A stretch of DNA of 64,000 bases from positions 363,327 through 427,326 of the forward strand of contig NW_003314364.1 in assembly GCF_000143415.4 (NCBI RefSeq). Direction: 5' to 3'. Under the pieces are notes generated by a model, which was not told where the DNA came from, did no database searches, and saw nothing but the letters and a program-made list of their open reading frames with translations. Below, one piece after another: positions 1 through 64,000 of this stretch. Each line of letters starts with the position of its first letter. Position 1 is the first letter of the stretch. The translations under genes and the position numbers were made by a program. The stretch is from Selaginella moellendorffii (taxonomy: Eukaryota; Plantae; Lycopodiophyta).

Positions 1-903
1 GCAGAAGATCCTAAAGAGACGTACTAGTGAACATCCTTCGGACTTGGCAAAAAAGAGTCTTTGCTATGGAACTGAAGGGATACCTCAAAAATGGAGGTAG
101 CAATCCTGTGTTGCTGAGTGCAACAATGAAGGATAGGAGCAAAAGATGAGTGGCCAAGATAGGGCCATGGAATCCCTTGGAAGGAATCCAAGTGACGAAG
201 TTAAGTGAAGAACACTAATGTGTTGAACGCTAACAAGTTGCAGGAAAGGAAGTGTGTTTCCAAGGATGGATTCCGAATTGCTCCGATTTGGCGAAAGTGG
301 AAGCTCCAAGGGAGGGAGCGGTAAGGTAGCGAAATGATAGGGCCATGGGCAGCCCTAGCACAAAGTATGATAAATGGAACTTAGTGCCCAAGGTGGCACG
401 AAATAGAAGAGAGGATGATGGTGCCCTCAAGTAATGAACTTCCTAGGATGGGGAAGTGGAGTTGCACAATCTGTGCAATGCAAGGTGTTGGAGACACCTA
501 GGAAATTGACTTCCAAAAAGTCAAAAGAGTAAAAGTTCCAAGGTGCAAACGTTCAATAGATGGAAATTGAGACTACTCGAGGAGTAGTGGGATTGACTTA
601 GAGAAGGGTCTCTAAGAGGTTTAGCGAGAACTAAACCAATAAAAGGCGAGAACCACTACATGTGGTCCAATCAGTCTCTAAGTTGGAGAGACTACCCTCC
701 TTAGAGGATAGGCAAGGCATGGTGAGCCTTTGGTGTCAAACCATTGAGGAATATGCAAAAGGCATGGCGAGCCTTCAATGTCAAACCATAGACAAATATT
801 GGCTGAGTGCCAAGGATGGAAATGGTGACACATGCGGGTGTTACTTTACAAAATGGTTTACCATTCGATGAGGACATCGAACTTCGTCTATGGGTGGTGG
901 AGT
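1..903 (+). mobile_element. Probable non-coding 3' internal region of an LTR retroelement (family A), ending in a PPT-like tract
   Basis: Ends GAGGACATCG...GGGTGGTGGAGT directly before the TG start of the family A LTR; similar layout to the GGACAAGGAC...GGGGGGGAAGAAT PPT of the gypsy element at 40.7 kb; no recognisable ORF. Confidence 0.5.
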
Positions 904-2734
904 TGTGAGACACAAAATCCGTAGGCCCCAAAGTAGAGCCGGAAAGGGTGCCACGTGGTAGTGCCTGAAGCGAGAGCCAAACGAGCGTAACACGTTTGGA
1001 CCAAAAGCTCCGACTTGAAAAGTCAAGAGCGGGAGTGGAACTCCCAACGAAGTGCTCGAGGAACGAGCACGAAGCGAGCAAAAAGCGAGGCTCCAAAAAG
1101 GGACCCAAAAGGACCAACACATGACACGTGGAAGTGTCCGAGATGGACCCGAGTTGGAGTCCGAAGTGGAGTCCGAGATGGACCCGAGATGGAGTCCGAG
1201 ATGGAGTCCGAGATAGAGTCCGAGGTGGACCTAAGATGGACCCGAAATGGAGTCCGAGATGGAGTCCGAGATGGAGTCCGAGGTGGACCCGAGATGGACC
1301 CGAAATGGAGTCCGAGATGGAGTCCGAGATGGACCAGAGATGGAGTCCGAGATGGACCCAAGATGGACCCGAAATGGAGTCCGAGATGGAGTCCGAGATG
1401 GAGTCCGAGGTGGACCCGAGATGGACCCGAAATGGAGTCCGAGATGGAGTCCGAGATGGACCCGAGATGGAGTCCGAGATGGACCCGAGATGGAGTCCGA
1501 GATGGACCCGAAATGGAGTCCAAGATGGACCCGAGATGGAGTCCGAGATGGAGTCCGAGATGGAGTCCGAAGTCGAGACCGAGACCGGGACCGAGACCGA
1601 GACTGAGACCGAGACCGAGACCGAGATCGGGACCGAGAACAAGACCGAGGCCGAGGCCGAGACCGAGCCCGAGCCCGAGTCCGAGTCCGAGTCCGAGTCC
1701 GAGTCCGAGTCCGAGTCCGAGTCCGAGTTCGAGTCTGAGAGGGTGAAAGCCCAAAGCGTTCGTCTCCCAGACCCTGGGGGGTTTGGTGAGCTCCAAAAGT
1801 ATAGTAGGGGGAGGACTGCAGTGGAGCCAGTTTGGCCAGGAAAGGCCAGTTTGGCCCAGGAAGGCCGGACCCAGTGTTGGGTGATGAGCTGCCCACTGGG
1901 AAGTCCAAGACTAGAGTGAACACGAACCGACAAGCGGGGTAGCTTGGTGAAGTGTTCAAGAGCCGGCTCTAGTTCCCCCGGGAGATCGACTGGCCGATGC
2001 TCCCAGTCCAAGTGTGGGTGGCACTACCTACTTGGATACCTGTCGTGGCTCAACGGAACCTCGCTCTAAGCCCATGGCTAGAGCACCTAAAGGCGAAAGG
2101 TGGGGAGAGTACCCATGAGGCTTGCGTAAGGCCACGGTGTTCCGAAATGTTGTCCCAAAGTCCCAAACGGTGAAAGGGAAGAGGAGTAGGCCTCTAATGC
2201 AGTGACCAAGGATACGGTCACATGGTGAGGAAGTCCCAGAGGACCGGGGGACTTAGTGGTCGAGCCTGTGGGCCTCGATCCAGTGGCAGTGTCGGCAAAC
2301 ACGGCCAGGGGCAGAAAGGGACTTAGTGGGGACGGACAGAGGGATATTGGGGAAGGCTATTCCCCTTGTCGGTGGGCATCCTAAGGATGCTAAAGAGTGG
2401 ATCTGAGATGACCACTCACGGATGAGTTACCTAGTCTTGGAGAGCCAAGACTGTGATGCATGTGGTATTGGACTACCAGTGTGGCAAAGGTAATTAGGCA
2501 TGGCCTTAGCGTAACAGGCTGCTATGTCAGTGGTACCTTTGAGTGTCGGTCGTGGGATCGGACACATGGAGCACTTGGACCAAGTGCAAATGTTGAGTGG
2601 CATGGATGCCATTCTCGGGGCTAGCAAGTCCCAAGTCCTGAATTGGACTTATGGAGGTTGTGATTGAGACTCCTCCAAGTGGTCGGAGGTGTGGTTAAGT
2701 GACTAAAGTAGAATGGAAAATTTAGTCGCTTACA
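904..2734 (+). mobile_element. Family A LTR (~1.83 kb), probably a 3' LTR
   Basis: TGTGAGACAC...GTCGCTTACA termini; colinear with the TSD-flanked solo LTR at 45266-47110. Confidence 0.85.
1138..1738. repeat. Tandem array inside LTR A: GAGATGGAGTCC / GAGATGGACCC units, then (GAGACC)n and (GAGTCC)n
   Basis: Repeats directly visible; they generate the stop-free low-complexity ORFs in the track. Confidence 0.95.
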
Positions 2735-3479
2735 ATCGACTGGCCGATGCTCCCAGTCCAAGTGTGGGTGGCACTAACTACTTGGATACCTGGTGTGGCT
2801 TAACGGAACCTCACTCTAAGCCCATGGCTAGAGCACCGAAAGGCGGAAGGCGGGAAGAGTACCCATGAGGCCCGTGTAGGGCCACGGTGTTCCGAATGTT
2901 GTCCTGAAGGCCCAGACTATAGAAAGGAAGAGGAGTAGTCCTCTGGTGTAGTGACCAAGGATACAGTCGAGTGGTGAGGAAGTCCTAGAGGACAATGAGA
3001 TTTAGTGGTCAGGCCTGTGGTCCTCGATCCAGTGGCAGTGTTGGCAAACACGGCCATGGGCAGAAAGGGACTTGGTGAAGACCGGAAAAGGGATATTAGG
3101 GAAGGCTATTCCCCATGTCTGGGGGCATCCTAAGGATGCTAAGGAGTGGATCTGGAATGATCACTCTTGGACAGATGGCCCAGTCCTTGAGAGATGGGAC
3201 TGTGATGCAGGTGGTGTTAGACCTCTGGTGTGACCAAGGTAAAGGGGCATGGCCTTAGCGTAACGGGTTGATATGTCAGTGGTACCTTGGGGTGTCAGTC
3301 GAATCGGACACGTGGAGCACTTGGATCAAGTGCAAAGGTTGAGTGGCGGGGATGCCATTCTCGGGGCTAGCAAGCCCAAGTCTGAAATAGGACTTATGAA
3401 AGTTGTGAGTGAAACTCCTCCAAGTGGTTGGAGGTGTGGTTAAGTGACTAAAGTAGAATGGAAAATTTAGTCGCTTACA
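2735..3479 (+). mobile_element. 3' ~745 bp of a second, diverged family A LTR
   Basis: Repeats 1985-2734 from ATCGACTGGCCGATGC to GTCGCTTACA with substitutions. Confidence 0.85.
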
Positions 3480-3589
3480 ACATGTTACGCTTGTTTAGCT
3501 TTCGCTTTGGCCACCACCATATGGTGCCCTTTTGGCTCCACTTTGGGGCTTAAGGATTTGTGTCTCACACGTTATAAATCCCAAATCTT
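3480..3589 (-). mobile_element. Inverted ~110 bp fragment of the family A LTR 5' end
   Basis: Reverse complement reads TGTGAGACACAAATCCTTAAGCCCCAAAGTGGAGCC... Confidence 0.8.
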
Positions 3590-4610
3590 GTGTATACATC
3601 TTTTGATTCAGAACCTTTAGAACAAACATTGTGAGGCTATCAAAGTGCAAAAGGAAAATTTTTCACTTACACTTTATTATGAATAATAATTTTCTTATCA
3701 ATTTTTTTACCTATAACAATTTTTTATATAAAATAAAACTTAATTTTTTTATATACTCTCAAGTAAAGCTGATATAAAATTTTGTGATATACAATATAAA
3801 AAATATTAATCTTAATAAAATAAAGTTTGTATATATACTACAGTATTAAAATTCACCAAAATAAAGGTTCTGAAAAATGATTAAAAACTTATATAAAAAG
3901 TTTATATGTATAAGAAATAACAAATTAAATATAAAAATATATAGAGTAGTAATTGTATTTGCGATTTTTTTTAAATTCAATGCTGCAAATGTAGAGTATT
4001 TGAGAAAATGATTAGAAGTTTCTAAATATAAAAATAATAGATAATTTAAAATAAATTATAATTATATAAATTTTACAAGTTTAGAAACTATATTAAATAT
4101 TGTGATTATCATAAAAATAAAAAATAATGAAGATAAATTTGTATATATAAAGGAAACAATTATACTCCTAGAAGATTATGTAGAAGTTATACCATTAATA
4201 ATTATATAAATAATTACTGAGATAATAAGTTATTTTAAATGTGATTGAAAGGAAGATTATTATGTAAATAAAAATAAGTGTAAAATATTTAATATTTAAT
4301 TTTTTTAAATAAATATAATATATACATAATATTTTTTGGTTTTATAATGATAATAGTGCCTGTTATTAATCTAAACAAAAGAAACATTAATAAATAAAAA
4401 TAATCTAAAATGTTATATTAATATATTAATATAACATTAATATTAATATCTATCACATGTTTACCATCTTTTTATATCTACTGGCATCAATGGGAATTAT
4501 ATGCTCATTGGATTTGAACTTGGGTTATATCAGATTAGCATTTAAACCCTAAAAACCGGAATCTTATCTTGAACTTTAACCATTTTTAACTTTTAGGTTA
4601 TTTTTGGGTT

Positions 4611-7600
4611 TCACTTTTTCCGCTGGAGGCAACTCAATTTACTGAAAAGCCCGACTTTTACTCCATCCCCTGATGCGACTGCTTTCGAATAAATGTCCTT
4701 GCAACTCTGGAAAACCTGTATAGACAGATTAATATAGAGAGATTAACCAGATGACCAGTCTTTTACCTCTCGGACATCCTTCCTTGGAATACCTTCCCGC
4801 AGTGCTAATATTTTCTCTACCACCTCCGGCTGCCAGAAATATCAAACAGGATGAAGGCCCTTGGGTTGTGAACAGTACTTACAGGACAATCAGGATGGTT
4901 CTGTAACATATTGGTGTAAGCCAGTGTGAATGCTTCCAAACTCTCAGCAGATGCAAGGTCCCGAAATTCAGCTAGCGGTTGGACTCGTTTGGCTGCCTTC
5001 TACATAAGGATGAAGACGTTCGTCATAACAAGGTATATTGCAATATCTAGCTTACAGCGGGGCTGATATATTCTCTGAAAAAATCGGCAAGAATCTCCTC
5101 GTCTACTTTCATCCTTTCAAGCATGTCTTCTTTGATGTAGTTTCTCTGCAACACAGATGCGATTTGAGCTTTTTAAGGAAAAGAAGCAAACCTGTGTAAG
5201 GAGATGATCCACGTATATGACAATTGTCTCCTCTAGACAAGCCTCGGCAAACCTTCGAAACGATCTGTCCTCAATATACCTGCAAAACGCACATTGAAAG
5301 TCGGGTAGCTCGGTTAATCGTGTCTCACATCTTTACATCCCCAAAGTAATCGCCAAATGTTGCAACCAGGTACTCGGTCACAAGTCCTTCATGCCAATCT
5401 GCACAGACACGGATGTAAATCTACAATGTTGAACGGACTAGCAACCTTTCTGATAAAGTTTGACAAGTAGCTCCTTTACTCCAGGATCTTCAAAAATCAC
5501 CCTCACGGTTTGTTGGACGGCTTCCTACGAGAATGCACTTTGTCATCGCCTCATTCTACATCACCTCCCTCCTCACCTTGGCCACCTCAAGAAACCCTTT
5601 ACATGTGTCTTCAAAATTGACCTGACATGGTAAAACTGAGAGAAAGTGGAAGATAGATGAACTTTTACCTGTTCCGCATAGTATGGAGCAAGTGACTCCA
5701 TAATATTGCCGCTCAATTCCAAGGAGAGATCGTGACAACGAATGTTGTTATTAACCTTGAACGAAGGATGGTGGTTGAAGAGGGAAAGAAAAATGGAGTC
5801 TTTTACCATCGCACAAATGGCCTCAAGGCCGATTTCCGCCGCCGGCTCCTCAAGTCGATGCCGTTCTGCAGCCTGAAAATCGCCCATCACCTGACCAAGT
5901 ACAGCATTAACAGTTGCCTGAAACGTGCTGAATGCAAACCTGTATAACGGCGAGAGCAATACGGTAAAGCATTACATCTGTGCTGTTTTCCTGGACATTC
6001 TGAACCTGCTCCCCAAGTATCCTGAACAAATCCACAGCAGCTGGGGTCCATAGCTTTCCTTGATCTGTTTTCTTCGGCGGCTGCACTTTATCCGCCTCCA
6101 GGATGTTGGTGTACCATTTCTGATACAGCACGTAAGCATGAAACAAGAGCACGCAAGGTGGTACATTTCTTACCTGCATTGTTGATTGCATGCGATCCAC
6201 ATAGACATTCATTAGCGGGTCCATGGCTCCACTCTCTGCACATACTTGTGCTAAACTCTCGTCCACCCCCAAGTTTAGCAACTGCTCTTGATATTGTACA
6301 ACCCAGCTGGTTACCTGCAGAAGTGCAAAGTCACTCGAAACCTCCACTCTATATACCGACCTTGAGAATGTCGATATTGGACAGGTCACTTGCACGGTCA
6401 GCCAAGGCCCTCAGCATCTGGATGAAGCGCTCAGTATACAGCTGCACCATCAGCAGGAAGATCTCATAGCTGTAAGTTGCAGCAGCAAAGTCTCAGCACT
6501 TGAAAATGCACGCAGCCTAGACTGTACCGAGGAGGAAAGCACGGGGCCACAAAGTCATACACGTCCGGCAGCTCCCCGCCGATCTGCACAACGAGTTTAT
6601 CGCCGCGTAACAACAAGCTGAGAGGCAGAGAGGCTCACCGCATTCGCTTCATCCAATGCAGCGCTTAGCTCTTCCTTGACAAGCTGGTCACAAAGTTATC
6701 GTTTAAGCAGCAGCTCGCATTACACTACGCGGAGAGCATACCTTGGTAAGGAGCGTATGGAACCTGTCCTCCACGGACTTGCGTATCTCGTCATAGCAGC
6801 GATCTTTGTACCCCTTGCCGTTTTTAGGTGGTTGGTCAGGCTCGGACGCCACCCCGGACGCCACCGCGGACCTTGAAACAACCATTAGCCAAACTTGGTC
6901 ACGAGTTCTCGGGAACAGCGTTACTTTCGAGCGGCCCTGGTGTTGGATATGAGTGCCACCGGTCCAGCTCCCTCGGCTTCAGCAGCTTCTTCGGCATGCT
7001 GCTGATCCAGCACCTCCTGCATCTCCACTACCCTGCCAACACAAGTGAGTGAGTGAGAGAAATGACAATGGGGGCGAACCTGAGCGCACGAACGAGTGTC
7101 TGTGGGCTGCATGCAACGAAAAACATGGTGACACTGTCCGCACAGAAGCTAGAATGAACCTCTTTCGAGACAGCTGGTAGAAGTTCCTTATGTGATCCCA
7201 AAGCATTTGCTCAAACTTGTCCCGCGTCCTATTGACATCCTCAAAGTAGTCCCTGGAGAGGCACAACGTGAGAGAGACAATGTAACGAGGAGAGGAAACA
7301 ATGTGTGGCTGACCGCAGTTTCTTGGCTTCCTCCTTTCTGGAAGATGCTGTCGCCAGTGCAAATCGCTTCTTGCCTTCGAGGGCCGTCAGGCTCTGTATA
7401 GTCAGAAAGAAATGCCGGCAATGTTAGCAGCGAGTGTATAGGAAGTGAAAGTTTCATGCCTCGAAAGTCGTCACGAGTTCCTTGTCGTCGTTGAGCGATG
7501 CTCTGGCTTCCGCAGCCTCGACTGAAATGGACATCATCCCCTCCACGTCCTGCGAGCAAAACGTTCCGTGGGAGGAGCCTTTCTTTGTGTGGAGGAAGAA

Positions 7601-8080
7601 TACACACACCTTGAGCGTTGTGTTGAGATTGTTGCGGACGTTGCTAAGGAGCTTGATAAGATCGTGGTGCTCGATGAGCGTCTGGCATTCCTGGCACAGC
7701 CTGCGTCGCGCATGCGTGTATCACTTTTCTAGCTTTGAACTGGATCGTGTTTCTTACTTGTCAATAACGAGGAAATTGTCAGCTAGGCGAGCTATGGCGG
7801 CCTCCGAGGCGGTGAGCGCATCGATCCCGGCCTTGGCCTGCTCAACCTGTGCCATGACACTCGCACTGAGCTGCGCGTCATTCGCCTGGAGGGATCCGAC
7901 CGAAGGAATGGAGCGTGGATTTAGGCGCAGGAGTGGAAGTGTAACGAAGCCTACCTGCTGGCGCAAGGAGTAGTCAGTGCGGAGGATAGCGATGGAAGCG
8001 AGTGAGTCGGGATATGGCAGGAGCTTGGCAACCTCCCGCACGGCCGCCTCTTTGGCCTCCACTCCGAGCTCCTGCCACAT
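4611..8080 (-). CDS. SEC6: Exocyst complex component SEC6 (multi-exon)
   Basis: N-terminus [22 protein letters not shown]...ANDAQLS; exons [30 protein letters not shown] and [16 protein letters not shown] match plant SEC6; last exon [11 protein letters not shown]...LQRKK* with stop at 4611-4613; many short GT-AG introns. Confidence 0.93.
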
Positions 8081-8124
8081 TGCTACCTTAGGTCATTCGT
8101 TTGCTCAAGAGAGAAATACCTAGC

Positions 8125-8380
8125 ACTCGACGACGCTGCCAGCCGCGCCACATCCGAGCTCTACCCGGCGCTCAAGGATTCCGTGGCGCGGGACATCGGG
8201 CAGCCCTAGCCGCTGGGGTGGCGACGGTGGCGGAGTCATCGAGCTACGTGCTGCTTGGACGCGAGTGGACTGGCCGCTCACTTTCGTGCCTACTATCTTG
8301 ACAACCCTCCAGCTCCAGTCGGACCTCCGCGCCTTCCTCCACTCGCTATTCGCCCAGATGGCAGGCTTCTTCATCAGGGT
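8125..8380 (+). pseudogene. SEC15: Collapsed remnant of SEC15
   Basis: Ordered 15-35 bp blocks match SEC15 at ~11543 (GAGCTCTACCCGGCGCTCAAGG), ~11720 (GGGACATCGGGCAGC), ~11820, ~11868, ~11985 (GTGCCTACTATCTTGACAACC) and ~12085 (GCCCAGATGGC.GGCTTCTTCATC). Confidence 0.85.
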
Positions 8381-9996
8381 GTAGCAGCAGATGAGGTGGA
8401 TCACATACGGCCACTGGACAGCAGGTGAGAGTCGAGGCTCTGAATTGAGGTTCCAAACTTGGGCCCTTGTCGCAAAGGCCAGTTTTTGATTTGGAACAAG
8501 AACAGTAACAGCTGCAGAATCAGTAGCATCCTCATTCCTTGCAGCTGGAGGAATTGGACCACTTCTGGCATTGTGGAGCATGGCATAGCTTGCCTTTGTC
8601 CATCTCCACCACAAGTGGAAGTCACAAGCAACAACACTCTATGATCTTGAGCTGGATCCAGCCTTGACAGCTTCCACCTCCTTGAGGTGTATGATGAACC
8701 CATACTATGTGGTTTATGCTTACTCCAGTTATCTTTGATTCAACAACTGGAATTTGGAGTGTGAAGTCTCTTTATGTTCCTCCTGGAAGCAGTTATCCTC
8801 CTAATCCTTCTATGGGTTATGGTGGTGGCCTGGATATAGTGCACTAACAGGTGGGTTTCTTCGTCTTGTATTCTTGTGGTGGCTAATCAGGTGTTTAAAA
8901 TATGATTTAGTGTAAGTTATATACGAGACGGTTAAAAGCCCATTACCACTAAGAATATGTCGGATGGGGTATGTTCCGTCAACAAACCCATTTTAACCAT
9001 CTTTAACGGGAGGCAGGCACATGAAGTGACACGTGGCATATTTTTTGTATTAGTTGTTTGTGCCACATAAGCAATAATAGAAGCTCTCCACGGGTAACAG
9101 CGTGCCTGTGGATAACACCTAACTTCACTAGTTTAAATCCTCACAGGGACCTGAACCTTAGTATCAGAGTATTAGGGACTGTGAGAATTTAATCCTAATA
9201 GGACCATATCATGCTGAATAAGTGGGAGAAGCCGGTAGCGTTTCAATATATCGGGAAGGTTTTGAAGAGGAAGTTGAGACCACAACCTGCATCTGATTCA
9301 TATGAAAGGTCCACTCATTCTTGGCTATCTACCTGTGTAGAATGGGGTTGCTCAATCATAAGAGAGAGTAGGGAGTGTAGGAGGCTTGTTTCAATTGGTC
9401 TTATGCCTCCAGATGGGCACTAACAGACCCCAAAAACATGTATTATTCAGTTAAAGGGACAATTAACACTTGTGAGGCACACACTAGATGTGGAGGAAGA
9501 TGCATATCTAAAACCAAAGAGACATGGGAAAAGCTGAATCAAGTGCTGGATGCTTATTTGTGGAACCATGGCGACAGGAGCACCTCTTCCAGAATTGTTG
9601 TCATCACCTCATATCTGTGTGCATTCATATGCTCTGCAACACGTTAGTGGCCATCGTTATTTGGGAGTTTGTGCGAGATTTGTGGATGTCGTACCTCTGT
9701 CAAGGAAGATCGGCTATGGTTGACATCAAATATTGCGACAGGAAATGGTTTGAGTTTTTATAAGAATGATATTGAACACAGGAAGAAGTAAACCCTCCAG
9801 TCTATAGAATAACCACCTGTTTTCCTAGAGTAATCAGCTGCTCAATCGCAGTAGGCCTGAGCCAGCATCCGATTCTCCTCTCCCGCAGTAGCATAGCCAG
9901 CGCCTTCCATCTCCCTGCGTAAGGCCGCAAACGAGATCTTATCGATAGGCGGCAGTTCTACTCTGGCGAGTCCTTGGCAAGTAGCGCGGTGCTTAA

Positions 9997-11051
9997 CTCA
10001 TCCACCCCCAAGTTTAGCAACTGCTCTTGATATTGTATACCTGTTTAGAAGTTACTCGAAAGCTCCACAATGTACACCGACCTTGAGGATGTGGTCACTT
10101 GCACGGTCAGCCAGGGCCCTCAGCATCTGGATGAAGCACCCCGTATATAGCTGCACCATCACCAGGAAGATCTCATAGCTGTAAGTTGCAGCAGCAAAGT
10201 CTCAGCACTTGAAAATGCACGCAACCTAGACTGTACCACGGGGCCACAAAGTCATACACATCCGGCAGCTCCCCGCCGATCTGCACAGCGGGTTTATATC
10301 TGCGTCAGAACAAGCTGAGAGGCAGAGAGGCAGAGAGGCTCAACGCATTCGCTTCATCCCATGCAGCGCTTGGCTCTTCCTTGACAAGCTGGTCACAAAG
10401 TTCTGGAAGATGCTGTCGCCAGTGCAAATCCCTTCGAGGGCCATCTAAGTTAGGAAGAAATGCCGGCAAAGTTAGCAGCGAGTGTATAGGAAGTGAGAGT
10501 TTCATGCCTCCAAAGTCGTCACGAGTTCCTTGTCGTCATTGAGCGATGCTCTGGCTTCCGCAGCCTCGACTGAAATGGACATCATCCCCTCCACGTCCTG
10601 CGAGCAAAACGTACCGTGGGAGGAGCCTTTCTTTGAGTGGAAGAAGGATACACACACATTGAGCGTTGTGTTGAGATTGTTGCGGACGTTGCTGAGGAGC
10701 TTGATGAGATCGTGGTGCTCGATGATTCCTGGCACAGTCGGGCATGCACGTATCACTTTCCTCTTCGAACTGGAGATCGTCTTTCTTACTTGTCAATGAG
10801 TCAGCGAGGGAGCTATGGCGGCCTCCGAGGCTGTGAGCCCATCAACCTGTGCAATGACACTCGCACCGCACTGAGCTGCGCGTCATTCGCCTAGAGCGTG
10901 GATTTGCTTCGTTTGCTGCAACGAAGCAAACGTACCTGCTGGCGCAAGGAGCAGGATGGCGATGGAAGCGAATAGGGCAGGAGCTTCCCGCACAGGCGCC
11001 TCTTTGGCCTCCACCCCGAGCTCCTGCCACATTGTTACCTTTAGGTCATTC
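9997..11051 (-). pseudogene. SEC6: Deleted, frameshifted duplicate of the 5' half of SEC6
   Basis: Colinear with 6258-8098 including introns, with internal deletions and lost splice sites; retains [12 protein letters not shown] start at 11032. Confidence 0.92.
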
Positions 11052-11067
11052 ACAGGTAGGTAGCGAG

Positions 11068-13485
11068 ATGGCCGTGGCCAAGAGGGGAGGAGGAGGAGGA
11101 GGAGGAGCGGCGGCGGCGGCAGGGCAAGAGGACGAATCCACGACGCTGGCATCTGCGATTGGCAATGGTGAGGATCTGGGCACTTTGATCCGCGCGGCAT
11201 TCGAGATTGGACGGCCGGAGGCCCTGCTCCAGCAGCTCAAGGGCTTCGTCAAGAGCAAGGAGGGCGAGATCGAGGAGCTGTGCCGGGTGCACTACGAGGA
11301 GTTTATCCGCGCGGTGGACGAGCTGCGCAACGTGCTCGTCGACGCCGAGGAGCTCAAGAAGCGCCTCGCCGACGACAATGCGCAGATGCAAGAGGTGGGG
11401 AGATCGCTGCTGAGCTGCCTCGAGGAGCTCATCCAGTGGCACGCCACCCGTGCCAACGTGGCGGCCGCGGTGGAGGCGCTCCTCCACTGCAGCGGCGCCT
11501 TGGAGGCGTGCAGCCGCGTCAACTCTCACGTCGAGCGCGACGAGCTCTACCCGGCGCTCAAGGCAGTGGACTGCGTGGAGCGCGACTACTTGCAGCAGCG
11601 CAAGATGCCCGCCACCGCGCTGGCCAGCGCGCTGGAGCAGCACATCCCGCGCTTCCGGGGCTACGTGGAAAAGAAGGTGAGCGCCGAGTTTAGCGACTGG
11701 CTGGTGGACATCCGCGGGGTGGCACGGGACATCGGGCAGCTGTCCATGGGTGCCGCCTCAAGCGCTCGGCAGCGGGAGGAGGAGATGCGGGGGCGGCAGC
11801 GGCAGGCCGAGGAGCAGAGCCGCTGGGGTGGTGGCGGCGGAGGTGACCAGGAGCTGCAGTCGTCGTGCTACGTGCTGCTGGTGGACGCGAGTGGCGAGGA
11901 AGAGGAGGAAGCCGAGGTGGCCAAGCGCTTACAACTGACGCCCGTGTACCGTGCGCACTACATCCACGAGTGCCTGGGCCTGGGCGCTCACTTCCGTGCC
12001 TACTATCTTGACAACCGGCGTCTCCAGCTCCAGTCTGACCTCCATCTCCCGCCGGGGCCCTTCCTCGAGTGCCACCAGTCGCTCTTTGCCCAGATGGCGG
12101 GCTTCTTCATCGTTGAGGAGCGGGTGGCGCGCACCGCCGGCGGCCTGGTGGATGCCTTGGCGGTGGAGTCGCTGTGGGACACGGCGGTGACGCGCATGGC
12201 GTCGCTGGTGGAGGAGCAGCTGATGCGAATGCCAGGGGCCAACCACATTCTGCTGGTGGTGGACAACGCCAGCCTGCTGGCGGCGACACTGCGCGGCTAT
12301 GGCTACAACGTGGCGCCGCTGCTCGAGGCGCTGGACCGGTGCCGCGAGCGCTACCACGAGCTGCTGCTGGCGGAGCGGCGGGCCTCGGTGCACGACGTCC
12401 TCGCCAACGACAAGTTCGAACAGATGCTGCTGCGCAAGGAGTACGAGTATGGTATGCACGTAACCGCGTTTGGACTGCAGGCCAGCGACGCCACCCCGGC
12501 GTTCCCGTACGTGGCGCCCTTCTCCGCCAGCGTCCCCAACCTGTGCCGCATCGTTCGCTCCTTCACGGACGACTCGGTCAGCTTCCTGTCACACGCCGGC
12601 GGCGCGACCGACTACTACGACGCGGTCCGCCAGTACACGGACCGACTGCTGTCGACGAGCGTGGCGGAGGCGCTGCTCCGCCTGGTACGCAGCCCGACGC
12701 TGGGCATGTCCCAGGCCATGCAGCTGGCCGCCAACCTCACCGTGCTGGAGCGCGCATGCGACTTCTTCGCGGCGCACATTGCTCGCAGCTGCGGCGTGCC
12801 GCCGCGCCTGGCCGCCCCGCTGCAGTCGCGGGCGGTGCTCCGCAGCTCCCAGGCGGCGGCGCAGGAGCGGATGCTGGAGCTTGTCAACTCCAAGATCGAC
12901 GACTTCATGCTGCTGACGGCGCACATCGACTGGACGCCCGACGACGCGCCCGACCACGGCAACGCCTACCTCAACGAGGTGCTCATCTACCTGGAGACGC
13001 TCACGCCCAGCGCGCAGGCCATCCTGCCTCCGCACGCCTTCGACCGCTGGATCCGCGGAGTCCTCACGCACGTGTCCGACTGCATCGTCGCCACCTTTGT
13101 GTCGGACGACGTGCGCCGCTTCAACGTGCACTCGGTCATGGGCGTCGACGCCGACCTGCGGGTGCTCGAGTCGTTTGCGCACGAGCGCTTCGTCTCCACG
13201 CCGCAGCTGCAGGGGCTGGGTGGCGGCGCCGATCTCAAGAGCTGCCTGGCGGAGGCGAGGCAGCTCGTCAACCTGCTGCTGTCCAACCAGCCCGACCTCT
13301 TCCTCAACCCCGTGATCCGGGAGAGGAGCTACCCGGCGCTCGACTTCAAGAAGGTGATGGTGGTGGCGGAGAAGTACAAGGACCTGCCGGATCGCCTCTT
13401 CCGCGGTGTTGTTGGAGGGAGTAAGCCGGTAAGCAAGAGGAAGGCATTTGAGACGCTGGTGAAGCGGCTCAAGGAGTTTGTATAA
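11068..13485 (+). CDS. SEC15: Exocyst complex component SEC15 (intronless, SEC15B-like)
   Basis: 805-aa ORF: AIGNGEDLG...[63 protein letters not shown]. Confidence 0.95.
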   Translation: MAVAKRGGGGGGGAAAAAGQEDESTTLASAIGNGEDLGTLIRAAFEIGRPEALLQQLKGFVKSKEGEIEELCRVHYEEFIRAVDELRNVLVDAEELKKRLADDNAQMQEVGRSLLSCLEELIQWHATRANVAAAVEALLHCSGALEACSRVNSHVERDELYPALKAVDCVERDYLQQRKMPATALASALEQHIPRFRGYVEKKVSAEFSDWLVDIRGVARDIGQLSMGAASSARQREEEMRGRQRQAEEQSRWGGGGGGDQELQSSCYVLLVDASGEEEEEAEVAKRLQLTPVYRAHYIHECLGLGAHFRAYYLDNRRLQLQSDLHLPPGPFLECHQSLFAQMAGFFIVEERVARTAGGLVDALAVESLWDTAVTRMASLVEEQLMRMPGANHILLVVDNASLLAATLRGYGYNVAPLLEALDRCRERYHELLLAERRASVHDVLANDKFEQMLLRKEYEYGMHVTAFGLQASDATPAFPYVAPFSASVPNLCRIVRSFTDDSVSFLSHAGGATDYYDAVRQYTDRLLSTSVAEALLRLVRSPTLGMSQAMQLAANLTVLERACDFFAAHIARSCGVPPRLAAPLQSRAVLRSSQAAAQERMLELVNSKIDDFMLLTAHIDWTPDDAPDHGNAYLNEVLIYLETLTPSAQAILPPHAFDRWIRGVLTHVSDCIVATFVSDDVRRFNVHSVMGVDADLRVLESFAHERFVSTPQLQGLGGGADLKSCLAEARQLVNLLLSNQPDLFLNPVIRERSYPALDFKKVMVVAEKYKDLPDRLFRGVVGGSKPVSKRKAFETLVKRLKEFV

Positions 13486-13531
13486 CAACCAAGAAGAAAA
13501 AACCGAGATACCGATTGCTACCCGGCAGTAG

Positions 13532-14174
13532 TCAGTGAACTTTCTTCTTCGTGTCCGGCCCCGTCACCGCGGCCTGCTGCTGTGCCGTCAAGGACACCTT
13601 GTTCACTTCGTACACGAAGAGGAGCGAGAAGATGAAGCTGCGTTGAGAGGGAGCGGAGTGAGCAATCTCTTTCTCTTTAGAGACAAGGAGAGGATGGCTC
13701 CTTACCATGTGGTGATGCACACTCTATGTACCGCCCCGGCAGCAACGCAAGCGATGAGCTCCGCCGCAAGCACTGCACGCACACACCGCAAGAGTTTCAG
13801 CCTTTCCTCCACACCAAAACCTTCGTTTTCTACTCACCAGCACCCCATCCGGTTCGGCTGCCCAGTAACTCCTGGAGGTTGCCAATCATCTGCAGGGAGA
13901 GATCGGGGAGATCGCAATCAGCCTACACGCGAAACCACTCGAGACTCACAGTGAGCGCGAGGAGGAAGAGGAGCGAGCTGATGAATCCGCCCAGGATGGT
14001 GTAGAGCTCCGACGACGCCAGCGTCTTCTTGTTCATCTGCTGCAAGGACAGCGTGACAACAAAGACGAGAAATGCGTAGAGCATCGAATTGGGCGGGCTG
14101 GTGCCGCTGCTGCGCTTGCTCTTGCCCTTGTGATCTCCGGCCGGAGCGGCGGCGGCACCAGTGGCGGCAGCCAT
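13532..14174 (-). CDS. KRTCAP2: Keratinocyte-associated protein 2 (KCP2) homologue, oligosaccharyltransferase accessory subunit; 4 exons
   Basis: LASSELYTILGGFISSLLFLLALT / IGNLQE..GWGA / AELIACVAAGAVHRVCITT / FIFS..YEVNKVS joined by GT-AG introns. Confidence 0.88.
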
Positions 14175-14267
14175 CGCGCGGTGAGAGAGAAGAGAGGAAT
14201 ATTGACTTGTGCCCTACCTATACTTTTTACCTAGGGCATTGCTTGCTCGCTGCTGGGAGCGAGGGAC

Positions 14268-15688
14268 ATGGGAGGGCGCGACACATCTCTAGGGCAAGAG
14301 CTCTTCCTCTACGCCGTCAGCGCCGCCTTGAGCTGCCTGGTCCTCTTCGTTGGGGTGCGCCATCTCGACCCAAATCGCTACCAGGCCAAGAAAGCCGCCG
14401 AGCGCAAGAAGGAGATTGCCAAGCGCCTGGGCCGCTCACTGGTGCAAACCAACAGCTATGAGGTACTACTCCCTGTTTCCCTGCATTGCTTGCTTGCTCC
14501 TAGTGAAATCGCGAGTGTCTCAACTCTAGGACATGATCGCCTGTGATGTGATCAACCCCGAGGACATTGACGTAACCTTCGACTCCATTGGCGGCCTCGA
14601 GGACGTCAAGAGCTCGCTGTTCGAGCTCGTCATCCTCCCTCTCCAGCGCCCGGAGCTGTTTGCTCATGGCAAGCTGCTGGGACCTCAGAAGGGAGTGCTG
14701 CTCTACGGGCCTCCCGGCACCGGCAAGACGTTGCTGGCCAAGGCGATTGCCAAGGAGTCGCGAGCCGTCTTCATCAACGTCCGGATTGCCACTCTCATGT
14801 CCAAGTGGTTCGGAGACGCTCAGAAGCTCGGTAAACCTCTCCTCCTCTCCTCGCTTTCTTCGGCTGCTTGCCGCCAACCGCGTTTCACTTGACTCTTGTT
14901 GGTGCAGTCACCGCCGTCTTCTCTCTCGCGTACAAGCTGCAGCCATCCATCATTTTCATCGACGAGGTTGACAGCTTTCTGGGGCAGAGGCGTGCGACGG
15001 AGCACGAATCCATGACTCACATGAAGACGGAGTTCATGGCACTCTGGGACGGCTTCACAACTGACCGTAAGTATGCCGTGGTTGGAAGCCGAAACGGATG
15101 AAGAAGCTCCTGAGCTGTGTTGTGTGTGCAGAGAGTGCCAGGGTCATGGTTCTCGCCGCCACCAACAGGCCATGGGAGCTCGACGAAGCCATCCTCCGCC
15201 GGCTTCCCCGCGCGTTCGAGGTGGGCATGCCGGATGCGAGGCAGCGTGCCAGCATTCTGCGGGTCATTCTCAAAGATGAGGCGGTGGAGGACGAGGTGAA
15301 CATCGACTATCTGGCGAGCCTGACCGAGAACTACAGTGGCTCCGACTTGACGGAGCTGTGCAAGCAGGCCGCCTATCTTCCCATAAGGGACCTGCTGGAG
15401 AAGGAGAAGAACGGGCACTCGAGCGAGCAACAGGTGACTGAGCTCTCCTCCCATAGCTTGATTGATCTCATCTGTGTGGATTGGTGGCAGACGGCCAGGC
15501 CTCTCAAGCAGAGCGACTTCGAGACGGTGCTGCAAAACGCTCGCAGTTCCAAGGACGCTGCGTACGACTACCAAAACCGGCGGCAGTTTGAGCAGCAGCA
15601 GCAGCCGCAGGAGGTGTCCATCACTGACGTTCTGCAGCTCTTGGCGGCGTTTGGTGCCGCTGGCAACAGCCGAGGCCGTTCCAGCTGA
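14268..15688 (+). CDS. AAA+ ATPase, Msp1/ATAD1 family (membrane dislocase)
   Basis: N-terminal hydrophobic anchor, Walker A GPPGTGKT, Walker B IIFIDEVD, MKTEFMALWDG, VLAATNRP.LDEAILRR. Confidence 0.9.
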
Positions 15689-15903
15689 ACAAACAAGGCC
15701 ATAAATTCTTCCGGCTTTTTCACATTTTGGCGAGAGCGAGAGCGTGGAAGAGGCGATACAGGTATTACGTCGATGCCTTGGCTTGCTTCTGGCATGGGCG
15801 CAGACAAGAAACGGCACTTAGGTAGCTATAGCCGCGCTTGTACCGTTTGTACGTGTAAAATCGATGCAAACCATGCCCTAAGTTAAAGAGTACAGCGAGC
15901 GAG

Positions 15904-17997
15904 ATGAGCTTGGCGGAGGTGTACGCTTGTATGCCCAGTGTGGAGCGTGGGCGGGGAATTCTCGTGGATGGCGATGCCAGATCGAGCTGGATCATCTACT
16001 GCAATGGTCGCAGCGTCGTGATTCGCAGCCTGGTGCAGCCCCTGCTCGTGGATGTCTACTGCCAGCACGCGTACCCGGTGAGTGTGGCCAGGATCTCGCC
16101 GAACGCGCAATGGATAGCCTCGGCGGACGTGTCCGGCATTGTCAGGATCTGGGGCGCCACCGGGGATCACATACTCAGGCACGAGTACACCGCTCTCTCG
16201 GGGCGCATCGATGACTTGCAATGGTCACACGATGGCCAGCGCATTGTTGTGTGCGGCGACGGCAAAGGGAAGTCATTCGTCCGAGCGTTCAGGTGAGTGC
16301 CGTGGCTGGCTGGGCTTTGTTTCTGGATGGGATGGATTCCTACAACCATGATGTCTCTATAGCTGGGACACGGGCACCAGCATTGGAGACTTCGAGGGCA
16401 GCTCCAAGCGCGTCTTGAGCTGCGCATTCAAGCCCACGCGGCCGTTCCGGATCGCCACCGGCGGGGAAGACTTCGTTGTCAACTTCTACGAGGGTCCGCC
16501 TTTCAAGTTCACTGCCTCTCACAGGTATGGTTTCGTTTCTCTGCTTTTCGTTTGCGGCACGTTGATACGAGCTTTGCCAACCAAGAGATCATACCAACTT
16601 CGTCAACTGTGTGCGCTTTGCTCCCGACGGCACCAAGTTCGTCACGGCTGGATCCGACAAGAAGCTCATCGTGTTCGACGGGAAGACGGGTAGCAGAACT
16701 GGCCTCGTCTCGTCCTCGTCCGATGGGCATACAGGCAGCATTTACGCTGTGAGCTGGAACGCAAGCAGCAGCCAAGTAAGACTACCTCGGTGCCGTGTTA
16801 CCTCTCTAAGTCTTTTGCCCAGGTGGTGACAGTATCCGCGGACAAAACCGCTAAGCTGTGGAGCATAGCGGGAGATGGATCCGGCGGGAGCCTGGAGGCA
16901 ACTTTCTGCTCGTCAGACGTGCAACTCGGCTGTCTTTGGCTCAACGATTCCATCGTCACCTTCTCCCTGGATGGCAGGATGAACGTTTTGTCAGCAACCG
17001 GAGACCTGACGGCACCAGACAAGGTGCTCTCCGGACACTCCAAGAGCATCACGGCTGTTTCCGCATCGGGCACGGACATTTACTCGAGCAGCTACGACGG
17101 GGTCATTGTCAAGTGGAGACTTGGAGAGGGCTTTGTAGCTCGCCTCGACGGCAATGGCTTCTCCTCCAGTGTCTCCGGCTTGAGAGCTGTTGCTGGGAGT
17201 GAGGATACATTTGTGGCATGCGGGCAAACCAAGGTATGGTATGCCACCTTTACTCGGTACTCTAACCGAGCTTTTGGATCTCACAGCTCTCAAGAATTGT
17301 GGGAGGGACCGAGAGCACGATTGATCTGGGAGCAGCTTGCGTCGGGTTCTCGATTGCTCCCTGCAGAGATGGTGAGGTGGTGCTGGCCTGCACAGAGCAA
17401 GAGCTGATCCTGCTCAGAGACTTTGCTGTCGTCTCCCGGCTATCACTTCGTTTTACAGCTACTGCTGTTGCAGTCTCCCCAGACGCGAAAGCTGCCGTAG
17501 TTGGGGACAAAGATGGCAAGCTGCACCTGTTCTCGCTCGGTGAGGACGGACTGCACCAGGAAGCCTTGCTCGAACGTCATCGTGCATCTGTCACGGCACT
17601 CGAGTTCTCCCCGGATGGCACGATGTTCGCTTCGGGTGATCAAAACCGGGAAGCTTTTGTGTGGGACGCAGTCAAGAGAGAGGTACCTCCCTTTGCATTT
17701 TGCTTTCTCTACTTTACTCACAAGTCTGCGGTTGATGTTCCACTGCAGGTCAAGCTGAAAAACATGCTCTATCACACCACGAGCATCCAGTGCATTGCGT
17801 GGGCTGTGGACAGCTCCAAGGTTGCGACTGGGGGTGTAGACGGTTGCATCTATGTTTACTACGTGGACCGGCCTGCTTCAGCGCGGATATCTATCAGAGG
17901 AGCTCATCCGGGCGGTGTGAGCGGCCTGGCCTTCGCAGACGTTAGCGAGCTTGTTAGTGGCGGGCAAGATGCATTTCTCCGGGTGTGGAAGTCCTAG
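15904..17997 (+). CDS. AIP1: Actin-interacting protein 1 (WD40 repeat)
   Basis: [15 protein letters not shown] start, [28 protein letters not shown]; multiple WD40 repeats; short GT-AG introns. Confidence 0.92.
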
Positions 17998-18110
17998 AGC
18001 TTGTTGTGTTTGTGTTTGTGTTTGTGTTTCTGGCTTTAAGTTGACACCATGATTGCTCAAAATGGTGGTTTTCTAAAGCCATGGCCGCCATGGAACTATG
18101 GAACTAGAGT

Positions 18111-18156
18111 TACGTGATAATCCAATCATTCATTCGTGGGCATGAGGACGTGGCAG
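18111..18156 (+). promoter_or_regulatory. Candidate light-responsive elements upstream of PRK (ACGT/GATAA, CCAAT, ACGTGGC G-box-like)
   Basis: TACGTGATAATCCAATC and GACGTGGCA lie ~190-230 bp upstream of the ATG of a Calvin-cycle gene; short motifs only. Confidence 0.4.
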
Positions 18157-18340
18157 GCCATCTGCTGAGCACCACACAATCTTCCCTCCACTGCTGAGAG
18201 AGGAGGGGCTTGGCTTAGTGCACGCTTGCTCGGGCCTAGCTTCGCCACCAGGGGCCATCGCTGCCCTCTGCGCTCGACGCACTGTGGCTTGATTACTCGC
18301 TTACACTCCGCATTGGAGTGTTTTGTTTGATCGATCGACC

Positions 18341-19865
18341 ATGGCAGCGGCTTGCAGCAGCAGCGGCAGCAGCAGCCGAATTGGGTGGTTCCAGGCTAGC
18401 TCCAGTAGCAGCAACATCGGCATACTGCAGCACCACCCGTGGAGAGGATCGCATGCCTCTTCATTGTTTTCCTTCCCCAAGCTCGGAGCCCGGATTGGCA
18501 GCAGCGGCGGCGGCAGTGGCAGCAGCGGCAGCAGCAGCAGCAGGGTGAGAGTCCTGGTTTGTTGTGCGGCTGGTGGCGATGGCAAGACGATTGTGATTGG
18601 TCTGGCAGCAGACTCTGGGTGCGGCAAGAGCACATTCATGAGGCGGCTGACGAGCGTGTTTGGGGGAGCAGCGTCGCCTCCTAAAGGTGGGAATCCCGAC
18701 TCCAACACGCTCATCAGCGACACCACCACGGTCATCTGCCTGGACGACTACCACTCGCTGGACAGGACGGGCAGGAAGGAGAAAGGGGTGACGGCGCTGG
18801 ATCCGAAGGCCAACAATTTCGATCTTATGTACGAGCAGGTCAAGGCACTCAAGGAAGGCAAAGCTGTCCAGAAGCCCATCTACAACCACGTATCGGGGTT
18901 GCTTGACCCTCCGGAACTCATCCAGTCACCCAAGATCCTTGTCATTGAAGGTCTCCACCCCATGTAAGTAAGCTTTAACTTGAAAGACTAAGTTGACGCG
19001 CCAACATGACGGTCTTGTTGTGTTTCCAAGGTTCGATTCTAGAGTGAGAGAGCTCCTCGACTTCAGTATATACCTTGATATCAGCGATGCTGTCAAGTTT
19101 GCTTGGAAGATCCAGGTGAGTGGGTGCAAACATAAGTCTTTGTATTGAAACTCTTTGGCAGCGAGATATGGCCGAGAGGGGACACAGCCTGGAGAGCATC
19201 AAGGCCAGCATTGCTGCCCGCAAGCCCGACTTTGATGCTTACATAGGTGACCAGTTGATTTGCTTTCAAGATATGTATATCAAGCTGCGGTGTTGAAACA
19301 GACACACAGAAGCAGTACGCAGACGTGGTGATTCAAGTGCTTCCCACGCAGCTCATTCCAGACGACAACGAAGGCAAAGTCCTTCGCGTTCGGATGATCA
19401 TGAAAGAGGGCGTTGACAACTTTGAGCCCGTCTACCTGTTTGACGAAGGCTCCACAATCTCGTGGATACCTTGCGGGAGGAAGCTCACGTGTTCTTACCC
19501 GGGGATTAAGTTCTTCTACGGCCCAGACATTTACTATGACAACGAGGTGAGTTTGATTGCTCACTGCGCTTTGAACAGTGGCGAACCATTACTGTGCAAT
19601 GCAGGTGTCAGTGCTGGAGATGGATGGACAGTTTGACAAACTGGACGAGCTCATCTACGTGGAAAGCCACCTGAGCAACATCTCGACCCGCTTCTACGGG
19701 GAGATCACGCAGCAAATGCTCAAGCACGCCGACTTCCCGGGCAGCAACAACGGCACGGGCTTGTTCCAGACCATTGTGGGCCTCAAGATCAGAGATGTGT
19801 TTGAGCGCATCACCTCCAAGCAAGGCTCCCCCGTTGGGGCGGCAGCAGCCACCTCCAAGGTCTAA
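18341..19865 (+). CDS. PRK: Phosphoribulokinase, chloroplastic
   Basis: Ser-rich transit peptide; IVIGLAADSGCGKSTFMRR, ICLDDYHSLDR, LEMDGQFDKLDELIYVESHL, FPGSNNGTGLFQT. Confidence 0.97.
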
Positions 19866-19992
19866 TTATTGCTGTATCGTATCACGTTATCTTCTTACGA
19901 TAAAGATGACATAGATAAATATATAATAGACCAGACCCTGTTTCCAAGTGTTTCCAAGTGTTTCCACGTAGAGCGAGAAGAGGGCGGTGATT

Positions 19993-21177
19993 ATGGGCGA
20001 TGTCCAAGAGCAGGAGAACCTGGGCGCCTGGCTGGTGGCGGCCAACACAATTCGCGTGGAGCCGTTTAAGCTGCCCCCGACTGGCAGCGATGAAGTTAAG
20101 GTCCAGATGAAGGCGGTCGGTATCTGTGGCAGCGATGTCCACTACTACCGGGTAAGCTTGATTGTGAACTTGATCTCGTGGATTCCTCATCTTTGCTTGA
20201 TGTAGCACCTCCGTTGCGCGGATTTCGTGGTGACAGAGCCGATGGTGATCGGGCACGAGTGCGCGGGGCTGGTTGTGGAGGTGGGCAGTAATGTGAAGCA
20301 TCTCAAGGTTGGGGACCGCGTGGCGCTGGAGCCCGGCGTCTCGTGTAGCCACTGCACACACTGCAAGACCGGCTCCTACAACCTCTGCCCCGAGATGAAG
20401 TTCTTCGCCACGCCCCCCATCCATGGATCGCTCGCAAACTACGTAAGTACTCGTGTCTATGGAACTATGGAACTCACTTTGTGATGGAACTCACAGGTGG
20501 TCCATCCGGCGGAGCTGTGCTTCAAGCTGCCGGATGGCGTGTCCGTGGAGGAGGGCGCCATGTGTGAGCCGCTGAGCGTGGGTGTCCACGGGTGCCGGAG
20601 GGCGGGCATCGTCCCAGGCGTCCGGCTCCTCGTGCTGGGTGCCGGACCCATCGGCCTGGTGACAATGCTGGCGGCCAGAGCCTTCGGCGCCACACGGATT
20701 GTGGTCACGGACGTGGACGCGTCTCGCCTGGCGGTGGCTGCGCAGCTGGGAGCGCCGGACGTGAGCACGGTGCTGGTGTCGACCAAGACCGAGGACGTGG
20801 AGGCGGAGGTGCGAGAGATCCAGGGCGTGGCGGGGGGAGAGGTGGACGTGGCCATGGACTGCGTGGGGGTGGGCAAGACGATGCTGACGGCGCTGCGAGC
20901 GAGCAAGGCGGGGGGCAAGGTGTGCCTCATCGGCATGGGGCACACCGAGATGACGCTGCCGCTCACGGGCGCGGCGGCGGCGCGAGAGGTGGACGTGGTG
21001 GGCGTTTTTCGTTACCGCAACACGTACCCGCTGTGCATCCAGCTGCTCGAGTCCAAGCGCATCGATGTCAAGCCGCTCATCACGCACCGCTTTGGATTCT
21101 CGCAGCAGGAGGTTGTGGAGGCGTTTGAGACGAGTGCCAAAGGTGGCAGCGCCATCAAGGTCATGTTCAACCTCTAG
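19993..21177 (+). CDS. SDH: Sorbitol dehydrogenase / L-idonate 5-dehydrogenase (zinc MDR family); 3 exons
   Basis: [15 protein letters not shown], structural-zinc C-x2-C-x2-C-x7-[25 protein letters not shown]. Confidence 0.93.
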
Positions 21178-21356
21178 ATCCTCGTAGTAGCTACCCTGTT
21201 ACATCTATGGTTCTATGGTTCTATCGTTCCCTTGTGAAACGAATTGGGCATTGTGCTCTTGCCGCGCTAGGTAGCGCTTAAGCGAGAGGAGAGAGACAGA
21301 ATAGAGCCTAGTTTTAGGGCAAGGGCACATTGTTTGGAGGAGGAGGAGGAGAGATC

Positions 21357-24300
21357 ATGAGCGGCCATGACTCCAAGTACTTCACCACCACCAAAAAGGG
21401 AGAGATCCACGAGCTCAAGGAGGAGCTCAACTCGCAGTACAAGGTATGCGCGGCGGCGCTTCGACGCGCGCTTCAAAAACCCTCTTCTTAACATTCACTC
21501 TCTCGCCCCGCCCGCATTGCCTTCCAGGACAAGAAGAAGGATGCGGTGAAGAAGGTGATTGCTGCAATGACGGTGGGCAAGGACGTGAGCATGCTCTTCA
21601 CCGATGTCGTCAACTGCATGCAAACCGAGAACCTGGAGCTCAAGAAGCTCGTCTACCTCTACCTCATCAATTACGCCAAGAGCCAGCCGGATCTCGCCAT
21701 TCTCGCAGTCAACACATTTGTCAAGGTGAGCCCCCCGGATTTGCTGCTCGCTCACACGCTCGTTCCTCGCAGGATTCTCAAGATCCCAACCCCTTGATCC
21801 GAGCCCTGGCTGTCCGGACCATGGGCTGCATTAGAGTTGACAAGATCACCGAGTACCTGTGTGATCCACTGCAGAGATGTCTCAAGGTACCACTTTCCTT
21901 GCCTTGCTTCCATGTTTCGTCTAAGCTCTTCCATCTTTTCCACTCCCAGGACGACGACCCCTACGTCCGAAAGACAGCCGCTATCTGTGTTGCCAAGCTG
22001 CACGATATCAATGCCGAGCTGGTTGAAGACCGAGGCTTTCTGGAAATCCTCAAGGATCTCATCTCCGACAGCAATCCGATGGTGGTTGCCAATGCTGTCG
22101 CTGCCCTTGCCGAGATCCAGGAGGGCACCACCAAAATCATCTTCGAGATCACAAACCACACTCTCTTCAAGCTCCTGGCTGCCCTCAACGAATGCACAGA
22201 GTGAGTTCAATGGTACAGATGCTCTCCCTCTCTATGGCTTCTCACTGCTAAGCATTGGTTTCTTTTTTCTTTTTTCTTTCGTTCCAGGTGGGGTCAGGTC
22301 TTTATCCTAGACGCTCTCTCAAGATACAAAGCCAAGGACGTCCGCGATGCAGAGAACATTGTGGAGAGAGTGACACCGCGCCTCCAGCACGCTAACTGTG
22401 CGGTGGTTCTCTCCGCTGTCAAGGTAAAACCAGGCTAGATAACATCTCTGACTTCACGTCCACAGGTTATTCTGCAACAAATGGAGCTTATTACGAGCAC
22501 TGATGTTGTCCGGAATCTGTGCAAGAAAATGGCACCACCTCTCGTCACGCTTATCTCCGCTGAACCAGAGATTCAATACGTGGCCCTGCGGAACATCAAC
22601 CTCATTGTGCAGCGCAGGCCGACTATTCTTGCTCATGAAATCAAGGCAAGCTTGACCACCTCGCGCTACTGAATCGTGTTCTCCTCTTTTACCTTCAGGT
22701 TTTTTTCTGCAAGTACAACGATCCCATCTATGTGAAAATGGAAAAGCTAGAAATTATGATCAAGCTTGCTTCTGATCGAAATATTGACCAGGTTCGTCCC
22801 ATTATCGGCGAGAGTTTCTGACGCTAGGAATTTTCGATGTGCCGCAGGTGCTGCTGGAATTTAAAGAATACGCCACGGAAGTTGACGTTGATTTTGTTCG
22901 AAAAGCCGTTCGAGCCATAGGTCGATGCGCTATCAAGCTTGAGCGGGCAGCAGAGCGCTGCATTAGCGTCCTCCTCGAGCTCATAAAGCTCAAAGTTAAC
23001 TATGTCGTGCAGGAAGCGATAGTAGTGATCAAAGACATCTTCCGCCGCTATCCAAACACGTAAGAAAGTCGTTTCTCACGGTTTTGAAAAAATACAATTT
23101 CGTGCTTGCAGGTACGAGTCCATAATCGCAACGCTTTGTGAGAACCTGGATAACTTGGATGAACCCGAAGCCAAGGTTTACCTTCGCGTTTCACCTTTAC
23201 GAAGAGAGAAACGAGATTTTTTTTACCGCCTGGTCCATGATTGTGCACTGCAGGCGTCCATGATCTGGATCATTGGTGAATACGCGGAGCGCATTGACAA
23301 TGCGGATGAGTTACTCGAAGGTTTCCTCGAGACGTTCCCCGAGGAGACCGCCCAGGTCCAGTTGCAATTGCTGACGGCGACTGTGAAGCTTTTCCTGAAG
23401 AAACCAACGGAGGGGCCACAGCAAATGATTCAGGTTGATGTCCGTGCCTTTATTTTATATTTACACTCGCTCCTTCTCCCGCAGGTTGTGCTTAACAATG
23501 CAACACAAGAGACGGATAATCCAGACCTTCGCGATCGTGCATACATTTACTGGCGATTGCTTTCCACGGATCCGGAGGTCTGTGTTGACTTTTCTTATAG
23601 TTTATTATCAGTTGGTAGCTTGTATGCTTCTTCTGTGCTTGCAGGCAGCCAAGGATGTCGTGCTCGCGGAGAAGCCGACCATTAATGATGACTCGAACAT
23701 GTTGGAGCCGTCGCTCTTGGATGAATTGCTTTCAAACATTGCTACGTTGGCTTCGGTTTACCACAAGCCTCCGGATTCTTTTGTGAGCCGCGTCCGTGCA
23801 ACAGTCCAGCGTGACGATGACGAAGAATATGCAGCAGAGAGTCTTGATCCAGAGTCGTCTTCTGCACCAGTCTCGGAGATTACCACCTCCGTGGCTGCGC
23901 CAGGAGGTGTCCCAGGGCAGCCTGCTGCTGCTCCTGATCTTCTAGGAGACTTGATGGGTTTGGATGGATCAGCTGATCAACAATCAATGACCAGGTAAGA
24001 GTGTGTGAACTGACGTGCTAAGAGAAGTCTTCATTCTTTGTGTTGCTTACAGATCACTGCCAGTTCTGCTTAGTGCGTCCGCGGGCCAGGGCTTGCAAAT
24101 TAGTGGCAAGCTGGTTCGCAGGAATGGTCAAGTGGTTTACAGCCTGACGTTCGAGAACAGCTCACAGATACCACTGGACGGCTTCATGATACAGTTCAAC
24201 AAGAACACATTCGGTTTGGCAGCTGCGGCTCCGCTTCAACTGCCACCTTTGGTACCTGGACGATCCGAAAGTGTGGCGCTGCCGATGGTGATGTATCAGA

Positions 24301-24812
24301 ACGTTGCTCCCGGCCCTCCAAACTCCCTTCTCCAAGTTGCTGTTAAGAATAACCAGCAGCCAGTCTGGTATTTCAACGACAAGATCTCTATCGAAGCTTT
24401 GTTTGGCGAAGATGGGAAAATGGAACGACAGCACTTTCTGGAGGTACAAGTTTTTTTTCTTAGCGCTTGCGTGCTCTGACTAATAATTCCTTTCAACCTT
24501 GCCCAGACTTGGAAGACTATTCCCGACTCACACGAGTTTATCAAGGAGTTACCCAGTGTTTGTGTCAACAGTGTGGAGTCAGCAATCCAGAAGCTGCAAG
24601 CCACCAACCTGTTTTTCATTGCACGCAGGGCCCAGAAAGAAACGAGGCAAGAGCTGCTTTACCTGTCCGCCAAAGTTCCCCCCAACATTGTTTTCCTTCT
24701 GGAGCTGGCGACCGTGGTTGGGACGGCAGGTGTTAAGTGCGCCGTCAAGACGGTATCCCCGGAGATGGCACCGCTTCTCTTTGATGCACTTGAAGCGCTG
24801 TTGAGTACATGA
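21357..24812 (+). CDS. Beta-adaptin (AP-1/AP-2 complex beta subunit)
   Basis: [67 protein letters not shown] and an appendage domain; many short introns, one of them GC-AG. Confidence 0.96.
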
Positions 24813-26166
24813 ATCTCTACCTCCTTGCAAGCGGCGGCTTCGGAAGGCTCGTACTTCCCATTTTGTTGCTTAGATATATAAAGTATTTGCAGTGTGCGAT
24901 TTAAGTGTAAACAACAAATTTCAACCTAAGATTCAATGTTTGCTCATTGTCTTTTATCTGTAAAAGGAAACAACAAGGTATTCATCAATGTACATAAAAA
25001 ATCAACATATTATTAATATCCCTGTATACCGCAAGCACTGATGTGGATCACACATTTATGTGTATTGCCCTAGTGTTTTCTCCAAACTTGAGCAAAAGAG
25101 GTGACGACTCCCATGCCCTTTCCAACAACACACCTAAAAGAATTGACTGGATTTACCTGTGCTTGTGACTATTGGCAGAGTGGGGGTAAAATTCGGTGCC
25201 ACATACATGCCACTACACTAGCACTTTGTAAGCTTTTAAGAATCCAGGTTTAAACCCTAAAAACCGGTAAACCCTAAACCTCAGGTTGGTCATAGGACAT
25301 AAATCCTTGGAATGTCCCAATAAGCATAATATAAAATTTTGCATCAATATCACGAGGGAAAATGTGGTGAAGTTGAAGGGATTGACAAATTAGCTAATGT
25401 AAACTATGAGAAAAAAAAGGTGAATTATTTTCCTCAAATCTTTCTTGCAGTTAATGCAAACATTGATATGTTAATGTATTTTATAAACTTTGTCTGTGGA
25501 CATCGAGTTTGAATGATGATTAATACCAGAGCTATATATAACATGACATCTGAAGACTTAGTTAAGTATTTGTGTATAAGTGTTGTGGATGCTATTTCAA
25601 GTATCAAAAGATATTAATCAGCTAATCCTTTCAAACAATGTCTCTTTATTGCCAAATGGTAAGAGATTGGAATTATTAGTTCCCTTTGTTAGTCCAGTGT
25701 AGTAAATTTGCCTTAGTATGTATATTTAACTAGATAAATATAATGTAAGAACTTCTATGTATTTCTTATTAAACATACTTAACCTAGCTTTTAGTTTTAT
25801 TTATTTTTTGCTATGTTTTGTACTGGTTTGGCAAAAACCTTTGCATATTGAGCTTAATTCTTTAACATTGTTGCATAATAGTTTACCACCCTTACTATTA
25901 TGCCCTATATGTTAGTCTGGTTTTGGTCCCATGTGCTATTTAGGGCAAGTGAGGTATATCTACAAAATGTAGAGAGTGTCTTGAAAATCATAGTACATCT
26001 TAATTCACGAACTAGTATTATTCCATATTTAGTAAGTTTTCAAGCTTGTCTTAGAGATCATGCTTTCATATAAGGGGGGAGGGGTTTTGATTGAGTTTGA
26101 TTGCAAAATCCATTATAAACATGAGAAGAAGAATATTATGGTATGCTTTAAGTTAAAAAGCAAATT

Positions 26167-27305
26167 GTGAGACACAAATCCCTAAGTCCTAAAGTGGAGC
26201 CCAAAGTGTGTCATATGGTAGTAGCTGAAACAGAAGCCCAACAAACATGACACGTTTGGACTAAAAGCTCCAACTTAGAAAGTCAAGAGCAGGAGTGGAA
26301 CTCCCAAAGAAGTGCTCAAAAAATGAGCACGAAGCAATTATAAAGTGAAACTTGAAAAGAAGATAAAAGATAACAAGTGTTATAACATGCAAAAGTGTAG
26401 GAGTGAGGTTCCGATGAGCTACACAAGGTATCCAAGTAAATAGTGCCATTTATACTTGGATTATGAGTATTGACCATCTAATCTTTCAGAAGAGTTAAAG
26501 TTAACTTTGGAACATTTTACCAAGTTACCCCACTTGTCTATTTATATACACTCTAGCCTTGGACTCCTTAATGATTTTATCATCACCCACTACATGGGTT
26601 TAACTTTCCTTAGCATTTCTTGGCCAAATTGGTTCCATTGGAGCCCTCCCCCTACTATCATATAGAGACTCACTAAACCCCTAAGGTTTGGGAGGTAATC
26701 ACTTTGGGCTTTTACCCTTGGATTTAGACTCGAACTTAGACTTAAACTAAGACTTAGTCTTGGTTGCAGTCTCAGTCTTGATCTTGGTCTTAAACCTAGT
26801 TTCAAACTCTATGTGGCAGAAGGTGGGGCAAGTACCCACAAGGCTTATGTTAGATCATGGTGTTTCGAAACATCATCCCAAAATCTTAGATTATGGAAAA
26901 AAAGAAGAGTGGTCCTCTTGTTTGGTGACCAAGGGTATAATTACGTGGTGAGGAAGTCCCAAAGGTTAGTAGGCTTTGTGGGTGGGCCTTTAGGCCCTAG
27001 ACACATGGTAGTGTTGGTGAGCATTGCCATGAATAAAGAGGGACTTGGTAGAGATCGAAGGAGGGATATTAGAAGATGGTGTTCTCTTTGGCTTAAGGCA
27101 TTTTAAATATGCCATGGTGTGATCATGGAATGACCACTTATAAATGGATAGCCTAATTTTGGAGAGACAAGATTGTGTTGCAAATGGTCTTAGACTACCA
27201 ATGAGATAAAGGTGAATGAATATAACTTTAATATAATAGGTTGAGATGTCAGTAGTACCTTTGGGTGTCGAAAGTGAGATTGAATATATAAAGCACTTGG
27301 ACTAA
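26167..27305 (+). mobile_element. Degenerate family A LTR with deleted array and an internal inversion
   Basis: TGTGAGACACAAATCC start; ~26395-26810 is the reverse complement of the LTR middle; forward homology resumes at ~26815. Confidence 0.75.
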
Positions 27306-27879
27306 GGTAAAAATACTAGGTATAAAAACTATATATAGAAATCACAAAACTTAGTTTTTTAAATTTAAAAGTTTATTAGTAAACAAAACTCATAAAGAAC
27401 ATAGTTTTGTTTACACCAAAACACAGTTTTGTTTACTTACCAGATAAGTAAGTATGATAAAAAAAATTGATGTTTCTTGTTTATGGTTTAGGTACTATAG
27501 GCCAACTATAAAATGACTTTAAATTGATTTAAAGGTTTTACTTCTGAATTCTTATTAAGTTTTATTTTTAGAAATTTTAAAAACTAAAATTTAAAGTTTA
27601 AATAAATAAATTTTAAGTATTTTATGAAAATAAAAATATTAATAAAATAAATAAATTTAAATCATGAATTTTTAATTTTAATTTTTATCAAGTATTATTT
27701 ATTAAGTACTTTTAATATTTAATATATTCTTATAAAACCATGACTTAGTGACTTATCATTTAAAATTTCCTCCTTAAATAAGAAGTGTATTTTAGTCATT
27801 AAAGTATTCATTTATGGATAAAATATAATAAATTTAGAATCAAAGGCTTCCAGTATAAATTAAACACTTAGTCATATTT

Positions 27880-28170
27880 TCATTAGGGTTTTTGAGTTGA
27901 GCACCATCTCTAGGATGTAATGGCTGAGGAGTGTAGGGCTGCAAGGCTTCCAACACCATGGCACTGCTATGGTTGAAGAGTAGTTGTGGAAGGCAGTGCC
28001 CTATCTTGTCACAGACACACCTTGCAATGTCCACTCTATTGCTAAACTCCACCATGATCGGACTCTTGCCCAAGACAAGCTCCAGCGGCACCACTCCAAA
28101 GTTGGAGATATCACTTTTCTCAATCACCTTGAGAGTATAAGCATGGCAGGGAGCTTTCTGGTGCAAGAGC
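27880..28170 (-). pseudogene. Fragment of an LRR receptor-like kinase catalytic domain (subdomains VIII-XI)
   Basis: [33 protein letters not shown]...VDIARCV resembles [29 protein letters not shown]. Confidence 0.7.
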
Positions 28171-28424
28171 CATGGCTGTGACTAGGAGCTGGATAATCAA
28201 GAGTTAAAAAAGAATTTTAAAGATTTTAAAAAAGAGAGAGAGATATTTTCCCAGGCTGGGTATTGAGCAAGAGAAGAGTAAGGTGCTGTATTTTGTCTTT
28301 CTAGTGCTCCATGATTTTCACAATATTTGCAAAATAATTTTTAAAAAAAGAGGGAAAGCTTACCTATTCTTGGAGGCTAGAAAAAATTATCTCAGAACAA
28401 GATAAGATATTAACTAATAAGTTC

Positions 28425-28790
28425 TGGAGGACTCTTTTAGAAGAATATCACACCAAACTAAAATTCAACATAGCCTATCACCTACAAATATTAAGTATTG
28501 AATAAAGTTCTGTGATATTAATGAATCTTGATAGATGGACAAACAGAAAATATGAATAAACAATTGAAGGATTATTTGTGATGTTATGTCTCCAAAAACT
28601 AGACAAATTGGATATTTCATTTAAGACTTCTGAAAATATGCTATGACAACTCACCAAATTTAAATTTTAAAGTAAATTTATAGGAAGTCATCATTGGATA
28701 AGCTATTGAAAGTCCCATATAACTCAGTATGGCCAAGTATTATGGAAAGTTGCTTGTAGTGGAGGCATTTATGGTAGAAAGACTTAGGCC
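28425..28790 (+). mobile_element. Decayed Ty3/gypsy integrase fragment (insert-bearing family)
   Basis: KLKFNIAYHLQ-[insert]-DGQTENMNKQL; homologous to the minus-strand copies at 59.3 and 62.6 kb. Confidence 0.7.
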
Positions 28791-29589
28791 ATCCCCCTCG
28801 AGCTTCATTTACTTTTAGGTTAATTTTTGGCTTATCCTACGAGGTTCTTAGTATTCAGCACCTTCTTGCCCCATATCTCTATGTTGCTAATTTGCATATT
28901 TTATTTATCTTTGTTAAGCCCATTCTAAGGAATTCTTCAACAAATTCCAAATGTTGATCTTAAATTCTTTAAACAAGGGCTGGCTCAAATTAGTTATTGC
29001 CTCAAGCTTCCTCAGAAGATGGAGAAAATGCACCCATATTCTACGTGAATTTATTCAAGTTGTACTTTGAGGACCTCTTTTGTGAAAAGACAAGCCTTGA
29101 GCTTATGTTAGGCATCCCATGGCTGATTAGTGGCAACATAATGGCCCTGGGATTATGACCTTGAATTTGATAGTGTTCTTTAGAAATCAGATCTTCAGAG
29201 TGTAGGATTGACAGAGTTTGAGGGAGGATTTCTAAAGCACGAGAGAGTGCCTCATGGCCTACTAGCAGCAATTTAGTGGCCCTGAGAAAATCTGAGGGAT
29301 AGAAGAGTGTTTTTGGTCTCTTTCTTGCAAAGGGTGTGTAACAATGGGGCAATTGTGCCTTGCCTAGTGCTTTGGAGCCCCATCTTTCCAGTTCTAGGGT
29401 GGCTTGCAGCCGGCCAATGGAAACACAATAGCTCCAAGCCATCCCTCCCCTTCCTTTTTCGCACAAGACCCTAAAAATTAGAAAAATAAAAGGTCATTGA
29501 TCAGGTTTTTAAATGCCATCATGCTTGAGAAACCACCTATATTATCAAATGTGCAGTCAAAGGGAGAAGAGCACACAGGGGAGAGTGCC

Positions 29590-29896
29590 TGTTAGGATCC
29601 TATCCTTTACACCCTAAGCCAATTGGCTAAAGGGGTGATCACTTGATTGTAGGGCCCTTTCCTTATTCTATTATCTTGACTTGGTGCCTAACAATCCTCC
29701 CCTCGTTAGGGCATGATCGTCCGCGATCATACTTAGGCCACCCTCTGGTCACCATGGTCCTTCTTTTAGGGTCTACTAAACCTTGGTTCTCCCTCTAGAT
29801 CCACCATGTTGAATATTCCTTTAGAATATTCTTGCCCCACTCGTTAGCCACGAGAATCGAATTGGGCTTCGATACCAATGCTATAATCCTATCCCT
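29590..29896 (-). mobile_element. TRIM-like miniature LTR element with 5' LTR truncated
   Basis: 104-bp TG..CA LTR (29590-29693), PPT GAGGGGAGGAT, PBS TGGTATCGAAGC (29877-29866) and an 18-bp remnant of the second LTR (29879-29896), all on the minus strand. Confidence 0.75.
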
Positions 29897-32800
29897 CGTT
29901 AGGCGCCAACTTTGACCACATGGTCAACATGGGTCAAAGGGAGGCTCAAGGGTATATTAAGGCATGTTAGGGTGAGGGACTTAACTTACCCTAGGGCTCA
30001 CAGTGGAGCGGCGGCGTAGTGGAGCTTTTAAGGTGGGTGGTGAGGAACCTCAGGAGGTGGCATAGCATAGTCTAGGGTGACTAGATCTCTGTCTTTTTGT
30101 GCCGGATCATAACATTGGTATCAGAGGAGTTGGTTGTGATGGCCGACCAAGATGAACACTGGAATCCTATTGTCGATGGTGGTGCCGACGATGGTGCTGA
30201 CAGAGCTGCGGAGATTTAGACCATTCAAGATGTGGTTCATGAGCTGCGAGCCCTTATGGCCAATCTCCTTCTCACGGTAAGTTAGATACTAAAAAGTTGC
30301 AAACTTTGCAGTGTGAGGATGACGAGAATGACCATTCCGGTCGGAGGAAGAGACTTTCGATCGTTGCTCATTAGCTCAACTATGTGTGGAATAAGATGGA
30401 GCTCGAGGATATGCATGAATTAGCTTTAATGCTAGAGGGCGTGTTCCTAGACAGTGGGAGCGATGACAACTTTGTTTTGGCAAAGTTTGTTGCGGAGCAT
30501 GGCCTGGTCACATGTGGAGTTCTTCCATACACAGTGGAAGGTGCAGCTACCTCTGCTCAACATTTTGATGCTTGTATCGAGGGGCTGGAAGTGTTGGTTA
30601 GCAAAACCACACTTGTGAAGACTTTTTTTATCTCGTATATCCATCGTGTGGATCTCATTCTTGGGATGTTATGGTTGGTGAAGGTGGATCCAGAGATAAA
30701 GTGGAGTATTAAGTGTATCTCGCTAGAGTATAGTGGCATTAAAGATGTGTGGTTTGACGAGGGCGTTCAACCACCAATTGCTATGCTCTCTACTACATCT
30801 TTGAAGCGGGCTTGTCGTAATGGAAAAACACTTTCGAGTTACTTACTGTTTGTTTAGGGAAGAAATAGCAGTACGGGATGTACTTGACGAGTTTTCTGAT
30901 GTTTTTCCATCTGAACTTCCTCATGGGTTGCCTCCATTATGAGGTGTGGAGCATGGGAGCCGGGAACGTGGCCAATTTACCGGTGTTCATTTCAGTTAAG
31001 TTATGTGGAGGAGTAAGAAGTTCAATGACAAGTCAAGGAGTTACTTGAGTTTTGATTTATTTAGCCAAGTAAGTCCCTGTTTGGTGCTCCGGTCTTGCTT
31101 GTGAAGAAGGACGGTTCAATGCAGATGTGTATTGACTACTGCGCTTTGAACAAGAAGATAGTGAAGGATAAAATGCTGATGCCACGTGTGGATGATATCT
31201 TGGACAAGCTTGGTGAAGCACGAATGTTTACCAAGATTGATCTGAGGAGTGGATATCATCAGATTGCAATGGATAATGCATCTCTCTCCAAGACGGCATT
31301 CAACACAAGCTTCAGACATTTTGAGTTTACAATTATGTTGTATGGTTTGATGAATGCACTGGCCACATTTACTCGGTTGATGACGGAGGTATTTGGGCAT
31401 TATCTTCATGAGTTTGTGGAGATGTTTTTGGACGATATTCTTGTTTTTAGCAAGAATATGGAGGAGCATAAGGTGCATTTGCGCAAGGTTCTTTTGTTAC
31501 TTTGAGACAGCAAATTTTATACGAAGAAGAGCAAATATGAATTTGCAAAGTCGGAGGTGGAATATCTAGGCCATATTATGACATCTAAGGGTGTCAAGAT
31601 GGATCCAAGGAAGGTGGCTGTATATCTTTTCACACAAAAGGAGTTGAACACTAGGCAAGCTCGTTGGATGGTCAAACTCATGGAGTTTGGGGAGTTTCCT
31701 ATTGAACATCGTCTGGGAAAATCAAATGTGGTGGCAGATGCTTTATCTCGTATTCATCATATGACGACATTACAAACACGATTTTGTCATCATTTGAGTA
31801 AGGTGGTCAGTAAGTTTGGGCAGTTGGTTGAGCATGCTCAGGCTCAAGATGCTGAGGTGGCCTCTTTGTGAGACCAGATGGAAGCCCCTCTCTCATTTGT
31901 GGATGGGATTCTCTATTACAATGGCCGTGTATATTTGCCACGGATGGATGTGTTAATTACTCAAGTTTTATTCCACTATCATGATCATCTAGAGGCCGGT
32001 CATTTTGGGGGGAAGAAGATGTATGAGTTGATTAAGCGCAACTTTTATTGGAGGAATATGAATGCTAATATCCTCAAGTATTGTAAATCATGCGAACTTT
32101 GTCAGCGGGTTAAGGTGCCACGAGAGAAGCCGAGGGGACTTTTGCAACCTTTACCTATTCCTTAGAGCCGTTGGTGTAGTATCTCTATGGACTTCATCAC
32201 TTGTTTGCCATGAACACAAAGGCAAAAGGAGCAAGTATGGGTCATAGTGGATCGGTTGATGAAGTATGTGCGGTTGTTGGCTCTTCGAAAGACTATCACT
32301 GCCTTGGACTTGGTTGCGGTTTACTTGGAGAAGGTTTTTCCTGATTTTGGTTTGCCAGAGGATATCATTAGTGATCGTGATTCAAAGTTCACAAGTGGAT
32401 TTTGGAAAAGCTTTGCAAAGGCTATGCAAGTGATTTTGAAACTCTCGAGTGGAGATCATCCTCAAACAGATGGGCAAACCGAGCATGTGAATCAGGTGGT
32501 GGAGGATATAGTGAGTGGCAAAACACCTTAGTGCCTTTACGGATAGGGAAGAGTGATAAACTTTCCCATCAATATGCTGGTCCATATGAAGTGTTGGAGC
32601 GCATTGGTAAAGCAGTTTATTGGGTGCGACTGCCAACTGGGGTGAAAATTCATCCAATGTTTTATGTTAGCCAGTTGAAAGGTGTACTATCTCAGAGTGA
32701 CAAGCCCAATGCCTCTTTGATGTATATGGCTGTGGAAGATGGATCAGAAGCTTGAGCAGGGTTCCCTAGAAAGGGTGACCACCAATACAACTTGTCCTTA

Positions 32801-33062
32801 GGACAAGGACTTTGTTGGGGGGGAAGAATTGCTAGGCACCAATTTTGACCACATGGTCAATGTGGGTCAAAGGGAGGCTCAAGGGTATATTAAGGCATGT
32901 TAGAGTGAGGGACTTAACCTACCCTAGGGCTCACAGTGGAGTGGTGGCACAATGGAGCTTTTGAGGTAGCTCGGGCGTTGTTGGGTGGTGAGGAACCTCA
33001 AGAGGTGTCGTAGCATAGTCTAGGGCAACTAGATCTTTGTCTTTTTGTGCCGGATCATAATA
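29897..33062 (+). mobile_element. Internally deleted Ty3/gypsy element, same family as 36059-40990
   Basis: LTRs 29897-30114 and 32830-33062, tRNA-Met PBS, PPT; decayed protease, RT (FLDDIL) and integrase; gag, RNase H and integrase segments deleted relative to the full copy. Confidence 0.92.
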
Positions 33063-36058
33063 GTGCCCAATCTCCCCACACTTGCTACCATTTGAGGGGG
33101 CATCCACCACAAGAATCAAAGAAGAAACTCTCCAAAAACTCTCTATTTTTTGTTTTACATTGCTGTGTCTAGGATGGAATGCCACCCAACACCAAGCAGC
33201 AGTGGAGGGAGATCCAAGCCTCAGCCTTTGGCACTTGGAAGAGGTGCTAGAGGTTGCGGCCTCAACATCTGATTGCCCCAAGGAGGGATGCTGAAGGGAA
33301 GAGCTGCCAACAACAAAACCCCAATTGGAAGGAGGGCTTCGCTAGGTTCTTTAATGGACAATGAGAAGCTCAGCTTGAGTGGCACGGTAGGAAGTAGTGA
33401 GCACACAGTCAGTGATCGAGCAGGCTTGAGGCAGAAATCACATCACACAGAAAGTGATGTGCTCATGGAGTGCGCGGCCAAGGATCTCCATAAAGAGGTC
33501 GTGCAAGGAATGAGAGAGATGATGGACAGGGCTCAGCCACTCGTAAGCTCCTTGCTGAACTTGCAGACACAGGTTCTGGCCCAACTAACTCCCCAACGTG
33601 CAATCTAGAAAAGTTTGTCCAACTGGAGCAAGATGGCAGTGAGTACAAAGACAGATCGGCAACCAAGGATGGGATACCAGCATCAGGGATTATCCTTGAG
33701 ACTGACTCAAGACTTTTTGGGAACCTACAAGAAAAAGACAATACACTGGAAGCAGTAGTCTTGCCTAGAGACATGGGAATGGTGATACACAAGACAGTGG
33801 GGCTGTGCAGGAGCATGGACAGAGCAGTAGAGTTGGAGATTCTAGGGGCATGGGCTAGGGACATTTCAACCAGCCTCACCAACCAAGCATCATGGCTCCC
33901 CTGAGCAACAAAGATGTGGGGAGAAATGTATAATGCAACACCCCCCTTTCTTACATGGCTACTTGCTTGCTAAGCTCACTCCTCACTCCCTCAGTGGCAC
34001 TCTGTGTCATGCTTAATCACGCCCAGCCCTAAATGTTTAACGACTAAATTTAAATTAGTAACTTTAAATATTAATTAGTAGCACCATAATTTTGTAATTA
34101 GCCAGTGAATGAGCTATGGCTTGATTTAGGTTTTTCCTCATTGTTTTTTGTGTTCCTTCTTATATTTTCTATCTTATTTTTATCATTCTCTTTAGTATTA
34201 TGGCTAGATTGGAATATATAAATCATGCTCAAGATAGTATTCTTACTTTTTCTGATCTTATTGAGAGAAATAATAATATACTAGAATAGTCTTTAATTTA
34301 TAGTAATGAAGTGGCATGCCTATGTAAGCAATGAGGTGGCATGCAAATCCAAATAAGCAAATGGGACCCACCCTAAATAAGTGCTGAATTGTGCATTCTA
34401 CCCACACAGGAAGCAAGTGGTTTCTTAGGCTCTGGAGAATTAGCCAGTGGAGACAGGCTGCACAAGGAGGTGGCCACAAGCAAGGCTCTAGAACTGAGCT
34501 TTGTCACCCCCATCGCCGAGTGAACAGGACTTAGCGTGGTTCTCAATGTGGGAGAGACAGCTCTTGATCTCAATTCAAGATCTAATTGGAAAAACTAAAG
34601 GCAAGACATGTGCTAATCCAGGCAGGAACAGAGGCGGTGTCACCACAAGGGCAGTGGTGGCAGCAATGAGGGCAGCCATAGTTGCTGCACTACCAGTAAG
34701 TCAACACTTAGAGGAGCTGAGGGCAGATCCAGGAGAGGAGAAAAGCTTACACTCAAGTGAGAGATCTACAAGGGAACATGAAGTCTCATGATGTCCACAA
34801 GGTAGAGTCAAAGGATCAGGTCCATGGGGAAGAGTTGGTCTCACTAGGGCCAAAAGTGATATCCAGGCCCAGATCAAAAGGGGACCACTCAGCCAGAAGT
34901 TTGCCCACAGGTGCCTCTCAGATCTGACCAACAAAGTGAGAGTGTTGCTGCCTAGCTCTCTTGCGAAGTTTGTAGGATCTTGATTCAAGAGCAAAACTTC
35001 TCTTAGCCACCAGCCTAACAACAAGCCTCAGTCCCTTGTGATGCAACAATGTATGCCACACCAGATAGAAGAAGGAATGCTGTGTTGGGATCCCTCAACC
35101 TTCGCAGAGGCTCTGCAAGACACCACGCAGGGCAAAGTGCAGCTTCACACCAAGACATACTCACTATGGAGGTATGGTACCAGGAGGCAACTCCCTTGGG
35201 GGAAGACCAGATCCTTGGCCCCGCCCTCAGGGAAGCCCTTGAACTTGTGATGGTGGCATTGGTAACACAAAAAAAGCGGAAGAGAATGAACAGCCAAGAT
35301 GCCCGAAAAACCATGATGCAAGAGGAAGAGACAAGCATGTGGAAGGCACAAGAGTCACAGGAACAAGAAGTGGAACAGGAAAGGGAACAAGGCAAGGAGA
35401 CCCTAGGAGAGAGCAGAAAATGGAGACACTGAAGGAGGAACCGATTCTGGAAAAAAGAGACAAACTGTTAGCAGTACTGCTGGAAGAACAGGAGGGGGAG
35501 ATGAAGCGCATGGGGCTGGAGATGGACAGAGAGGTAAAAAAAAACAAGATGGAAAGAATGCAAGGTGGTGTGAAAGAAGCTAAAATCCCAGAGTAGATCA
35601 AAGGAGGCCCTCGCATGGGCGAAAGAGGTGGAGGAGTTCTTATACGAAGAGGAGATGTTTTCTAAGGATCAGAAACAGGCTACAGGCAGATCACCTAAAG
35701 GAAAAGCCCAGGGAGCCTTGGCAGGATGTGGTTGGGAAAAGGTGGTAGCCAAGGAGCAGCCCACTTTGTGACATGGTCTGGATGGCCCCAAAGACCAAGG
35801 CAATTTAAGAGTTGAGTGAGAGTGAGGAGGTTGCTCCACACAGGGAAAGTTGGCAAAGGAAGTCTCACATGCAGAAGCCTTGAAACAAGAGTCCTACACA
35901 GGAGAACCAAGGAAACGGGCCAGCACAGTGCAAGACCCCAAAGTGATAGCAAGGGCAATTAAGCTGGGCAAACTAAGCCAGGTAGTGGCAGCTAGAGAAG
36001 AACTACAACATAGAGCAGTGATCACAGTCTTCAAGGGGAAGTTTCCGACTTGTCATAT

Positions 36059-39000
36059 TGTTAGGCGCCAGCTTTGACTACGTGGTCAACGTCGGTCAAA
36101 GGGAGGCTCAAGGGTATATTAAGGCATGTTAGGGTAAGGGACTTAACCTACCCTAGGGCTCACAGTGGAGCGGCGGCGCGGCGGCGCAGTGGAGCTTTTG
36201 AGGTAGCTCAGGGGTGGTTGGGTGGTGAGGAACCTCAAGAGGTGGCGTAGCATAGTCTAGGGCAACGAGATCTTTGTCTTTTTGCGCCGGATCATAACAT
36301 TGGTATCAGAGCATTGGTTGCGATGGCCGACCAAGCTGAACGCTGGAATCCTATCATCGATGGTGGTGCCGACGATGGTGCCGACGAAGTTGCGGAGATT
36401 TGGACCATTCAAGATGTGGTTCATGAGCTGCGAGCCCTTAATAAAAATCAGCAAGAGATGCAAGACGAGATGCATGGCATGATGGATACCATGCGTGGGC
36501 GTGTTGAGGCACTTGAGGCTGGACGGGGTAGCGCTCCAAGTAAGCCTTCTTTGGTAGATCGACTCAAGATTTCAACCTTTTCCGGTGATGGTGGTGTGGA
36601 CGAGTGTCTCGCTTGGCTAGCCAATGTGAAGAAGTTCTTGGCTGCTAGAGGAACTCCAGATGCAGAGGCTTTAGTGGCTATTCCGATGGTTTTGCGTGAT
36701 GCGGGTCTTCGATGGTGGAATTGGCTTGAGGAGTCCCGTGTTGCGGATAAGAAATCACTAGTATCTACCATGGATGAGTTTGAGGCTGCTTTCCGTTTAC
36801 GTTTTGCCCCTCATTACGACGTGGAGAATGCTCGTACAGAACTTCGCCATTTCCAACAAGGGAAAATGACGCTTGGGGATTATATTGAGAAGCTTACTCG
36901 CTTGATTAGTCATGTTCCAACGAAGGATCCAGATCAGAACAAATCCTACTTCATTGATGGCCTACATAGTGAGAGCATGTGGCAACACTTGCGTCATTCT
37001 CAGCCTACAAAGAGTTTGGAGGAGCTCTTTGATGCGGCTCGTTGACTTGATAATGACAAGCACAAGTCTTGCAAGCGTTCGCGGAGTCCTTCTGTCGAGC
37101 ATCGTCGTGATGATTGCCGTGGACACAAGGATGGGAACAAGCATCACAAGTTGAAGTCGGTGGTGACTACCTCGGATGCAAAGGGGTCCAAGAAGCAGAA
37201 GTTCTTTGTGAAGAATTATAGACAGGGTTGTCATCATTGCGGCGAACTTGGACACTACAAGGCTGATTGTCCGCAGTTGAAGAACAAGCAGCAGGACAAG
37301 AAGAATGGCCAATCTTCTTCTCACGGTAAGTCCGATACTAAAAAGTTGCAAACTTTGCAGTGTGAGGAGGAGGAGAACGACCATTCCGGTCGGAGGAAGC
37401 GACTTTCGATCGTTGCTCGTCAGCTCAACTGTGTGTGGAACAAGATGGAGCTTGATGATACGCGTGAATCAGCTTTAATGTTGGAGGGCGTGTTCCGTGG
37501 CGATCCAATGCGGATTTTACTGGATAGTGGGAGCGATGACAACTTTGTTTCGGCAAAGTTTGTTGCGGAGCATCGCCTGAACACACGTGGAGTTCTTCCA
37601 TACACAGTGGAAGATGCAGCTGCCTCTGCTCAGCATTTCGATGCTTGTGTCGAGGGGCTGGAAGTGTTGGTTGGCAAAACCACACTTGTGGAGACTTTTT
37701 ATCTCGCGGATATCCATCGTGTGGATCTCATTCTTGGGATGCCATGGTTGGTGAAGGTGGATCCAGAGATAAAGTGGAGCATTAAGTGTATCTCGCTGGA
37801 GTATGGTGGCGTTAAAGATGTGTGGTTTGGCGAGGGCGTTCAACCACCAGTTGTTATGCTCTCTGCTACATCTTTGAAGCAGGCTTGTCGTAATGGAAAA
37901 GCACTTTCAAGTTACTTGCTGTTTGTTTGTGACTTGGGGGACCAAGGCACGTGTGGGGGAGAAGCAGCAGTACGGGATGTACTTGATGAGTTTTCTGATG
38001 TTTTTCCATCTGAACTTCCTCATGGATTGCCTCCATTACGAGGTGTGGAGCATGTGATTACATTGGAGCCGGGGACGCGGCCAATTTACCGGCGTCCATT
38101 TCGGTTAAGTTATGCAGAGGAGCAAGAAGTTCAACGACAAGTCAAGGAGTTACTTGAGTTTGGATTTATTCAGCCAAGTAAGTCTCCGTTTGGTGCTCCG
38201 GTCTTGCTTGTGAAGAAGAAGGACGGTTCAATGCAGATGTGTATTGACTACCGTGCTTTAAACAAGAAGACAGTGAAGGGCAAAATGCCGATGCCACGTG
38301 TGGATGATATCCTAGACAAGCTTGGTGAAGCACGAGTGTTTACCAAGATTGATCTGAGGAGTGGATATCATCAGATTGCAATGGATGATGCATCTATCTC
38401 CAAGACGGCATTCAACACAAGCTTCGGACATTTTGAGTTTACCGTTATGCCATTTGGTTTGACGAATGCACCGGCCACATTTACTCAGTTGATGACGGAG
38501 GTATTTAGGCGTTATCTTCATGAGTTTGTGGAGATTTTCTTGGACGATATTCTTGTTTTTAGCAAGAATATGGAGGAGCATAGGGTGCATTTGCGCAAGG
38601 TTCTTTTGTTACTTCGAGACAGCAAACTTTATGCGAAGAAGAGCAAATGTGAATTTGCAAAGTCGGAGGTGGAATATCTAGGCCATATTGTGACATCTAA
38701 GGGTGTCAAGATGGATCCAAGGAAGGTGGCTGTGGTGGAAAACTGGCCTACACCGACTACAGTGGCCGAGTTGCGCAGTTTTCTTGGTATGGCTAGTTAC
38801 TACCGACATTTCCAGCATAAGTTTGCAGAGGTGGCTATTCTGTTGACGCGGTTGTTACGCAAGAATGTGCCATTCGAGTGGAAGACGCCACAAGAGGAGA
38901 GTTTTGTGGCGCTGAAACGATTGTTGATCGAGGCTCCAGTGCTTCGCATTGCTGATCCATCGAAACCTTACGAGGTGACATGCGATGCGAGTGGTTATGC

Positions 39001-40990
39001 ACTGGGAGGAGTTCTCATGCAAGAGGGACAGCCTATTGCATATGAGAGTCGAACTTTGAATTCCGCGGAGCAACGCTATTCCACATATGAGCAAGAGTTA
39101 CTCTCTATTGTTCATGCTTTGCGGACGTGGCGGCACTATCTTTATGGTGCAGTGTTCGTGGTGTTGACAGATCATAAACCACTTGTGTATCTTTTCACAC
39201 AGAAGGAGTTGAACACTAGGCAAGCTCGTTGGATGGTCAAACTCATGGAGTTTGGGGAGTTTCCTATTGAGCATCGTCCGGGAAAATCAAATGTGGTGGC
39301 GGATGCTTTATCTCGTGTTCGTCATGTGACGATGTTACGAACACGATTTTGTCATCATTTGAGTAAGGTGGTCAGCGAGTTTGGGCAGTTGGTTGAGCAT
39401 GCTCAGGCTCAGGATGCTGAGGTGGCCTCTTTGCGAGACCAGATGGAAGCTCCTTTCTCATTGGTGGATGGGAGTTTCTACTACAATGGCCGTGTCTATT
39501 TGCCACGGGTGGATGCGTTAATTACTCAAGTTTTATTCCACTATCATGATCGTCCAGAGGCCGGTCATTTTGGGGGGAAGAAGACGTATGAGTTGATTAA
39601 GCGCAACTTTTATTGGAGGAATATGAAGGCTGATATCCTCAAGTATTGTAAATCATGCGAGCTTTGTCAGCGGGTTAAGGTGCCACGGGAGAAGCCGGGG
39701 GGACTTTTGCAACCTTTACCTATTCCTTAGAGCCGTTGGTGTAGTATCTCTATGGACTTCATCACTTGTTTGCCACGAACACAGAGGCAAAAGGAGCAAG
39801 TATAGGTCATAGTAGATCGGTTGACGAAGTATGTGCGGTTGTTGGCTCTTCGGAAGACTGTCACTGCCTCAGACTTGGCTGCGGTTTACTTGGAGAAGGT
39901 TTTTCCTGATTTTGGTTTGCCGGAGGATATCATTAGTGATCGAGATTCAAAGTTCACCAGTGGATTTTGGAAAAGTTTTGCAAAGGCTATGCAAGTGACT
40001 TTGAAACTCTCGAGTGGAGATCATCCTTAGACGGATGGGCAAACTGAGCGTGTGAATCAGGTGGTGGAGGATATGCTACGTTGTAGCATTGGTCAAAGGC
40101 AAGGACAGTGGGATCTATATCTTTCGTTGGTGCAATTTGCTTACAACAATAGCCAACACAGTGGAACCAAGCTAAGTCCTTACTTTGCGATGTTTGGAAG
40201 GCATCCTCGAACAGCGGTGGAGTTGGGATTGCATTTGAGTAAGGACGTTCAAGAAAAGCTTGATTCCGAGGCAACTGATCTGGCCACAGAACTTGATGAG
40301 ATTCTGGTGGTATGCAAACGGAATTTGCAAGCAGCTCAGGATAGAGCGGAGAAGTTTGCTAATGAGCATCGCCAATTCCGGGAATATAAGGTGGGTGATC
40401 TCGTTTTCGTGTGAGTGATCTTTCCGTCAAGTGAGCAGCGGAACACCTTGGTGCCTTTACGGATAGGGAAGAGTGATAAACTCTTCCATCGATATGCTGG
40501 TCCATATGAAGTGCTAGAGTGCATTGGTAAAGCGGCTTATCGGGTGCGGCTGCCAGCTGGGGTGAAAATTCATCCGGTATTTTATGTCAGCCAGTTGAAA
40601 GGTGTACTATCTCGGAGTGACGGGCCCAATGCCTCCTTGATGTATACGGCTGTGGAAGATGGACCAGGAGCTTGAGCAGGATTCCCCAGAAAGGGTGATC
40701 ACCGGTACAACTCGTCCTTGGGACAAGGACTTTGTTGGGGGGGAAGAATTGTTAGGCGCCAGCTTTGACTACGTGGTCAACGTCGGTCAAAGGGAGGCTC
40801 AAGGGTATATTAAGGCATGTTAGGGTAAGGGACTTAACCTACCCTAGGGCTCACAGTGGAGCGGCGGCGCGGCGGCGCAGTGGAGCTTTTGAGGTAGCTC
40901 GGGGGTGGTTGGGTGGTGAGGAACCTCAAGAGGTGGCGTAGCATAGTCTAGGGCAACGAGATCTTTGTCTTTTTGTGCCGGATCATAACA
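36059..40990 (+). mobile_element. Full-length Ty3/gypsy LTR retrotransposon, 4932 bp, recent insertion
   Basis: 241-bp LTRs (36059-36299, 40750-40990) with 2 mismatches, TSD CATAT, PBS TGGTATCAGAGC, PPT; gag with CCHC knuckle, protease LDSG, RT FLDD, RNase H CDAS, integrase HHCC, core and GPY motif. Confidence 0.97.
36323..40675 (+). pseudogene. gag-pol polyprotein, single frame, broken by five in-frame stops
   Basis: ORF pieces 36314-37045, 37151-39730, 39821-40030, 40052-40414 and 40415-40675 are all in one frame; stops are TGA/TAG derivable from CGA/CAG/TGG. Confidence 0.9.
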
Positions 40991-41249
40991 CATATAGCCA
41001 TTGACTGGCTAAACGTTGTGCTTGAACAGGGGATTTCCATCAAGGACCTGCTCCCACACGGTTGAGGGTGCTACACAATGGTGTTCAAGACAGAGGAGGC
41101 TTGGGCCCAAGTAGAGGAGCTACATGGACTCATCAATGACAACTGGGCTATGTCCTTCCACCCATGGATTCTAAGGTTCATGGTTGATGATCAAGAAAAG
41201 CATTGAAGTGGGCAAGTTTTGCACTCAACAGGGCACTTTGGGACATCAT

Positions 41250-41980
41250 TGTAGCGCATGTGATCATGGGATGAGATTTGGATATACTGTCACCATGGAT
41301 CCTATGAACTTTGGGGGATAAATGGGGATAAAATAGCCACTAAGGGCTTTCTCATCAAGCAATTGCCCTTTTTCCAGTTGGCTTAAGGGGAGAGAGATAA
41401 AGTGCGTTACAGTTGGTATCGGAGCAAATGGCACGGGTTCGATTCCCATTGATTAGTGGCTACTTAAAAATATAATATACCCTTGAGCAAGGTATATTCC
41501 TACCCTTAAATATGAAATCGTACGTATTGGGCATCCATGCATACGTCTTTCCTCTTGTGTGGAGTATCCACAAACGAAAGTATCCATTGTGGGACTGCGG
41601 TATCACATGGAATAGCTAATCTACACAATGGAAGGATTGGTAGATTGAGTGCGGAAATGGAGGTAGATGACTAGTTGCCTCACATGGAATAGCTAATCTA
41701 CACAATGGAAGGATTGGTAGATTGAGTGCGGAAATGGAGGTGTTGGTTCCCCTTAGCTCAGTAGGGGTTGTTAGTCAATAGTCAATGAGGACATTGACAT
41801 CTCTAAAGGGGGGGTGAGTGTAGCGCATGTGATAATGGGATAAGATTTGGATATACTATCACCGTGGATCCTTGGAATCTTGGGGGATAAATGGGGATAA
41901 AATAGCCACTAAGGGCTCTCTCATCAAAAAATTGCCCCTTTTCTAGTTGGCTTAAGGGGAGAGAGATAAAGTGCGCTACA
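41250..41980 (+). mobile_element. TRIM (terminal-repeat retrotransposon in miniature), 731 bp
   Basis: 162-bp TG..CA LTRs (41250-41411, 41819-41980), PBS TGGTATCGGAGC, PPT AAAGGGGGGGTGAG, TSD ATCAT/ATCAC; non-coding interior with a ~60-bp direct duplication. Confidence 0.92.
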
Positions 41981-44900
41981 ATCACAATAGAGATGGGGAT
42001 CAAGAAGGTGATAAAAGAGTTGGTTGAAGGAAGCATTGGACAGATTGCTTTGGGCTTGGACACCGTGGACACAAACAAGATCCTAGGTCTTATCAGGCTT
42101 AAGGTCTTTGTCTCATCACCATCAAAGCTTCTAACAAAGATAGCAGTCATGGGACAATACATTGAATCCAGGTGGAGAACTTAGCACCATGGTGTGGTTT
42201 CTACCTACATCCCGAGCACAACAAGAATGTGTGCACCACCAAACAACCCAAGCTTGCTCCGGGATAACCTTTTGAACTCCTAGAGGTAGTGAAGAAGCAA
42301 CTGAAGCAACATCCTCTGGAATAGGCTCCACATATCCAATCCCCAAGTGTGCCACCTTTCTTTGGGCCTAAGACACAGCCTAGAATGTTCAAGATCCTGA
42401 TTGCTGAAAAGGATGGTGAAGGTTTTCAGCCAGTTCTTCCTCGGACAGTGAACATGGTGGTCAGATGGATCCCGCATAAGAGAGAGCTGACAACCATAGA
42501 GGCTGGCGATTGGTTGATGTACTGGGGACACACAACATTCCTAGAGGTCATCATGCTTGGAGACTACCAGACTCCTATAGAATGCACCATCATAGAGTGG
42601 ATGGGCTTTGCAGAATATGCAGTATGTGGCTTCTCCTAGACCAAGTATAAGGGGAAGCTCACTGCAGTGTGGACTATTCCATGGAATGGAGGGCTAGGCC
42701 CAGCAACACAGTATTCTCTTGGAAATACGTTACTCCATGACTACACTCTCAATCCTAACATGGAACTATTGGGGACTGAGTTCTGACAAAAACAGACTTA
42801 ACAAGAGAATACAACTCAAGTCCCACATCTGGAAGATCAGACTGGAGGGGAGGATTGACATACTATGCATTCAAGAGCACAAGATGGTGAAGGCACTAGA
42901 CTTCAACCTGGGCATGCGAGGGAGACTCTGGTGGAATCCGGCCAGGAAGTATGGTGATCATCGTCTCTACCAAATGGTCAGCGTAGGTATGTGATCACAG
43001 GGTGCTAGTCCTGGGGAAAGCACAGTTGTTGGTCATGCACCTACACTTTGGGCGTGTTGGGATTGTCAACATTTATGCACCTACTCAGTGAAGGGAGCAT
43101 GCACAGATGTGGGTAGAAATTCAGTAGAGCACTCAAGGAGTGGCAGATGAGTGGCTCATGGTAGGAGACTTTAATATGGTCGAGGATTTGAGCCACCATC
43201 GAGGCTCATTGGAAACCATTTAAGGGCGAGAGAGGAAGAGTTGAACAGTGCTAGTGGAAGCCTTGGGAATCCTAGACCTCCAGCATGTGGAGGGTTTTTC
43301 TACTCATTCCCATCCATTCACGAGATGGCAATTGATGGGGTGCCAAGCACACCTAGACAGGATTTATGCCTCCACTAGGCTGCAACAAGATGGCAAAGCG
43401 CTCAAAATGTGGCTTGCATTTGCCAGCTTTTTGGACCACAACCCACTCCAAGGTGTCCTTAAGTTATAGGTTGAGAAAGGAATGGCAGTGCAATGGAGGA
43501 TCACCAAAGCTACATTTGCTGACTAGGTAGCTTTGGAGTTTGTCTGGGAATCACTGGATGAGTGTAAAGGGGAACTTGTCTTAGCACTAAGTACTTGCTC
43601 CACCAAGCTTCTAAAAAGGCAGTCAGCACTCAAAGGGGAAGTCTTGAAGAAGGTGAGGTTAGTGAGAGCGGCCCAAAGAAGGGTACTGAGCACAAACAAC
43701 ATGGACAGCAATACTGGATGAGAGGGATGCTGACACAAACCATAAGAATATTCTAAGAATATTCTATAGCATGTGGAATTTAAGGCCATAATGCCTTAAG
43801 GGTTAGGAGGTTAGCCTAGAGCTTGCTCTCTTATTCATTTCATTGGTATCGGAATAACATGTTCTTTTGGGGATGGCAAGTGAGCAAGATATTGATATTG
43901 ATGAGGAGTATGGCATTAGTGATGATGGAGGAAGAAATTCTTGATGATGTCGTTGTGTGGCATGCTTTTTTATGGTGGAAGAATTACATCAAAGCTAATC
44001 CAAAGCTAACTTCTTGGATTGATTTGACAAAAGTTTTCCATACTTCATTTGTCAAGAAGTTTGAAGAAGTTGATTTTATGAATTAGCTATTAGAGATTTA
44101 GTAGGGGACTTTGTCTTTGGATGCATATGCTCGCAAGTTCTGTGATCTTTGCCTTAGTCTCATGGGCACCTATAATCAGCTGCTAAAGGTGCAATGTTTT
44201 ATTAAAGGTTTGAGTTCAGTGGATGTGCAGCAGAAGGTCAAGAAGGATTTTCCAATAATGTTGACTGATGCTATCACTAAGGCTTAGATATTTTCACCCA
44301 AACTGTCAGTCAACTTGGTCAACTCTGGTCAACAGGATGGTCTATGGGGTAGTCAACGTGATGACCAACCCACCAATACTTCATCTTCGGGAAAGAAACA
44401 GCCATTGTTCCATTGTGGCTCAAAGAGTGGAAATAGTACTAAGGCCAAAAGACATCGTTTGGACCAGCGAGAAAAAGACAAAGTGGAGGGTAATTGTTTT
44501 TGTTGTCACAAGACTAGACATCATAGCATGTCCTCTTGTGAAAGGATCAAAGAATGCTAAAGTGAATGTGATGGAATCCATTGTGGATACAGCTCAGGCA
44601 TCTATTGTGGAGGCTCTTCCACACCCTGTGGCAAAAGGTCAAGAATCTAAGTCTTAAATTTGTATCAACTCTGTAGATATTAATGGTTCTATGCGCAATC
44701 AACTTGTGAAGGCCAAGGGGGACATTCAGAGTAGTGCTGTTAGTATTCTTTTTGGTCCAAGTGCTACTCACAACTTTTTGAGATCCAAGTTGGTGAAGAA
44801 ACTTGGTTTGCTTGTGGAAAAGAGTTCAGTAATCTATGAGATGGTTATGGCAGATGGATATAACACTCGTGTTTACGGTGAATGGGCTCCAAATGTTTCT

Positions 44901-45265
44901 TTGATGGTTCAAGGGATTCTCAACCATCCCTTGTTCCAGGTTATGGGTCTTGGTTTCACAAATGTTATTCTTGAGAAGGAATGGTTTTATAATAGGAAGC
45001 TAGGGATCGATTAGAAGTGTAATGTTCTACATATCAAAGTTGGTGGCATTGTGAAAGAAATTGTTAGGATAGACACTAGTGATACTCCATTGATTAACGC
45101 TTTGGAGTTGATGACCTGCACGTATGAGATAGCTAGCTCTTTCATGGTGTACCTGTTTCTTTCTAATATGATCATGTCTGATTTGGAGGTGGATTCCATT
45201 TAGGAGGAGTTCTGTGATGTGTTTCTGGATGAGTTGCTTGATGGTTTACCTCCCGAACATGGAAT

Positions 45266-45970
45266 TGTGAGACACAAATCCCTAAGCCCCAAAGTGGAGC
45301 CGAAAGGGTGCCACGTGGTAGTGGCTGAAGCAAAAGCCAAACGAGCATAACACGTTTGGACTAAAAGGCTCCGACTTGAAAGGTTGAGAGCGGGAGTGGA
45401 ACTCCCAACGGAGTGCTCAAGGAACGAGTATGAAGCAAGCAATAAGCGAGGCCCCAAAAAGGGACCCAAAAGGACCAACACATGACACGTGGAAGTGTCC
45501 GAGATGGAGTCCGAGATGGACCCGAAATGGAGTCCGAGGTGGACTGAGAAGGAGTCTGAGGTGGAGTCCAAGGTGGATCCGAGATGGACCCGAGATAGAG
45601 TCCAAGGTGGACTGAGACGGAGTCCGAGGTGGAGTCCGAGGTGGATCCGAGATGGACCTGAGATGGAGTCCGAGATGGAGTCTGAGATGGACCCAAGATG
45701 GATCCGAGATTGAGTTCGAGGTGGACCCGAGATGGACCCGAGATGGATCCGAGATTGAGTTCGAGACGGACCTGAGATGGAGTCCGAGATGGACCGAGAC
45801 AGAGTCCAAGATGGAGTCCGAGATGGAGTCCAAGGTGGACCAAGACGGAGTCCGAGATGGAGTCCGAGGTGGACCGAGACGGAGTCCGAGATGGAGTCCG
45901 AGATGGACCCGAGATGGAATCCGAGAAGGACCCGAGATGGAGTCCGAGGTTGAGACCAAGACCGGGACCA

Positions 45971-46015
<45 letters not shown>

Positions 46016-47110
46016 TCGGGACTGAGACCGAGGCTAAGGCCGAGTCCGAGTCCGAGTCCAAGTCCGAGTCCAAGTCCGAGTCCGAGTCCGAGTCCGAGTC
46101 TGAGTTCGAATCTGAGAGGGTGAAAGCCCAAAGCGTTCGTCTCCCAGACCTTGGGGGGTTTGGTGAGCTCCAAAAGTATAGTAGGGGGAGGACTGCAGTG
46201 GAGCCAGTTTGGCCAGGAAAGGCCAATTTGGCCCAGAAAGCCTGTACCCAGTGTTGGGTGATGAGCTGCCCACTGGGAAGTCCAAAACTAAAGTGAACAT
46301 AAACCGACAAGTGGGGTAGCTTGGTGAAGTGTTCAAGAGCCGGCTCTAGTTCCCCTGGGAGATCGACTGGACGATGCTCCCAGTCCAAGTGTGGGTGGCA
46401 CTACCTACTTGGATACCAGGCGTGGCTCAACGGAACCTCGCTCTAAGCCCACAGCTAGAGCACCTAAATGCGGAAGGTGGGGAGAGTACCCATGAGGGCT
46501 GCATAGGGCCATGGTGTTCCGAAATATTGTCCCAAAGTCCCAGACTGTGTAAAGGAAGAGGAGTAGCCCTTTGGTGTGGTGACCAAGGACACAATCACAC
46601 AGTGAGGAAGTCCTAGAGGACAGTGAGACTTAGTGGTTAGGCTCGTAAGCCTTGATCCAATGGCAGTGTTGGCAAACACGGCCCAAGACAGAAAGGGACT
46701 TGGTGGGGACTGGAAAGGGGATATTGGGGAAGGCTATTCCCCATGGCTAGGGGCATCCTAAGGATGCTAAAGAGTGGATCTAGGATGATCACTCATGGAC
46801 GAATGGCCCAGTCTTTGAGAGACAGGACTATGATGTAGGTGGTGTTAGACCACCGATGTGACCAAGGTGAATGGGCATGGCCTTAACGTAACGGGCTGAT
46901 ATGACGGTGGTACTTTGGGGTGTCGGTCATGGGATCGGACATGTGGAGCACTTGGACCAAGTGCAAAGGTTGAATGGCGGGGATGCCATTCTCAGGGCTA
47001 GCAAGCCCAAGTCCAAAATAGGACTTATGGAGGTTGTGAGTGAGACTCCTCTTAGTGGTCAGAAGTATGGTTAAGTGACTAAAGTTGAATGGAAAATTTA
47101 GTCGCTTACA
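45266..47110 (+). mobile_element. Family A solo LTR, 1845 bp
   Basis: TG..CA termini, perfect TSD GGAAT; removal restores host GLPPEHGIQHEIDLVPG. Confidence 0.95.
45498..46115. repeat. Tandem GAGATGGAGTCC / GAGACC / GAGTCC array within the solo LTR
   Basis: Directly visible. Confidence 0.95.
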
Positions 47111-47356
47111 GGAATTCAGCATGAGATTGACTTGGTTCCTGGAGCTACTCTTTATTAGCGACAATTGACTCATACTAGTCCCATTAAAGATGAGGAGATT
47201 AATAAGCAGCTTGCTGAATACCTTTAGAGAGGGTGGTTATGAATCAGCAAGTCTCCTTGGGCTACTCCAGTAGTGATGGTCAAGAAAAAAGATGGTATAT
47301 GGTGTCTCTGCATGAATTATAAGGGATTGAATGATCAGACAGTGAAGAATATGTTC

Positions 47357-47717
47357 TGTCAAGACCCCCAACAAGATCAAGATTGGAAAATGCAAAAGAC
47401 AAAGAGAAAAGCTAGTGGAAACGAAGAAAAAGCCTTAGACTAGCGTTGATTCAGATTGTGGAGAAATTAAACAAGGCTAACCTATATATACTATAAGTTG
47501 ATGAAGCTCCACCACTCTTGGATTAAAGACGGCCTAAATATAGTTGAGGTTGAGGAGGCGCCATATCATCATCAGGAATGTGGCTCAAGACTTAGGAATT
47601 GTACGGGAAATTAAAGAGTCAGGAATAGGGAAGTGTCTCGAGAGTCAGGAATGTGGTCTGTAGGTCAGGAATCTGGCGAGAGTCAGGACTGTGGCAAGAA
47701 TTGGGGGATTCCTGACA
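47357..47717. mobile_element. Solo LTR (361 bp) of another family
   Basis: TGTCAAGACCCCCAA...TTGGGGGATTCCTGACA inverted termini, TSD TGTTC; removal restores VKNMFPIPRIDDL. Confidence 0.9.
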
Positions 47718-50700
47718 TGTTCCCAATCCCTCGTATTGATGATTTGCTCAATCGTCTTTGTGGTGCTTAATATTTTTTGAAGATTGATTTAAGACAAAGG
47801 TATCATCAGATTTGTGTCAAGCCAGTGGATGTTCCAAAAACTGCATTTTGGATGAGAACAAGTCACTATGAATTTTTGATGATGCTATTTGGTTTAATAA
47901 ATGCTCATGCAGCATTTTAGAGATTGATGAATCAAGTTCTACAACCTTGGGAAAGTTTGCAATTGATTATTTTGATGATATCTTGGTATTTTGCTCTTCA
48001 ATAGAGGAACATGAGATGCATGTGTGAAGTGTTTTGCAACTTTTGAGGACAACAAACTCTACTCAAAGTTATCTAAGTGCAAGTTTTTCTTGGAGGAAAT
48101 TGGATATCTCGGACATTTGATTTCAGTACATAGAGTAATAGTTGATCCCACAAAGATTCAAGTTGTCATTGATTGGCTTATACCTTCGATAAAACATGAT
48201 CTCTATAGTTTCCTTGATATGGCTAAAGTTTTTTGACAAATTGTGAAGAATTTTTCTGAGATAGTAGCACCAATCTTCTCCAAAACATGCTACTATTCAT
48301 AGTTGGGATAAGAAGTGTTAAATAGCATTTCAATGTTTAAAGCAATGTTGTATCTTTGCTCCTGTGTTGAAGATTTGTTATCCTGAGAAGCCTCTTGTAG
48401 TCAAGACAGATGCAAGTGACATTGCTATTGGAGCCGTATTGCTTCAAGTTGGGCATCCTCTTGTGTACATGAGCCATAAGTTTGATGCCACACAGCGGAA
48501 TTGGCCTACTCGAGACAAGGAGTTGTGTGCTATGATTGCTGCTGTGAAGGAATGGTGACATTATCTGTATGGATTAGACTTCCATATGGATTTCGACCAT
48601 CAGTCTTTCCAATTTTTCAGTCGACAAAAGGATCTTCGAGGCCGCCTTGCTTGTTGGCAAGAGTTCTTGTAGGAAATGTCTATTAAGATTTGATACACGC
48701 ACAATGGTGACAATAAAATGGCTGATGTATTATCTAGGATGGTAAATTCTATCTCTTGGATGAGATTAAGGAGTTTGTTGACTTCAACTTCTTTATCACT
48801 AATATTTGCACGAAGGTTTTATTAAGGGACATCTTCGGGATGCTATCCCACTTATTCTTGGGTACACGTAGAGGATGATAGAGGCTAGGGAGCTTTTGAT
48901 GATCAACTTTGACCGCTTGGTAGGTCAAACAACCATGTACATACTTCTCAACATCTAACTTCATCCCAAGCCAAAATAAATGCCTCTTCACTAACATATA
49001 GATTCTTAGTACCCTTGGATGCCTAGCACTTGGCATATTATGACACTCAACCAAAATCCATTTGATTCTAGAGGATATGCAAGACAAGCTTAAGTTGGCA
49101 AAGTTGAACATGAAGCAAACTCAAGATTGAAATAAAAGATTGGTTGGTGAGCATTATTGTCATCAAAAGTACAAAGTTGGTGACAAGGTTTTCCTTAAAC
49201 TGTCAGATGCACAATGGTCTTTAAAAAGGGGTGGCAATGCTAAGTTGTTTCCACAATATTATGGGCCTTAGAAAATTTTACAGCGTGTAGGGAATCTTGC
49301 ATATTTACTAGCTAGAAAAGGAAAAGCAAAAAGCAAAGCCATGAGCACAAGAAAAATTTCTGGATATAAATTTGTTCAATTGCCCCTCAAAGTTCAAAAT
49401 GGAGATTGTCCTAGATTTGCTACAATGGCTGATATTTAAGAAAAAAGTTCTACCTCTCTGAATGCCTCTATGTCCCATAATCTCAAATCCAATGGTGCAA
49501 TTAGTGTGGACATTGTGAACTAGCTCAAGTTTTCTATTCGATAGCAAAGCTTTGTGCAAACAAAGTCTGAAGTTGAGTCTAAGATTGAGTTTAAATATTA
49601 ATACAAGTTGTAGGGTGAAAACCCAAAGCGATCGTTTCCCAGGGGAGAGAGGAGGTATAAAAAGTTCCAAAAGTATAATAAAAATAATGAGGCTAAAGAC
49701 TTAGTCTTGAAGAAACTCTTCACTAGTGCTTCTAAATTAAATTAATGTTAGGATTAAGGGTTAATGGGTGGGAATGAACATGGACTCGAGGGATGCCAAA
49801 AAGACCTCTCAAGGAAGCGCTTGAGAGCAACTCTCACCCCCAGAAGGAAAACTAATTGTGGTATACTATAGTATATACTTTATAAAGTATTACTTACCTT
49901 TTAAAAGTAGAAAGAGTCAAATGAATTTAATATAAATAAGTTTAAAGACTAATCCTAAAAATTTTAAGTACATTACATACATAATAAATAAATAAATATA
50001 TATATATATATATAAATAAACTAAAAGAAAATATTTATTTTAATAAAAATTTTGTATATAAGCTATATGATATTTCTACTGTAATTATGATTGATTAATT
50101 GAATTGAATTAGTATAAATTTGGTATATAGTAAATTTGATAATACTTTAACATGAAAAAAAAATTCACAAACTGTATTAAAATTGAAATTATAGTAAAAA
50201 AAATATATAGAGAATTTAATATAATTTTTATGGGTTTTTGGTATTTAAAGTTTATTTTTCTGCAAAATTTTACAATTTTTTCTATGTTATAATTTTAAAA
50301 AATTTTATACTCTATAAGGCCAATATAAACTATAACATTATTTATATTAACAAACCATATTGTGTTTTAATTTCATGATAATGCTTGATAGAATTATTAA
50401 TCATATATCATATTTATTATAAATTATATCGTGTTTTAATTTTTTACTAAATCTAATAAGCCACAGCATTATCTGTTCAAGACATTATAAACCACAACAT
50501 TATATATATGAAAAAATATCTATAATAAATACTAGATTGTGTTCTAGTTCTATAATAGTGCTTAAGAGAATCATATATCATCTACATTTAAAACCACATC
50601 AATTTATATGTTATGTAGTTCCGGTTTCATAACTATGCTTTGAGAGAGAATCATGTCGAAACACATGTATATATAAATTATATGCATGGTGATAACCCTA

Positions 50701-51499
50701 TTCAAGAGTTATCAGTCTAAGGATTTACATTTATTCCCACAGGTTTGCTGGAAACCTATAAAGAAAAAAAAAAAAACCATATATACAATGAAAACTATAT
50801 TAACAAGCATACTATTGGTTGGGATGGTGGTCAAATGTTTTGGTGTGGAGATTGATTGGGCCTTCTATATTTCTGAAGTGCATGCCAAGGAGAACAAGCT
50901 GAAGGATGGCAATTCCTATGCACATGCCCTCAAACACAAGAAACTTCTTGTTGCCAACATTACAATGGGAGTCTGACTGTTAGAAGATCAAATGGTCTAT
51001 GGCACCTCCTCTAACATATCCTTGTTAGTAATTTAGAATATACTATAGGTGTTTAGAAAATTTTATAAATTATAAACACAAGATTAATCTAAATCTGTTA
51101 AATGGTAGAATATTCTAAAATATCCAAGAATATTTTAAGTATATTCACTACCACACATTAAACTTTAAACTTGTAGAACTTGTAGAAAATGCTTTCTTTT
51201 AATGTGGCTTTGACTTGTTGTAAAAGTGTTTACTGAAATTAAATATATTTAAATCTAAAATTGACATAATTATATGTCATAAGAATAAAAAATAAAAGAT
51301 AGTTTATTCAATTTTTTTGAAGAGATTATTCAGAGTTTAAAAAACATCAGTCCTTAAAAACCAACCCAAATATTTACCCTTACTTTTTACTCTGAACCAT
51401 TTCCAGTGTTCTCAGAAAAATCAAAAACCCGTGAGCACTGAATCAGTTAGAAGCCAACTGTACTACATCTTGCAATATAGGCATGTGGTATGTAGCGAT

Positions 51500-52593
51500 G
51501 CTTGTGGAAAGCTTGAAGAAGCTAGAGTCTTGCGGGATTGCAGAGCCATCTGAACCGTGTAGGTCTGCATGTCATCTCAGTCGTCCCAAGATGCGAGTGG
51601 TCTACTGAGCACACTTACAAAAAATTTCGGTCCAGAGCAAACACACTCTCCAGCTATGCACGAGCGTGCATACCACTCGGACTCCCCAGGCCTGGGACAA
51701 AGAACAATATCTGCAAGGCTTGCTGGACACTATCTGCCTAGCTGTCCAACTAAATCGCGCATTTATTCTTCTGAGCAAAGTTGACAAGCGTAAGAGCATG
51801 CCGATGGTAGGATGCATGAAGCTATGAAGCTGTATATGCACCAGGATGTGTTAAATTCCCACCGGAATTCAGTATAAAGCTCCATATGTTTGAACAACCG
51901 TGCAAACAAAACATACCTAACTTCTTTCGAGGTATCCCTAAACTTGAGTATGCCACATGTCCTCGGAGACAATCTAGTGTTTTCTCTCCAAAAGGAGACA
52001 AGTTCCATCCTGGTATTTGTTTCTGCAACGTTTGGAGTGATCTATTCAATCAGAAACCACGTCTTGGTGACGTTAAGCCTCATTCTCCAGTCTCTTGCTA
52101 TGCACACCAATCACACTAGAGAGACCGCAAGGAATCCAATCTCGGACTAGCATTTGCAAAACAGATTGCCGGTCATTGCTTCGATCTAAACCCTGCAGAA
52201 AAATGCTTGAGATATGTGATCGCCTCTTGAAATGATGTATCCTGTCCTACTTAGCATCAAGAGGATTTGCTGACAAAAGCTATCCATATCTACCACCAGT
52301 GAACACTGATGTTGGCAACTACTGATACAAACTCTCGATCCTTCATGCCCCTCAAAAGCCCTAGCAGCCGCCCTGTACACTCCCAAACACAACCCCAGGT
52401 CTTTCTCACTTGACAAACTCACTGTGCAACATGATTCTACATTGCCTAGTTGACTGTTTCCACTTGCCAATGGCCTCATTTCATAAGAGTATAAATACTT
52501 TGACATTTGGCCGCAGCTAACTGTATTTGGCAAGTGACGGCTTATTGCGATGCGTTTGCTCGAATCAGTCACCAGCAACAAGGACTGGATCAT
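51500..52593 (-). other. Possible spliced gene or pseudogene of unknown function, divergent from the ARID gene
   Basis: Non-repetitive gene-like composition, a 135-aa ORF and several GT..AG-bounded segments on the minus strand; no family recognised. Confidence 0.3.
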
Positions 52594-52714
52594 TACCCAA
52601 TTTGGTGCTTAATTTCTGAAATTAGAATAGTTGCAACTTCAATATTTGAAACCCTTATCTGCCCCTTTTAAGGTGCAAAATCCTTACCTAGTGGGCTTTA
52701 GGTCTGATAAGGAG

Positions 52715-53905
52715 ATGAGTGTATTTGAGAAGAAGGTTGAGTGGGTATTACAAGCTAGAAGAGCACTTGGGCAGAGGCCACTTCCAGCTTTCGTAGCAGG
52801 CAACAAAGTGAACCTTGCACTCTTGCTAGACAAAGTGAAAGAATCAGGTGGGTACTCTAAAACTAGTGGGTCTAGAAAGTGGGGGGATATGGCATCCTCT
52901 ATAGGGTTGCCACCACATTGTGGGCCTAGTGTTAAGTTAGTGTATCTCAAGTATCTCAAGGCTTTTGAGAGTGGCCGAGTCTTTGATGCTGGTGTTGCAC
53001 CTGCAAATGCCACCAAAGGGAATGTTGACCCAAATGTAAAGCGACCAATCCACTCTCATGTCAAAGAGGCCCTAGCCCATGTGAGGAAGTTGGCTCTAGA
53101 TCCAGCAATTGCAGCCCACAGTGAAGGGGAGAACGAGAAATTTCAAGCAATAATAAGGGGGTTTTTGGGTCGCCTCCAGAGGCAAGACAACCAGCAATAC
53201 AGCCACCAGAAGGTACCCTACATAGTTTATGGTCATTTTCATAACTAATTACTGTACTACTTATATGTACAGAGATACGAGAACAATAGACCACGACGAC
53301 CTTCCAAGTATAGCCTTCGTTCTTTGACACCTCGACCCAAACTTCAGCGTTCAACATCAGAGCCTGAGAGCGTTCCAATCGGACCAAGCTTTCAAGCCGA
53401 AGTTCCCTCTTCCGTGCCTCTCAATGCCGACGACGACGACGACTCGAAGCTCTTTCTAGGAAGAGTGGTCTGGTCCAAAAGAGCGGTGAGAAGCCATACC
53501 ACTAGTATGTGCTTCTGCACGGACGATCGTTCGGAAGACTGTGTGAAGCAACACGTCGACGAGCAACGCAGGAAGCTCAAGCTGGAGCTGGGAGAGGACA
53601 TCTTCCAGGAGTGGGGATTCCACACAATGGGGGAGAGCTTGATCAAGTCGGGCAAGTGGAGCAGGCAAGAGCACGCTGAGTTTGCGGCGATCGTGAGAAG
53701 CTGCCGCGGGGACAAGGAGGAGAAGCTTTGGCCGGACCTCCAAGCTTCCTTCGCGGGAAGGAGGAGCCGGGAGGACCTGGTAAGCTACTACTTCAACGTC
53801 TACATGCTGAGGAAGAGAGCTCTCCAAAACAGAACCTACGCAGCAGAGAGTGAGAAGTTTGATAGTGATAAGGAGGACGACGACTTACCAGGCTTGGTGG
53901 TCTGA
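52715..53905 (+). CDS. AT-rich interactive domain protein (ARID + ELM2/SANT-like; plant ARID1/2 type); 2 exons
   Basis: ARID: VNLALLLDKVKESGGY....KWGDMA.....VKLVYLKYL; 60-nt intron 53213-53272 keeps frame; ELM2: VPIGPSFQAEVP, CVKQHVDEQR.KLKLELG, LVSYYFNVYMLRKRALQNR. An upstream exon is possible. Confidence 0.88.
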
Positions 53906-54565
53906 GAGTCTTTTTTGTCAAGGATGAGAGCTTACTTGAGACCTGCGCTCCTTGAACGATTCTCAAACTTATCTAAAAGGTGAAGCCTGGCAATAAAAAA
54001 GAGCTGGAGGATTGCTGTACAACCTGCTCTTCGGCCTATTTCACAAGTATCTTTGCAGCAGAGACCATGTACACTAGAGCAGGAGGAAGCTCGGGTGGAT
54101 TTGAAACGAGTCCTTGATTAGCTGTATGAATCGAAGATGTAAAATCTTTCACAGTAATAAAAATGAAATTCACCTCTGCTTGTTGACAAACAACCTCACG
54201 AAGATCTCGACCCGTCATGATGGACGAAGAAAAGAAACAATACTCATTGTACCCTTCGCTTGTGGCTGCAGCAAAGGACCTCGCATACTGGACTACAATT
54301 TCCTCTCTTTCTACAAAAGAGAGAATGCGCCAGACCCAGATTGGATCGTGAGTTATAAGCTCGGATAAATTTCTTTCACCTTCTTTTGGAGGACTGGAAC
54401 AACGTGTGACACAAGCAGCTGTGCCACCGAGAACGATTCACTTCTCCACGGCAGGAGATCGATTCCCTCATGTGGTACTGGCCAAAACCAAACGGCGCGT
54501 TGATCTCGTGCCCTTCCCCTGCTCCGTGACGGCCCAACCCTACATAGCAAAAAGGACAATTGTAA

Positions 54566-54791
54566 CATTGTTTTCATAAGGGTGTTCACTCTTGGAGTAA
54601 ACTTTACTCCAGCAAAGGAAACTTCACTTAATCAAATTTAAACCAAATTAAAATTTATAAAAACTAACAAAAATTAGGTGGTAGCATTTGAATAGATTAC
54701 TCCAGAAAGGAGTGAACTTCACTTTAGACTAAAATGAAGAGTTTACTCCTTGCGAGTGAAGTGTACTCCCAAAAGTGCCATGAAAACAGTA
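54566..54791. mobile_element. Putative non-autonomous TIR element (MITE, CACTA/CACTG-like)
   Basis: Imperfect TIRs CATTGTTTTCATA / CATGAAAACAGTA and internal palindromes GGAGTAAACTTTACTCC, AGTGAACTTCACT; no TSD found. Confidence 0.45.
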
Positions 54792-54949
54792 TCCCAAGAG
54801 ATGGCATAGTTTCTCTTTGATGCATTTTGCTTTTCTTCTATGTGGTTGTTTGATAAAATGTGTATGTAAATTCTCTAATGTCCCATAAGGACTAATGGCA
54901 TACACTATTTAGTGGAGCTCTCCCTTTGACAATAAATCTGAAGTAGAAA

Positions 54950-57360
54950 TGGCTGCAGTCACTACTATTGTACTGCATTCAGGTCCAAGTCCCCCCTTCG
55001 TGTGGACCACAAGATCAATTGTGGGGTGTGCCATCTCCATTGAACCTCTTCTAGTTGCCATCACCGAAACATGGTAGCCATGTTCTCTGCCATTCCTCTA
55101 GCCACTTTGGCTTCCCCCTGTCTTAAAGGATAGTGTGGTGGAGCCATATTGCTGCTAGTGTAAGTCTCCACCACTCTGCCATCACCTATGATACCCTGGC
55201 CTATATCCCATTGAAGTAAGCCTAATTATGTGCTTCCCATAAGGCCTAGACCCCTGTCGCACACTATACTACCCATTAAGCGTGGCCAAGAGCTTCCCAC
55301 ACAGGAACTCTTGGCCATGTGAACCTAGATCCCCTAGCCTTGTCATCCTCTGCACCTAATATGTCACAGGGTTGGGCCTTAGGGAGGACCTCTCACTCCC
55401 TCAAACTAGTCGAGAACATCCCCACTGTGGGCCTCAAACTCCTATGTAAATCCCAACTCCACTACTTTGATGATCTGTTGCCATACCTCCTTTGTAGTAT
55501 TGCACTCCCACAATGCATGTGTGATCATCTTGATCTTGCCACACTTCCTGCACTTGCAACTTGCATCATCCTAAAAGTGGTGTTCTACTAGGAGACTGTT
55601 GTTGGCTACCAGCCACGAGGTGATCTTCTACACAAGCAGTTTCCAGAAGTGAATTGTGTTGTCCACCACCTGCTCTGCATGCTTCCTTGACCTCATAGGA
55701 GAAAAAGCTTTTCACCCCTCATCACCATGTAGTGGGGTTCTAGTCTGGATCTTTTATCAATTGTTGGTGCCACCATAGCAGTGTTCCATCACCCTCTAGT
55801 AAGCCCTTTGACTCCACCATGTCTAGCCTCTTGGGTGTCTACCTAAGAACTCAGATCCTCCCATATACCTTATTGTTAGTGACGTCTAGCATCACTTGCA
55901 TCTCAGCCATCAAGAGAAGCATATCTCCTTTGGTGACACGAAAAGGTCGTCTTGTATTGTGCTCTAGTGAAATGAAAAACCACACCTTAACATCCCCTTT
56001 TGCCCACGCTGGTGTAGTTGTTGTTAATGCTCGAGTCCATGTCCCTAATGGAAGGTGCACTACATCCTACTCTTCCCACTCCATTTGCCATTGGATTGTA
56101 ATAAAGTCTCCTGCTTTGAGGCATCTCCTAGGCCACTTCATCCCTCCTTTAGTAGTGTTCATGACTTGAAGGAGTCACAGAATGTCCAGTAGAATGTTAT
56201 GCCACTTCCATGGTCCGAACACTTGTGTCCTCTTCTCTATTTGGCATCAATCCTTGTTGATCACTCTAGCCAGTTGCTTCATGGTCCAAAAACCATTCGA
56301 ATGCATTTTTCTCCAGATTGTGTGTGCACCTCCCACCCTAGTGTAACATCTCCCATTTGATATAGTGCATTGAAGAATAGAGGCTAGTTGAGCCACTCCT
56401 CAGCTCTGCTCGGTGGCACTTGCTCCAGCAGAAAAGCTCTTCATAGTTTATGCATACTCTGGATGAGGTTGCCCCCTTTCACTACCTGTGTCAGCCAATT
56501 TGCGAAGAGCCATTGAGGGTCTTCCTCCCAAGGTTTGGCTGCATTGTGCTTAGGGCATATTGCTAGGAGACTCTATCGAAACATTAGTCACCACAGCTGC
56601 CTCCCTAGTTGCAAGCCCATGAGAATGATTTTAAATCTCAATGCCTTCGCCATGTTGCTAGGGTTAATGATTCAAAGCCCCCCTAGGATCCATGGCCGTG
56701 CTATGGATTGCCATGCCACCTTGGCTATAGTCTGCTTTAAGGCCAAGGTTCCCCACCATATGTAGATTCTCACTATTTATCTCACCTTTTGCAGTGTGGC
56801 CTCTAGCACCAGCCAAATTGAGAGGTGATATTGGATGTTGGGGAGGATCATGCTCTTGACTACTATGATCCTCGTTGGGAGCCCAAGTTTCCTCAAGGCC
56901 CATTTCTAAATTGCAGTCCAAATCCTCCTAAGTAGTATATTGTCCTGAGTGGCTGCACTGTATTGGAACCCCATTGGATGTGCAAGTAGCAGGTGTCTTC
57001 GCCTGGCCAAAGCCACTAGAAACCAATCTCTTGTCCCCAGGCTTCGATGCCTAACTTTCCCCAATTCACCCCAACTGACTTATTCCAGTTGATAGCAGCT
57101 CCAGTTGCCATGTTGAAAATCTCTAGTTACTTTGCTGTGTTGAGATTCTCTGGGGTGGTGAGCAGGAATAACATAGTATCATTTGCAAACGCCCCATCCT
57201 ACAACTCCCACGTCATATCCTATGTTCCCAGAAGTTGTAGCTGTTTAGTGGGTAACACTAGTCCCTTGATATCTCCTTTGTGTGCCAGGAAACAGCCCAG
57301 CATCTCTGCAACAATCAGAAACAGGTAGGGGGTGAGTGGACATCCCTGTCTCACTAAGCA
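54950..57360 (-). mobile_element. Decayed L1-type LINE, RT and C-terminal region
   Basis: Minus strand VRQGCPLTPYLFLIVAEML and AFANDTMLF (FADD-like); Trp-rich downstream region. Confidence 0.8.
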
Positions 57361-58559
57361 TCCCAAATGGAAGGTTACATTTAATGTGACCTAACTTGAT
57401 GCTCCCCTATATAGTAGCGAGATGCACAATATAGTAACGTGTTTTCACTAATCTTTGAGAAAGAATATTAGCTGGACCAGCCTTCTCAGCATCAATCTCT
57501 AGGACCTGGATGATGGACTGATCCACAACATCACTAAAGTGTAAACAAACTTTAAGCTTACTCACATAGAACATTGGATGAATTTTCGAACTTGGGGATT
57601 TAGTGGGAACTAAAGAAGGGATATTGGGGAAGGGTATTCCCCATGTCTTTAAGCATCCTAAGGATTAACCCCATCTTTGGCTCCACTTTGTTCCTCTGTA
57701 ATTTCTTTTTTGTGCAACTTGACTCTTTAAATGGTCATACCAAATCTCAAGAACCATTTTTAGGTAATTCAGGATTCTCTATCTGCTCGGGATTCTCAGT
57801 TTACTTGCTTTCTTGAGGATTTCTTAATAAAGCTTGAGAAAGGTTCTCTCGTTTGCACTATACCCTTGTTCTTTGCAATGGGAGTTAGTTTCTTATAACT
57901 CCACTATCTATAGAAGAAGTTCAATACCTATATTGAATGTATTTATTCAATCTTACAACTTATTGACCATGGCCCTAGGGGCATCTCCCCACTTAGTGGT
58001 GTATCTAATTCAGCCTCCCCAATTAGGAGTCTATGATTATAAGATATAGGTGTCCTTATACCCCTCACCTCACCTCACTCTAGTAGGTAGTTGGGACTTG
58101 AGCCCAACTTTGTTTTACTAAAGGGTTGTGTAAGCAACCAAAGAGAATGACTTGAGAGATGGTCTACTAGGTTTAAATAAATAGGGAAAAGACCCAGAAA
58201 TAAAAGTGCACCCCTTTTTTTTAATCAGTTAAAGGTCTTAGGATACTTGAGGTTAAGTGTCTTTATGTTTGAGTAATACTAGGCTAGGTAATCTCCCTGA
58301 AAAATTTTGGAGCTTATAAGTTGGGATTTGCACCCAACCTCCATAGAATACGTTCACAGATTTGATATTCCCTTGACAAGTTGGGCATAGCTCTTTATGT
58401 TTGGTCGACCTAACTAAACCCATACTAATTAACTTACCTCCATTGCATCTTGGGACCCAATTTAGGACACTTCTCAATTTCTCAAATAGATGCTTTAATT
58501 GAACTTTGTATGAGTACATAAAATTTTACCTTCTAGAAATTCCTCTACTAAATCTTAAG

Positions 58560-60830
58560 TATTTGGTAGATTCTCCTTTAGCTTTTATATTACCTCACTG
58601 AGTGGAAATCCTTTCCACTTCACATAGAACCCCTTCACTTTGCATCCTTGTTGCTTGTTCTTGTGCATATTAAAGATAGCCTTGGCTTTATATTCTTCCT
58701 CTCCTTGAATAACCTCAAGTAAGGGTCTCATTTGGTCTTCGCTAAGTGGGTCTTCAAAGTATGGCTTGAATAAGTTCACATAGAACATAAGACACATCTT
58801 CCTTATCTCTCTAGAAAGTCAAAGGCGGTAAGCCATGTTACCAATTTGAGCCTCAATCTTATAAGGCCTTGTGAATTTTCTTAAATAATTCAAGATCATT
58901 TCATTCTAGGAATACATGCACTTTACCTTTGGGTCTATTTTTGGCTGATCCCACTTGGTAACCTTAGGTTTTTGATGTTTAGCCATACCTTCTCCCTAAG
59001 TTGGAACTCTATATCTTTACACTTTTGGTTTGTATATTTGGTTTTTCTTTATTAAACTTGTTTTAAGGAATCCCTCATGAGATTCTAAATATTGAGTCTT
59101 TCCACCATAAATGCCTCTACTGTGAGTAACTCTCTATGCTACTTCGCTATGCCAAGTGCTATGGGACCTTCAATGGCTCATCTATTGATAACTTCCCATG
59201 GACTCACCTTATTAGTCGAATATAGTGAGTTGTTACAACATATTTTTACAAATCCTAAATGATTTACTTAATCAATCTGGTTTTTGGAGACATAACATCA
59301 TAAATAATCCTCCAGCTACCTATTTACCTTTTTTATTTGCCCATCTATCAAGAAGTGTTATTACTATCATACTTGATTCAATACTTATTTCCTGTTTGTG
59401 GGTGACAGATTATATTGAATTTCAATTTAGTGTGATATTACTCCAGGAGAGTTCTCTTGAACTTACTAGTGAAAATCTTATCTTGATTTAAGATGATTTC
59501 TTCTAGCCTTCCTTACACTTGAACCACTTGTTCAAAGAATAACTTTGCCAGATTTTTCACATTCACTTCTGTTGTGGTGGATATGAAATATACCATTTTT
59601 AAAAATTAATCATCCACCACAAATATTGCATCAAATCTGTCACTTGGGGGAGTCCTATGATGAACTCTATCATAAAACATTTCTATGGATGATTGGGAAT
59701 TAGAAAGCTTTGCAATAAGCCCTAGTCAAAGCTTTCACCTATTGATATGTTAGGCATGTCTTTACATAGTCTGAAATGTCCTTAGCCCTATTTGGATAAT
59801 AATACTTTCTCTTGATTAGGCATTTTATCATGTCTTGCAAGAGGTCTATTATAACACTCTTCTAAGGCCATCTTCCTTAATTCCTCTTGTGGAACATACA
59901 CTTTCGTCTATTTATAATAAATGAGTCTATTGTGTTCTATATAGCCAATTTTCTTTTCCCTATGCAGCTTGCCTCTCTAGTGAGCATCTCATGCCTCGGT
60001 TCCTTAGCAACAATTCTTGTGTTAAACCAACATCCTTATACATTGTCTACACATTATTCTAGAAGGTTGTTGTTGCACTGGATACCACCAAATTTAAGTT
60101 TTTTTTCTAACTTAGAGCATCTGCCACGATATTGCTCTTCCTAGACTTATATAGAATCTCACAATTAAACTCAGCTAAAGCATTATGTTTTCCTCGAAGG
60201 TTGGGCTGTGATAAAAAGTGTTTTGTTGCCACATTATTTATATATATCTGAAGGGCTTCCTAAGGTAATATTACCATTTCTTGAACTCCCTAACCACCAC
60301 AATCTTTTTCGTGGGTAAGCCACTTTTGCTAAGCTTTGTCCAAATTGTTTGAGATAAATGTCATTAGGTGATTGTTTTGAAACTGCTCCTAATGTAAAGT
60401 TTGAAATGTTTATTTCTACCTTGAAGTCCTTACCAAGACAAAGTCTAAAGTGTTTATTTCTATCTTGAAGTCTTTACAAAAGTTTGGAAATGCCAACACT
60501 CAAGTAGTGTTTGATGAACTTTCGATAGTGCCCCAAAAATGCCCTTAATTTATGTATAGTCAATAGATTGTATAGAATTTCTCGAGGTCCACCTTGAGCC
60601 CATCCTTGCTCATTACATGCCCGAGAAACTTTACCTTTTGTTGACCAAAGTCACACTTGCTCTTTTTAGCATATAACTTATATTCCTTTAGTTTCTCAAA
60701 CACCTTTGTCAAATGTTTAATATGCTCCTCTAGCATTTTTTCTATAATTATGAAGTGATTTAGATAAGGTACAAAGATGTGGTTCATTAATGTTGAAAAT
60801 ATTACTACCATAACCTCAAAAGTATCATTA
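58560..60830 (-). mobile_element. Decayed chromovirus (Ty3/gypsy with chromodomain)
   Basis: RT/RNase H (KLYAKKSKCDFGQQKVKFLGH), integrase core, and chromodomain EEEYKAKAI...FYVKWKGFPLSE. Confidence 0.82.
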
Positions 60831-61336
60831 GGAACTCAGCTTCATTGCCCAAAGAGCATCACTAAGAATTCACTAGTTTCTAAATTTTTTTTTGAAAGCT
60901 CACTCAACGCAATATTATTTAAACCTAAGGATGTTTAAGGAGGTTCCACTGGGCACTACAAGAATGTGATGCCTAGTAGCTTAAGTCATCCTAGAGCACT
61001 CTCACACTATTTAGTGCTTGGTCAGTTTGCTTCCTTTTGTCTTTCTTTCAAACAAATAGGAAGGTCCTGAGATAGTATGCAATGTTGAAAAGGCCATAAG
61101 ACAATACTCCAGCAATTGCATACCTTCTGAGTTGCATCTTGAAGCTGGACTAGCCACAATGAGTCACCCATGCATATATAAAAGACACAAGTCAATACTC
61201 CTTGTTTCGGGAGCTCCGTTATGAACTTCTTAGCAGACCTGAAGGCCCCACCCACTCTTGTGCTTATAAAAGGGGGTGCACTTTTATTTATAAGCCATTT
61301 CAACTATGTTTATGTTTAAACCCTTATATAAATGCT

Positions 61337-61570
61337 TAAATTTTCCATTGTACTTTAGTCACTTAATCACACTTTTGACCCCATAGAAAGTCTCATTTAC
61401 AACCTCTATAGGTTTGTATACTACCTTAGGGACTTGCTAGCCCCAAGAGGTGATTTCAAAATCATACCAATTTTTCTTTTAGTTTAGGCTATCCATCCAT
61501 GAATGCATGACCACACGTTAGCATCCTTAGGATGTTCAGAATATAGGGAACACCCTTCCCTAATATTGGG
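61337..61570 (-). mobile_element. Fragment of family A LTR 3' end
   Basis: AAATTTTCCATTGTACTTTAGTCACTTAA is the reverse complement of the LTR A terminus. Confidence 0.65.
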
Positions 61571-62200
61571 GCTAGGTAGTTTTTGAGCTCAAGTCAATAG
61601 AAGTTAATATAGTCTACCAAATGCAAAAGTTGATGTTCAAATGATTGGTTCAGGATAAACTAACAATTCCATTAAAAACTTAAGATATATTTTTATTCCA
61701 AGAAGAAGAAAAAAATATAAGTCCAATAAAAAAATAAATATCATGAGTCAAAGAAGAAATTGTATAGTACAGCTAAAAAATGCAACTAGAATAATAAAAA
61801 CTAAACTTAGTCTTTCTCAGCATCCATATCTATAAAAGGAGGAGTTCATATAGTTTAATTCTCTCTGACTAATTTATCAATATATAATAATTAGTCATAA
61901 AGGATAAATACTAAATTTTTAGACTCTATTTTAAGAATGGTATTTTGATTATGTGTCATGAGTCCATATGGGGATATAGCTCGAAATTCTGGCCAACTTT
62001 TGTAACATGGGAATACTCAACACTAGAATTGATCAATTGAGTATGTGTTGTTGTATGTAAGCTTATGCCTTTGCTTTTGCATAGCATGGCAAATTATAGC
62101 CTATATCATTGATCCACCTAATATACACAACTATGATGGAATTACTATAATAAGAAATTTAGACTTTATTATCACTTGTTGTGAAATGTCCCATGAACAC

Positions 62201-62347
62201 CTTGAAATGCACTTTCCTTCTCCAATGCAAAAACTGCATAGCCAATCTCTTTAGCCGCTAGCACCATCGAACCAAAATTTGCTGTAGCATCAAACACAAT
62301 TCCCTTAGGAGGAAAAATAGCTTTAGGAGGATTTGCATGTCCTTCTG
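62201..62347 (-). pseudogene. Possible fragment of an N4/N6 DNA amino-methyltransferase (SAM-binding motif I region)
   Basis: With one frameshift reads KDMQILLKLF-PPKGIVFDATANFGSMVLAAKEIGYAVFALEKE, resembling the LI..S..G.IVLDPF.GSG.T..AA..LG...IGIE pattern. Confidence 0.45.
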
Positions 62348-62349
62348 TG

Positions 62350-63120
62350 AATGGTGTCAATAACTCGTTCGAAGGAATCCCTCACTAAATTCCAAATGTT
62401 AGGTCTTTCTATTGTGAATGCCTCCACTACGGGTAACTTTGCATGATACTCGGCCACGCTGAATTCTATAAGACCTTTAATAGCTCGCCTATTGATGACT
62501 TCCCATGGACTCACCCTGATACTCAAGTGTGGTGAGTTCTTATAGCACATTTCCGCAAGTCCCAAATGGCTTACCCAATCAGTCTAATTTCCAGAAACAT
62601 AATATCGCAAATAATCCTCCAACTGCCTATTCACCCTTTCCGTTTGTCCGTTTGTCAAGAAGTGTTAGTGCCATCAAACTTGACTTAATACCCAATATCT
62701 ATTTGTGGGTGATAGGCTGTGTTGAATTTCAACTTAGTATGATACTGTTTTAGGAGAGTTCTCGGGCGATCTAGAATTGGGATGCTTTGTAACAAGCCCC
62801 CATTAGCCTTAATCATGACTTTGACCTGCTGACAGGTTGGACATGTCTTTACATAGTCTTGGACATCCTTATCCATATCTGGCCAGTGATACTTCCTTTT
62901 GAGTAAGCCCATTGTCTTGGGCACTTTGCCCTGTCTTGCAAGAGGTTCATCATGACACTCTTTTAAGGTTACCTTCCTTAGTTCTCCTTCTAGAACATAT
63001 ACCCTTGTTTGTTTATAATAGATGAGTCCATTGCATTTCGCATAGCTTGTTTTCTCTTTTGTTGGCAACTCATCTCTCTAGTGAGCTTCCCACACTCTTC
63101 GTTCCTCAGAAACACTTCTT
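62350..63120 (-). mobile_element. Ty3/gypsy integrase fragment (same family as 58.5-60.8 kb)
   Basis: ECHDEP...YHWPDMDKDVQDYVKTCPTCQQVK; TAYHPQ-[47 nt]-DGQTERVNRQLEDYLR. Confidence 0.85.
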
Positions 63121-63660
63121 TGTGAGACACAAATCCCTAAGCCCCAAAGTGGAGCCAAAAGGGCACAACATGGTGGTGGTTGAAGCGAAAGCCAAACGAG
63201 CATAACACGTTTGGACTAAAAGCTCAAACTTGAAAGGTCGAGAGCGGGAGTGGAACTCCTAATAAAGTGTTCGAGGAATAAACACAAAATAAACAATAGG
63301 TGAGTCTCTAGAAAAGGGACACAAGAGGACCAACACATGACACATGAAAGAGTCCGAGATGGACACAAAATGGAGTCCAAGATGGACCCGAGATGGAGTT
63401 TGAGATGGAGTCCGAAATAAACCTGAGATGGAGTCTAAGATGGAGTCCGAGATGGACTTGAGATGGAGTCCAAGATGGACCCGAGATGGAGTCTGAGATG
63501 GAGTCCGAGATGGACCCGAGATGGAGTCTAAGATGGAGTTCGAGATGGACCCGAGATGGAGTCTGAGATGGAACTGGGACCGAGTTCAAGATCGAGACCA
63601 AGACCGAGTCCAAGTTTGAGTCCGAGACCGAGACCGAGCCCAAAGCATTCATCCCCTGGG
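63121..63660 (+). mobile_element. Family A LTR, 5' part with shorter tandem array
   Basis: TGTGAGACACAAATCC start and GAGATGGAGTCC units; sequence degrades after the poly-G at ~63657. Confidence 0.88.
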
Positions 63661-64000
63661 GGGGGGGGGGGGGGGGGGGGGGCCTAAAAGTTTCCCAAAA
63701 TTTATTAGGGGGAGGGGGGGGGTTAAAACCCAATGGAACTTTTTTGGCCCCAAAAAGCTAAACCCCAGGGTGGGGGGGAAAACTGCCCCTTTGGAAACCC
63801 CAGACTTGGGGGGATCCCAATCCCCCCCCCAGGGAATTTGGGGAAATGTTCAAAAACCCCCTTTTTTTCCCCCGGGGAAACAAAAGGTTGAAGCCCCCCA
63901 ACCAAGGGGGGGGGGGCCCCCCCACTTAAAAACCGGGGGGGGCCCAAAAAAACCCCCTTTTAAATCCCGGGGTAGGGCCCCCAAAGGGGGGGGGGGGAAA

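What the first reader, a model, noticed from the sequence alone, without database searches (positions are those of the whole stretch)
4611..13485. Head-to-head exocyst pair SEC6/SEC15 duplicated in tandem and resolved by reciprocal loss
Seen: the layout is [SEC6 intact <- -> SEC15 remnant] ... [SEC6 remnant <- -> SEC15 intact]. Both units share the junction CATTG(C/T)TACCTT(T)AGGTCATTC. Knowledge: SEC6 and SEC15 are non-paralogous subunits of the same octameric, dosage-sensitive complex. Inference: an ancestral divergent pair of two subunits of one complex was duplicated, then each copy kept the opposite gene. This restores 1:1 dosage while uncoupling the shared promoter.
Basis: partly seen in the sequence, partly recalled or inferred. 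Interest (0 to 1): 0.8.

Follow-up and report, generated by a model that had tools for sequence, protein, structure and literature searches.

The report
Partial tandem duplication at SEC6/SEC15
In the spikemoss Selaginella moellendorffii, a roughly 2.9-kb piece holding the front halves of two back-to-back exocyst genes (SEC6 and SEC15) was copied in tandem. That automatically left one whole copy of each gene plus two never-complete fragments, which are now decaying, so this is an ordinary, known kind of event and not a case of reciprocal gene loss.

Summary
Intact SEC6 (4611-8080, minus strand) abuts a SEC15 remnant (8099-8375). A SEC6 remnant (9978-11032) abuts intact, intronless SEC15 (11068-13485). 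Both units share the junction motif, and the start codons lie 35 nt apart. The window is Selaginella moellendorffii scaffold GL377668.1. The second haplotype scaffold (GL377642.1) has the same layout, and independent DNA and RNA contigs bridge the junctions, so it is not an assembly artefact.

"Reciprocal loss" is not supported. Homology stops abruptly at SEC6 codon ~387 and SEC15 codon 348. The 1.6-kb spacer shares no 12-mers with either gene's 3' half or flanks (positive controls: 39 and 397). The simplest history is one tandem duplication with both breakpoints inside the genes, the "dual promoter" geometry of Rogers et al. 2014. In that case neither gene was ever redundant and dosage never changed.

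The copies form a clean ((A1,A2),(B1,B2)) tree. Intron divergence between them is 8.6%, against 2.3% between alleles. The remnants evolve at the neutral rate and lose DNA through many small deletions, as the spacer does. A spliced plus-strand RNA crosses the SEC15 remnant, and the SEC6 remnant has low RNA coverage. SEC6-SEC15 adjacency is absent in Marchantia and Physcomitrium. Interest is modest.

The parts
4611..8080 (-). Intact SEC6 gene (CDS from stop to start codon, 743 aa, many short introns)
   Evidence: Annotated 743-aa product with Pfam Sec6. tblastn covers residues 2-748 of plant SEC6 P0123. Twelve introns between 6315 and 7954 are confirmed by RNA joints. The 5' 387 codons read open in both haplotypes.
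6235..8375 (.). Duplicated unit A: the intact 5' half of SEC6, the junction and the decayed 5' part of SEC15
   Evidence: Gapped alignments to unit B; four-way haplotype comparison.
8078..8098 (.). Junction motif, copy A (SEC6 start codon read as CAT at 8078-8080, plus 18 nt)
   Evidence: Sequence read directly; aligned at 93-100% to 11030-11051.
8099..8375 (+). SEC15 remnant: a colinear mosaic of about 18 patches of 3-40 nt (80-100% identical) from SEC15 codons ~79-348; the start codon and first ~78 codons are deleted
   Evidence: alignment. Sixteen deletions, mostly shared with haplotype 2. tblastn to SEC15 residues 231-348. Allelic divergence 2.75%, which is the neutral rate.
8376..9977 (.). 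Spacer of unknown origin between the two remnants. It is non-coding, unique in the window and present in both haplotypes.
   Evidence: No shared 12-mers with SEC6/SEC15 3' halves or flanks. No Pfam, Rfam or tRNA hits. No copy elsewhere in the window. Aligned to haplotype 2.
8851..8910 (+). GT..AG intron of a plus-strand non-coding transcript that runs from unit A through the SEC15 remnant into the spacer (coverage to about 9180)
   Evidence: Joint 8848->8909 (cut +2, GT..AG) in three RNA runs; RNA contigs continuous from 7954 to 8848. Canonical only on the plus strand, and no ORF crosses it.
9978..11032 (-). SEC6 remnant (exons 1-13 equivalent). The start codon is kept. Exons 1, 2 and 5 are frameshifted, exons 6-9 are removed by a 640-bp deletion private to this haplotype, and several splice sites are lost.
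   Evidence: Allelic divergence 2.18%, close to the intron rate. Low-depth RNA contigs at 10008-10430 and 10699-11022.
9978..12111 (.). Duplicated unit B: the decayed 5' half of SEC6, the junction and the intact 5' part of SEC15
11033..11067 (.). The 35-nt interval between the SEC6-type start codon (CAT 11030-11032) and the SEC15 ATG (11068), which is the core of the divergent promoter region
   Evidence: Sequence. The SEC15 RNA contig begins at 11034.
11068..13485 (+). Intact intronless SEC15 gene (805 aa)
   Evidence: ORF. Pfam Sec15_C and EXOC6_Sec15_N. PDB Sec15 matches. Identical to the annotated protein P0001. RNA contigs.

Best explanation
In an ancestor of S. moellendorffii, SEC6 and SEC15 lay head to head with only 35 nt between their start codons. 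One direct tandem duplication copied about 2.9 kb, from inside SEC6 (about codon 387, exon 13) to inside SEC15 (codon 348). Because both breakpoints lie inside the genes, the product is automatically: whole SEC6, a 5' fragment of SEC15, a 5' fragment of SEC6, then whole SEC15. This is the 'dual promoter' geometry. The two inner fragments were never complete genes. A 1.6-kb stretch of unrelated DNA lies at the duplication joint, either as filler laid down at the event or as a later insertion. Since then the fragments have drifted neutrally and are being eroded by many small deletions at the same rate as the spacer. Both copies of the divergent promoter region still seem to fire outward and inward, so the fragments give non-coding transcripts. 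Shown here: the layout, the boundaries, the absence of 3' halves, presence in both haplotypes, the tree, the neutral rates and the spliced plus-strand RNA. Inferred: that it was a single event, the origin of the spacer, and the strand of the RNA over the SEC6 remnant.
For: - Both units end abruptly at the same points in both haplotypes.
- tblastn finds nothing of SEC6 beyond residue 384 or SEC15 beyond residue 348 in the middle section.
- The spacer shares 0 12-mers with either 3' half or either downstream flank, on either strand, whereas the remnants share 39 and 397 with their intact partners.
- The second haplotype scaffold has the same layout with its own private mutations.
- DNA contig 8299-8518 and RNA contigs 7954-8848 bridge the A/spacer junction. 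DNA contig 9733-10008 reaches 31 nt across the B junction.
- The four-way tree is ((A1,A2),(B1,B2)) with 47 fixed sites and no conversion patterns.
- Intron divergence between A and B is 8.6%, against 2.3% between alleles.
- Allelic divergence of the remnants (2.2-2.75%) equals that of introns (2.34%); SEC6 exons show 0.69%.
- The allelic indel-to-substitution ratio is 0.36 in both the SEC6 remnant and the spacer, against 0.08 in the genes.
- The geometry is described as 'dual promoter genes' in PMC4069613, Fig. 9.
Against: - A full duplication of both genes followed by one clean deletion of everything between SEC15 codon 348 and SEC6 codon 387 would leave the same picture. Only parsimony separates the two histories.
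- The 1.6-kb spacer is unexplained. A simple unequal exchange would join 12111 directly to 6235.
- No pre-duplication relative was available for comparison.
- The RNA evidence comes from unstranded assembled contigs, so only the one GT..AG joint gives a strand.
- The DNA run has a gap at 9185-9383 and loose ends around 8936-9443.
Confidence: 0.7

Rival explanations
1. The whole head-to-head pair (both complete genes) was duplicated in tandem. The inner SEC15 and inner SEC6 were then lost, by independent decay or by one medial deletion, which restored single-copy dosage.
For: The final layout is compatible with it. Deletions are frequent in this DNA, so a large medial deletion is conceivable. 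A 640-bp deletion private to one haplotype shows that large losses do occur.
Against: There is no trace of either 3' half or of either downstream flank in the middle, although patches as short as 10-40 nt survive at 80-100% identity in the recognised remnants. Both boundaries are sharp and identical in the two haplotypes. It also needs at least one more event than the partial-duplication model.
Confidence: 0.18
2. The duplication was favoured by selection because it separated two essential genes whose 5' ends overlapped. Each gene gained a private promoter copy with a disposable partner fragment as upstream buffer, and the remnants or their transcripts now have a regulatory role.
For: The start codons are only 35 nt apart, so the ancestral transcripts or promoters must have overlapped. 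RNA contigs show overlapping transcription across junction A and a spliced plus-strand RNA through the SEC15 remnant. The structure is fixed in both haplotypes. Both genes are effectively single-copy in this species (PMC3399122).
Against: The remnants diverge between haplotypes at the neutral intron rate, and they lose DNA at the same rate as the spacer. The first 249 nt of SEC15 sequence next to the SEC6 start codon, where an ancestral SEC6 promoter would lie, are deleted in unit A in both haplotypes. There are no expression comparisons with a pre-duplication state.
Confidence: 0.1
3. The layout is an assembly artefact, for example from collapsing or mis-joining the two haplotypes of this heterozygous assembly.
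For: The assembly is known to contain both haplotypes. The DNA contigs laid here are short, and none spans the whole stretch.
Against: Two separate scaffolds each carry the whole layout, and the copies form a ((A1,A2),(B1,B2)) tree. A-B divergence is about three times B1-B2 divergence and about six times A1-A2 divergence. Independent DNA and RNA contigs from later studies cross the junctions.
Confidence: 0.02

Closest known systems
'Dual promoter genes' formed by tandem duplications whose two boundaries both fall inside coding sequences (Rogers et al. 2014, Mol Biol Evol, PMC4069613, Fig. 9)
   Same: Direct tandem duplication with both breakpoints inside genes. The joint carries two 5' gene fragments with promoters on opposite strands that face each other. 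The flanking genes stay whole. Transcripts arise from the fragments.
   Different: Those cases are young, segregating variants in Drosophila. This one is fixed in both haplotypes of a lycophyte, is old enough to show 8.6% neutral divergence, has a 1.6-kb spacer at the joint, and its fragments are heavily eroded.
Reciprocal gene loss or divergent resolution after duplication (as seen after whole-genome or segmental duplication)
   Same: The end state has one functional copy of each gene, on different duplicated units.
   Different: That process needs two complete copies of each gene at the start. Here there is no evidence that the inner copies were ever complete.
Head-to-head gene pairs with bidirectional promoters that encode subunits of one complex
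   Same: Two exocyst subunit genes diverge from a 35-nt interval between start codons, and RNA contigs overlap across the junction.
   Different: The adjacency is not conserved in Marchantia or Physcomitrium. Co-regulation was not tested. The region now exists in two copies, each serving one real gene.

Membership tests
Exocyst subunit Sec15 (Pfam PF04091 / PF20651) | Full-length match to the Sec15 N- and C-terminal domain models in an open reading frame | tested here: met
   11068-13485: Sec15_C 1.2e-86 over 1-348/348 and EXOC6_Sec15_N 5.6e-42 over 1-170/170. PDB Sec15 chains 2a2f and 5yfp match.
Exocyst subunit Sec6 (Pfam PF06046) | A spliced gene encoding a full-length Sec6 protein | tested here: met
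   Annotated 743-aa product with PF06046. tblastn to residues 2-748 of a 756-aa SEC6. An exon ORF hits Sec6 at 4.5e-13. Introns are confirmed by RNA joints.
Direct tandem segmental duplication | Two copies in the same order and orientation on one molecule, closer to each other than chance allows | tested here: met
   Both haplotype scaffolds carry them. Junction-bridging contigs exist. The copies are separated by a 1.6-kb spacer, so they do not directly abut.
Dual promoter structure (Rogers et al. 2014) | Both duplication boundaries lie inside coding sequences of the flanking genes | tested here: met
   The boundaries fall in SEC6 exon 13 (6235; codon ~387) and at SEC15 codon 348 (12111). No 3' sequence of either gene lies in the middle.
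Dual promoter structure (Rogers et al. 2014) | Transcription enters the joint from both promoters on opposite strands | tested here: inconclusive
   A plus-strand spliced RNA from unit A is shown by a GT..AG joint in three runs. The SEC6 remnant is covered by low-depth RNA contigs, but their strand is unknown.
Reciprocal loss after whole-gene duplication | Evidence that each lost copy was once a complete gene (remnants of its 3' part or flank) | tested here: not met
   The spacer shares 0 12-mers with the 3' halves or flanks, against 39 and 397 in the positive controls. tblastn and relaxed blastn/tblastx find nothing.
Conserved bidirectional gene pair | Head-to-head arrangement kept in related lineages | tested here: not met
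   No SEC6 gene call or tblastn hit within 10 kb of SEC15 in Physcomitrium (L003) or Marchantia (L005, L006), nor within 3.7 kb upstream of SEC15 on an unidentified plant contig (L007). No other Selaginella genome was reachable.

The most novel reading that the evidence does not exclude
The duplication was fixed because it untangled two essential, single-copy exocyst genes whose 5' ends overlapped, with only 35 nt between the start codons. Each gene got a private copy of the divergent promoter. The partner fragments persist as transcribed buffers whose non-coding RNAs, facing each other across the spacer, modulate SEC6 and SEC15 expression.
Probability: 0.08. Interest if true: 0.6.

Novelty: new member of a known kind. 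Interest (0 to 1): 0.3.

Why it matters
It is a clean, datable plant example of how a tandem duplication that ignores gene boundaries can mimic reciprocal gene loss. Anyone inferring dosage-driven resolution from an "intact/remnant ... remnant/intact" layout should first check whether the remnants were ever complete.

It also documents three other things:
- a 35-nt head-to-head arrangement of two exocyst subunit genes that is specific to the Selaginella lineage among the plants tested;
- transcription that persists from both copies of a duplicated divergent promoter;
- a high neutral indel-to-substitution ratio (about 0.36) that erodes dead DNA quickly in this very compact genome.

None of this overturns current understanding.

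Tried and rejected
- **Whole-gene duplication:** I looked for 3' halves or flanks of SEC15 and SEC6 in the spacer by tblastn, a k-mer test with shuffles and relaxed blastn/tblastx. Nothing was found.
- **Spacer as a LINE fragment:** by eye the plus-strand frames looked like the zinc-binding tail of a LINE reverse transcriptase. Pfam scans of six spacer ORFs at E <= 10 gave no hit, so I dropped the idea.
- **Spacer as a structured RNA, tRNA/SINE or terminal-repeat element:** there are no Rfam or tRNA hits, and only short, chance-level inverted and direct repeats.
- **Microhomology-mediated deletion as the erosion mechanism:** flanking microhomology is 0.71 and 0.65 nt per deletion, against 0.68 and 0.83 for random placement. 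This is not informative.
- **Gene conversion between the units:** no 0101 or 0110 site patterns were seen.
- **Retrieving the Selaginella SEC6 proteins:** a search with an Alnus SEC6 query returned only angiosperm hits in the top 120.
- **Diphasiastrum SEC15:** no context is on record. The Adiantum locus has no DNA available.
- **The scan's own notes searched by spacer sequence:** blank.
Full report
**Identity of the window.** The 805-aa ORF at 11068-13485 is identical to protein P0001, which is encoded on Selaginella moellendorffii scaffold GL377668.1 (GCA_000143415.2). Window coordinates equal locus L001 coordinates plus 1067. The annotation there calls a 743-aa Sec6 protein at window 4611-8080 on the minus strand and the 805-aa Sec15 at 11068-13485 on the plus strand. 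Pfam confirms both: Sec15_C 1.2e-86, EXOC6_Sec15_N 5.6e-42, and a SEC6 exon at 4.5e-13. Sec15 also matches PDB chains 2a2f and 5yfp. A 756-aa plant SEC6 (P0123) aligns by tblastn to 8080-4614 over its residues 2-748.

**The observation.** Self-BLAST of 4000-14500 against the window gives 6248-8098 matching 9989-11051 and 8234-8375 matching 11858-12111, all in direct orientation. Gapped alignment refines this to unit A = 6235-8375 and unit B = 9978-12111. Inside aligned blocks, identity is 93% on the SEC6 side and 90% on the SEC15 side. The low BLAST identities (73-89% across the four matches; 77-82% for the two long SEC6-side ones) come from many deletions in the remnants. The shared junction motif is at 8078-8098 and 11030-11051. 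In unit B the SEC6-type start codon (CAT, 11030-11032) and the SEC15 ATG (11068) are separated by only 35 nt.

**State of the four gene parts.** Using the twelve introns confirmed by RNA joints, the 5' 387 codons of the intact SEC6 read open in both haplotypes. The SEC6 remnant keeps its start codon. However, exons 1, 2 and 5 are frameshifted in both haplotypes, exons 6-9 are removed in this haplotype by a 640-bp deletion (equivalent to 6696-7335), and several splice sites are gone. The SEC15 remnant is a colinear mosaic of about 18 patches of 3-40 nt, each 80-100% identical to the intact gene. In it, 1,060 nt have shrunk to about 280 nt, and the ATG and first ~78 codons are missing.

**Were the inner copies ever complete?** Homology stops abruptly at SEC6 codon ~387 (6235/9978) and at SEC15 codon 348 (12111/8375), at the same points in both haplotypes. 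tblastn finds no SEC6 residues beyond 384 and no SEC15 residues beyond 348 in the middle of either haplotype. The 1,602-nt spacer (8376-9977) shares 0 12-mers with the SEC15 3' half, the SEC6 3' half, or 2.5 kb of either downstream flank, on either strand. The remnants share 39 and 397 12-mers with their partners, against shuffle means of 0.04 and 0.23. Relaxed blastn and tblastx of the spacer against the rest of the window find nothing. Patches of 10-40 nt survive at 80-100% identity in the recognised remnants, so comparable patches of the 3' halves should be visible had they been there. A direct tandem duplication of about 2.9 kb with both breakpoints inside the genes yields [quoted passage not shown] in a single step. 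Rogers et al. 2014 describe this geometry as "dual promoter genes" (PMC4069613, Fig. 9). Under this history neither gene was ever redundant, so there was no dosage imbalance to resolve and no reciprocal loss. A full duplication followed by one clean medial deletion cannot be excluded, but it needs an extra event and has no positive evidence.

**Not an artefact, and age.**
- The other haplotype scaffold, GL377642.1 (L002), was found through the allelic Sec15 (P0122). It has the same layout: window 4559-9638 aligns at 94.8%, 9716-10406 at 94.4% and 10401-23541 at 97.5%.
- At 978 sites present in all four SEC6-side copies, the tree is ((A1,A2),(B1,B2)). There are 47 fixed A|B differences and no conversion-type patterns. 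Distances are A1-A2 1.0%, B1-B2 2.35% and A-B 6.0-7.1%.
- At intron sites, A-B divergence is 8.6% against 2.3% between alleles. The duplication is therefore about 3.7 times as deep as the coalescence of the two haplotypes.
- Most deletions are shared by the haplotypes, but each has private ones, so erosion is continuing.
- In an independent DNA run, a contig (8299-8518) bridges the A/spacer junction, and another (9733-10008) reaches 31 nt across the B junction. RNA contigs from three studies run unbroken from SEC6 exon 1 (7954) to 8848.

**Are the remnants constrained?** The table shows allelic substitution divergence.

| Compartment | Allelic divergence |
|---|---|
| SEC6 exons | 0.69% |
| SEC15 CDS | 1.04% |
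| SEC6 introns | 2.34% |
| SEC6 remnant | 2.18% |
| SEC15 remnant | 2.75% |
| Spacer | 2.5-4.4% |

Allelic indel events per substitution are 0.08 in both intact genes, 0.36 in the SEC6 remnant, 0.36 in the spacer and 0.71 in the SEC15 remnant (5 indels to 7 substitutions). The remnants therefore behave like neutral DNA, and their moth-eaten look reflects the local neutral indel rate and not a special process. Microhomology at the deletion ends is at chance level. The 249 nt of SEC15 sequence nearest the SEC6 start codon are deleted in unit A in both haplotypes. That argues against an indispensable SEC6 promoter in that stretch.

**Transcription.**
- The SEC6 introns appear as CT..AC joints, with one GC donor at 7394-7459.
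- A joint at 8848->8909, canonical only as a plus-strand GT..AG intron (8851-8910), appears in all three RNA runs, and coverage reaches about 9180. A plus-strand RNA therefore leaves unit A through the SEC15 remnant into the spacer. It has no ORF across the splice.
- The same contigs also carry minus-strand SEC6 introns. This is expected if the divergent transcripts overlap at their 5' ends and the strand-blind assembler merged them.
- The SEC15 contig in one run starts at 11034.
- Low-depth RNA contigs cover the SEC6 remnant (10008-10430 and 10699-11022), but their strand is unknown.
- Both promoter copies thus seem active in both directions. That fits the dual-promoter picture and weakens "uncoupling" as a functional claim. 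All of this rests on assembled, unstranded contigs.

**Context in other plants.** SEC15 is intronless in Marchantia, and in Physcomitrium it has a single ~100-nt gap. No SEC6 gene call or tblastn hit lies within 10 kb of SEC15 in either species, nor within 3.7 kb upstream on an unidentified plant contig. The nearest Sec15 to the Selaginella protein is only 58% identical (Diphasiastrum), and its locus was not on record. No pre-duplication relative could therefore be examined. Cvrckova et al. 2012 list one Sec15 and two Sec6 for S. moellendorffii and warn that such pairs probably reflect allelic haplotypes (PMC3399122). Both genes are therefore effectively single-copy, and that paper does not mention this arrangement.

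**The spacer.** Its origin is unresolved. It has no Pfam, Rfam or tRNA hits, no significant repeats and no copy in the window. It is present in both haplotypes.

**Verdict.** The best reading is a fixed, ageing partial tandem duplication of dual-promoter type at a lineage-specific, very tight head-to-head SEC6/SEC15 pair, followed by neutral, deletion-rich decay of two fragments that were never whole genes. It is a new example of a known kind and of modest interest.

Noticed in passing
L002:3316-9805 (haplotype 2, GL377642.1): The SEC6 gene model on the other haplotype spans 6.5 kb and starts at an internal Met of the remnant's exon 2 (MAQVDGL...). The intact copy there has its own normal start ([10 protein letters not shown]...) at L002 6786. 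This is probably an annotation chimera caused by the duplication. A 137-aa gene call at L002 8803-9287 also lies inside the remnant.
   Followed up: partly
window 8936-9443: All four runs, including the DNA run, have no coverage at 9185-9383. The DNA run shows contigs with unlike flanks (loose ends) at 8936, 8987, 9396 and 9443. This could be a short repeated element, a structural polymorphism in that sample, or the tool's filter. Allelic divergence is also highest here (4.4%).
   Followed up: partly
window 8071-8118: One RNA run (X5, labelled as a different organism) has a minus-strand CT..AC joint 8070->8119 that would splice out the annotated SEC6 start codon (8078-8080). This suggests SEC6 transcripts starting upstream of 8119 and an alternative 5' intron.
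   Followed up: no
window 7394-7459: This SEC6 intron uses a GC donor (CT..GC on the plus strand). The joint is supported in three RNA runs, and the GC is kept in both remnant copies.
   Followed up: no
window 8099-11051 and L002 equivalent: Neutral DNA here has a high allelic indel-to-substitution ratio: 0.36 in the spacer and the SEC6 remnant, against 0.08 in the genes. Indels are mostly 1-40 nt. This may be relevant to how the compact genome sheds dead DNA.
   Followed up: partly
window 3500-4500: The stretch just downstream of the SEC6 stop codon is extremely AT-rich (GC 19%) and contains short TATATTAA-type repeats (4414-4449).
   Followed up: no
window 11082-11107: A (GAG)9 repeat encodes a glycine run near the SEC15 N-terminus. 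The two haplotypes differ by a 3-nt indel at 11107-11109 and by a further 12-nt indel in the CDS (805 vs 808 aa).
   Followed up: no
window 13532-24000 and L002:12471-22427: The downstream genes are colinear and 97.5% identical between the two haplotype scaffolds. They are a Keratin_assoc-domain protein, an AAA ATPase, a WD40 protein, phosphoribulokinase, a zinc-type alcohol dehydrogenase and a beta-adaptin.
   Followed up: no
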